Below are positions 1-64,000 of a DNA stretch of 64,000 nt, one piece after another. The translations under genes and the position numbers were made by a program. Numbering within the stretch: position 1 is the stretch's first letter; each line of letters starts with the position of its first letter. The notes beneath the pieces are model-generated. The model was not told the origin of the DNA. It searched no databases and saw only the letters and a program-made list of their open reading frames with translations. Source of the stretch: Tubulanus polymorphus (taxonomy: Eukaryota; Animalia; Nemertea); assembly GCF_964204645.1 (NCBI RefSeq), contig NC_134026.1, forward strand, positions 12,671,950-12,735,949, in the 5' to 3' direction.

Positions 1-496
1 TGTCCCGTCTTGATTTTAACAATGGAATACTTTACGGACTACTAGCAAAAACATTAGCGCCTCTTCAGCGAGTACAAAATATGGCAGCCAGATTAGTGTG
101 TCGTAAAAGGAAGTTTGATAGAATAAAACCTATTCTCATAGAACTCCATTGGCTGCCTGTCCAGGCTAGAATCGAGTTTAAGATCTTGTCAACCGTAAAC
201 CGTTGTATCCATGGATCTGCTCCAGTTTACTTGTCAAATCTGCTACGTAGGGTAGAGGGGCGCACTCGTTCTTCTACCAGCTTTGCTTTACACGTTCCTC
301 GTTCTAAATCCAAATATGGCGACCGTGCCTTTTCTAGCTGTGCAACCTACCTTTGGAATAGACTACCCATTTCCATTCGTTCCACAGTTGACGAAGGATC
401 TTTTCGCAACGCTCTAAAGACATACCTGTTTTTGCAGTATTTCCAGGAGATAGCGCTTTGAGCATGGGATACTGCGGAAAAGCGCTTTAAAAGAAC

Positions 497-540
<44 letters not shown>
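1..540 (+). mobile_element. 3' end of a non-LTR retrotransposon (CR1/L2/Crack-like LINE): ORF2 C-terminus and (TAT)n tail
   Basis: ORF 81-461 contains LHWLPVQARIEFKIL and GDRAFS..A..LWN.LP, typical L2/CR1-group ORF2 C-terminal motifs. A (TAT)n tail follows at about 501-540. Confidence 0.85.
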
Positions 541-543
<3 letters not shown>

Positions 544-851
544 CATCACAAATTGTAATGAGAAATGGCAAACCAGTAGGAAGCTACAGGATTTTTGGGC
601 ACTAAAAAGGTCATAGGACAGCCATCTTGAATCCGATCGACCCAATTTTTGTTATGTTGATCTTGATTCTGACAGGGCCAGTTTTTGGGCTGAAGATGTG
701 TCTAGGGTAGATACATGTGTAACCCAAATATCAAGACGTTACCTTGAAGCGTCTTCAAAACTTCCCAAAATAACTGGATTCCGTCTACGGACGGACGACC
801 GACGAAAAGTGAACGCAATAGCCCGCTGGGACTAAAGTCCCAAGTGGGCTA
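541..851 (-). mobile_element. Partial, internally deleted copy of the HINE-like family
   Basis: Near-identical to parts of 5688-6340 and ends with the same gggactaaagtcccaagtgggcta terminus. Confidence 0.85.
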
Positions 852-1181
852 AAAATGTGTAAACATATAATTTCAATATTCAAATGTTTTAGAAAATATG
901 TTCGATATAAGGGGTATGCGGGTTTCATGAGATTAGCAATTTATAATAACATAGCTGTCATATACGGCTCCGTGTCCTCTGATAGCATGTGTATTAGCTG
1001 ACAATTCAAATCAATTCTTAATTGAACCTTATTACATATAAAATTCCCAAATTCAATAAAGTTACAAATTTTAAAATAAGAAAATACAACATAAAAGACA
1101 CATGCGTAATTCATACAGAATAACATAAACAAGTTATCTTAAATGACAATAATGTCTACTTCAACCCAGACTCAAGAGGAT

Positions 1182-1645
1182 AATTCAATTCAATTCAATT
1201 CAAGTACTTCATTGACACTAATAAATTTTACAATAAAACATTTTAGTGACACGTCAACAAAGTTAAACAAGACAAAGAAATGGTTAAAATGATGACAAAT
1301 TATAAAACATATTAAACATGTGAAAAGATATACCGGATAAAACATGAAAAAGTTGACCGGATGTGTTCAAAGATGGCAGCACAGTAGATTGACCCCAGTA
1401 GATTTATTTAAATCCCTGACGCCATCCTGATATCGGCAATGGAACTAATTGAATTACTGACTAAAATACAAATTTCATGGTCATTGTTGCTCATGCTCAT
1501 TAAAAATATAAATAGTTCATGGTCAGATATTAGGTCAATATCCACGAATTCGCCGCGAAGCATTTCGAATAGGGTATTTCTTACACGAGTATAAAGTGGA
1601 CAGAACAACAGAAAGTGTTTTTCATCCTCGACCATATTCAAATTT
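1182..1645 (-). mobile_element. 5'-truncated LINE fragment (ORF2 C-terminal Cys/His motif) with (TTGAA)n tail
   Basis: ORF 1408-1641 has VEDEKHFLLFCPLY, a motif found at LINE ORF2 C-termini. A (aattc)n run lies at about 1182-1203. Confidence 0.7.
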
Positions 1646-3824
1646 CAATATTTGCAAAAGCATTATATCAAGTGATAGCCAAACTGGGGACTGGCCGGGC
1701 CGGGCTGGCTAGGCCACACAATATGCTCCAAAGTCATGATGAAGCAGACATCAGGGCTCTTTCCTCAACCATGGAGGCAATGAAGTTGCAGACCAGCTTA
1801 GATGCAAAAGTGAATGAAGTCGGTCGCAAGTTATCAATTATCGACAATTTTCAATGAACAAGAGGTCCATGGACCTTGAGACTTCGTCGAGATAATCGAA
1901 GTTCCAGTTTGGGAAAAAGACAGGTCCTGCCTCGCCCGGCAGGCTGGATCAATGTTTCTTAAATATATCAATTACACTTACATGTATAACAAATATATAT
2001 GTCACCACTTGTGCTGAAATGTAATTTAGAATTCAATAATGTCTTAATTTTAAAATATGCTTGTTTTCTGGGGATATTTTCTGACAGTTCCACATGAGCT
2101 AAAACTTTTCGCTGGTAATTCCTTTTGAGGTTTATGTTTGATGCTCTATCCAACCACTCCAGTTTCAAACTGCATATCAGTGAAGCAGATGAATAACAGA
2201 CACAGCAAAAACTTCACAGAGAAGACGAAAAATGGTTGTCCAACTTATTCAAACTTTATTGAAAGCATTTTCAAAAATATTGCAATATTAAATCTCTCAA
2301 TGAAAAATTTCATAAAGTCCTGATTATAACACATAATTTGTCATTACAAACACAGTTAATAATGTAACGATATAACAAATTTCAGCAATAATACTTAAAG
2401 ACCTGTTTAAAAGTTTTAAAAAATCACCAAGACTGTCATTGCTATTAGGACTTAAAGGTTATCACTAGCAAAGTATGAATAAGCTTGGACATTTAACTAA
2501 CTTGTACAACAAATTCTATGGTCCCAAAATAAACATTGAACCATGCTCTTTATTTTCTAGATTTGAAGTGAAGATATGTGGCTGAATAAAACATGTGATT
2601 AGATCAAAATCGACCTGATTCTCGATATTTTTGAAAATGCAAAACAGTTTGATTGCAAACAAGTTGTTGACGAGCAGTGAGTCCATTGAGCCTTGAATTG
2701 TATTAACTTCAACTTTTGTTTAAATGTGCAGTCTGAGCGAAATTCAATGTCCGATCTATCACTACTGCACGTGCTGGTACCACTAGATTGTTTCATATAA
2801 GAATTGTCTTAATCCAGTGGCGTATCGATTTTGAAGCTATTCCGGTGTTTGCTGTAGTATAGACAAATAGAAACCGAATAGGGATTGTACGTATCATTCA
2901 ACATCCATTTTACAAATCTGAAACAATAGAAATGTACCAATTTAGTTTCTGCCTAATCAAAACAGAAATAAAAAGTATTCAATACACTGTCAGGGCTTGT
3001 CAAGTTAGGATATCTATTAGGCCAGCCATGGAAAACCCTACGATCTTGTTACCGTTGGCATTGGTTGCGGAAAAACGACTGTCACAATAACTTGCCCTCC
3101 GTCCCATATTGAAATGACAGAAATACTGAAAAAAAATTGCCCATGGGCAAAGTGTGGTTTACCTTGAAAGCTGGAATAAGGGCATTGCTTGAAAAATCTT
3201 TTTAATTCATGATTTCAAAGTTCCACAAGTTTATATTGTATTTTATTTTTCTTAAAGAATTATTTTGTAGTCAAACAAGACCAAAGATATACATTTGGTT
3301 ACGGTCCACGTCCAAAATTCTGTAGTGTACAGGTAGGCGTGGCAGGGAAACTATTTAATATTTTAAAAAAAAATATGTTTCACAATACGAAAAAATATTC
3401 AAATAAGGCCATCCCAAAATAATTGTCTGTTTGCCGTAACACCAACTCAACTTTTCAGGATGAGTCAGTAGGTAAGTAGAATTGCTAAATTTTTGGGCAA
3501 AAAAAAAAAAAATTTATCACCTTTTTTACATGGAAACAATACCGCAGAAATCATCTAAGTTGTGCACGGGAAATTTGTCTAAAAGCGTAGATTTCGAGAA
3601 TTATTCAAAAATTATAACTTCATCCAGCGCGTCATTTCTTGTGTTAAAAATGAAACAGTAATGTGTGTGCTTTTACGTTACCAGCTTTAATATAGTCACT
3701 ATGAGAATGAATGGCAGATTGTTGGAACACTGCCAGTTTCCTGGAAAACTTCAATTAGGCCACATGTCAAGGCATGTTTTCACACTTGAATTCAAACATA
3801 TGTAGCTCATACGTCGGCAGTGGT

Positions 3825-4040
3825 AATTTTCGTTTTATAGCGCTATTTTTCGTTTTAATGCGGCAATAAAACGAAAAAGTTCGTTTTATCGGCGATAAAA
3901 CGACTTTTTCTCGTTTTATCGCGCAATAAAACAACTTTTTCTCGTTTTATTGCCAATAAAATGACTTTTTCTTGTTTTAACGCGGTAATTTCTCATTTTA
4001 ACATGGTAATTTTCGTTTTATTGCATGAAAAACGACTTTT
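3825..4040. repeat. Degenerate minisatellite built on cgttttat/ataaaacg units
   Basis: Repeated tttcgttttat...aataaaacga units of about 20-30 bp, with internal inverted symmetry. Confidence 0.6.
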
Positions 4041-4904
4041 AGCCGTCTTTAAAAAAAATGTGCACCATTTGTGATTTTTTTTACATGGCCCGAATCAGCC
4101 ACCATAGCTATTAGATCGTTTTAAATCCTGGAATTTACGACTGCAATATTCAGACCTCGACCTATACTTGTAGTTTGCTGCTTAATATTTTCAGATCACA
4201 AGAAATTACAATTTATTACAAATTCTATCAAACAGAAAACACAGCGCTCATCCTCAGCCTATTTTCATGTCAAACATGCACGCGCTAAAATAAAATAGTT
4301 GTGTACTGTACGAGCTTGTGTGTCGTGTAGCACTCCGCGCGCAAGTGGAGGCCTCGTGTAAGAGAATGTTCGCTTACACTTCAATGTCAATCAAAACAAT
4401 CACCGGGTATTAAAATGAAACAATAACTATAGCGGATGTGTGAACTGATTACATCCTCACCAGCAATGAGAATTTGAAATTCGCACATGAACGGCACCTA
4501 GTCCAATGAAACGTACGCCATTCTATGGCTTTCCCATAATTATTTCAGTAGCGCCGGAATTCCCCGTATATCCCAAAAACAGCCAATCCCACTCGCTCGT
4601 AGAGACGACGCCCCCCAACCAAGGTCATTGCGAGACCAAGAGCTAAGAATTTTCCCGCCAAAAATTTTTTCGTAGAATTTTAACTCAGTTGACCATGTCA
4701 TCGACGGAGGATCGCCATGTCTTCAATCGCATCGATTATACGTCGTTTAATACGAGAACCAATGAAACGAATGCTCACATAAAAACGTAACGCAATTTTA
4801 CATGAATTGGCTCAATGCCAACATCATATTGCTGACAAAGGTAAACCAAAAAACCCACCTAAGCAGAATCCAGAAGCAGAGATTGAGGACAATGAATCTG
4901 AAAA

Positions 4905-6340
4905 ACTAGGGGTCCAGGGACACCATGCCCACTTGGGAAGTGGTTTCAAATGCTCAACAATCTAACAATTTCAATATTCAACGCCCCCTGGTGACCATTC
5001 ACAAAAACCAATGACCTTAAAACTCACCACAATCATAGAACATGTCAGCTGCTACGGTTTTGTAATTGATTGTGATAACAAAATATGCCGCGTTACCAAT
5101 TTAATATGGAAATACTAAGTCATTCTACTATTCAACGCCCCCTGGTGACCATATTCAAAACCCAATGACCTCGAAACTCACCACAATCATAGAACATGTC
5201 ATGAACTACAACTTTGCAATTGATCATGGTAACAAAATATGCCTAGGTACCAATATAATAACGAAATACTAAGTTATTCTACTATTCAACGCCCCCTGGT
5301 GACCATATAGAAAAACTTATGTCCTTAAAACTCGCAACAATCATAGATGATGTCATGAGCTACAACTTTCCAATTGATTGTGGTTACAAAATATTCATAG
5401 GTACGAATATAATAAAGAAATGCTAAGATATTGTATTATTCAACGCCCCTTGGTGGCCATATACGAATTCCAATTACCTATAAACTCACCACAATCATAG
5501 AACACGTTATGAGCTACAACTTTCTAATTGATTGTGGTAGCAAAATACGCTTAGGTATCAATATAATGTGGAAAAACTTTCCCACTTACGAATGAGTACT
5601 GGTGACACCAAGATGGCCGCCAATTGCGTCATAATTGGCCGATGAAAAATACCTGTCTCAGGTATAAAATATCCCTTTCCAAAGAACACCCATCACAAAT
5701 TGTAATGAGAAATGGCAAACCAGTAGGAAGCTACAGGACTCAGAATTCGGGCCAAAATTAACATTTTTGGGCACTTAAAAGGTCATAGGACGGCCATCTT
5801 GAGTCCGACCGACCCAATTTTTGTTATGTTGATGAGCCCTGGGGGGATTCACATATATCCGAAAGATCAAGGTAATTGATCAAAGCGTCTTCAAAATTTC
5901 CCTCAAAAAGTTCAAAAATGTGTAAAAAGTGCTGATTTTGGCAAAAACAATGGCTGCCAGTCGGCCATCTTGATTCTGACAGGGCCAGTTTTTGGGCTGA
6001 AGATGTGTCTAGGGTAGATACATGTGTAACCCAAATATCAAGACGTTACCTTGATGCATCTTCGAAACTTCCCAAAATAACTGGATTCCGTCTACGGACT
6101 GGTGAACAACAATGGCTGCCAGTCGGCCATCTTGATTCTGACAGGGCCAGTTTTTGGTCTGAAGATGTGTCTAGGGTAGATACATGTGTAACCCAAATAT
6201 CAAGACGTTACCTTGAAGCATCTTCAAAACTTCCCAAAATAACTGGATTCTGTCTACGGACGGACGGACAAACGGACGAACGGACGACGGACGAAAAGTG
6301 AACGCAATAGCCTGCTGGGACTAAAGTCCCAAGTGGGCTA
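4905..6340 (-). mobile_element. Full-length non-autonomous Helentron-associated element (HINE/DINE-1/pearl-like), copy A
   Basis: Subterminal inverted repeats gcccacttggga (4927-4938) and tcccaagtgggc (6327-6338), terminal hairpin tgggact-aa-agtccca, (GGAC)n microsatellite, four 154-bp tandem repeats, A/T-run flanks without a clear TSD. Contains an internal duplication of about 160 bp near 5947-6260. Confidence 0.85.
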
Positions 6341-7205
6341 AAAATGGAAATATTTCACACTTTATGGTTACGTAAGCCCATACACGGCTGAGAGCAGATC
6401 GTCTCCCAGGCGAAATAAATTAAGTTGAAATTTTAATTTGATGATTAATAATTATTAGAAGGGCACACAAATGCGGTTGAAAATAAATCACATGCAGCTA
6501 AAAATTACGCGAACTTTGATACTTTGTCACTAGAAATCGACAGAAAACACCACCGTAGTCAGGTTGTTTAATTTAGTTTTCGGCGTGAGAATTTTGCGTG
6601 CTTAAGACACTGACAGAATAGATCAAAGTCAGAATTCCATCAACATTGGAGCCAGCATTGCCATAATTAACTGGATCCTCACACTACATTAGATAATTGT
6701 ACCATGCTCAGCAAAAAACATGAACTTCACTTACCCAAGACGTCAAAATGGCGTGTATCCCTTGTGCAATTTCTCGTTCAGCTAAACTGGTGGTTTGGGG
6801 AATACCCCAGCTGCTAAGGGTATTCCCTCAATAACCAATCAGAGCGCAGCTTTCTCACAATGGCGTCACAAGCGCGATCACGCAGGCCAACCTACCCGGT
6901 GAAGAGCAGTGATTAGCTGAAAGAGCCCACGTGATCTCCGCAGATTGAGGTATTTATTTTCCGGATGGAACATATATTCACGAAAAAAAACCGAACTTTG
7001 ACTGCTAATTAATGCGTAACTGGAACGTTTCACAGTTTCATCTTCTCAACGTTTTATCTTTGTTTGGTAATGTTTTGAATGGCACTAATCGCATAACAAA
7101 AGTGTACGGTACAAAAGACGAGTTTACATGCACGGCATTTTGTGAGAAAGTTATTACTGGAAAGGTCCCCAGACCCATTATGAAGATTTCGAGTCGACAA
7201 AGTCA

Positions 7206-9053
7206 ACTAGGGGTCCAGGGACACCATGCCCACTTGGGAAGTGGTTCCAAATGCTCAACAATCTAACAATTTCAATATTCAACGCCCCCTGGTGACCATA
7301 TACAGAATCCAATGACCTTGAAACTCACCGCAATCATAGAACATGTCAGCAGCTACGATTTTGTAATTGATTGTGATAAAAAAATATGCCTCGTTACCAC
7401 TTTAATATGGAAATACTAAGTTATTCTACTATTCAGCGCCCCCTGGTGACCATATTCAAAACCCAATGACCTTGAAATTCACCACAATCATAGAACATGT
7501 CACGAACTATAACTTTGTAATTGATCATGGTAACAAAATATGCCTAGGTACCAATATAATAAGGAAATACTAAGTTATTCTACTATTCAACGCCCCCTGG
7601 TGACCATATAGAATAACTAATGGCCTTAAAACTTGCCACAATCATAGATGATGTCATGAGCTACAACTTTGCAATTGATTGTGGTTACAAAATATGCATT
7701 GATATGAATATAATATAGAAATACTAAGATATTGCATTATTCAACGCCCCCTGGTGGCCATATACAAAAACCAATGACCTTGAAACTCACCACAATCATA
7801 GAACACGTTATGAGCTACAACTTTCAAAATGATTGTGGTAACAAAATACGCTTAGGTATCAATATAATGTGGAAAAACTTTTTCCCACTTACGAATGAGT
7901 ACTGCTGACACCAAGATGGCCGCCAATTGCGTCATAATTGGCTGATGAAAAATACCTGTCTCAGGTATAAAACATCCCTTTCCAAAGAATACCCATCACA
8001 AATTGCAATGAGAAATGATAAACCAGTAGGAAGCTACAGGACTCAGAATTTGGGCCAAAACTAACATTTTTGGGCACTAAAAAGGTCATAGGACGGCCAT
8101 CTTGTGTCCGATCGACCCAATTTTTGTTATGCTGATGGGCCCTGGGGGATTCACATATATCCGAAAGATCAAGGTAATTGATCAAAGAGTCTTCAAAATT
8201 TCGCTCAAAAAGTTCAAAAATGTGTAAAAAGTGCTGATTTTGGCGAACAACAATGGCTGCCAGTCGGCCATCTTGAATCTGACAGGGCCAGTTTTTGGGC
8301 TGAAGATGTGTCTAGGGTAGATACCGTAAAAACCGGCGTATAAGTCTACGCGGCGTATAATTCGAGGTCGATTTTTAGACCTACATTTCATGATTTTAAC
8401 ATATATCCGGCTTATAAGTCGAGTCCCTTCTCTTAGAAGAATAATTACTAGTATCATTGTATTGAATAGTTTGTTTTGATAAGGATGTGTGCCTTCACGC
8501 ACGCCGCCACGCGTCAGCCCGATTGCTGCTGTGTGTTAATCAACAGACTGTTACACACACTCAGGTATAGTACACTACCATATAGTGATACAGTAGTGTG
8601 AGTCACACGCTATATATAGCCTAATGTATTAAGCGCTGCTATGAGCGCGCATATATGAATACATCGTTTTAAATGAAGCTGTGTCAAAATGAAAGAAGTT
8701 TTTTTCATTAAATAACTTTATTTATCATAAATAATTATTCAAACTGTTATAGCAGTAAGAAGATGAACACTGTCTTTTTTGTCTGGTAGAATCAATATTT
8801 CTTGTGACCTGAAAATACTTCGTAGAAAACTGTACTCGGCGTATAAGTCGAGGTCAATAATTTAGTGGTAAAATCAAGGGTTAAAAACTCGACTTATACG
8901 CCGGTTTTTACGGTACATGTGTAACCCAAATATCAAGATATTACCTTGAAGCGTCTTCAAAACTTCCCAAAATAACTGGATTCCGTCTACGGACGGACGA
9001 CCGACGAAAAGTGAACGCAATAGCCCGCTGGGACTAAAGTCCCAAGTGGGCTA
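7206..9053 (-). mobile_element. HINE-like element, copy B, interrupted by a pogo-like MITE
   Basis: Same termini and 154-bp repeats as copy A (motifs at 7282, 7436, 7590, 7744). Confidence 0.85.
8324..8913. mobile_element. Tc1/mariner-pogo-like MITE
   Basis: TIRs ccgtaaaaaccggcgtataagtc and gacttatacgccggtttttacgg, TA TSD at 8322-8323 and 8914-8915. The empty site gtagaTAcatgt is seen in the other HINE copies. Confidence 0.9.
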
Positions 9054-9205
9054 AAAATCAGTAACTTTAAGCCTAAAAAGCTTACTTTCTTTTGATCAAA
9101 ATGTTAATAGTTTGGGCCTGAATTAGAGCCGCTTTTCCAATGAGATGCCATAGGCCCTATTGGTTTCTCTGACTCCACAGTTGTGCTAACTACCGCAGGA
9201 ATTAA

Positions 9206-11043
9206 CCCTTTCAATACCACAGTGTCTCCCCTGCTGTACCAGAGGGAATTTAGGGGTTTATAGGGGTATATTTGAGGCTTCATGGAATAGTTACCAAGGT
9301 ATCTGACACAGAAAAATTATATAGCATGTTGTTGATAACTTTTGTGCCAACAAAGTAGACATAAATAATGTGGGTCAAGGTCACATTCTCCAAGATGGCC
9401 ACCATGAAAACTTCACGAAAAAGTTTCAGATAAACTGCTGACTCCCAGCAAAATGCACTGATCTATTCAATTCCAACTGAAATTGTATGCCATATATCCT
9501 TACTTTATGTAGTAAAAATTTCAATAGCACAACTAAAAGATTTATTTTTCCACTAATTTACCAACTTTTCCACCAATATGTCGGAAGGCCGGATGTAAGG
9601 GGTTTCATTGGGGTATAATTTCAGGCCTCAGAAAATTGTAACCTATGTATTTGACACTGATATATTGTATACCAGGGTGTAGTCAGTAACCTGTCTGTGG
9701 TTTAGTTTCAAGATCGGATATTTTCACAAACCACAGTCAGGAATGGGAAGGTCATTTTTGTATGCAATCTTCGTCAGCCAATTTGACTGACGAGTAATTT
9801 GCCTGGCATTTCATTGTCTCCTAAGATATCCATCTAATTTTTGTTGTAATCGACGCACAACAGTTTCTTATTTTTTCTGATACCTATAACACCTCACCTG
9901 ACGATCTTAATCCATGTGCAAATCGGCCGTAAAGTGAGAGTAAATTTCCGTTGAGTCAACAGCTGCCATTTTGAAAATTACTGGAGGTGCTGGCACCTGT
10001 GGACTGAGGCCAGGACAACAGCACAAACTAATAAAGCGAAACGACGAAATTGAAAAAAATTAAGAAATCAACACTTATTTACATTTTTCTTTTACCAGAA
10101 TTTATTATTTCATTATTTATTTTGGAAAACACGAAGTTTTGAAATATAAGTTGGAAAACCATCAAAAATAAAAATTGTCGTTTCGTCTTGGAAGTTTTAT
10201 ATAAATCCTTGTAGGTCCCCTTGTCTTATCATGCCACATGTGCAATACAGAGAAATGGCGGCCAATGGCGAAATTTGTGGAGAAATTAATTAATTTCTCA
10301 AAATAATGTTGATTAATCACTCGAAACATACATAAAATTGGATTATTTCGAAGTATGTGTGTTAGTTTGTGAATTAAGCCATTAATCGTGGACTGAAGTG
10401 AATAGAAAGTATATTTTTGAAGTGTTACTTTTTTCAACCGTGTTTTGGTCCTTGTCATCCCTAACGTTGGTATAAGCCCATCCGATTATAAAAAGCTTGC
10501 CACCAACGATTAGGTAACTAACTAACCAGGGTGTTGATAACCTTTGGGCTTACAAATAAGACAAATAATTTGGATATATGTGACCTTGAGGATGGACAGT
10601 TTCTGGTTCTTCATTATTGTTATTGGTGTCCGTTGCCATGACAACCGTATCAACAGGGTCTAAAAAAATTGATTTCATTTTTCACTGATTTCATTTTCAT
10701 CAGCAAAATCATTGCCGGCACTATAAACCTATTTTCTGACTAAGTCTCATCATCTGAACTGCTGCTGTCATATTCGTTGTCACTCTCAATTTGTTCACTA
10801 CCAAATTCCAAGTGACCCGCATCACTGTCAGCATCATATACGAGCTGCTGAACCGTTTCATCCAGCCAAATTGTTTTTTCCTGGCCCTTGCCATCTTGGA
10901 TTTTATGCAGATGGCAGCACCAGCTGATACTGATAGATATGCCCTTCTAGAAGAAGGGTTAAGTGATACTGTATCACATACAGTACGGGTATGCTAGCTT
11001 GTCAATTTGTACCGTATGCCATATGGTAGTGGTATTGTAAGGG
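9206..11043. mobile_element. Non-autonomous piggyBac-like element
   Basis: TTAA TSD at 9202-9205 and 11044-11047; TIRs ccctttcaataccac and gtggtattgtaaggg (14/15 match). Confidence 0.8.
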
Positions 11044-11540
11044 TTAAGAAAATGGAATTAAAGGTCAGAAATCCGTGTATGGTCAGAAGGTTTTCATCCA
11101 TGATAAGCCCAAAGATCAAAACAATCCATTGAAGCGTCTTCAAAACTTCCCAAAATGACTGGATTCCCTATAAGGACAAACAGACGCCAGGTGAACGCAA
11201 AAGCCTGCTGGGAGGAAAGTCCCAAGTGGACTAAAAATGGGAGAATGTCCAGAACATACCTTCACAACCATCTAATGTTAAGTTACTGAGAATGATGTGA
11301 CAAAAATCTGACATATTTTTACAAGTCGCCCTCTGGTGGCTCCACCGGTTGTCTGATAAAAAATTGCTCAATAGAAAGCAATGGGGTAGGTAGCAAGGAG
11401 AACAAGTGGACCATGTTACATGAAAACATCCCTTAAGGTTATGGAGGAAGATGTGACACAAATAAAAGTTGACGCCGGACAGCTCATCCCCTCAGGGTTT
11501 TCTGCAAAGTAGCTGAAAACTAATTCCAAAGAACACTTAC

Positions 11541-11672
11541 ATGTCGACATGAACTGGAATGTAGCAAGCGCTAGCTGAGGTGACATCTGCTCCCATTTCT
11601 CACATCCAGGTGCATTAAATTCGGTGAAGTCCTGCTTTTTTGTTGTGCGAGGTTTTTTGTTTAAATTATCAG
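11541..11672 (-). CDS. CNNM: CNNM exon 3 (linker before the cyclic-nucleotide-binding-homology domain)
   Basis: tttgtttcAG acceptor, GTAAGT donor, 132 nt, phase 1/1. Encodes TDNLNKKPRTTKKQDFTEF...MSPQLALATFQFMST, matching the CNNM pattern TDN...QDF..F...SPQL.LA...F. Confidence 0.88.
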
Positions 11673-12489
11673 CTGAAACAAATTGTAAGATCTTTGTTTT
11701 TGAATTTTTAAACGTCGGCATATGGTCTGCATTTGCTAAATTAGCAAAATAAAATCAATACATGCAAAGTAAAGGGGAACCAGTCTACATTGTTTCACGA
11801 TTCCGTGATCTTAGTGTAGAATTAGCGCTGGTCTCACAATAAAAATGGCTGCCGACACGTAAATTGGCCAGTGATCGGACAGCCTCAGATTGCAACTGAT
11901 TGAGCCTGCTTGCATGAAATATTCTAAAAATTTTCTGGGGTGGGAACCCCTTTCTATTCCTAGAAACAAACTTCCCCAAAAACGTCTGTGGAGGTATCGC
12001 AACAGCTCTGTGTCAGACCAATACGGACTGGAACTTATGCCATTCCACTAGACAGTTTATAAACCCATAAAGAATATAATAAAATTGACACACCGATGAG
12101 ATCTGGTTTCACATATATTTTAAGCATAAGAAAATATAAGATTTTTTTATCTTTCTAGTATCCGTTTTTTGTTAGGGCAGGTAGCGGAAATAAAAAAAAA
12201 TAATTCTTTTTTTTTTATTCTAGAAAACCGAGCATTCTCGACGGCGGATCAGAAATCCAAGAAATTTTTTTTTAAAGCGCCTTAACGATAACATTAATTA
12301 CAACAAAATAAGAACATTATCAAGTTTCTAAATGAGTTGTTTGTATTTTTTTCGTCATTTGTCCTTTTTATCAAAATAAATTTCATATACATTTGCAATT
12401 GCCTTGGGGTGTTCTAGGAACCGTCAACCAAGATAGCTCCAAGTATTTATCTTCACAGTATCAAACTAATTTAAAGGTTTACTGCAATT

Positions 12490-12760
12490 TAAAGGAAGGG
12501 ATGATATGTGGCCTTATGGTTTGTCATGCTGGTTTTTCTAATGGTTTGTACCAAATGCAGAACTAATTTTTAAGAGGATCAAAGATGGGACATTACCACG
12601 TTGAAATGAATGCTGAAAACTTCAAAAAATAGTTCACTGAAAAACTTCTACCAAACATTCCAAACATTCCGCCCAATTTGATTATTGTTATTGACAATGC
12701 CAAGTACCACAGTGGTGTTTTGGATAAAGCACAAATGAAATGCACCAATAAAGCGCCAAC
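12490..12760 (+). pseudogene. Decayed Tc1/IS630-type (DDE_3) transposase fragment
   Basis: Translates, with a stop and frameshifts, to GFVPNAELIFK...YHVEMNAENFKK*FTEKLLPNI...IIVIDNAKYHS. Confidence 0.7.
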
Positions 12761-13399
12761 GAATCAGACCCTTCAGAATCAAGTTATTTAGAATCTAAAG
12801 TATCAAATGGAGATGACAATAGTGAAAGAGACACATGTAGCAAAATGAGGAGAGCCTAGCGACATCACTAAGTGAATCAGAAGTATCAAAAAAATTATAT
12901 TGTATGGATTATCCTAATTTTTAGGCATGGGTGGAACAAGCACACGGTGATGTTTCCTATTACTACAATACAAATGTGTCACAATTGGTTTATTTAAGTG
13001 GCAGTATATAGTGATCCTCCTTCCTGGCTCTTTTGGGAATGAACAGACTTTATAGCTGCGTTTTAGCAATACCTAACTTAAGAAAATTGTAATGATACTT
13101 TGGATTTTATGAAACAAGAAGGCCACCTTTCCACCATGGTATGAAGCCACAAATCAAATGAAACATTATATTTTGAGGCTGGAATAATACCATGAAGCAG
13201 ACATCGTGCACGCAGACATCTAACCCAGGTAGATAAGAGCTTTTATTTTTTGACGAAAATGGCAAAGGAAACATTTCTATAATCTAAAATTCTGATTTCA
13301 CTCGCAAATATGGATGTGGTAGCCATTTTGGACGACCAAAATATACTTGAGCCAATTTGTAATGCCCACTCTATCGCTAACAAAGGTAAACCAAACAAG

Positions 13400-13600
13400 A
13401 GCCCTCACGGGTACTACGGCCAGCCCTCAGAATTCAGGCCAAAATTGACATTTTCGGGCACAAGAGGTCACAGGATGGCCATCTTGAGTCAGATCGATCC
13501 TATTTTCTTACGTTAATGGGCCCTTGGGGGATGTACGATTATAGGAAAGATCAAGGTAATTGAACAAAGTGTCTTAACAATTTCCATTGAAAATGTTCAA
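13400..13600 (-). repeat. Diverged HINE-family fragment
   Basis: ctcagaattcaggccaaaattgacatt...aaagatcaaggtaattga resembles 5740-5915. Confidence 0.6.
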
Positions 13601-14518
13601 CTAAACATACGTAGGGAATACCCCTCGGCCAGTGAGCGAGAGTCAGGGATGAAAACAGAGTTGAAAAGAGAGGGTTGAAAAACGAAGGTATCATTTTAGC
13701 CATCAATGCATGTTCAATACATATATTATCAAGTTATACTTACTGTGACCACCGGATACAGTCTGCTCTCGCACAATCGCCACGAACCCATGACATAGGC
13801 CAATAACCATGCAGTCCATGGGGTACACGCTTCACATCTATGTGTTAAAACAGTTGTTTTCAAGCTGTTCACAAACTGAACCAAAGGCCAACTGCTAGCT
13901 GTACCCTTAGGGTTATATCAGTAGAAGTTAAACTAGTTACTGACCAAATTAAGTTTGCCGACTTTAATTTGTTTTTAATCGGTTTTTAATGGTTTCACAA
14001 TAGGATAATTTCTTATAGTAGCAGTTGTGAATAATATTTCTTCTGCTAATTCAAGACCTTTTCGACTAAACGAGCGTGTGGATTGTAGCCTATGTGCCAC
14101 CCGCTCCGTAGCGCGCAATATCTATTACTGATACATACATGGTGAAAACCGCATGTACAAGGCGATATTGCCGACGGGACTGTAACTCATGTTATCGATG
14201 CGCAGGCTCTCATCACTGCGCAGGCTCTCATCACTGCGCCACCAACTAGATAGGCCTACACATAATCGGGCTCTAAATATGGATGGCTGACAGGAATTAA
14301 TTAACGACTATTAATCATTTTACTTAGTAATAGTAAGAAAGTTTTCAGCATTACTCAACATACTGGGATCAGAAAAAACTATACAGTGCATGTTCTAGAC
14401 CTTTAGAGTGCACGTGAACACTGAGTATCGATGCAGCACAGCAGCTGATGTTGAATCAATGTAGCACGTGTATTGCCGAGTCCATATCACCAATGTGTAA
14501 ACATTCAATTAATCCGCT

Positions 14519-14545
14519 GACACACACACACACACACACACACAC
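14519..14545. repeat. (CA)n microsatellite
   Basis: Directly visible. Confidence 0.95.
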
Positions 14546-15431
14546 CAAGAAAATGCCGAACTTTCGGGCAATAAACGACAAAATAAATTTCCTGATATCT
14601 ATATACGGAAATATACAACTTAATCAGAGAAAAGGCCTATATAAAGTATCTCAAAAATGTATGCGTGGCACTATTTTAAGCGTGGACTTATACAGGTTTA
14701 CTTCTAGACAGAGGCGGCACTACTTTAGAGTCTCAAATTTTTTATTTAGGCAATTTCTTATTAACCAAGTTATAAAAATTCACCATATACGAACTCAACC
14801 TAATGTGTTTCACATTTAAGCGCAAGTGAAAGTTTCAGACGCGTACGTCACGTAAAACGGATGTAATCGTTTGATGTGACGGATTTCACGATTACAATAG
14901 GATGACGTGTACTACGTACCGCGTAAATCAGCGTTTCCATGGAGGATTTTCATCCCTGGACAGTAATGTAGAGAATGCAAAATTGTAATAGGGTTCCTGA
15001 CACTAGCTCACATCTCAAAAATAGGTTTCAATATGACTCTGGTGGCCATCTTGGATAACATAAAGGCCTATGCATCAAAAACACTTGGTTTTGCCTACAA
15101 AAGGCGAGTAATAATACTCAACAAAATGCTCTTGTTTCTGACAAACTTCTCTTGTAATGGTTGGCCCTGAATACAAATCGAACCTCAAAGCAATTGATCA
15201 GATCAAACCCTATTAAAAAATTTCCATTAAAACATCAAAAACGTGCTGATTAGATAGGCCTAACTGTATAAAAGCTAATATCAAGACAATAATAAATCAT
15301 AGGGTGTCAGAAATTTTCCCTAGCTCCCTAATTATCTCATCTACAGAGCTGAATAAGTAGGTTAAAAGCAATCATAATGGGAAAACTAAACCTGATACCC
15401 AGCAAAATAACAATATGGCATAATTCTATTA

Positions 15432-15650
<219 letters not shown>

Positions 15651-15837
15651 TCAATCATGATTTAGGAAGATTTTTATGACTTCTTTTATTTTTATTCTCA
15701 GAAAACACCCGAACATGAAGATTGGCGGCAAAATAAAAATGAAAAACAAAAATTTTGGCTATTCTATTTTACTTCAAAATTCCCGTTTTCAAGTTCGGCG
15801 GGCCCGTTGATCAAAATAAAAGATTGGTCTTGCCTAA

Positions 15838-16215
15838 CCAGGCTCTAAAACGGATAGCAATGCAAACGTCTATAAAATGACTTCAATTAATGACAATAAA
15901 ACAAGTATTCCAGTCTTGCTAATATCAGACTATCACTAAAAATTCATAGTTATCAATCAATCAGCCGTGCCTGTGTGGCGAACATTGAAGTAAGTATCCG
16001 CATTTTGAACCCAAATTTTCACCAGATATCTTGATGCTATGTTACCTTTTGCATGGGATTTCAAAATTAGAGGAATCATTTCACACAATAAATCGTTGTA
16101 TGATACACCTTGAGTATCAGAAATCATGTTAGCAACGATGAATATGAACCTACTTAATTGTGCCGCCATGTTACTTAACGCTTAACATGCACCACGTCAT
16201 GAGGAAAGTCAGTGC
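15838..16215. repeat. Dispersed repeat, second diverged copy at about 22788-23185
   Basis: Shared blocks caggct..aaac.ggat, cttcaattaatga..ataaaacaagtattccagtc, agatatcttgatgc and gccgccat. Confidence 0.65.
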
Positions 16216-17540
16216 AATTGCATATTGTAATGCTTAATGTATATGAAAAAATGGCCGATTTTGCGTACAGAGGGGGAGGGGGTTGAAAAATTCAAATTGT
16301 ATGCGTACGTAATAAATGAATGATCCCTCAGACTCAGATATAACATACTTCTAGATACCGGATACAAATGAATCATTTATTTTTAGTAAAATCAGACATA
16401 GGTACAAAATTGATTACATGGGACATAATATTCTTAAATACACTACACAACATTTAGATAAAACATATTGCTATTGGAAATTAGACAAGAAACAAAATTG
16501 TTAAGAACTTTCCTCAATTTACACGATGGTGTATGTTTAATCCAGTATCAAAATCAAACTAATTTAAGTCCCAGATAAGTGAAAATAAATCTGATCCTAA
16601 ATTAAACGAGTAACACTGTACCATTGAACTGTTAGGGTGAAGGGGGAAAAAAATAAGAATTTTTTCTATCACCGAAAATTTCAAAATGGGTATAGAGAAC
16701 ATGCCTAATTTATTCTGTGACGTTTTTCTATATTACTTTTTGAAGGACTGCAGAAAAAAATGAGGAGGTCCAACTGCCCTGGGTTTTCAGTTTCCGAGCC
16801 TTAAAGGCCCGAATCCAAAGGTCCTTGGACCAAACCTCGCAAGACTAGCAAGGATTACTCCTGGAGAAGATTTGCCCAGATTTACACCTACACGACGCAG
16901 TTTGTCATCCTCCCTACCATGATGCTGACCTTTAGGAGGGGGTGGCATAATTATTCAATTAAGAATGAATTAAAAATGAATTAAATTAAATTAAATTATT
17001 TCGGGAAAAAAGAAACACGGGATGGGATCAACTTCCTAAATCCCTTTATTTTTTGTCAAAAAATCCAACGCGTTCATATGCAAAAGATGGCGGCTTTTGC
17101 CAGTGGCTAAATGCAATACCGCAGGGCCGGGTCCTATAGAAAAACCGATGGTGATCAATCCAAATTTAGAAAATATTGGCCAAAACCATAGGAAAGGGGA
17201 CAGTACTCGACGGAAATACGCGACCTTGGATGGGTTCTTTGCTAGTATTGCTGAATTTTTCACCTTATCTGCTTATTAAGGACTATGTTTACTATCTATG
17301 AATTGTAGTGCACACTTTAACAACACCATGAACAATGGCTAGAAATCAGGTTACAACACGACTCCAACAGAGTTCACAAATTGTGATTATATGTTAGGCT
17401 AGTAATACTTCCATGCCATTTTCAGCAAATCAATATCAAATCAAAACAAACTGCTACTAGGCTATAGCCCCTACAGGTTATACTATATTGATCAATACAA
17501 AATCATCATAGAAAATCTAGGATGAATAGAATATCGCTGA

Positions 17541-17932
17541 AGAGGACTTATGCCCCCATATCAGGTCAAAAACACCTGAATTTGTAACCTTATCTTATTG
17601 TTGAACCTTTTATGAGCTCCATGAAATGAACCGCACAAAATGGCTTCTTGTAAATTTGACAGATACCCCGAGCCACCCATTCACCAAATTTCAGTTATAT
17701 ATCTCACACTGTTATGCGTTTGATATATGAAAAATACAAAATAGCTTCCTGTGATCATGCCCTGGACCCACGGACATGCAGGACCCAAAATCTAATCAGT
17801 TACCGTACATAGGTAGAACCCATTTATTGAAATTGAGCAAAATCTTTTTAATGAATAAGAAGCAAGGGCATGGAATTCATTACGGACAGATGGTCGAATT
17901 CAGTTATACATAAGATATTGTGGGGGCATAAA
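17541..17932 (-). mobile_element. Second HINE-like family, short element
   Basis: Subterminal inverted pair atgcccccatatc and gatattgtgggggcat, a (GGAC/AGAT)-type microsatellite remnant, and an A-run flank. Confidence 0.45.
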
Positions 17933-18344
17933 AACAATCCACATTTGAAATCTTCAAAAATATTTTACAGAAACAGGAAGCGGCCTTTAAATGAAGACAT
18001 TAACACGACATTTTTTGCGAAAGTATCCAAACAGCCAGTTTTTATCATAAAAGTTGATTATTGGCACTGAGGTAAATGCTGTTACTAATCAAGCGATTAA
18101 TGATGGCAATACTTGATAAATGAAGCATGAACATATGATTGATGCATAAGCTTATCTATCTATAATAATTGATTACATCTGTAAAATTGAGAGGACTGAA
18201 GGTCGACCTAGGGATTCCTGGAAGCATATGGCATCAAAGTACAGGTAGGCAGAAACAATGGTGACATCATTTTCAAATCATACACAATGAAAGATGTGAT
18301 AAGTCCATTATAAGTCAAAATAGAATGTGAATGAATCAGTCAAA

Positions 18345-19670
18345 TTAGGGGTCAAGGGACACTATGCCCAATTTGGGAAAGGTTTGAAATGTTAAACAAT
18401 GTGGCGATTCCAATATTCAATGCCGCCGGGACATACTGAAACCAAAACCAATTATTTTTGATCAGATTTTTTATTATGTTCACGCAACCAGCTGCTAACA
18501 TTAGTGTTATGAGTCTTTATTTATACATAGAAACGGGTTTTTGAAGAAATACCCACAGATTGTATGTAAGGGAAAGCTAAATCTTAAGGGCATTACTAAA
18601 CAGTGCTACCATCCAAAATTCAACTGAGACCACACAAATTATGCTTAAAACCCGACAAACAACATAAGACCACCACAACCACCAAAAAATAGTGATTTCA
18701 AATAAATTTCAAAGTCAAATTCCAATAGAGAACCATAACGTCCATACGGTCGAAGACAGTGTCTAGAACTGACTTAGTAGTGGGAAGTGGATGCATGAGA
18801 TGCCAGTTTTTTTATCAGCGAAAAAAATGTTTCTCGTTAGGCCTATATCTTTTTTTCTAATACGCATGCCGAACAGGGTATTTTTATTATTATTTAACTA
18901 AGGGGATTCCCCAACACTACAGCATCTTCGAATGACGCAGTTTGTGTAGATATATGTGATACATGCATTACTGTTAATTTCAATGAAGAAAATCCCTCAC
19001 TCGCTCTGTGCTTTCGCACTGATACCAATATAATAAGGAAATACAAAGTTATCTTACAATTCAATGCCCCCTGGTGACCATGTAGAATAACCAATGACCT
19101 TGAAACTCACAACATCAATAGAACATGTCATGAGCTGCAACTTTGCAACTGATTGTGGTTACAAAATATGCATACTATACATACGCTATAGTTACTAATA
19201 TAAATGGACAAATAATATATTATTCAATATTTAACTCCCCCTGGTGACAAAAGCAAAGAAGTAGGCAAAATTTCCAATTCCATTTGAGGAGATGTATCTT
19301 ATGACAGTGCTTATAACAATAAAATGTCTAGATGTTTAGTAAAACCTCTTTATATTTTCATCAAAAAACTTTTTTTCCACTCACGAATGACTACTGATGA
19401 CACTAAGATGGCAGCCAACAGTGTGATAATTGGCAGATCAAAAATACCTTCAGATGTATTTAAGATCCCTTTTCATAGAATAACCATCATAAATTTCAAT
19501 GAAGAATGGCAAACCAGTAGGAAGCTACAGGACTCAGATTCAGGCCAAAATTAATTTTTTTTGGCACAAAAAAGGTCACAAGACGGCCATTTTGAGTCCA
19601 ATTGCCCAAACTTTTCTTATGCTGAGCCCTTGGGGAATACAAATATATATGGAAGATCAAGGTGAATAGT
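18345..19670 (-). mobile_element. Old, diverged and interrupted HINE-family copy
   Basis: taggggtcaagggacactatgcccaatttggg at about 18346; ccccctggtgac motifs near 19067 and 19237; core similar to copy A at about 19370-19660. Confidence 0.6.
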
Positions 19671-19792
19671 AGCCTAATAAGGACCCCTACTGAACGCCCC
19701 ACTCCCTCTGGAATATAGGAAGCCAAGTAGATATTTTGCCTATATTGTATTAGGCCTATGCCAGTCAACCCATCTATTTTGACATATATAGA

Positions 19793-20960
19793 CAGTCAAC
19801 CTCACTTAATTCGTCATCGGTTAATTTGTATAGCTATCTAATTCTTCTAACAAGAGCCCCAAGGGGCACTTTGGCCAGCCTGTCAGTTTTTCATAAAATG
19901 GCAAATGATGCATTCAGTGGGTTTTGTCCAAATACACTCCCAGCGATAGACTAGTCAATCCCAGGCTAATAATTTACACAATTCAATCGTGTTTTCATAA
20001 GTAGCACTGACAGAGACTGGAGCTGACAGGAACAAATACCTCAGATAAATCTTTTCCCTTGGTCTTATTGATTAGAATGCGGAATAGAATTGAATTTTCT
20101 GAAATTTGCTCAATAAAACAAGATTGAATTGGATTTGCTGTTCAACCTTGTTCAATAAAGTAAAATTGAATTTGATATGATATTTTTTGCTAAATAAATT
20201 TTTTTTGAATTTGCAGTTTGATCACATGGCTAATTCGCATATCAAGGTCATCCAACCGATTTGAGAAAAAGTTATTTTTCAGGACTTTGCACAATTGTCA
20301 ATGATATTTTCTGCAGTGCAAATAAAAATATTCCTCCCAAAAACCAAATCAACTAAAGATTTCACAGAAATCGATATTGAAATACAATTTTAGATGTTAA
20401 AATAAAACCCGGAAGTAAAGCGGTAGACATTACCACGGGTTCACGTAAACACCTGCTGATCTCTGCGGCTAAGCCAATCATAGAGGAGTCTTTGCTTTCT
20501 GATTGGCTTTTTTAAACAGATATTTTTGCTATCAGGTTTTCGCGAAAAAGCTCATATAAATCTTAACGAGGCCCTCTTTCAAAATTCAGCTTCATAGGGG
20601 TTGGAGAATGGATAATGCTCTAATGAATTGTATGAATATATGCTCAGTTGCACAGTCAAAGAGCCTTTACTCTGGAAGCCTTGTCATTTAAATTCGCTCC
20701 ATTTGTATAGTAATAGGCTCAGCCTACGGTTGAACCAAAAGTGAAAGGTCCCAATTATTCCTTCGGACGTATTCGCGACCCATAATTCGTATTTCATTTT
20801 TCCCCCAGCTGGCAGTGATTGGCAAGCTTACCAATTACTTGTCAGTCATTTCTATGAATTAAACATAATTCATGGAAAATACAAATAACGTATAATCCGT
20901 ATATCTAATTTCTAGAAAAGACTACGGTCCCAAGAGATACGAAATAAGCGAGGTTGACTG
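19793..20960. mobile_element. pogo/Tigger-like non-autonomous element
   Basis: TIR pair cagtcaacctcacttaattcg and cgaaataagcgaggttgactg; right end followed by TA, left TSD imperfect. Confidence 0.55.
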
Positions 20961-21599
20961 TAATTTAAGCTCTTTACTAACAAGAGGCCTGTGGGTCTTG
21001 AGCTTTCACAGAACTATATCCTTATGTAGTCTAATGAAATAAATCTTATGCATGAAAGAATTATCTACTACTGTTTCATCATTTCCTTTCTAGAGTTCAG
21101 TGGAGTTATGGTCTATTTATGGAGTTATGGTTCTTTAACTAGAGGACCAAAGGTCCTGTGCTCCCGAGGTACAATTTCTTATAATATCAATCAAAACATA
21201 TTACATTGTTCGTTGCTCATTCTCCTACTTTTTAATTATGCAGATCTGTTTGCTTTAACAACTGCTATGGGCACTACGATGAAACTTGACACCTCAGACA
21301 GTGGTAGGCATGATCAAATACGTCAGATCGATTTGTTTTACTTTACTTTATTTGTTTTACTAACATTAGTGAAATATGGCCGGTCATAGTTCAGAAAGAT
21401 CGACAGACCAATGTGTATCACTTTCGAAGACTTTTTAATAATAATTGGACTGATAACAACTTAAATGAAAATCTATAATACAGTTTTTGTTCAAAATAAT
21501 AATTACCCATGGGCCCAGAGGTTTACTATGGAATGCCATCGCTGCAAAAAATCAAAATCGCAATATTACATTCTCAATTGGTAACTTCAATTTCACAAA

Positions 21600-21865
21600 C
21601 TTAGATAGTCAACTTAAATCTAACAATCGACTCGTTATCTTACACAGTCAACTGAGAATATAACAGTCAACTCGTAATTTAACATTACATTCATAATCTT
21701 AAAAGGCAACCAGTAATATTACAGTTCTCAGAATCTTACAGCCAGCTCATAATATTATCGTCAATTCGTGATATTACAGTTAGCTCATAATCTTAGTCAA
21801 CTCGTGATATAACAGTCAACTCGCAATATTACAGTTAGCTCATAATCTTAAAGTCAACGCGTCAT
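21600..21865. repeat. Minisatellite with units of about 21 bp (ttacagtcaactcgtaatat-like)
   Basis: About 12 degenerate tandem units. Confidence 0.8.
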
Positions 21866-23664
21866 TTACGCCAATATATAACACCAGATGGCACTGTTGG
21901 TATCAGACTGGCTCACGTACCATGGAAATGGTTGGAGAGTAATAAATTATCTTATCCTATCTTATCTGGTTGATATTTGGTATTCGCTAGCTTCTCAGAA
22001 TCGATACATCTGAGACTGCTTTGTCATAGAAAGTTCTATTGAAACATTATTCTCTTTACATTGATGGCGTTCTGTAAAAATTCATTATCTTATCTCACTA
22101 TCTCACAAGTTCATCTTCGAGAAAGCAATCCCAGATGCTATTTGTTTCACACCAGGTCCGCCATTTTGTTTTAGCATGGTGACAGACATGTTCTCAACAG
22201 GTAAACGCTCATCTGTACCGACAACATATGGCCAAAAACAAATATAGGCTTCTCTGCCACCAGACTAGCAGAATCTATGAAAAATGCTAATAGCTAAACA
22301 ATCAAGCACAATCCTGGACATCTTCACATAATTTGGTCAAAGAAAATATTACAAAATGAGAAGGGTTAGCCTAAATGTGAAGAGAGAAATGATTTTATTG
22401 AAATCTTACATAAAAACTAAATAAGAGACTATATTCTTAATTCAGAAAAACTTGGTGAGAGCCTAAGTTTCATGGGAGGTTTTTCATTATCATATACTGA
22501 CCTCCCAAGTTCTTCAAATTTGAGGCCAGTGCCGGTTACTGACGAAACAAAGTTTTATCGACTGACAGTGTTTTTAATAATTTCACGATAGGATTGCTTT
22601 AAGCTTACATTTTCACTCAGACAAATCGTTTACGCGCGACCTACATTGTGGCATGCGTACTCTATAACTGGTACAAACACGCAGTGAACACGGACAGTAT
22701 ATGGCAATATTGCTACCACACTGTACACGACTGTTTTCAACGTGAACGCTCATCACTATACCGCGATTAACAAACTAACATTAATATCAGGCTCCAAACT
22801 GGATCTAATGCCAATGCTAATGCTTCAATTAATGATGATAAAACAAGTATTCCAGTCGTGTATATATCAGACTCATCTCTAAAAATCCGATGCTATCAGT
22901 AAATCAGTCATGTGGCGAACACGGAGGTAAATTTCCGCATTTTGAAACCACATTTTCGTCAGATATCTTGATGCAAGGTTACCTTACGCACGGGATATCA
23001 AAACTAGATGAATCATTGAACATACGCACACATTAAATCGTTATATCATATGCCTTAAAAGTATCAGTATTCGCGCTAGAAATGACGAATATCAACATGA
23101 TCAATCGAGCCGCCATTTTGTTTGTGAAATAACGCGCACCAGCTGATCCAACTCGTTCAATGTTACGACGTCATGATGGAAGTCAAAACTGGGTCAACAC
23201 AAATTTCATATTATCAAGATTTCGAGTCTTTGAAAGCCCATAACTATCGAACAAAGCGTCGGATCTTGGCAAGATAAAGTTCTTCCGATGCAAATAGCAT
23301 TGAATTTTCACATGTGCAATTTCAGACAGTTAAAGATGCTGCATAAAGAAACGTGTAAAAACAAATCGGATCTTTTAAACTTTTTGGTAAATTTCTTGAA
23401 AAATATGAAACCCACGACTTTCAACTTTGCGCACCATCAAGAAAAACTAATTACGAAATATATTTTTGCTTAATCCGTTCAATTTGCCCATTAGCAGTGA
23501 AATTACAGGCTACTGAAATTGCGTTTGAGTGTGCTAAAAATAGCTGTGAGTGTAGTGTATACGAATGATTATCGATCGGCCAAACCATTGACATATGCTC
23601 GCTAACGCGAGCCAAAAATGTCAGCAGCTACGATTGTGTAATTGATTGTGATAACAAAATAATA

Positions 23665-24922
23665 ACTAGGGGTCCAGGGACACCATGCCCACTTGGGAAG
23701 TGGTTTCAAATGCTCAACAATCTAACAATTTCAATATTCAACGCCCCCTGGTGACCATTTACAAAAACCAACGACCTTGAAACTCACCACAATCATAGAA
23801 CATGTCAGCAGCTACGATTTTGTAATTGATTGTGATAACAAAATATGACTCGTTACCAATTTAATATGGAAATATTAAGTCATTCTACTATTCAACGCCC
23901 CCTGGTGACCATATTCAAAACCCAATGACCTCGAAGCTCACCACAATCATAGAACATGTCATGAACTACAACTTTGCAATTGATCATGGTAACAAAATAT
24001 GCCTAGGTACCAATATAATAAGGAAATACCAGGTTATTCTACTATTCAACGCCCCCTGGTGACCATATAGAATAACTAATTTCCTTAAAACTCACCACAA
24101 TCATAGATGATGTCATGAGCTACAACTTTGCAATTGATTGCGGTAACAAAATATGCATAGGTACGAATATAATATAGAAATACTATGATATTGTATTATT
24201 CAACGCCCCCTGGTGGCCATATACGAAATCCAATTACCTTGAAACTCACCACAATCATAGAACACGTTATGAGCTACAACTTTCTAATTGATTGTGGTAG
24301 CAAAATACGCTTAGGTATCAATATAATGTGGAAAAACTTTTTCCCACTTATGAATGAGTACTGGTGACACAAAGATGGCCGCCAATTGCGTCACAATTGG
24401 CTGATGAAAAATACCTGTCTCAGGTATAAAACATCCCTTTCCAAAGAATACCCATCACAAATTGCAATGAGAAATGGCAAACCAGTAGGAAGCTACAGGA
24501 CTCAGAATTCGGGCCAAAATCAACATTTTTGGGCACTAAAAAGGCCATAGGACGGCCATCTTTTGTCCGACCGACCCAATTTTTGTTATGTTGATGGGCC
24601 CTGGGGGGATTCACATATATCCGAAAGATCAAGGTAATTGATCAAAGCGTCTTCAAAATTTCCCTCAAAAAGTTCAAAAATGTGTAAAAAGTGCTGATTT
24701 TGGTGAACAACAATGGCTGCTAGTCGGCCATCTTGATTCTGACAGGGCCAGTTTTTGGGCTGAAGATGTGTCTCGGGTAGATACATGTATAACCCAAATA
24801 TCAAGACGTTACCTTGAAGCGTCTTCAAAACTTCCCAAAATAACTGGATTCCGTCTACGGACGGATGGACGGACGAAAAGTGAACGCAATAGCCCGCTGG
24901 GACTAAAGTCCCAAGTGGGCTA
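23665..24922 (-). mobile_element. HINE-like element, copy C (full length), nested in an older copy of the same family
   Basis: Same termini; repeats at 23741, 23895, 24049, 24203. Fragments of the older copy flank it at 23618-23660, 24935-25640 and 30010-30192. Confidence 0.85.
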
Positions 24923-25639
24923 AAATGGTACTTTACTATTCAACGCCGCCTGGTGACCATAAGCGAAACCCAATGACCTTGCAACTCTCCACAATCATTG
25001 AACATGTCATGAACTACAACTTTGCCTAGGTACCAATCTAATAAGGAAATATTAAGTTATTCTACTATTCAACGCCCCCTGATGACCATATAGAAAAACT
25101 AGACCTAATGTCCTTGAAACTCATTAAAATCATAGAACACGTTATGGGCTACAACTTTCCAATTGATTGTAGTAACACAATATGCTTACAGGGTTCATAG
25201 CCTCCATGACCAGTCTCATTCCATGACTTTCAAGCACCTTTTTGCCCCAATTCAATGACCCGATTCGTTGATCAAATTAACAATAATAGATTTCAACTAG
25301 CTGACTTTGACTATTAACTGTATTATATCAAAATACCTAAACAGCTTAGGTATCTATGTAATGTGGAAAACTTTTTTCCACCTACGAATGAGTACTGATG
25401 ACACCAAGATGGCCGCCAATTGTGTCATAATTAGCTGATCAAAAATACCTGTCTCGGGTATAAAACATCCCTTTCCAAAGAGTACCCATCACAAATTGCA
25501 ATGAGAAATGGCAAACAAGTAGGAAGCTACAGGACCCAAAATTCCGGCCAACATTGACATTTTTGGGCACTAAAAAGGTAACAGGACGACCATCTTGACT
25601 CCGATCGACCCAATTTTTTAATGCTGATGGGCCATTGGG

Positions 25640-28600
25640 ATTGTCTCGTTGAGCTTGAAATATTATAGGGATTTGGTCCTTCAATATACTGGTCGCCCCA
25701 GCATCTTGTACTGGTTTGGATTGTAAATCGGGATTTTCTTCCAGTGCATTTACATATTGTCGTCTAGACAGGGCATGAACGGGGCAGGAAATTTCGTCCA
25801 CCGTAAGCAATCACACGTTCGTTGCCATCAATACGTTGACACAGAACCAGACCTATCGCATTCGCGCTTGCATCAGTGTGCAGCTCGAAAGGTTGGTTAA
25901 AGTCCGGAAAGGCTAGGACTGGAGGACTGGTTAGTCTGACTCGAGCTCTTGGAATGATCGTTCGCAGTCCCCATTCCACTCAAACTTAGCATTTTTTCTG
26001 GTGAGTGCGTAAAGTGGACTGCATATTTCGCTAAATTTTCAATAAACCGACAATTATATGTCAAATGTCTTTCAATGTTGTGGGGACTGGATACTCGTTT
26101 ATTGTTGACATTTCTCTGGGTCAGGCTTGATGCCTTCACCACTGATAATATGGCCAAATACAAAACGCTATCGAGAACAAAATGACATTAGTCGGGTTTT
26201 AACGTGAGCCTCTAGAAATCACATAAAAATCTGTTCTAAGTGAATCAAATGTTCCTCAAAAGTTTGTGAAAAGAAGACGACATCGTCTAGATATATATTA
26301 AACAGATTTTCCAGCTTAGGCCTCGGAGCACATTCTCCATCAATCTCTCAAAGGTACCCGGACTATTGCATAAGCCAAACGGAAGACGATTGAATTCGAA
26401 TCGGCCCCTGTTACAAGAAAAAGCAGTAATTGGCTTGGATTCTTCGTCAACCTCCACTTGCCAATAGCCTGACCGTAAATCAAGAGAGAAATATTTTGGT
26501 TGCGTTGCACCGAGGCTATCGAGAATATTGTCGCACCTTGGCACTGGAAAAGAATCTTTGCGTGTGACGGAATTTACTTTACGGTAGTCAACGCAGAATC
26601 GTGTTTGGCCGTTTTTCTTTTTCACTTAACGACCAGGCTACTCCAGGGGGAGTTTGATTCGCGTATGATATCTGCCTCGACCATTTTGTCAACCTCATCT
26701 TCTTCAATTTTCCTCATCCCTGGGGTTCTACAGTAGGCTCTTTGTCGAATCGGTGGGTGACCCTGAACATCAATATGGTGTTTGATTAATGAAGTGTGGC
26801 CTCACTCGCTATCGTCATTCGCGAAAACGTATTTACGAAGTAGGTCCGTCAGTTGCTGTTTCTCGTCCTTCGTCAGCTTAGCGTCGCTCAGGTCCACGTT
26901 TGGTGGGTCTAGTTTTGGCTTATCGTTTCTAGTACTTATGTGGCACATATTGCGTCTCTCCTGGCTGACTGGCGGAGTGTCAGTTTCTTCCAGAGTTGAG
27001 TGTACTTGGTATGACCCAGTCGACAGGTTCCCCACCGTTGTACCCTGGAACAGCTGTAAAGGATTTACCGTAGGGTTACAGATTCGAAACGGAACAGTTT
27101 GGCTCTTTACTAAGGCGATTATTTTAGCCCCGATTAAGTTAGACTTTTGTAATTGTGTGCTAGGGTCTATGTAGCACTCTGTGTCATCTCTAATTCTGTC
27201 GACAACTTTAGAAAGAATGATTATTTCAGTGAATGGGGGGACAACTGTCATCTCTTGAATGCAAATTTTAGTGTCACTAACTAGGTCGAACTGCTTCTGC
27301 AATCATAGTGGTCTACTCCCCGGAAATTGAATGGTTGCGACCCCCAAATCCATACCTAAGATGACGTCGTAGGCCAGCACTGAAGCTACGTGCGCATCAA
27401 TCGGAAAGCCTGTTACCAATATCTAGACTGAAACTAATTTTCCCTAACATTTTAATCGGCGTGCCATTGGCTGAATGGACATTGTGACTTGTGGCCAGGT
27501 CCAATTGTTTACTCTTAAAATAATCTAAAAATCTAAACACGTTTTAACTTATAACAGTTATCTCGCTTCCACTATATACGAGAACAGTGACAGCGTTAGT
27601 GCCAAATTTCCCGTGCACTGAGTTAGCTACTGAGGCCAGAATTGTCTTTGGCCTATCAGCATGAACCGTTGGATTATGGCCGACATCTGAGTCGACTGGC
27701 CCCCAGACCATATCAGGGTCTCTCGGTGCGTTCCGTACATTAGATACAGTATCGAGTCTGGTAAAATAATAGACTAGAATCAAGTTTAGACACTTGTGAG
27801 GACACGTAAGATAAAGCATATTTCAATTTCGAATACAAGTATGTAGTGAGTATATATGAATAAGATATAAATAACGATGCAGTATATATGACAAATATGT
27901 GTGTCCATCTGAACACTGAAACACAAGATAATTTCACAATGTTAATCATACAATATAAAAAACAATATAAAAAACCAACAAACAAAATTGACTATTCCCG
28001 AATAAATTTCTCTTGGGGTATCTGGCGTAGGATTTCGATTGGACAGCCCGAATGAACCCACATTCAGACGGGCCTCATTTAGTTTCCCCGCTTCGTCAAA
28101 TATACATTGTCCTGTTACCGCACCCCGTGGTTGGTAGGTTTGATTGCCGGGATTATGATAATTTGTAGGACGCCCACGACGCGATCGAAAATCATGTCAA
28201 TCTCTACAATAGGTCGCCGTGTGACCGACGCGATTACATCTGCCGCGAATAGGATTACCCGAAGTCGTTCGCTGGTTCCTATACTGGTCATGCAGACGAA
28301 CGTTCTGTGGAGCTTGTTGGTTGCGTATCTCCCTCACTTCGCTTCTTGGGGAAGCGATCTCATCCCTTAAGGATTGGTCTAGCGATTTATCGTCAGAAAT
28401 GGCTGCGACCGTTGTTGGCGGGTCAAGCTGGTTAATTAATTCAGCCGTCAGCGCGTGGTTAACGGCCTCGTCCACGTTTTTAGGGTGCTGTGTGATGACA
28501 AATTTCCGTATATCGGACCGTAGACCAGACATAAAAATATGAAACCGAGAAGCGGCTGGAGTAACCAGTTTTTCAAATTTAGAGGTCAGGTCTTGGGAAT

Positions 28601-29977
28601 AGGGGCGGACTGGCTCGCGAGGACCCTGTTTTCGGCCAAGTAGTGCCTGCTCCTGTACCCAGTACAGATCTAGCTTAGTTTGTAGCCCCGCCTTAATAAT
28701 TGAATATGTAGGGGGGTCTGGACCGGAGTGCTGGGCCATGACATCGTCATAGTGGTCGCGCGCAACTCCTGTCAAATAGGCTGGGAGCGCAGCAGCTTTT
28801 ATGTCGCTACCCCAATTGTTCAGCACGGATAGACCTTCAAAGTCTCTTATAAAACGAGAAAAATCCTCTGAGTCTGAACCAGAAAATTAATCCAACTTTG
28901 GTGGCTGGAATGTGGGCTTTTGTAGACGGTGCACAATCGAGTTGATAGACTGAATATATGGTTCAGTCTCATGAGCAGTAGCTGGACTTCTCGGTACAGG
29001 ACCCAAAGGGAATTGCGGACTCGGCGATCGGGGTAGTGGTCCTGACAGAAACGGGCCGGTCGAGCCGAGAGATGGCTGTCTGAGAAGTACTCGATGAGAA
29101 GCGAACCGCTGTCTCGACATTAGAGGGAGATGTCACAGTCAGGAGGATTTCCCGCGAAATCGCTGCGGGTCGGACAGTGACTGTCCCTGAGTCAGTGCTA
29201 CTGTCATTGGTACCGGTCGATACATTGGTCACCTCAATGATAAGAAATATGTTACGTGGATAGGTTCAAAATAATACGAGGTATCAAAAAAATATAACAA
29301 CAATAGCTAATAACCCGAAAGCAAGACAATATCGACTACACAAAAAAACAGGGATTTAAGCCTGAAATAGATTAAAATTACTAGTGTTAGAGCACTCGCT
29401 TGGTAACAGCGAGAAAGCGCCTGAAATAAAAAAAATAAATAGTTAGAAAAAATAGCACTCACCAGGACCGTGGTTCTCCACCAATTGATATATGTACAAA
29501 TGGGTGACTAGCTCAGATGTGATCTTATAATTTCTGTGAAATATCTGTCCTGGTTTCGTAAAATAAAGAACGTCCACTCGTGAATTTGAATATATGAAAG
29601 AAAGGTTTATCATAACCGACTGGTCCAGGTGAGTGTGGAGGTACGAATGGCGATAATCGAGGGAGGGGTGCTACTATATATTCTAAATGATGGGAGTAGA
29701 GAATCTCACCGTCGGAATCGGATTTCCTTACCCGATATGGTAATCCGATCGACCGTTCAACTCTCTACATGAAAATGAATGAGGAGGTGAAATGAAGATG
29801 AATCATGGAATGAAATGATGTAATTACAATTGACAACCTATAATAATACATGGGCTATATATCAGAACTATGGAACCTTCACGTAAATAAGCTACTTTGT
29901 TACAAACTTCCCACGTCGCAGCATAATAGATACGTCGCAAATATACTACAGTGCCGCAATTAGACTACGTCGTAACA
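25640..29977 (-). mobile_element. Decayed, 3'-truncated Ty3/Gypsy LTR retrotransposon (5' LTR, PBS, gag, protease, RT, RNase H)
   Basis: gag with a degenerate zinc knuckle (28197-29232), RT motifs RFCVDYRK and LDLRSGYWQ (26287-26625), RNase H ELHTDAS (25764-25979), many stops and frameshifts. LTR TGTTA...TATCA at 29486-29977; PBS TGGTGGAGA at 29475-29483 is complementary to a tRNA-Ala-type 3' end. Confidence 0.9.
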
Positions 29978-31188
29978 ATGGTCATGTTTAATGCATGAAT
30001 CGCGTTCCATAGTTTTTGGCCTCAAGATGTGTCTAGGGTAGATTCATCTGTAACCCAAATATCAAGACATTACAATGAAGTCTTTAAAACTTCCCAAAAT
30101 ATCTGGATTCTGTCTACGGACGGATGGACGAACGTTATGACGGACGAACAGTGAACGCAATAGCCCGCTGGGACTTAAGTCCCAAGAGGGATAAATATTA
30201 CTGCTCAATGATATGCCAAACCAATTAGCAAGCATTGCACAATGTAAAGCTCATTAAGAGGGTCTGGACTGGAGTCTTCCCCGGGAAAATAACTAGTTTT
30301 CCTTGTATCTTGGGCATTCAGATTTTATGGTACTTCTAAAGAATAATGTTAGTCACATATTGTTCGGACTATATTCCAGAATACAGTGGGAATATAGCTT
30401 TAATCAACCTCTGCATGACATAAACTTGTCACTTTACTAGTTTAAGCTGGTTTTAAGCTCGATGTCCCATTTCCCTCACAGAATTTTGACACATATTACA
30501 TTCAAGATCCCTCAATCTGTTACTTACTGAACACTTAAGTCCCCGATTCATATTGGTGGTGTTTCGATTACGCTACCTTGGATTTTACAATTCAACACAG
30601 AAAAATATCACGACGTGAGAACCGCTGACTCGGTGATTTCAAATCAATTTCTCAATATAGGTTATAATTTGACAGCTTATGTACACAATGCAATAATCCT
30701 TAGATATTTCTGGTTTTGGTTCAAGTCTATTTTCATAGCCATTCAAAATATTGGTGTGTTCAAATTGTACGTAAGGTAAATTTTTGCCATTTTTCAAACC
30801 CCTTCCCCCTTGTATGAACTTGGTACTTATTGACCCCTAACCGTACCTTCATTTTGAAAGACCCCCTTAAATTGGAAAACACTGAGATACTTGCAAGAAT
30901 TTGATAATGATGATGTATCTATTAGGCCTAGCCTATATAAAATCATGCAAATCTATTAATGATATATATTGAGTGGGATGATATTAGGATAGGTTTGTCA
31001 TTTAATATTTTATATCAGTATTTGACGTTATTTCGGATATCTCTCGTTGATTAAGTACGTACGTTTTTTGAGAGACCCTATCAGAAAAGTAAGTAACGGT
31101 ACATTAGATTCCTCTTTTACCCCCACCCCATACAAAGTTAACACAATATTTGTACATATATTTGTATATATATATATATATATATATC

Positions 31189-32009
31189 GGTAAATATCCC
31201 CCTAGGTAAAAATCCCCCATATTTGATTTCACTAAAATTTTTCAACACTTTCAACGGCTCTTATGTTAAAAAATTATGGATTAAAAATTGTATTGCACTT
31301 TATTGCTTTATTTAACACTAGTACAGTAATTCCTTCCATTAAATGCATAATACATACGGTTACCAAACGTTTAATAAATAATAATCACTGCAGAGACAAA
31401 ATACTTATTCTAGGGGTACGAGTCAGTTGATTGAATTCGGTCATTTTAACTAAATTGGCTAATTAGGAGTGGTCACTGTTGAAAATTAATAAAGATTACT
31501 TAGGCCTACGAATTATCTAGTCACGAAGCCAACCTGTTTGATTTACAGTTATTAACTTCTTTGATTATATGGGCACCAGAGTGATTACCCCTTAGATAAT
31601 TTAAGGCACTTGAAATAATTAAACAATAGAAATGACAGAGCTGGTGATGTTGAAATTGAGGCATTTCTCTGTGGTGATGGTCACAATATTCACCTCGGAT
31701 AATCCGTGATATTTAACAAGCTACATGCATAAAAATGACATTATTATGTGACTTAGCATATACGACATGCAAGCTACATGCATCAAAAATGACACTATCA
31801 TAATTTTGAAATTTTCTAAAAAAACTATGGTTTAAAAGTAAAAATAAAATATCTAATGTACTTATGTATTCCTAAATAATGTTGTAAAAATTTTTTCTAC
31901 TCTTAGTTTTATAGATAAGTGGATATGGGGGAGATTTTTACCAGGGGGATTTTTACCTGGAGGGATTTTTACCGGGGGATAGGGCCTATTTACTGGGGGT
32001 ATTTTTACC
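31189..32009. mobile_element. MITE with repetitive TIRs, next to a (TA)n tract and 45 bp from the exon 1 donor
   Basis: Left end ggtaaatatccccctaggtaaaaatccccc; right end tandem gggggatttttacc units. Confidence 0.65.
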
Positions 32010-32054
32010 TACATTCTTTCTTTCAATTACCCAGGCAACACAAATGATACTTAC

Positions 32055-33420
32055 CTTTTCTGAATTCTTCCAACATAGCATCTAACTTAACATCCTCAAA
32101 AACAAAGTTCACAGGATGATTATAAAACTTGCATACAGTCCTCAGCGGCGTTTTGTCATCAGCATCAACGAATGCCAAATCTTTGATATTGAGAATTCCA
32201 ACGATTGCAGATTTTGACGTCTCATACACCGGAATTCTTGTATACCCTCGTTTCATTATATCACTCATAGTTTGAAAATCTAAAATTGCATTGTAATCTA
32301 ACAAAAATGCATCACTTAGTGGTGTCATGATATCTTTGACCATTTTCTTCGTAAGTGATAGTGCACCGGATATAATATTGACTTCATCTTTTTCGAGAAC
32401 ATTGAAATCTTTCGTCACCGTGATCAGTTCTTGTAATTTTTCACGGTTATACACATGCCCGATCTCTTCACCGAGTACAAGGTCTAACAATTTACTTATA
32501 GGATAGGAAATGGGGAATGTCAACAACATAAAAAATTTTGTTATCCAAATAGTCTTAGCGCCAACTGCCAATCCATGCCGCGAGCACACTGCTTGAGGAA
32601 TTATTTCGCCAAAAACAACAATGCCGAAAGTTGCGCCGATAATAGCAACCATACCACTAGTTAAATCATCAAGTAAAATAGTTAATGTATTATTTACTAG
32701 AACATTTCCTAACAACAATGAGCACAATAAAAAATTTCCACGCTTGCGCAACGGCGCAATAACTTTCGCATAGCGTTTCTCAGAGCTGGAGCCGCATCGC
32801 TCAATAATCTTCAACTCTGTTTTATCCAACGCCATTAAACCTAAATTCAAACCACTGAACAAGCCAGACAGACAAAGCAGAATAGAGATAATTATCCCTT
32901 GTAGCCACATCGGCAATAAGCTCTTTTTTTCTTCTGGTACTTTAGTTTTAAATGTGACCCAGTTTTCGACACCTTGATGAATCCAAATCTCACGTCGCTG
33001 GCCTAAAATGCTTTCCACAGTCTGTTTAATGCACACATAATAATTTTCCTGGTTAAAGGTCGGCTGAAGATGCGGTAAATTTACCTCTACTTTAGCGGAA
33101 ACTGAGGTTAACCCATCTGGTGAAAACATATAGGTCCTAGATTTAGCCATATCCGTGCAGTCGTTCGAAGAGCTACCAGGCGCAGCAGTAGTAAATGCCA
33201 CTTCGGTAGCTGCCGAGAAACCAGAGCCAAAAAGTCTCAATGGAACGTCCTGACCAGCGAAGATATACAAAGTGCCATCCACCATATTTGAGAAAGACGA
33301 ATCTTCGGCTCGAAAACCATTTACGACAGCACTTGAATTCGATGCAAATGTGATGTTAATTAAGCATAACACATAGTAAAGCATGAGAATGCGACAGAAA
33401 CTCCAAAGCGGCATCGCCAT
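32055..33420 (-). CDS. CNNM: CNNM (ACDP/CorB-family) metal transporter exon 1: signal peptide, extracellular domain, DUF21/CNNM transmembrane domain, CBS pair
   Basis: Motifs [38 protein letters not shown]. The exon ends ...GAATTCAGAAAAG|GTAAGT (EEFRK-G); the ORF track reads through into the intron. Confidence 0.97.
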
Positions 33421-33476
33421 CTTGGAGAAGGCTTAGAGGTGTTGACATGCGGACAACGACCCGGACGGTATTAATC

Positions 33477-34463
33477 GGTCGTCATTAGTTCCAAGACGAG
33501 TTTGTCGATGACGTCATTGGTAAATAATAACATAACCACGTGCGTGAGGAACAGACTTAAATACAAAGACTTTATTCAACCAATTCTGTGCGCCGAATTG
33601 TATGATCATAAACAAATTGCCGCAATCTTTTCCTTCGTTATCATCTTTTGATGATTCTTTGTTCAACATTATTCAAAAACGAATAACCACTAGTTTGTAA
33701 ATAAACAAAATGAATTATTTACTTGCGTAGAAGTAGTAATGTTTATTTTCTTGCAAGACTTATAATGATAAAATCAAATAACTCTTGCTAGTAGACTATT
33801 GATGTGTTTTTAGATACCCATTCAACAATAGCCAGAATCATAGAATAGTTCAAAGTTCTTCAATTCGTCTTAAATTTAGTATGATATGTGAAACTGGGTC
33901 TACTGAAAATTCGAAACCCTGCCCTATTTCAGTAGTATGAACTAACTGATAGCTTATCATAAGAGATTTCAGAAAAAAACAACATAAAACACGAAACAAA
34001 ACATTCTATTATTTTTCTTCTCAGATAAGCCTTCTCAGTAGAGTTCGATTCAGACCGACATGTCTTTTGCAATCCTTCACAGTAAAGAATGGATTAAAAA
34101 ACGATGTTTTAGGTCAACTGCCAGTCCTTAACCCTGGGCCCAGTTTCACAAACAAGTTCAACTCAAATTTTTGGTGTAATTGCCATTGGTTACTTCATGT
34201 TTTCAATGAGGACAACAATTAAAACATAACTGTTTTAGGCTTAAACTGTTTCGTGAAACCGGGCCCTGATCAGACTTTTTATCAGGTATTTACTATCAAG
34301 CCCGACTGAACTAGGCCACCGTCTGATGCTCTCTCTCAAGTCAAGTTGAAATAGACATTTCCAACTGCTCTAACAGATAAGAGCGCGTACCAGGACGCAC
34401 GTGGTTATGTTATTATTTATATATGACGTCATCGACAAACTCGTCTTGGAACTAATGACGACC
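33477..34463. mobile_element. MULE/MuDR-like MITE immediately upstream of the CNNM start codon
   Basis: 69-bp TIRs (33477-33545 and 34395-34463, 3 mismatches), GG...CC ends, 9-bp TSD gtattaatc at 33468-33476 and 34464-34472. Confidence 0.85.
34137..34265. mobile_element. Small PIF/Harbinger-like MITE nested in the MULE MITE
   Basis: TIRs ggcccagtttcacaaa and ttcgtgaaaccgggcc, 3-bp CTG TSD. Confidence 0.65.
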
Positions 34464-35037
34464 GTATTAATCGGATAGAATTGATACGAACTTATTTCCA
34501 CTTTATTCCTATGGAAGACCTCAGACGACATTCGGGATAATTCAATTTCAATTTAATCTTTATTGCACCGTAATATACAAATGACATTATTGGCTTTTTA
34601 CAATAAAGAGGAAAACAAAGAAGAATACATGTATAGTATATATCAAAACCAGATAAAATTTATAGCAGTCTATATACAAACATGATAAGATAGGCAGATA
34701 CACTAGTTTCTCTATACGCAGATACACTAGTTTCTCTATACTTATGACTAGTATTCAATATTCCGAGACGGTTCATATGAGTAGGTTATGTACAAGTAAA
34801 AAATCTGATTCAGTAAACAACGTCATATCATATCATATACATACACATAGCTGAATCTAGCAAGAAGCCTTTATAAATTTCCCAAGGCTATACGCCATCT
34901 GTACCTAGTTGACATAATGGTTCTGAATTTACCCTCACTTGAGGACCTCCTCATTATGAGTTTTCCGGTTTGCTCGGCTACCCGTACTGGCGGGGTAGTC
35001 TAGAGAGGCCAATGAAAACTCCGGTTTGCTGAACCAC

Positions 35038-35226
35038 AGTAATAGGGATAATAGGCTTTCAGATCAAAGGTCGAAGGGTCGAGCTCGTAAAAAAATGAAA
35101 ATAACAATAATTTACAGTTGAATTAGTCGCGCACACTCCTAATTCAACTGTAAATTATTGTTATTTTCATTTTTTACTCACTCGCCCCTTCAACCTTTAA
35201 CCTGAAAGCCTATTATCCATATTACT
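35038..35226. repeat. Terminal fold-back palindrome (arms 35038-35126 and 35139-35226, 12-nt loop)
   Basis: Direct inspection: arms are complementary with scattered mismatches; the inner ~38 bp is perfect. Confidence 0.92.
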
Positions 35227-35781
35227 CTTAAAATATTCATATATATATAACATAATTTACATGAATAACATTTAAATTGACAGATTATTCAATATAAAAG
35301 TGTAAGCTCTTATAGAATAGATATATAGATATATAAATAGTTATTTTATAAATTTATATTCATATGGAAATTGTAATCTCAGTAATAATTTTGAACCTTT
35401 ATTATTCTTTAATTTATTCATATATTCATCATGCAGCTTCATCTCGATTATGGGTACCTGATATCAATGCGGTTGATATAAGCTTAGTTTCAGGGTTGAA
35501 TCGGAATATTATAAACGTTGATATTAATAAACACTCCCAACGAGCATTAGTCGATGCAGGTGCATCAATTTCATGTATTGCTAGATCAACGGTCGAAGGA
35601 TGTATCAAAAATCCCATATATAGTCATTCGGATATAAACATTATTAGAGGAGTTTGTGGGGAAGCACATTCAGTAATTGGTAGAATTGATGTACCCATTT
35701 GCATTCAATCTCATGTATTAACACATAAGTTTTATGTATTCGATAGGCTACATACAGATGTCATTCTAGGACTGGATTTTT

Positions 35782-38700
35782 TTGAAGGAAAACAATGTAA
35801 ACATTGACCTTGCATCAGGCACAATTGAATTTAAAGATGTTTCGATTCCATTAAAGATTCTTAGGAATAAACAAGAGCTGTACAGAAATAAAGCTAAAAC
35901 GATTAACAGCATAGTTATTTCACCAAATACTAAACAAATAGTTCAAATAAGTGTAGATACGTTGGCGGAAGGTTCATTGGTTGTTTTTGAACCATACAAC
36001 CACAAGTTATTGAATAAATGTTTAGGTGGAGGTAAAACATTATGCAAAATCACGGACGGTAAAATTTTCGCTACTATTGTGAATCCTACTAATGAACCGA
36101 TTCAAATTTCAAAAGATTATGTGCTTGGATTTGCATACAATGTAACTGACGATGATTGTTTCGATTTCGCAGATGACAATACTAGTGCAAACATTTTCTC
36201 CGTTGATACTGATATACCACGGAATTATGATGAAAAAATTAAAATAGCGGAAAATTTAGGCATAAAAATTCCAGAAAACTCAGGATTGACTCTGGAACAA
36301 AAAGAGAGATTAATGTATTCAATTGGATGTAATAGGTCAATATTTGCTAGTAACTTACAGGAAATCGGCAAAACTTCATTAGTTACCCATAAGATAGAAA
36401 CAACTGATGACGACCCTATAATTCAAAGACCTTATCGCAAAAGTCCACACTTGAGACAGGTAGAAAACGACTTGGTTAACGAACTGTTAGATGCCGATCT
36501 TATTGAACCAACTGATTCTGTTTTCAATAATCCTGTGGTTTTGGTCAGAAAACCAGACAATACGTATAGGTTTACTATTGATTTTAGAAAACTGAATTCG
36601 AAGACCGTAACGCAATCATTTCCACTACCTCATTTTGATGATGTATTTGACACTATAGCCGATGCTAAACCCATGATATTTAGTAAATTAGATCTTAATT
36701 CAGGATTTCACCAGATACCGTTACATGAAGAATCGCGTCATAAAACAGCTTTTCAAACGACACAAGGCAAAATGTGCTTCAAAAGAATGCCGATGGGAAT
36801 TAAGAATGGTCCTATGGCTTTTCAGATGCTTATGTCAAAATGTTTAGGTCATTTGAATTGGCAATATGTATTGTGTTTCATTGATGATCTAATCATATTC
36901 TCTCAAGATTTTGACAGTCACCTAGTTCATTTATCAAATGTTTTTGAGAAGCTTAAACAAGCCGGTCTAACTGCCAAACCGACTAAGTGTGAATTTGCAG
37001 TCCCAGAAATTGAATATCTGGGTTATACCTTATCTGCTGAGGGTCTTCGTACTTGTAAAAAGAACATCGAAAAGGTTAACAGCTTTCCAGTTCCGTCCAA
37101 TGTCAAACAATTACGAAGTTTTCTAGGGTTGACAAATTTTTACAGGAAATTCATTCAAAATTATGCATCAATAGTTTCTCCCTTGAATGCTTTGAACTGT
37201 AAAGATGTGAAGTTCAAATGGACCCCTGATTGTCAAAAAGCTTTTGATACGCTTAAACAGGAATTAACTAGTGATCCAATTCTGATATTCCCTGATTTCA
37301 ATTCTCGTTTCTATCTCTCAGTTGACTCTTCGGACTATGCTATTGGTTACGTTTTGTCTCAGAAAAAGAATAATTTAGAACATGTTATCGGATATGGTGG
37401 TCGCGCGTTACGTGTAAACGAAAAGAAATGGCATATTAGTGATAAGGAAGGATTAGCTTTGATTGAAGGAATTCAGAATTTTCATCCCTACCTGATTGGA
37501 AATGAATTCACTGTGTATACTGATAGCAAAAGTTTAACGTATATTCATGAAAACCGACTAAACAAACGTATAGGACGTTGGGAATTGGCTCTTCAAGCAT
37601 ATAATTTTTCTGTTGAACACCGACCGGGTAAGAAAAATGGCAATTGCGACGGTTTAAGTAGACGAGATTATGATAAACCTCCTCCTCCTAGACCTGATGA
37701 TCCTTCACAAGAAACTGTTTTCACAGCAATGACAAATGGATCTCAGTCTTATGAAGTCGTGTTTGATTATACTAGCCCCGTGGTGGCTGAGTTAACTCCT
37801 GATACTTATAAGGAGATTGAACTGATTAAACCTGCTAATATAACTCAGTTACAGCGGAATTGCCCTGAAGTTTGTCACATGTTGGAACATAAGTTAGATC
37901 CATCATATGCTGTCAACGATGAAAAACTGTTTCGAAAGCTCAGTTGGAGGGCCGACCAATATGGTATTATCGATGGCACGTTATATTATTTGTATACGCC
38001 TAGAGTTACTGGTATTCCTAAAGCCGAGAAGGTCATCCCAGTTCTTGAAGTTCCTAGGTCATTACGGTCGGAAATATTGAAAGCTTACCATGATTCATTA
38101 TTGTATTGTAACCAGGATCAGACTAATTGGGATACACTAATGCCAAGTGTAATGATGAGTTATAGGCATGTTCCTTCAACTGAAGGTTCAGGTTTTAGCC
38201 CTTACCACATGTCATTTGGTCAAGAAATGCGTCTACCAATAGACACGGCTTTAATTCCACGGCATTCGTTAGCTACTGATCATAAGGCATACTTATCACA
38301 TATATTAAGGCAGCTGGTCATATCACGAAATATCGCTAACGAGAATATTAAAAGAGCTCAAAATAAGTATAAAACTCAGTTCGATAAAAAGGCATTAAAA
38401 CCTCAGTTTCAGATTACTGATCGCGTTTGGCTAAAAGTCATGAAAGTTAAGAAAGGAAAATCACCAAAACTGTGTAAAAAATACGTAGGTCCCTATTTCA
38501 TTCAGTCAATAGCTAGTAAAGGGGCTTATCAATTACGAAGAATCTCTGATAACGTTTTACTCCCATCGCATGTCAATGGGAACCGTCTTAAGTTATACAA
38601 AGATCCCTCATCGCGTCCAAATTATGAAGAGGTCGCATGGGATGGTTCAACAGCTGAGGAAAACCCTGAATTATTCGACGAGATTCATGGGCGCTTAAAA

Positions 38701-39273
38701 TATAAACCTAGCAATTTAGCTGATACTCCAACTGACACTCAAATTTCGGCTGACGATAACAAAGATAGACCGGTAGTTACTGAGACTTTCAATGAATCAG
38801 ATATTCAGAAAATTCTACAGTACAAACTAGAAAGTGGTTTATGTAAATATCGCGTAAAATGGAAGTCAGATTTAAATCGTGGAAATTCTTGGGAATTAGG
38901 AAAATCGATCCCAAATAAACTAATTCGACACTTTCACGAAAACTATGCGGCATCAGGCAAAAAACGTAAGAAACCTTGCAAAAGTAAGTTTTTTGATCGC
39001 ATTACAGACAATTCTGATAATAATCAGGGACATCAAAACGATCGAAATGAAAACGAGAATGACGTAGCGAATATTATAATCACAAATAGAGATAGATGTC
39101 AGGATAGTGAAGTAGAGATACGTGAAAAACCTAGAAGAAAATTAAATGGAACCGTAATACAGGGTGTATATGTTACTAATGATCGCTTCCAGGAATTTGA
39201 TAATCAGATGTCTAATGAAGACTCATCAAATAATGAGAATGTAAATAGTGTATATTGTTCAGCTCGATCGTAA
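35782..39273 (+). CDS. pol: Gypsy Pol: RT (FIDD), RNase H, integrase with deleted core, GPY motif, chromodomain
   Basis: RFTIDFRKLN, LDLNSGFHQI, CFIDDLII, SVDSSDYAIG, YVGPYFI, KILQYK...YRVKWK...NSWE. Separated from the protease ORF by a 7-T frameshift at about 35777-35783. Confidence 0.9.
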   Translation: MKENNVNIDLASGTIEFKDVSIPLKILRNKQELYRNKAKTINSIVISPNTKQIVQISVDTLAEGSLVVFEPYNHKLLNKCLGGGKTLCKITDGKIFATIVNPTNEPIQISKDYVLGFAYNVTDDDCFDFADDNTSANIFSVDTDIPRNYDEKIKIAENLGIKIPENSGLTLEQKERLMYSIGCNRSIFASNLQEIGKTSLVTHKIETTDDDPIIQRPYRKSPHLRQVENDLVNELLDADLIEPTDSVFNNPVVLVRKPDNTYRFTIDFRKLNSKTVTQSFPLPHFDDVFDTIADAKPMIFSKLDLNSGFHQIPLHEESRHKTAFQTTQGKMCFKRMPMGIKNGPMAFQMLMSKCLGHLNWQYVLCFIDDLIIFSQDFDSHLVHLSNVFEKLKQAGLTAKPTKCEFAVPEIEYLGYTLSAEGLRTCKKNIEKVNSFPVPSNVKQLRSFLGLTNFYRKFIQNYASIVSPLNALNCKDVKFKWTPDCQKAFDTLKQELTSDPILIFPDFNSRFYLSVDSSDYAIGYVLSQKKNNLEHVIGYGGRALRVNEKKWHISDKEGLALIEGIQNFHPYLIGNEFTVYTDSKSLTYIHENRLNKRIGRWELALQAYNFSVEHRPGKKNGNCDGLSRRDYDKPPPPRPDDPSQETVFTAMTNGSQSYEVVFDYTSPVVAELTPDTYKEIELIKPANITQLQRNCPEVCHMLEHKLDPSYAVNDEKLFRKLSWRADQYGIIDGTLYYLYTPRVTGIPKAEKVIPVLEVPRSLRSEILKAYHDSLLYCNQDQTNWDTLMPSVMMSYRHVPSTEGSGFSPYHMSFGQEMRLPIDTALIPRHSLATDHKAYLSHILRQLVISRNIANENIKRAQNKYKTQFDKKALKPQFQITDRVWLKVMKVKKGKSPKLCKKYVGPYFIQSIASKGAYQLRRISDNVLLPSHVNGNRLKLYKDPSSRPNYEEVAWDGSTAEENPELFDEIHGRLKYKPSNLADTPTDTQISADDNKDRPVVTETFNESDIQKILQYKLESGLCKYRVKWKSDLNRGNSWELGKSIPNKLIRHFHENYAASGKKRKKPCKSKFFDRITDNSDNNQGHQNDRNENENDVANIIITNRDRCQDSEVEIREKPRRKLNGTVIQGVYVTNDRFQEFDNQMSNEDSSNNENVNSVYCSARS

Positions 39274-40668
39274 ACTCACCAAGATCATACGAATCAGGAT
39301 AGCGTTAAGAGTAGTTCAGATTCAAGTAATCGAAGAAGCTATCGAAGAAGCTATTCGGACGGGAAATCGTCGAGCATTATGTCCGTGCCCTACAGGAAAA
39401 ACGGTTGTTGCTACCAAATTTCAAAATAATGTGCTATTCGTAAAATATTACCATGACAGTCCATGGTACCGGGCATCAAAACGAGATTGGTTTGAAGTAA
39501 GTGATTACGGAGAGAGTCTTGAACATGTATGGGGTATATATCATGTCATCTTGGAAAATGAAAGGCCTCCCACCGAAACCGAGCTCAAAAACATTATACC
39601 TACTGCCGCTCGAGCCGTATCAACACGTTTCAACGACCAGGGAGTCTTAGAATACTATGTTTTATTTGGGCGGTTCGCTCCCCCTGCATGGCGGCCTTGG
39701 TATGAAACACCTCCTGGCACACAAAGTCAGTACGCTTCTCGTTTAAAATCTATTTCTTCGAAACTCAGTAGTAGCTACAGTAGGTTTTCTTAAGCTTTCC
39801 AGGATATCATATGGATATCAACGATGAATTGATCAGCTTATTACTCGTACGTATATTTTCAGTTTATTTACGCCCTGAACGGTTCAAAGATCGGATAGTT
39901 CATACGTTCAATTAATATATACTAGTCATTTTAAGTAGAGTGCATGAAATCTTTCGTAGAAAACACGCAAATAACGTCATTGTAAATCTAATACGAGACA
40001 TAACTGAGATGAGTGTACGGTACGGTATGAATTTATCAATGATATAATATAACGTGGATTAATTGAGACTGCGATGATAGGTGTTAAAACAGTTCAGTTA
40101 TGCTGGTGGTGTCATCTTTGCTCAATTACTATGGTTATTCTTTATTTACTTCTGACCACTTATTTTGGATGATGATAATTTTTTCCTTTTGGCTGATAAA
40201 GGTAACTGTATTTGTGTTGTGTCATTGCCTGAACTCTGCTCTGATGTCAAATGTTGCATGTTACTATCATTGTGTCACGAAGTTATTTCCAGTCAGTAAT
40301 CGAAAGATCTTCAAAACAGAGAAATGCGTACTACTTGCAACTTGCATCACCAACTGATCTTCGGGACGCTATAACAACACAACACGTCGCTACTTCTGTT
40401 CGTCGCAGAACCAACCAGAATTCGGGGATCGTTTGCAGATCATTCAAAATTACAGTTAACGTATCATCGCATCGTCCGTATATAACGACAACATGTGACT
40501 CTTTCGTGAATGACTGATAATCCGGATGTTACTGTCCAGCGTTTGCACATTTTTGCGCGGTGAAAGTCAATCTTTCATGTTTTCGCGATGGAAGGAGTTT
40601 TGATGAACTTATAGTATCTGCGTTTTCCGCAAATTTGGAGGACCAAATTTAATTGGACAAGGGGCATC

Positions 40669-40762
40669 TGTCACCCTGATATAATTTGCATATTTCATTA
40701 TCATATAGATCTACAATGTCATATCGAACAGTTCATAACATTTCATAGCTCTACTACATATT

Positions 40763-40805
<43 letters not shown>

Positions 40806-41187
40806 TAATATAACTTATGACTATAGTGTCAATATGTGCTTTAAGGTCGTAATCAACATGTGACATTACTCAACATGTTTTCACGATAATTAGCTATAGT
40901 CAGTGCTCATCGATAATTAATTAATGTCTCTCAAACATGTCGCTAGGTGTTTATTTGTGCGTCCTGATGTCTACAACTTGTCTGACACCTAGTTCTCACA
41001 TTATACTCATGATTCTGTATATAAAGACTATGTAAAGCTATGATAATCATTCTCATTCCGGGATGCAATAAAGATTGTACATATAAGGTTTAACTGCCTT
41101 GTTGTTCCTGATGGATGGAATCCTGTACCGCTGGTGTAAATGCTAGTTCCCCAGCCAGCCTGCCGATACAACAACCAGCCGGTTACA
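40669..41187 (+). repeat. Gypsy 3' LTR containing an (AAT)n microsatellite
   Basis: TG...CA ends with a 7-bp imperfect inverted repeat, preceded by a PPT; AATAAA near 41067; (AAT)n at about 40765-40812. Confidence 0.85.
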
Positions 41188-42196
41188 CTTTTTCTATTTT
41201 GTATTCTATTTCATCTGGATTTGGTACAAGTGATAATTCTTGTTCATAGAAATAACCTAATATTTCTTCATCTTTTAGATCTTCTAATTTATAAACAAAA
41301 GGTTTAGTTAATATTATCTTTTTAATCTTGAATATTTCTTCAGTAAAATTTGGGGTATAACCTTTGTAAAAGGTTTTTCTATATTTAGATATTCTAACGT
41401 GTTGTCCTATTTTAAATTTAGGTTCTCCGAAATCATGTGTAACAAATGCTCCATACAGATTATTCCAAACTATTTCCGAATTATCTTCTTTTCTAGCTTG
41501 TATAGGTTTCATATTTATAGAACTATGTTTAGAATTATTATAACCTTTCACTAAATCATCTAATACATCGATATATTTATATGTTTCATTAGCAGTAAAG
41601 TATTTCCACATTCTAGTTTTCAATGTTTTATTAAATCTTTCTATAATAGATGCTTTTTTATCTGAGTGTGTTGAAAAATAGTCTACATCGTTATCAGATA
41701 ATAGTTTTTTAAAATGTTTGTTATAAAATTCCTTACCTTCATCAAATTGTATCTTATCTGGAATAGCTTCTTTAAAGTTAGATTTAAAAGAATTTGTCAC
41801 TTCTATACCAGTTTTAGTTTTGATTGGAATTGACCAGGCGTATCGACTGAATATGTCTATAACATTTAATATCCAGAAATATCCTTTGTTGTATTCTTCT
41901 AAGTTCTTCATGTCAATTAAATCTGCTTGCCATTGTTGATCGATATATGAAACCATAACTTTTCTTGTTAAATAAGTTTTATCCATTTTCTTGTAGTTTT
42001 GATATGTTGGTTGATTTTGTAACCATGATTTCAATTCACTATATTTTATATTACCATGTGGGTGCCGTACGGCACCATTTTCATTATCAGATTTAATTTT
42101 ATTCCATAATTCTGAAACGTTAGAATATGATACTTCACTTGGATACTAATCATGGATTATTATTTGAATCAATATCAGATAAAGTCTGTGATTCAT
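41188..42196 (-). pseudogene. Polinton retroviral-like (rve) integrase, chromodomain cut off by the Gypsy LTR
   Basis: DDE motifs QWQADLIDM, IQFDEGKEF, IIERFNKTLK. The ORF ends at YKIEK|V* exactly at the LTR boundary. Confidence 0.92.
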
Positions 42197-42305
42197 TTAT
42201 ATCAGTTAATTTCTTTTCTTAGCTTTTTTTAATTCTGAAGATCTTTTACCTAATTCTCTTGCCCATTTAATTTGTTTCATGGATCTAGCCTTTTTCTTAA
42301 CGCTA

Positions 42306-42909
42306 TCACTCATTTATTTTAGTTAATTTTTGTTCTGATTCATTTTCTGTTTCGATGTTTGGTTGTAGTACATCTGTTTCGTTCTTACCTGATTTATATT
42401 CCATAGGCTTGATGTTCGAAAATGTTATGACACCAGTAGAAATTAATGTCATAACCGATCCTAATTGAAATGAAGCATAACCAACCCATCTTTGTAATTC
42501 AGTCATAACTAAGTAGTCATTTTTCAAATCACTATATAATTTATTTTCATCATCAATTGGTATTAACTGGTTACATAATTTTGAATAACATTTGACAATA
42601 CCATCTGAAATAGAATCATTTATTCTAGCTAATCTAGCTTCTTCATAAATCTTAAAATATTTTATTACTTTATCTGGTTTCATAGCATCTAATTCTTGAA
42701 AAGTAATAGTCTTAGTTAAAAACTCTCTACACTTTCCGCTAGCAATCAATAGTTCTAGATGATGCTTACAATATAAATAGTATTCCTAATCTATATTGTT
42801 CTTAACTTAAAATGGAATTAGAAACAACTGGATCCTTATTATCACTGATACCTAAATCATCTAATGTTTTTTCAATATCAATACTATTCTTACTCGATTT
42901 CTTTGACAT
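42306..42909 (-). pseudogene. Polinton hypothetical protein, 5' part disrupted
   Basis: ORF 42306-42749 plus an upstream TAAATG start at 42909 with stops in between. Confidence 0.55.
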
Positions 42910-44056
42910 TTATATTAGAGAAATTTAATAAGAAAAATATTATAAGTATTATAAAATGATACTAGATAGTTAAAATTAAAGAATTCTAGTATTGACTACT
43001 GATACTAGCTATTTGAATTTAAAGAATTTCTATTTGAATCTATTCAAAATATAAAGTATTCTCTTTTTGAAAAGAAAATATTAAAAATATAATAGAATTC
43101 ACTAGCTAGTTGAAGTTATTGTTTTTTAAATATTTTTTATTTAAAATAGGATTTAATATCTCACTACTATTGTTTATCTATAGGAGCAGTAATCATAAAT
43201 GTCCAGATAAGTCATTTCGGATTCTCGATAATAAATCCTAAAACTGAAAATAAATTCAAAGAAACGACTGGTGGAAATACTATTTCATAAACACACATAT
43301 ATTTCATTCTACAATCATTATCGATTTCCACATTCCAAGCCGCTCCACTCAGGCCCGGTAAGTTATGCGTGGAATGCAGGAATCAATAAAGTATAATACA
43401 ACATCTGTCACTGTGTGTCATTAACAACAGCTTAATGACGCAATTGAAATTCCGACAAACGTAATGCATTGAAAGCCTATACAGTATGGCAAACGACTAC
43501 AGTCTCATGAGTTGAAATATCCTTTATTTCTGATTCCACGTCCATCTATCTTCACTTTCTTGATTCAATGGTCTTCATTTTGTTATCTAAAAGATAAATA
43601 TCTAGCGTAGAATAAAACTAACTTGAAGTTGTAGTTGTAAAATATTAATTACAACACTTAAACATGACCATTTGTGGCGCATCTTACCAGGATAAGTTTT
43701 ACATGTTTAACGTTTCCCGACGCCTTAATAACAACAAAAACAGTACTTACATTTATAACTGTAAACTCCTAAAATTGTGTTTATAGAGAGGATATCCTAT
43801 TCGTTCCTATGCTTATGTGCTGCGCGTTTATAGCTGCCAGTTATTCACTAGCTAAACACTGTCTGTGCAACAGATGTTCCTTTGTAATGTAATTGATTAA
43901 TCCTTTTCAACTGAAATAGCACATTCGATCAATATTCAAATGAGGTACACCCTATTCAACTGAATATAACGTGCGACAGATGCTTTTGTAAACAACCTAA
44001 TACAATTACATACAGGTGGTTTGACATAGATCGAGAGTAACCGGTTTTCTAAGCGC

Positions 44057-44710
44057 TTAAGCTTCAACGTATTTTTCATTATGTGTTGAGTTCCATAATT
44101 CAACAAATGTCTTTGCTTTATCCAGTTGATCTAAATATAACTGTAAATCTAGTTTATTAGATTTAATTATGTTTTCCTTCTTTTCTAAAGGCCTTAAATT
44201 TTTCCAACTCCAAATAAGTTTTTTATTGTATTCATCATTCATGTTAAATTTAGATATTGGTACCACATGATCAATATGGTAATAATCCCCATAATTATCT
44301 ATATTCATTTTATCATCGAATTGATATATTATCCATGATATGAAAAATTCATCTGAACAACCCAATAAATTAGATAGTGTTTCTGAATGTGTTTCTTTGT
44401 TGAATAATTGTGTTAATCTAGATCTTAAGCATTGTTTCAATCTAAAATTAAGATCTGTTTGATATCTTTCTCTCATATATTCTGTCATATAATCATTATA
44501 AGCCTCTCTATTATCTTCTCTGTATTGTTTGGTATATAGTTTAAAACAAGTTTTACAGCAATATTGAAAACCATCTTTGCTAATCTTACGCTTACTAAAT
44601 TCTGTTAAAGCTAATTTATCTAATTCACATTTAGAACACTTCTTGTAATATATATTTATAACACCAGTGTTATTTGTAATATTTATAGTTTGTGGTTGTT
44701 CTGGTTCCAT
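44057..44710 (-). CDS. HNH endonuclease with N-terminal zinc ribbon (CxxC...CxxC), apparently intact
   Basis: KKCSKC, CCKTC, YHIDHVVPIS, WKNLRPL..KENIIKSNK. Confidence 0.85.
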   Translation of the reverse strand: MEPEQPQTINITNNTGVINIYYKKCSKCELDKLALTEFSKRKISKDGFQYCCKTCFKLYTKQYREDNREAYNDYMTEYMRERYQTDLNFRLKQCLRSRLTQLFNKETHSETLSNLLGCSDEFFISWIIYQFDDKMNIDNYGDYYHIDHVVPISKFNMNDEYNKKLIWSWKNLRPLEKKENIIKSNKLDLQLYLDQLDKAKTFVELWNSTHNEKYVEA

Positions 44711-44727
44711 TTATTATACATATTTTT

Positions 44728-45669
44728 TTATACTAAAATGATTTTAGTAAAAAATATACCTATATTTAAAATATACCTATGTATTAGATACCCAGGATTA
44801 TAATAATTATCAACATTTATTGCGCCATTAGTATATGTTGCAATGGTAAAAAATATTAATATACCTTTAATAGATCTTCTTGGGAAGTTAATATTCTCAT
44901 TAATTATTTCATCATTTGCATTAATAGTTACAGTTTTAAATTTATCAATATAATCATATAATAATGAAAATCCTTGATTGTATTGAGTTTGAATTATACT
45001 TGAAATATTTTCATCAGTTACTGTATCATATTCTAAACATATATTCGATAATTTATAACTCATATCTTTATTAACGCTAGATATTACAATTTCATTAACA
45101 GGAGCAAATGTTATTTCGAATATAACATCTTCTTGAATTGCGTATTTATATAAAGGTGCATTATTATTTATCAATTCAAAGTCTAATGGAATTTTATATT
45201 TGCTTCCATATATACTTTTTATCAATTTATCTATAGAATTAGTTAATATTGCATTATGTGCTTCTGATCTTAATTTATTTTGGTTTTCTGATTGGATGCC
45301 TTGAAATATCATATTATTTCTATTTTCTTCAGTTAACCATAAATCTTTATAATGCATAAATAAATTATAATCATCTAATGAGAAAACTGTTTCTGGACCA
45401 ATCTTTATTGTTAATTTTTTAATCAAATATCTTCCAACATTATCAACAACATAATTATTATTATAACCGATTACTTTTATATCGGCTGATAAATAAATAC
45501 TATTTGGAACATAAAAAGTATTTTGTGTTAATCGAGGAATTCTAACATATAAAGTTTCATCGGGATTAATATTAGAAGGGTTATGAGTAATTATATGATG
45601 TGATCTTTCTGCTTTAATAGCATTAGATATTCTATGATTCTTAGAAGGATTGATATAACTCCCACTCAT
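44728..45669 (-). pseudogene. Major capsid protein (double jelly-roll), C-terminally truncated
   Basis: THNPSNINPDETLYVRIP, DNVGRYLIKKL, YKIPLDF, YKLSNICLEYD and NINFPRRSIKGILI resemble Polinton MCPs (recognised by eye). Similarity seems to end after YYNP. Confidence 0.75.
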
Positions 45670-45699
45670 TTATTCAACAAAAAAATTAATTATTTATTT

Positions 45700-47147
45700 T
45701 TTATCATGTTTACTAACCCAAAAATAATAGCACTTACAACTGTAATTTAAAATAAAATAATATGTTCAGCAGCAAAGTTAATAATGTTTCCTGCAGATTT
45801 CAATATAAAACCAACAATTGATGCAATAACTGCTGGCAATGCTGCAGCAGATTTTTTAGATAGTTCCCATGAATATTTTGCTAATTTCTTTAAACCATCC
45901 TTAACTTTATCTTGTATAGAATTATTATCATTCGGGGGATTATCTGGTTTATTTGGAGTAGGAGTAGATTTCAGTGAATTTGATATAGCTAAACCTATTG
46001 TTGTAAATAACATAGTTACAGCTGTTAGAATTGAAAGAATTGTTATTCCTTCTAATTTGAATAACAATTTTATTCTATCTTTTAATGATATTTTAGAATC
46101 TGGTTTTATCAACAAATCTTTAAAAATAACTTTTAATCTATTAATATTAAAATCATATGATTTCAATAATGATTTAATTTCTTCTTTTTGTACTTCTAAA
46201 TTATCTTTTAAATTATTAATTTCTTTTTCTAAACGTAATTCTTTTTTCCTATATTCTATTTCATCAATTACTTGACGATCAAGATCAGACTTTAATTGTT
46301 CTATTTCTTTATTTTTATCAGTTAATTCTTTTTCTAAATTTCTAATTTCAATATCTCTTATACTTTTATCATGCGCAATTTTATCAGATGCATGTCTTAT
46401 ACTTTCAATTTCTCTAATTACATCAACAGAAAATATATTATTTAAATCTTCTAATTCTTGATCTGTTGCATCAAGTAATCCATTTGGTAAAAGTTTTTCA
46501 GTTTGAACTTCTCTTGAATTAGGTTTACTAGTTTTGGAATTAATAACTTCTTTAGGAATTTTTTTGGTCTTAAATTTTCATTAATTATCTTCAAAAAATA
46601 ATCATTTCTTTTTTTAAATTCTCTTATATTATCATCTCTTTCTTCTTGTGTAACATCAGTTATAACATCATTAATGATTTTCTTAATTCTATCTGGTTTT
46701 AATAAATTAAAAGTTGATTGTTTTATTATTTTATCGTTACTTTTAAGATTTGAAATCTTAAAATAATAGTCATCTTTCAAATGCCAATAATAATCACCAT
46801 TTGAATATTTTAAACCTTCTACTAAATAATCCATACCTTTATTTGTTATATTGAAACCAGATCTTTTTAACATTGGTTTAAAATCGTCTTTTAAATTTTC
46901 ATACTTTAATTTTTTTTTCTAATTCTGGTACTTCATTTTGAATATATATTCTCGATTTAGCTCCTCTAATATATTCATCTGTTGATGGGGCTTTAGAACC
47001 AGGAACAACTTCTGGTAAATTAGTATTATATTCTATTTTATTATCATTACTAAAACTTGGTTCACTAAAATCAGGTGGTTGTTCATCACTTATACCAGGT
47101 TCATCTAAAGGACCCAATGGAAAATCTTCTACACCTTCTACATCCAT
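45700..47147 (-). pseudogene. Frameshifted coiled-coil protein with C-terminal hydrophobic helices
   Basis: ORF pieces 46899-47147, 46451-46873 and 45747-46166, with a single promoter-like motif at 47147. Confidence 0.55.
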
Positions 47148-47162
47148 TTACATAATAAAAAA

Positions 47163-48482
47163 TTAAAATTTAAAATATAATATTCCTCCGATTACAATTC
47201 CTATAAAAGTTATAGCTAATTTAGTATTTTCCTGGGATTTATTATCATCATTTAGTTTAATTATATCATGTTGAATAATATCAGCTTTTATATCTTCTGA
47301 TGTATTGTAATCTTTTATTTTAGAATCATTATTTAATTTAATATTATTAGTTTTAGTTTCGGTTGATTGAATGTGTTTTTTATTTTTTTCACCTTCCATT
47401 AATTTTGGAGCAGTAATAATCTTTTTATTTATATCATTTAATCCAAATGAATTATTTATTGTTGCAGTTTTAATTAGATTATTATAACCAATTATGCTTC
47501 CCATCTTTAATACTAAATCAATAGAAATAATTAATAGATTAGGGCCTATACAATAATTTAATCTAATATGTGATTTATCTAAATAATTTTGATATCTTAC
47601 AATGTTTTCTGGAATCGATCTATTTTTATCATAATGAATTGAATCTTCAAATAATACTTTGAATTGTTTCTGCGCATCGAATGAAGTGTTATCATTTCCA
47701 ATTATTGGGGATCTTGTTTCAACTTACGCACCTAAAGTACATATCAAATAAGTTCTAATAGATTGATTTATTCTTTGTATACCAGCTTTAGTAAAACCTT
47801 CACTATTTTCTAAAATGAAATTAACCCAACCATTATTATTTTGTTGTTGTATATTATTTTAATATTTTGGTAATTCATTCCAATTTAGTGTTCTTATATC
47901 TGAATTTGTCATTATTTTTCCAAATTCTTTAGTATATAATATTCCTAATCCACCCATTGTTCCAATTTTTGCTCTAAAATCTTTATTTGAATTAATATTA
48001 AATTCATTACATATTTTATAAAACTTAGAAAAATTAATATTATTATTCAATTCTTTAAAATATTTTGAACCTGGTAAAGGACATTCTATTTCATCTAATA
48101 TTAATTTTATTTGAAAATAAGTATGAAATCTAAAAAGTGATAACATCAATGGTAAACTTGGTTTATTCAAATGATCATTCCAACTAATTCCACATCCTGT
48201 TGTTGCGCAATAAACAGCAAAATTTAATTGGTTCTGCCAATACTTCATATTAGATTTTAATAACCATTGTTTTGCCTCATTTAAATTTTTAAAATTAATT
48301 GTATACACATGAAATATATTTTCCATCTTTACATGAAAATTATTACTTTCAGTAACATAAATATATAAATCAATTAATGAATTTAAAACTTCATTTCTAT
48401 ATGTAATATCCCTATTAAAATCTATTGTTGGAATATTATATTTAATTGATTTATTATATTGGGAAGCTTTTGGAAACCCCAT
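47163..48482 (-). pseudogene. Polinton conserved protein (WQNQLNFAVYCATTGCGIS) with C-terminal TM helix, broken by stops
   Basis: ORFs 47859-48482 and 47163-47504 with coding-like sequence between them. Confidence 0.6.
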
Positions 48483-48545
48483 TTATATAATTAAAAAATT
48501 AATAATTAACTAATTCTTTTAATAATTTATCTTGTTCTTCAACTG

Positions 48546-48914
48546 TTATATGACCATTATATAATCTAGTGTATTCTTTAATTTATTAATTTCTTTTATA
48601 TTAGTTTTCATTTTTTCTTTATTACTTTTTATATTTAATTTTGAACTTATACCAGTTAAAACACTTGAACTTAATCCTAGTACGCCAATTGATATAGCTA
48701 AAGGTGTTAATGGACTGAATATTGCTAGAAATGTTATTACAGAACTAATTGTAACCGAACCACTTATGATCAAATAATATATAATTTTACTTTTTAAATA
48801 TTTTTTCTTTTTTATCTTTAAGTCACTTTCAAATTCTAATATTTGTTTTTCTAAATATATTTTTAATTTAGTTTTATTTATATCATGAGGAATAATATCA
48901 ATATTATCATCCAT
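48546..48914 (-). CDS. Small two-TM-helix membrane protein
   Basis: Two hydrophobic stretches flanked by Lys-rich coiled coil; TAAATG start. Confidence 0.6.
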   Translation of the reverse strand: MDDNIDIIPHDINKTKLKIYLEKQILEFESDLKIKKKKYLKSKIIYYLIISGSVTISSVITFLAIFSPLTPLAISIGVLGLSSSVLTGISSKLNIKSNKEKMKTNIKEINKLKNTLDYIMVI

Positions 48915-48933
48915 TTATTTAGCAAAAAAATTA

Positions 48934-49354
48934 CTAATTAGTAAACTTATAATCAACAAATATAACAATAACAGTTCCGCCTAAAATCCAAATTATTTCA
49001 TATTTCTTCTGTTCATTACTTGGGGTATAATAATCTGATAATTTAGGTTTACATAGATGTAATTTTTTTTTATTTGTTACTGCGTTATATAAACTCATTG
49101 CATCATCAACTGATTGAAAATCTATGTGAAATCTTCTGATCATATAATTCCTTGTTAATATAATCCATATAGTTTTGTCTCTTTTCTCTATATTCTTCTG
49201 CTGCTTTATTGTATTTCTCTAATGCTAAGTTATGTCTTTTTTGTTCTGTTAATGATCCATTTTTATCAATATGTTTAAATAAATAACCGCCACCAGTAAA
49301 TGCTAAAGCGTTAACAATTGCCGATCCTATAATAGTTATAACTGCAGAAGCCAT
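48934..49354 (-). pseudogene. Small membrane/coiled-coil protein, frameshifted
   Basis: MASAVITIIGSAIVNALAFTGGGYLF...EQKRHNLALEK, continuing in ORF 48934-49143 to a C-terminal TM helix. Confidence 0.6.
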
Positions 49355-49378
49355 TTATTTAGTAAAATAATTATGCAT

Positions 49379-49600
49379 TTATATGGGAGGAATATATTTT
49401 TGTTTTTCTAAATAATCAATAGTTAAATTAGATAAAGTAACTGCTAATGTTAATTTTAAAATATCATTGATATCAAATCTATCAACATTAACACTTCCCA
49501 TTTTAAATACTTTTTTTAATACCATTGAATAACCAACAGTTCCAACTGATAGTAATGCTCCATTATATAATCCAGTTATTATCCACTTATTATCACTCAT
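49379..49600 (-). CDS. 73-aa hydrophobic Polinton protein
   Basis: Complete ORF with two hydrophobic helices and the shared upstream motif. Confidence 0.65.
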   Translation of the reverse strand: MSDNKWIITGLYNGALLSVGTVGYSMVLKKVFKMGSVNVDRFDINDILKLTLAVTLSNLTIDYLEKQKYIPPI

Positions 49601-49957
49601 TTATTTATCAAAAAAATTACTATCATCAAAATATTTAGTTATCTGATTTATGATTAATTCAACATTTATTTCATTACTAGTTTCATTTGTATATATTTCA
49701 ATTATTATTTTTTTAATATCATCGATGATAAAATCTTCATCTAATTCATAAAATCTTAAAGATTCTGTAATTAAATTAGTAATCTTTTCTACATTTAAAG
49801 TTTCTTTATCTATTGTTGTTTCATACTCAAATGTTGTTTCATTAGAAAATGTTATATTTTTGATATGTGTAATTACATCATTAACGTTAAATTTCATTTC
49901 TTTCTCACGTTTAAAATCAAATCCAAAACATATGCTCGGCCCAACAGTTATATTCAT
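49601..49957 (-). CDS. Acidic hypothetical Polinton protein (118 aa)
   Basis: Complete ORF; its stop abuts the next ATG; shared upstream motif. Confidence 0.6.
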   Translation of the reverse strand: MNITVGPSICFGFDFKREKEMKFNVNDVITHIKNITFSNETTFEYETTIDKETLNVEKITNLITESLRFYELDEDFIIDDIKKIIIEIYTNETSNEINVELIINQITKYFDDSNFFDK

Positions 49958-49973
49958 TTATATAATGAAAAAA

Positions 49974-50732
49974 TTACTCTCTACATCTTATAACTAATTC
50001 ATAAATTACAGGAAAGTTATTCAAATCAATTAAATATCCATTGTGATTTCTTATTTCTAATTTAAAATTATTAAATTGAGGAATACAGGGTTTAAAAACA
50101 CATTCTGTTAAATTATAATTTATTTGAGTTCCAAATTGTTTAACATTTTTTAGCGGTAAAATATTTAGTATACTAGAACTACAAATTGTTTCTTTAGTTG
50201 CTTCGAAAGTTTTTGTAGGCTCGATTAAATTGCAATAGATATAAAAGTGTGTAAAAGGTATTATATTTGAATTACCATCTACGTTTCCTGTAACGGTATC
50301 TGGTACAATTCCTAACAGTTTAGCTATAGGTTTTTTTACCATAAATGCATGTTGACTTTCATCTTATACCTTTATTTTAATTTTATTTGTGCTATCACTT
50401 TTTATAAATCTAATTAAAAATTTATCATCTCTTCTAATTTTCAACCGTGCTCTACGATTAATTTCTTGAGCTAATGTTTCTAAATTATATAATCCTGGTT
50501 TTAAAATTAGATGAAACCATTTATCTACATTTCTAATATGAAATAAAACAGTATTATCTTCAATAGTTTTATCCGATATATTATAAAAAGAATAACATAA
50601 ACTTATATTAACTAATTTTAAATCTACACAATTCTTAAATTCTCTATCTAATTGTACTAGTAAATTATGAGATTTATAATTTGTAAGTCTTCTAGAATCA
50701 ACAAATATTCTGTATTCTTTTAATTCTACCAT
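49974..50732 (-). pseudogene. Minor capsid protein (penton, single jelly-roll) with one in-frame stop
   Basis: IFVDSR, SFYNIS, KPGLYN, YIYCNLI, LEIRNHNGYLIDLN..P. The two ORFs are in frame across the TAA at 50364-50366. Confidence 0.75.
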
Positions 50733-50749
50733 TTATTTTACATATTTTC

Positions 50750-51103
50750 TTATTCGAAATCTATTTCATGGTGCCCCTTTTCATTCTTACCTTTGTATAC
50801 GAAATAGAAATCTCCAGAACATAATTCTTCTAGATCTTCACTTGATAATCTATGAAATCTATCTGGTAAATATGTTCTGAATTTATATGTATTTCCTTTT
50901 AATCCTTCATATTCTAAGTGTATAACTAATTTATCTCCATATTTGTTAGTAACTGTATCAATATTTGTAATTAGATATTTCTTATGGATTATTAATTCTT
51001 TTAACTTCTTAAATTTATAATCTACTGATTTGACATTTGAAGTATCTTTTATTCTATCTAGAAATGATTTGTTGTTCTCACTGTGTGTTTGTTTACTCTC
51101 CAT
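50750..51103 (-). CDS. Hypothetical 117-aa Polinton protein (beta-rich, TNKYG motif)
   Basis: Complete ORF directly downstream of pPolB. Confidence 0.6.
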   Translation of the reverse strand: MESKQTHSENNKSFLDRIKDTSNVKSVDYKFKKLKELIIHKKYLITNIDTVTNKYGDKLVIHLEYEGLKGNTYKFRTYLPDRFHRLSSEDLEELCSGDFYFVYKGKNEKGHHEIDFE

Positions 51104-51132
51104 TTTAATAACATATTTTTATTAAAATTTGA

Positions 51133-54100
51133 TTAACACGTTAGAATTCTTTTCATTATCTCGTTCTCTTTTGTTTCTTCTCTTTTAAATTTTAAGTATT
51201 CATCTAAATTACAACCATAAGCAACTGTATGAATTCCATCATCCAGAATATATCTTTTATCATCAAATGGGTTTAGACTTATCTTCTCTATTTCTTCAAT
51301 AAACATTTCATGATCTTCAGATCTTAAACATCTCATTTTATGTTTTCTAACTTCTTCATTGAATATACAATTGATGTAATCTTTGAAATGAATATTCTCC
51401 TCTACTACACTTTTGGTTATTCCTTTTAACTTTTTAGCTTCATGTTCTTTAGTTTTATATGAATACATTTTAGTTCTAATACCGATGAACTCTATCATTT
51501 CTTCACCACCTAATTCATCCTTAAACTTCCGTGGAACTTTTTTATTATCATTGCTAAACAATTCATGATCTTTAGGATAATTACTGAAATCAAAATGATG
51601 TTTTAATGTTTTTAAATCATCAGTTATGTTATCAGTTTTTATCTTTAATATGTAAGAATCTGTATCAAAATATAGTATTTCTATATGTTTTTCTCCAAAA
51701 AGTGGTTGTAATACATTATAATAGAATTCATACATTAGTAATTTTGATAATTCTAAAACTGATGCTCCAACATAGATTGGTTTATTAAATTTCATTGATG
51801 TTCTTCTCATCTTAACTGCAGCTAAATTTTCATCAAATATTCTGTTACCTAAAAACTTAGAATATGATTGTAAATGTCTAATTCTTTTACCATTACTAAC
51901 TTACTCAATATCATTTCTATTTCTAATATTTTCACAAGTCTTACCATAGAATGCATTGTTCATTAACTTGAAGAAATCTTTTTCGAAATCAGTTTTAGCT
52001 TCAGTTCTCTGTTTGGTGTTGAAATCTATATATTTTTCTAACCACTTAGATTGACTAAATGAAATATATCTATGAGTTACCATTAACTTTTCTGTATGAA
52101 TATGATTTTCAGGTTTAATTCTTTTTTGGTAATTTGATAATTCTTCATGAGTTACAGTTTTATGTTCGGGACAGTAAGCTATATTTCTAGATTTAAATTT
52201 TTTATCTTCAGGATATTCTAAATCTACAACAAAAAAGTAACCAGTATCTGAATCATCTGCAATATCTAGAATTCTTTTCTTCCAATCAAATTTATCATTA
52301 TTTTCATTCTGTAAAACTTCAGTTAATTCAAATACTCCATAAGGTTGTGGTTCCATCATTGCCCAACCATACAAATTATTTGCATCTATATATAATAACT
52401 TATATCCGGGGTTATCATTTACATCGAAATATCTATCCCCTAATACACCTGAAACTCCTCATCTTATAGATTTTTCAAATAATAATAATTGATCTATATT
52501 TGTTAACAAATCCATTTTTATATCTGTAAATTTTAAACCACAATCCCATGTTAAACCAGGTGATGAATAACAATGACATGGATCAATATTGAAATATTTT
52601 AGGTTTACATCTCTAAACCTTTCGAATATATCGGTTAATAATAATACATCTGATTTTAAATATAAATCTACTAATTGTCCATGATTTTCTATTTTGAAAT
52701 GATTCCAAATATTCAATGTTCTATTATATACTTCATCTTTAATATATTCATTTTTTAATTCATCATAGAATTGTTCTTTCAATAATTCAGTTATGTTAAA
52801 ATCATTATGATTTTTATAGAAAGAATATGGAATTGCGCCTTTATATCTCATTAATTGGAAATCATCATTATTTGGGTAGTGTTGCTTTAATATTTTTAAT
52901 TCATCATCAACTAATGATTTTGATAAGTTATCTAATGAACTATTTAAAAATCTATATGAATCTATAAATCTTAGGCAACCAAATTGGAATGATATATAAT
53001 TCTCAGATGTTTTAGCTAACATTCTAAATTTATAAGTTGGTATTTTATCTTTTGATCTATTTGAATTTAATCTTTCTATTTCATTATTAATTTCTTCTAT
53101 TTTATGACATAACTGTTTGATGAATAAATGTGCATCATATCCTGATAGATTATGAAATATAACTGGTACAAAATTAATTTTCTTAGCTTGTAAGTTACAA
53201 TTCTCATGTGCAGCGCCTCTAAACTTTCCGTTCAAATGATCATGGTCTCTTACTTTTTTATCTTTATAATTAAATATCTTTTCACAATAATAACATTTAT
53301 CTGCAGACGCAAATTCTTCTTTATCTTCTTCTGTCATTATAATTTCTATATCTGTATTCAATAATTTACTAAATCTTATTTCATATTCAATTAATAAGTC
53401 ACAAAAATGATTGATAACATTTTCATTTCTATAATTATAATATTCACTTTCAATTAGTTCTGGATAATCAGATTTAATATATAACCCGAAAGCAGCAGCT
53501 GATTGATGAATCTTTTTAATAGTATTTGTTATTGGCGGTTCATCTGAAAAATCATTTTCATTAGAATTTAATTTCTTTCTTTTATAATATATTTCTTTTC
53601 TATCTTGATCAGTTAATTCTTTATTTAATGATTCAAAATCTCCATATATTACAAATGGTACTTTATTTTTGTAATCATATTTTTTGAATTCTTATATTTT
53701 ATCCTTTTCATTTGGTAAAACTAATTAACAATAATCATGATTTTCACATAATTGTTTATGATTTAATAATGTACTTTCATTGCTGAATTTATGTAAACAT
53801 TTTCTACATAGATATATTTTATTATGGTGATCATTTTCTGTTCTAAAGAATAAATCTATTTGTTTAATCCACATATAATGATTCTCATAATATAGTATAT
53901 CTATAACATCATTTGAATCATAATCTTTTGATAGATATAAAGGTTCTAATGTATAATGTTTATGTTGTTACCTTTTGTATTTGGTAATTTGATTAAATCA
54001 AATACATTTATCTTTATATTATTATCTCTCACTATTTTTGGGATGTTTTTAATTATAACAGGATACTTATCTATCTTATAATTATTTTCAAATGGTTTAT

Positions 54101-54972
54101 GATGAGTTAATCTACAAATATTATAAGTTGCAGGATGTAAACAACTTATTATAGCCCATAGAAAACATTTATCATCTTCATTTTGTACATTTATTACAGC
54201 ATTAGTTTTAAATGGTAGTTTAATATAACTCGATGCTTCAATATCTGGTTCTTTATAATATGATACATTATTTTCATCAATTGGTTTTGATTTAGTTAAC
54301 TTATTATATTTTGTGTTATAAACATGTAAAGTCATAAATATTATTTCATCAAATATTAAACCAGATCCTTCAAAATATTTCTCTTCTATTTTAGTTTTTA
54401 CTTCATTATAACATTTATCTAATTTATCATCTATATGTTGTTTAGATATAATATGTTGTGAATGAGAATTTATATTATGTATTGGTTTATCTTCAGATTT
54501 TATGAATTTAACTTTAGAAGATATACTTATTTTAGGATATTCAACATCAGTAATTATTTTTATTATTTCTTTCATATTTTCTAAATGTTTTTTATTTTCT
54601 TCTAATGTTTTTCCTTTATGAAATTTAAACTCGATAGCTGCTGGACCAATATCACTTTATCACGGTTATCTCTATATCTTTTTTATTATCTAATGAATTA
54701 ATATATTTTCTTACATCTTCCATGTATGGTCTTTTATTGTTTAATTTATTTTTTATGCTTTTAATTGTCTTCTGTTTCTTATCATTATCTTTATCAAAAT
54801 AATCTTCACCTAAAATATCATTATTCTTATTTCTAATATGACTTTTAGATTTTAAATGTTCTTTATAATATCTTTTATCACTGAATGATTAATTACATGT
54901 ATCACATTTGTATGTTTCTTTTTCATTCTTTAATTCATCTAATTTAGTTTCTAATATATCATCTTCATACAT
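51133..54972 (-). pseudogene. Protein-primed family B DNA polymerase (pPolB) with N-terminal zinc finger, cysteine-protease-like motif and endonuclease VII insert
   Basis: YIDANNLYGWAM, KLMNNAFYGK, YFDTDS; exonuclease FHNLSGYD and YLKSDV; CYYC...DHDHLNGKFRGAAHENCN; NEDDKCFLWA...ENHYMWIK. In-frame stops at 52459 and 51901, plus frameshifts. Confidence 0.93.
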
Positions 54973-57900
54973 CGACCTTTGATCTGAAAGCCTATTATCC
55001 CTATTACTAACCACCCCTCTTTGCAGGGATGCGGTATGATGTTTGATCTGACAGTTTCAAGTGGTTAATGGCTGATTCAAGTGCTTACAACGATGCTTAT
55101 TACTTCGTGGTACATGGTGGTTTAAAAAAAGATTTCATAATAATACGCTCACCGCGTGGGCTTCGTAGAGAGACCACTACCTGTGACCTTCCCAAATTTT
55201 AATTGTCCTGTCCGATTTGGTTTCATCCAATTGAGAGACTGCCTTTTCACGTTAGGGCATTTTTGGATCACGTCACTCCAGGAAATGGCTTTTGTGCCCC
55301 TTCGTCGGTTCCACATGTTTCATTTGAGCTATAGACCACAATGGTGACACCATGATGGTCAGTAACTGACCAATTGATATATCCCCGAGTCTGAACACTT
55401 GACTTCGAATTTCGGAAATTTATCATGTAATGTTTGTTTTCAAACAACTAAGGAATCATCATTGCAAATTCATCACTGACCATCACTGACCACCACTGAC
55501 CAATTGAAACTTCTTGAAAGAACGATATACCGGTACCGCATTTGGTGTGAAACTAGAAAGGATTCGCCATTAAAATTCATAAATTGACCATCACTGACCA
55601 CCACTGCCCAAGTGAAACTTCTCAAATATCGTGGTCGAATTCGAAAGTGCTTGTCGTCGTATTGCTATTTCTAGAAACCAGCAGAAAGTTTTTCAACTGT
55701 TTTTGAATGGCGTTGACATGATGGAAATTTATTACCCATAAATGGGTTACACATCTGGATCGCAGCACCTCACTTGCCGCAGTGCGTTATTTTCACTGCA
55801 TAGTAATGCTAATACATAAACTTTTTTACTACTTGACTCGTATCATCTGAACAGTACTGCGTTTGAAAACTCAACGAATAGAAAATGTTTGCGGGAAGCG
55901 CCTACAAATAAGTTATAATAAGATTAATTAATCGATGCATGAAAAACAATTAAATCACAAGGTGACTAACACCCGTCTTTTAACCAATCTGTGCGATACC
56001 AATTAATTAAATCATTAAACGCATTGGGTTCCTAATATTTGAAATCATGTGATACAATAGTTGTTCTTTAGACTTGGCCACTTTCATTTCAGACAACCGC
56101 GTACTAGACCAGTGGTCACCGAGGCATTAACCATACCTTCAAGTTTTGAAAATTCGATGGTAACGCGGATTCTTCGCCTCTAAAAACTGTTTCGTTAATA
56201 GTTTTCTTTATATGAAAAGTGTTCATAGGAATTGAAATTTGGAGTGATATCAGTTACAGCTGTAACCCTTTATCATTGTCAGTTCTTTTTTGGAATTCTA
56301 GTAGATTAGTGAAAATATCAATGATGAAGTTCACTTATTATATCAAGTACCGTTTTTACTGTCGCATGCGAGTCGAAACAAAAATATCTATCCAACTGCA
56401 TATCTTCGGGTATAAACTGTGATATCCTTCAGTATGTTATGAATATCTTTAAAAATTTGTGTTCTAGTATAATACCCGAAGGTTAAACTATCGGACACAT
56501 AAAAGATTCGCCATAATCAAAGTTTTTAAGAAAATCTTTCTTCGAGAAAGAAAGATCTTTAAAAGAAGGATTGGCGTCAAACTAATCCATAATGGACTGT
56601 TGTGAATTTATTGAATAATCCACCTGAGAAATTTCGGTACTCGAAAAACGCCTATTCATATAAATCAAAAATGCATGAATAACTTGACGTTATTTGCGGG
56701 TCTCATGAAACACTTTCGTGCGCTCTTTTTAAATCTAAAATAGCATAAATACATGCGTGTTTCGTTATAAACAAGGTTAAATTCCAAACGCACATGAAAT
56801 ATGGAGCCTGTATCACACGATATACACATCTTGAATTTTCTCTAACTACCTCGGCCTTTTCCAATTGGGAATGGTTCAGTTTTTTAACGGCCGACATTCA
56901 GAGGCACCTAAAAAACCGGTTGTATAGCACTTGAGATTTTCAGTGTAGGGCACATCTCACATCGACTCGGCTCGCGGTCGGTGGTTTAATGGGAACACAT
57001 CTGGTTGCTACTAGTTTAACAGTTGACGAATTCAGAAAACTTTTTTCAAATGTCTTTGATAACTTTTTAAACATAGTATTCTTCTTAATTACATTTCGCT
57101 GATTCCATAGATATTTTTTCATGAAAATTGCTCCAGTTATAACGGATTTAAACATACATGTAAAATGATTATTTTCAAAATATTCAATTTTCTCCGATTT
57201 TGAAGAAATTCTGACACAATATCATCTCCACTCGACACATGATTTTACTTCGGCGCCTTTGAAGGGAGTGTCACTTGTTGTTGAGTTCATATTTAGTCAA
57301 ACAAGAAGATATGCCTGATTCCTTTTTAGAATTTAGATTTCAACGGATATCATCAAATTACTAGAAAGGGACAGCAGCTTTCGGTCATCCGCAAAAAATA
57401 CCTAAAATGCTCTCCTAGGGTTATGGAAAAACATGTCACGAAACATACGGAAAATCCTTTGTTTGGTAGACTGAAATTATTGAACTCTTAAATAGCAACA
57501 TTCAGAGAAACAAAAACATAAGAATATATTCTCGCCCACCCTTTAAAAAAACAACGTGATTTCAATTGAAGATGACACGTAGCCTCATATCAAATGATAT
57601 AAACGCATCAGAGCCTATATATTCATTCTCTTTACGAGGATGGGTCTCCACATTCATAGGATACGATACGAGATTCGTGGGTACGAATGATGAATACAAC
57701 TGATAAAGCGCCAATTTCACTGATTCTTGCACATAAAGGTGTTTTAGAGTAATCTAGTTAACAGGTGTGTTTTAGGAGTATTTTGAATTTAAATTCAAAA
57801 CGGGGTTCATGACGAATATTGAGCATTCTAGGGCTGGAGCAAGAAACGTGTGGGATCGTCCGCCAATGGTATCGTCAAAGAAATAATAAGGAGCCAGTCC

Positions 57901-60524
57901 GTGGTGGCTATTGAAAGCGACGACCGCATGTGAATGCATTGATTGAATGACATCTCAAAAGTCAGATTATATAAAATTGAACATGATATAAGGATAGGTT
58001 ATTCCATATATACTGGTAAAAATGATGCCCAATATGTGATATAAATGTTCAATTAAAAAGTAGAAACCGAATCCATAATTCAGTCTGGTATTGTTATAAC
58101 ACCAAACACTCAAATTTAATCCTTTGTTAGATTGGTAGCCAGTGTAGATGAGCAAGAATAGTGGTCCCTAATTTTAATGTGGACTGTTCAACAAGTTGGA
58201 GTTTGTGTAGAGATGAATGAGTTTAAAATGGAGTGGAATTTAGATAATACTGTTTGAATGTCTATTACTCAATCTTTTTATTGATCATAAAAAATTGTGG
58301 TAAAATATTTGACTCTAGGGTTGGTTTTAGATTGTATCTCTCCACGCCAGAGGTAATCACGGATATTGGACTACACAAAATTCCTGGTGTACAGCTCAAC
58401 TTTTTAAATCCCTGGAAAATCTCGCCACGGATATATCTCAGTAATGATTAATTTTCCCACAAATTCTCCCCTTCGAAAAACCTAAACAACCAATATACGC
58501 TTGCTCTAAGTTTGCCAATGCACTATTGTGACCTTTTCTAGCTATTTGCACTAGCTGTTTGTCGCAAATAGATTGCATCCTCTATTACAGGAGTAAAGGA
58601 TATAGCTCTGGGACCCGTTTCTCAAAAGATAGTTTAAATTAACCATCATCCAATATGATACATGACTAAATACACTGAAAAAGATCAACTATGTACACAT
58701 TTCAAATTTCAAACCATGTTTTATCATTAGAAAATTACGACACAACGTTCGATCTCTCACTAGAGATAATCTTTTTGAATTTGTACACTGAGTTTTCGTA
58801 TCGTATTATCGTATTTTCAATTCTCTGCTTTTGAGTCAACAAGTACAAAGTTATTTTAGCAATGAAAATTTAATTGTCATTATAAATGTTAACTATCCGC
58901 TGGTAAACTTACTAACTTTTGGCAACTGACCTTAGATCGTGGAATGGTCTCAGGTGGCCTGCTGATCCACTCTTTATTTATACTACTAAAGAAATATACA
59001 GTATAAGACGTAAAAAGTATATGAACATATTATTTATCTTTATATCGCGATAATTCGTGTACGTATGATTGAAAAACGATATTCTATCGAATCTCATGGT
59101 ACTTATGATTATTGTGTATAGAATCAATAATTAGCAACCCTCCACGGATACGAAGCAGCCTAAGTTTACATCCTACCAAAATTATCCTCGAAACTCTCAG
59201 CATTATTTCAAGGGTCGGTCTTAGAAAATATATGAAGGACGTGCTCACAGGTTAACGAGGCCAAAAATCTTCCCCAAAATTTCAAATTTTTACAAGCAAA
59301 GATAATATACTTCATGCTTTTGGTACAGAAAAAAATACATGTCCACAAAATGCAAATTGTGTTATCAAAGTAAACGATTGAGTGTGGAATTGTTTCGAAT
59401 TCAATGTTTTCCCATTAACATTCCGGTATTTTTCAATAAGATAAGTCAAACTATTGTTGTGATGGCCAGTTGAATACTTCATCATTATATTAAAAGATAT
59501 GTTAGACTTAATGCATCTTTTCTTAGGCCTTACAGCTTTCTCTATTGGTTAGCGTTGTGATCACTCAAAATTAACCATAAGTTATTCTCACTGATCTACT
59601 ACATCTCTATAACAAAAATATATTTCATATCAGGCAATTAGCTTTGATCTGTGGTCAGTGGACAGCAGCTACGAAACATTTAAAACTACTACATTATCAT
59701 TCCATCTATTCATGTATATATAATATGATATGATATCTTCTTTGTTCAGTTTAAAAGTCTTGATCGTAAAAGTTTGACAAGTTTCGCATGTTGGTACGGA
59801 TACGCACGTTCACGCGAGTGAAATGTGCACGTTACAGGCCCAAATGCGCACGTTACAATTACAAATGGAAACGTTGTTCGTTCAGAACCCTACGTAAAAA
59901 TCTTATGCATTTTAGCGGAATTTCAAAGTTAGCTCGCTACCTACAACAAAAATCGGACAAGACTTTTTCAAGCGACAAATTTAAATGTAAGAGCTAGTAG
60001 TACTAACGAAGGATTCACTAAACATATAAATTACTTATGGGGGTTCTGGTTAGCACTGGTAACTGGTCTGTACTGGTCAAGCATTGGTCAGTTACACAAT
60101 TTTTAGATTAATGCCCACATCATATCTAGTTATTTGACACCAAACAACTTAATTGTTTGCAAACAAATAATTTACTATATGGTCAGTACTGGTCATGCAT
60201 TGGTCAGTTAAAAGACCATAGTCCACGCCACATTTGATACCAAACATGATTGGATTGTTTCGTTTCGAAAATTTATCTGTTGGGCAATTTGTGGTCAGCC
60301 CTGGTTCGTTAGGTTCTTATTTTGCGGGCATTTTATCTCGAACCACCGAAAGACCGAATCAAAATTAATTCACCAGATCGATAATTGCTGAAAATGAAGA
60401 TTAGTGTTTAACTAATAGACCTTGTCTGAACAAAATGTCTCTGGTATGGGTCCTATGGAATCATGTCCTTAACTGTACACCGAACTGTATCTTTGTACTG
60501 TATCTTTTTATGTTCACTACTACT

Positions 60525-61369
60525 CAGGGGCGGATCCAGGGGGATGGGTAGACAGTATTGGAAGGAAATTTAAGGGCACCTTTCTGATCTTAGGGCAACC
60601 CAGTATCCAGGTCAATGCGAGCGCCGAAGGCGCGAAGTCCTTAGAGGGGGTCTGGGGGCCCACCCCCATAAAATTTTGAAAATATGGTACCATTTAAAGG
60701 CTTTTAGAGGGCTTCTAGAGGCTAGCAGAGCAATCCAGAATAAACGAATTCGAGACAAGATTTCAACACATGCGGATAAAAAATGAAGCTGGCGAACCCA
60801 TGAAAGAATGGTTGTCGCCAACTTCGCCTAGTGCCCCTATAATCTTTAAAAGTGCCCCTTAACAATTATACAGAATACGGCTAAGTGCCCCTTCATTGTT
60901 AACAATCGGCAAAAATTGCCTCGTCTTCACATTTATCCTTATGTCGTGTGCCATCTTCCAAACCGAAATTGCCCCTAAAATTTTAAAAATTAGGCAAAAA
61001 AGTGCCCTTTTCTTCAACATTTTCCGCGTATAGTGCCCTCTTCTAAAGTACGAGTGCCCCTTAAGCCCTCCCTGAAAAGGCAAGGAAGGACAAGGTGCCC
61101 TCATCTAAAGCATGAGTGCCCCTTGCAAAAGGAAAGTGCCCTTTTTAATTTATCATGATTAAAGGCTTTACAAATATGATTATCTCTCCTCACTTTCTTG
61201 GCAGCAGTATATACCGATTAATTTCATAATTATGCCCGGATTACGGACACGGAATTAGCGGTTGTTGAGATAATGCCGTCAAAAATATTGCCGGTGAAAT
61301 TTCGAAGGGCACTTAAAAATTCTAGACCGTATTGGGCAATACGGCTAATACGGTCTGGATCCGCCCCTG
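60525..61369. mobile_element. hAT-like MITE inserted in the candidate LTR
   Basis: TIRs caggggcggatccag and ctggatccgcccctg; multiple internal gtgccc motifs; TSD not clean. Confidence 0.65.
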
Positions 61370-61723
61370 ACTACCGTAATTGACTATGATGTTTTCAAGT
61401 GGTCTTAAGTAGCGCTAATAGCCGAAAGTCGTTGATTTATGTGAAATTTATATACAGCGCCACCCGTTGATAGTAAAACTAACCCGAGCAATACGGGTGT
61501 TAAATAGATACGCTAGCAAACCGGCATTCTCATAATTTTTCGCCACAACACCCCCTCCCAGCCTCCAACCTCTCCAGGCGGAGGCGATAATAAGCGAAAA
61601 TCGGATGTGGTGTCGTCTTACTCTTAGATATTGAATACTTTCCGGTCGATCAAACACAGCGCGCACGATACTGATTCACCACTGAATTCATAGATTTCGA
61701 CGTCACCGGCCGCGTTAGGGTGG

Positions 61724-62665
61724 CTATGTAACATCCTGAACGCCGTAGGTCGCGTCACCTCCACCTGTCGTACAAACTCCGGAGTTGGCCACTGTCTTAA
61801 ATCTCGACGATTCGATGACGCACTGATTGCATATTACTCTGTCGCACGGTGACCCAAAATACCTATACGCACTGCGACCAGGAACAGGATGACAGTGCAG
61901 AAGGACCAACTGCTCGCACAATGCTAGACTCTCGTTGGCCTGACCACTCACTGATGACTCATGGACAACGACGTCTTCCGGCTTCGACGTATCTCTTGCT
62001 ATCTCTGATGGCTCGGTCGACGGTTCCTCGGCAATTACCGGCAGCGACTCTGCAGACGACTTAGCGACGGATGTCGGAGACTGTATTGCTGACGTCTTTA
62101 CACTAGTGGGCGGTTCGGTCGGTAGGCTATCGACGACGGTTGATAGTTTAACGCTTGCGACAGTCGGTGGATCATCGCTGAGGACGGGTGGAAGCTTCTC
62201 CGTTATTGAAGGTGGAAAAACTTCCTCCATGGTGCCCGACATCTCTCTCATAATTCGGGTGACGACGTCGGAGGCCGATCACCCTTCCGATTGACAGTTG
62301 GCGGGAGTGACCTCCATTGCCTGTTCTCTCGTCGAAGTTGCGGCCGGTTCGGGCGTCGACTTGCTCATCTTCTTCTAGTATTTCTTTTGACTCTGTTCTT
62401 CGCGTTTAAACTTTCTCTTGCCGGATACCGCGGTGACCGTAGACGTGACGTTCGACTCGGACAAGACTTGTGCTGGCGGGTCTCGGTCCCACGAGTCTTC
62501 CGCAACTTCGAGAATGCGCACTCTTTCCTCATGGTACTTGACGTGCCTGCGAGCCTTCAGCTTAGTGGCGAACTGCTTCCCACATTTCTCGCATTCGAAA
62601 ACCTTTCCCTCGCGGGTCCGGCCTTTGCAATACCGATTGTGCGCGTGGACGTTTTCTTTGTCCAC
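61724..62665 (-). pseudogene. Gypsy accessory ORF: C2H2 zinc finger, Ser/Thr/Pro-rich linker, Cys/His-rich C-terminus
   Basis: FECEKCGKQFATKLKARRHVKYH. ORFs 62375-62665 and 61724-62251 share a frame and are separated by two stops. Confidence 0.6.
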
Positions 62666-64000
62666 TCTTCGCGCACAGTAGATACATTTAACTTTAGCTG
62701 ATTTATCCCTACAAAATAAAACGGATAAAAACCATGAAGATTAATAATGTAGGCGACGCCTGGGCTAGCACCTGTCGCCATATCTATCAGGTGGTCTCGA
62801 TGTACGCCCGAAAAATGTGGTTCTAAAATCTCTGAATAGTTGGGAGTCCTCAGGTCAGTTGCGGTTAGCTCAAGGTAAGGTTTCAGTCGGTCGAAATGCA
62901 CGGTCATACGCTTGTTCGAATTAGGAAGCACTATAGTATAGACTACGTCGTTTATTATCTTGAAAATCTCGCATGGTCCTAAATCCGGTCGAATCATGTG
63001 TCGACGCTCGGTACGCCATCGTTAAGAATGGTAGCTGCTCGTCCCAGTCGTCCTGGTTTTTATTCACAAGCATGGCGAGCCCGTTCAACAGGGTGCGATT
63101 ATACCGCTCGACTAGTCCATCAGACTGCGGATGGTAGGCAGTAGTTCTAGTCTTAGGCCTACGCATTTCTAGCATGCCGCAAATTTCAGTCATTAGTTTT
63201 GACTGGAAATTAGACCATTGATCGGAGTGAAATTGTCTTGCTACTCCAAACCTACTTATAAATTCTCGGACGAGTGTTGCTGCTACAGTCTTGGCTTCCT
63301 GATTAGGTAGAGGATAGGCCTCTACCCAACGAGTAAAATAATCGGAGACAACTAAAATTACTGTGTTCCCGGCTTTCGTTTCGGGTAGCGGCCCCAAAAT
63401 ATCTAAAGCTATTCTTTCCATAGGTAGTCCGATGCGATAGTCTTTAAGTTTTGCTTTATTACTTCTAGGTGGACTCTTCCTGGTGGCACATAGGTCGCAC
63501 ACCAGAGTTTGACATCGTCCCGAATTTCCGGCCAGAAATATCTTTTATGAATACTAGTGAGGGTCTTCTTGTAGCCAAAATGTCCAGCGGTTCTAGAGGC
63601 GTGAATCTCGATGAATACTTCGTGACGGTAAGTTTTAGGCAAACCTAACAACGTGGACGGTTCTAACCCTTGTCTTTCCTTGGTGATATACAGTACGCCG
63701 TCGACCAATCTTAATGGTTCCCACCGGGTTGCTAGAAATTTGCTGGTAGCGCCCTCACTCGCCACATCCTGCCAGCCTGGTCGGTTTTGGGACTTATACC
63801 GCTCTACAATCCATCTCAGATCAGGGTCGTTTGCTCGTGCTTGGCCTAGTTCTGTCGGCGACCATTTTGGCGCGCATGATAATTCAGTGGAACAGTCTCT
63901 GATAGCTCTCACCCGCTTGACGTGGCTGCATGGACTCTCGATTGTCTCATATCTCTCAGAGGCCCTTAAGCAATGCTGACATTCCCTACGACTCAGAGCA

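Follow-up and report, generated by a model that had tools for sequence, protein, structure and literature searches.

The window, a 64,000-nucleotide stretch of the genome of the nemertean Tubulanus polymorphus (contig NC_134026.1, positions 12,671,950 to 12,735,949), contains a decayed Polinton/Maverick element, which is one copy of a multicopy family and has an A+T content of 78% (Table 1). The element resembles the Mavericks/Polintons (Polintoviricetes; adintoviruses, PMC8502044) in its protein-primed DNA polymerase B, rve integrase, double jelly-roll capsid, penton and A32-like ATPase, as well as in its terminal inverted repeats, 6-bp target duplication and animal host. The packaging ATPase is whole in relatives of the element. 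The double jelly-roll fold of the capsid was recovered with a structure model of a relative (E 3e-16), the mavirus capsid being a weaker fold match to the Polinton capsid than the capsids of iridovirus and PBCV-1, and the capsid clusters with animal Polinton-type loci. The penton was identified by way of its orthologue in the relative L005, the predicted structure of which (pLDDT 64.5) matched the fold of the mavirus penton (E 5e-8). A SLATT-like two-helix match of gene 48546-48914 was weak and below the cut-off. No TAAATG start was found for the DNA polymerase B gene, the 5′ end of which has probably been deleted, and the 117-aa gene starts with AAAATG, its L005 orthologue with TAAATG. A cysteine maturation protease, as carried by most group 1 Polintons, was recognised neither in the window copy with its deletions nor in the fragmentary relatives. 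The window copy is a broken relic, and the claim of a helper-dependent lifestyle concerns the family, not this locus.

Table 1. Features of the Polinton (positions in the window; all start signals read on the minus strand).
Feature	Position	Strand	Remarks
Polinton/Maverick, decayed	35038..55008	-	AG..CT ends; target duplication AACCAC at 35032-35037 and 55009-55014
Left terminal inverted repeat	35038..35226	.	189-nt imperfect palindrome
A32-like packaging ATPase, C-terminal remnant	35344..35460	-	relative matches PF04665
Ty3/Gypsy-type retrotransposon sequence inside the Polinton	35461..41158	+	ends approximate
Retroviral-type integrase, broken, 3′ end cut off	41159..42139	-	PF00665, E 7.5e-9
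A-rich core and TAAATG, start 42313	42311..42331	-	small conserved gene, broken
TAAATG signal, start 42909	42907..42927	-	gene to 42306, conserved, broken
A-rich core and TAAATG, start 44710	44708..44728	-	endonuclease VII/HNH-like gene 44057-44710
Double jelly-roll major capsid protein	44794..45669	-	about 293 of 415 residues remain
Major capsid gene signal, T-tract and TAAATG, start 45669	45667..45687	-
T-tract and TAAATG, start 47147	47145..47164	-	spacer 1 nt shorter; gene to about 45696, coiled-coil, broken
T-tract and TAAATG, start 48482	48480..48500	-	gene to 47163, conserved, broken
T-tract and TAAATG, start 48914	48912..48932	-	gene 48546-48914
T-tract and TAAATG, start 49354	49352..49372	-	gene 48934-49354, conserved, frameshifted
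T-tract and TAAATG, start 49600	49598..49618	-	gene 49379-49600, small conserved protein
T-tract and TAAATG, start 49957	49955..49975	-	gene 49601-49957, no assigned function
Penton (minor capsid) gene, broken	49974..50732	-	identity via L005 orthologue fold
Penton gene signal, A-rich core and TAAATG	50730..50750	-
117-aa gene, A-rich core, start 51103	50750..51103	-	no assigned function
Protein-primed DNA polymerase B	51133..54970	-	stops and frameshifts; PF03175, E 3e-7
Right terminal inverted repeat, short	54972..55008	.	only 37 nt shared with the left end

The original prediction of a fixed-spacing signal before seven consecutive genes was borne out in its particulars: all seven starts read TAAATG (7/7), the tract AATT(T/A)TTT starts 18 nt upstream of the ATG at 49957, 49600, 49354, 48914, 48482 and 45669 and 17 nt upstream at 47147, and the genes are consecutive once two broken genes are recognised. 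Four further starts (50732, 44710, 42909 and 42313) are TAAATG as well, mostly with an A-rich core. TAA precedes 11/12 element starts, whereas among the other ATGs of the minus strand it does so at 19/315 (Fisher p 6e-12), and the full motif occurs at none of these 315 ATGs and at none of the 1710 ATGs of the host flanks. The enrichment over shuffled sequence and other ATGs, which had been proposed as a check, was found, with seven motifs observed versus 0.02-0.04 per Markov shuffle (maximum 1; orders 1-4, 300 each). Since the pattern was derived from the same seven starts, the independent test lies in the relatives. One supporting argument was rejected: the motif at 49600 does lie inside the upstream ORF, but in L005 the orthologous ORF already ends 19 nt short of the following ATG, so this overlap is not conserved and is no sign of selection.

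Among relatives, TAA precedes 59 of 71 starts in the clade of the element (clade A) versus 91 of 2303 other ATGs. The distant Polinton relatives differ in having no clade-wide TAAATG signal (2/110 starts, versus 49/2862 other ATGs), and the sister lineage has TAA at 0/6 starts. The motif clade is supported at 100/98 in the capsid tree. The signal persists at a GC content of 0.36-0.44 (9/11 starts in L006-L008), and is lacking in AT-rich outsiders, such as L017 with 1/9 starts at GC 0.26; the motif marks one capsid clade, regardless of GC. Over 26 orthologous pairs, identity was 0.78 in the core, 0.46 in the spacer, 1.0 in TAA and 0.37 further upstream, with 0.38-0.53 at fourfold sites in the same comparison. 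This conservation pattern indicates that the core and TAA are kept under selection, whereas the spacer and the synonymous sites have reached saturation. A second, A-rich type of core was observed at the penton and ATPase genes, and it may represent an earlier promoter class.

In the vaccinia late consensus, TAAAT and a following G overlap the start codon, and the 10th base upstream is a conserved T (PMC11980589). The Polinton signal shares with vaccinia late and intermediate promoters the TAAAT(G) over the start codon, a T-rich core about 10 bases upstream and an A-rich variant, whereas its core is tighter (T at -12 in 51/56 Polinton cores versus 31/71 chordopoxvirus cores) and its T peak, at -12 and -13 (44/56), that is 9-10 bases upstream, is one base closer than in the wording of PMC11980589. 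TAAAT is locked to the ATG at 55/67 clade starts, 68/121 poxvirus starts and 93/282 iridovirus-like starts. The iridovirus-like starts also carry TAA (96/294), but differ by strict AA at -5/-4 (91/96 versus 24/56 in the Polintons), by T at -12 that is not peaked (42/96 versus 51/56) and by the looser lock to the ATG. The label poxvirus-late-like agrees with the published consensus and does not hold as poxvirus-specific, since TAAATG is common in iridovirus-like genomes and the matrices do not favour poxviruses. Against a poxvirus panel of chordopoxvirus loci, mostly intermediate-class genes, 16/56 clade promoters and 2/11 window promoters scored best on the poxvirus matrix, and the profile correlation was 0.62 (with a 1-nt shift) for that panel versus 0.56-0.59 for other loci. 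In this comparison with poxvirus and iridovirus-like loci, the signal matched the published poxvirus layout, but the matrices singled out no helper group, and weight-matrix assignment was set aside as not decisive. Depletion of TTTTTNT (16 versus 47.5) is real but was likewise rejected as proof of a poxvirus helper: T-runs of length six and up account for most of it, runs of A are scarce as well, and TTTTTNT is not avoided in poxvirus late genes.

That the motif arose by chance in very AT-rich sequence is refuted by the shuffles, the contrast between clades and the conservation of core and TAA. Very improbable, too, is a by-product of compact gene packing, with TAA being the stop codon of the preceding gene or belonging to an AATAAA poly(A) signal accompanied by a U-rich enhancer. 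AATAAA does overlap the start in 25/60 cases, and stop and start abut at 49600; against this, AATAAA is absent in 35/60, the neighbour is divergent at 16/60 clade starts, leaving these without a same-strand upstream gene, and the upstream stop abuts the start in only 1/38 same-strand starts. Because the motif is present on both strands of head-to-head genes, stop-start coupling and the poly(A) signal are largely refuted.

An unlikely but more serious rival is that the host itself reads the motif, either as a compact core element for RNA polymerase II or as an RNA-level translation signal (a U-rich tract set at constant distance from the AUG), in an autonomous nuclear virus. T at -3 is a disfavoured base in eukaryotic initiation. 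The clade has this T in 57/67 starts, whereas the distant clade uses A there (44/82), which argues against the host reading, as do the head-to-head genes spaced only 19-30 nt, between which ordinary Pol II promoters and leaders would not fit, and the consideration that a TATA-like element directly at the ATG would place transcript starts within the gene. On its side stand the fixed spacing, which also suits an RNA signal, the Kozak-like G at +4 in 44/60 starts, and the transcription of other animal Polintons in host tissue; for such Polintons, transcription or virion formation is described although no nucleocytovirus helper is known (PMC8502044). Less probable still is a nucleocytovirus-type polymerase without a free helper, supplied by some family copies, by an endogenous giant virus or by a cytoplasmic linear plasmid resembling the yeast virus-like elements, which do have a poxvirus-related polymerase, promoters and poly(A) leaders (PMC12722222). 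No RNA polymerase subunit, transcription factor or late factor was present among the proteins scanned (the window and 27 clade-A proteins from contig fragments), and a 15-20 kb genome is too small for a multisubunit enzyme.

The best explanation, to which we assign a probability of about two in three, is that the T-tract, spacer and TAAATG form a promoter of late type, recognised by the RNA polymerase that a co-infecting large DNA virus supplies, the Polinton family being an integrated virophage-like parasite. The hyperparasite reading of the original prediction is in part supported, as the best account of a selected, fixed-spacing core-spacer-initiator signal, and for the family, as the window copy is broken. 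The element would be silent in the host chromosome until helper infection, when helper late factors would bind the core at -18 to -12 and transcription would start inside TAAAT; slippage might add a 5′ poly(A) leader, as in vaccinia, so that an mRNA with almost no leader of its own could be translated, and the element would then replicate by means of its own polymerase and use its own capsid, penton and ATPase for packaging. A poxvirus-type helper best fits the ATG-locked initiator and is tentatively preferred, an iridovirus-like helper being a possible but doubtful alternative. In the data searched, no helper genome was found, capsid searches of viral_contigs returned no relative, no RNA run containing the element turned up, which says nothing about its expression, and there was no gene link to the examined poxvirus loci. 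Two clade members carry a deoxynucleoside kinase with a weak match (27-32%) to iridovirus-like loci, for which the kinase alignment and look-up named no relative and no donor. Also against the explanation, the described poxvirus hosts are insects and vertebrates (PMC12447285).

Among known systems, mavirus is silent until helper infection and shares its promoter motif with the helper (PMC6428243). The family resembles mavirus/CroV, Sputnik/mimivirus (Lavidaviridae) and Gezel-14T/PgV as small, integrating dsDNA viruses with a helper's promoter motif on their genes, but those infect protists, carry motifs of Mimiviridae type and depend on known helpers, as experiments have tested, whereas here an animal Polinton carries TAAATG and the helper is a putative one. 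A further system is that of the PLVs found in entomopoxvirus occlusion bodies (Barth et al. 2024, PMC11296320), which are likewise Polinton-related and proposed poxvirus hyperparasites in animals. Compared by description, they differ in that their evidence is co-occurrence and gene sharing, and in that no rve integrase was detected in the two pPolB-bearing members. The main text of PMC11296320 has no mention of 'promoter', 'motif' or 'transcription', nor PMC8502044 of 'promoter' or 'helper', and no published report of such a promoter signal in a Polinton clade was found in the literature searched, supplements aside. What appears to be new is the promoter evidence from an animal Polinton clade that carries an integrase; the principle is known from helper-promoter sharing in protist virophages and poxvirus-associated elements in insects.

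A clade-specific, selected putative promoter of nucleocytovirus type would provide a marker in the sequence for telling Polintons of different lifestyle apart and indicate that one branch switched to helper dependence, which bears on Polinton gene expression and on autonomy versus helper dependence. A bolder version, rather doubtful as a whole, is that a widespread animal Polinton clade consists of obligate virophages of an undiscovered poxvirus-type lineage, with intermediate- and late-type promoters, the motif predicting such viruses and the multicopy proviruses being an antiviral reserve that can be induced. Should the helper be poxvirus-like, the marker predicts an unknown virus lineage, and the motif would be its footprint in hosts without known ones.

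The seven minus-strand Polinton gene starts of the original prediction all read TAAATG, and the distance from the first base of the AATT(T/A)TTT tract to the ATG is 18 nt (17 nt for the start at 47147), in full agreement with the claim. TAAATG was also present at further starts of the same element, two of which (42909 and 42313) were positioned by homology to relatives. TAA stood before 11 of 12 gene starts and before 19 of the 315 remaining minus-strand ATGs. None of these 315 carried the full pattern, nor did the host flanks, and seven full patterns stood against a mean of 0.02–0.04 and a maximum of 1 in shuffled sequence (Markov orders 1–4, 300 each); these figures flatter the pattern, since it was derived from the same seven sites, and the independent test is given by the relatives.

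Table. Features in the window and in related Polinton loci
Feature	Sequence	Coordinates	Remark
Polinton	window	35038–55008	ends AG..CT, 37-nt inverted repeat, duplication AACCAC
Left end	window	35038–35226	189-nt imperfect palindrome
Segment without ORFs or protein matches	window	43050–44056	ca. 1 kb, within Polinton
Starts of the original prediction, minus strand	window	45669 (MCP), 47147, 48482, 48914, 49354, 49600, 49957	TAAATG
Further starts	window	50732, 44710, 42909, 42313	TAAATG
First coding exon of host CNNM metal transporter	window	32023–33420	Ig-like N-terminal domain; 1.6 kb from Polinton
Repeat of 1.1–1.2 kb	window	4901–6107, 7205–8324, 23661–24870	three copies, 94–95% identical; internal units of about 154 nt
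Second Gypsy remnant	window	62557–63421	
Near-palindromic bidirectional promoter	L009	370–399	24–30 nt as a group
Near-palindromic bidirectional promoter	L010	2017–2046	
Near-palindromic bidirectional promoter	L011	242–267	
Near-palindromic bidirectional promoter	L013	788–819	
Deoxynucleoside kinase (PF01712)	L005	10343–10981	
Deoxynucleoside kinase (PF01712)	L007	2898–3377	

The window Polinton carries pPolB, integrase, capsid, penton and endonuclease genes and an ATPase remnant, which sits past an inserted Gypsy element, and the majority of its genes are broken. Relatives of the capsid gene are predicted to fold as a double jelly roll. The CNNM exon next to the element is a sign of an animal host. 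The left end is a 189-nt imperfect palindrome and the right end retains just 37 nt of the repeat, directly abutting polymerase-related sequence, which suggests that the right end has suffered a deletion. Read mapping over 41000–47100 with 12% of one whole-genome run gave a depth of about 300–1200 up to 46300, dropping to 40–240 beyond, and most mapped reads were 90–99% alike; the element therefore belongs to a multicopy, diverged family. The segment lacking ORFs had a read depth similar to that of the Polinton genes, and is either non-coding sequence belonging to the family or a repeat nested in the element.

Capsid alignment resulted in 37 loci, with L036 (a 27-residue match) dropped. In the tree of 24 capsids, each of 300 residues or more, the window capsid and 14 loci formed one clade, clade A (support 100/98); identity served as the criterion for adding L016 and L025 to it and for grouping the short distant loci. 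With the automatic gene set, TAA preceded 59 of 71 clade-A starts vs 91 of 2303 other ATGs, 2 of 110 starts vs 49 of 2862 other ATGs in the distant group of remote relatives, and none of six starts in the sister lineage, counts which overstate independence, the loci being related and L001/L002 and L011/L012 near duplicates. Among the 12 clade-A exceptions, three have TAAATA or TAAAT-ATG, and several fall on ATGs internal to broken genes. GC content does not account for the contrast, since TAA was found at 9/11 starts in the GC-richer L006–L008 (GC 0.36–0.44) and at 1/9 in the AT-rich L017 (GC 0.26). The deoxynucleoside kinase of two clade-A Polintons is an unusual metabolic gene for the group. 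Capsid relatives P0053, P0055 and L037 occur in records labelled Bartonella and archaeal bin, and are probably eukaryotic contamination of those assemblies.

Conservation was scored without gaps across 11 gene groups, which supplied 26 orthologous pairs; integrase, endonuclease and the 51103 gene were not among them. Identity was 0.78 at positions -18 to -12 from the ATG, 0.46 at -11 to -7, 1.0 at -3 to -1 and 0.37 farther upstream, with 0.38–0.53 at fourfold sites of the capsid gene. Judged from these alignments, the motif is a selected core-spacer-initiator unit. T at -12 was nearly invariant (51/56), and core type, T-rich or A-rich, followed orthology (28 promoters in 11 groups, permutation p 2e-4), a pattern that shared descent could also produce. 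The overlap of the 49600 motif with upstream coding sequence had been taken as a sign of selection; this argument fails, as the upstream gene in the relative L005 ends 19 nt before the next start. In the bidirectional promoters, the T-tract on one strand is the A-tract on the other.

Neither stop-start coupling nor a poly(A) signal accounts for the motif, since a divergent neighbour lies opposite 16 of the 60 TAAATG starts, in many cases at a distance of 19–30 nt and with both strands carrying the motif, a stop codon abuts the start in one of 38 same-strand cases, and AATAAA is present at 25 of the 60. Judged from sequence, the motif might still, with low probability, be a host signal of some type. 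The base at -3 was T in 57/67 clade-A starts and A in 44/82 of the distant clade; T at this position makes a poor eukaryotic initiation context, unless a slipped poly(A) leader takes its place. On the coding strands of clade A, TTTTTNT was depleted (16 vs 47.5; 0/100 shuffles as low), mostly via long T runs, and showed no comparable depletion in the distant clade (18 vs 19.8). TTTTTNT and runs of at least six T were 3–4 fold rarer in clade A than in codon shuffles; the distant clade differs in this.

PMC11980589 gives the late consensus of vaccinia as TAAAT followed by G, overlapping the start codon, the 10th base upstream being a conserved T, and the upstream part of intermediate promoters is A-rich; these descriptions fit both Polinton cores well. 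The predicted likeness to late promoters agrees with the published consensus and is less clear in comparison with real controls: on weight matrices, poxvirus was best for 16/56 clade and 2/11 window promoters, with a panel region of mostly intermediate genes. In that control, eleven chordopoxvirus loci (Pox_Rif), TAA was found at 71/130 unique starts, with T at -12 in just 31 of the 71; in its two late groups with TAAATG, T was at -13 in 8/10. Over 15 tests, profile correlation peaked with poxvirus shifted by one base (r 0.62), and the more distant loci of the iridovirus-like capsid type reached 0.56–0.59. The locking of TAAAT to the ATG is most poxvirus-like, and no protein link was found between the Polinton clade and the poxvirus loci. 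Loci with a capsid closest to PDB 6ojn/8hif, which we take to be invertebrate iridovirus, had TAA at 96/294 starts, as (T/A)AATAAATG and lacking a T peak; in loci that share this capsid type at greater distance, the figure was 127/630. In these iridovirus-like genomes (L162–L199, L205), whose 96/294 TAA starts read TAAATG, a (T/A)AATAAA element is located at, or immediately upstream of, many start codons; it is not described in the accessible part of an iridovirus review and may be an undescribed late promoter.

The original interpretation is partly supported: it retains a selected, fixed-spacing, clade-restricted motif and loses the overlap argument. The motif is probably, at a likelihood of roughly 0.68, a promoter read by the RNA polymerase of a helper, i.e. 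a co-infecting nucleocytovirus. Motif, spacing, selection, presence on both strands and clade restriction form the observed base, and no transcription genes were found among the Polinton proteins scanned. No report of TAAATG promoters in Polintons was found in the literature covered, mostly outside subscription papers, and the word promoter is absent from PMC11296320, PMC8502044, 10.64898/2026.06.19.733378 and 10.64898/2026.10.13.758929. On the single point of how a nuclear provirus would meet a cytoplasmic polymerase, iridoviruses are slightly favoured, since they pass through a nuclear phase. The Polinton would be silent in the chromosome until late factors of the helper activated its genes, and transcription would begin within TAAAT and yield a poly(A) leader, as described for vaccinia (PMC12722222). 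The Polinton would then self-replicate and package, and, speculatively and by analogy with mavirus, it might be of antiviral benefit.
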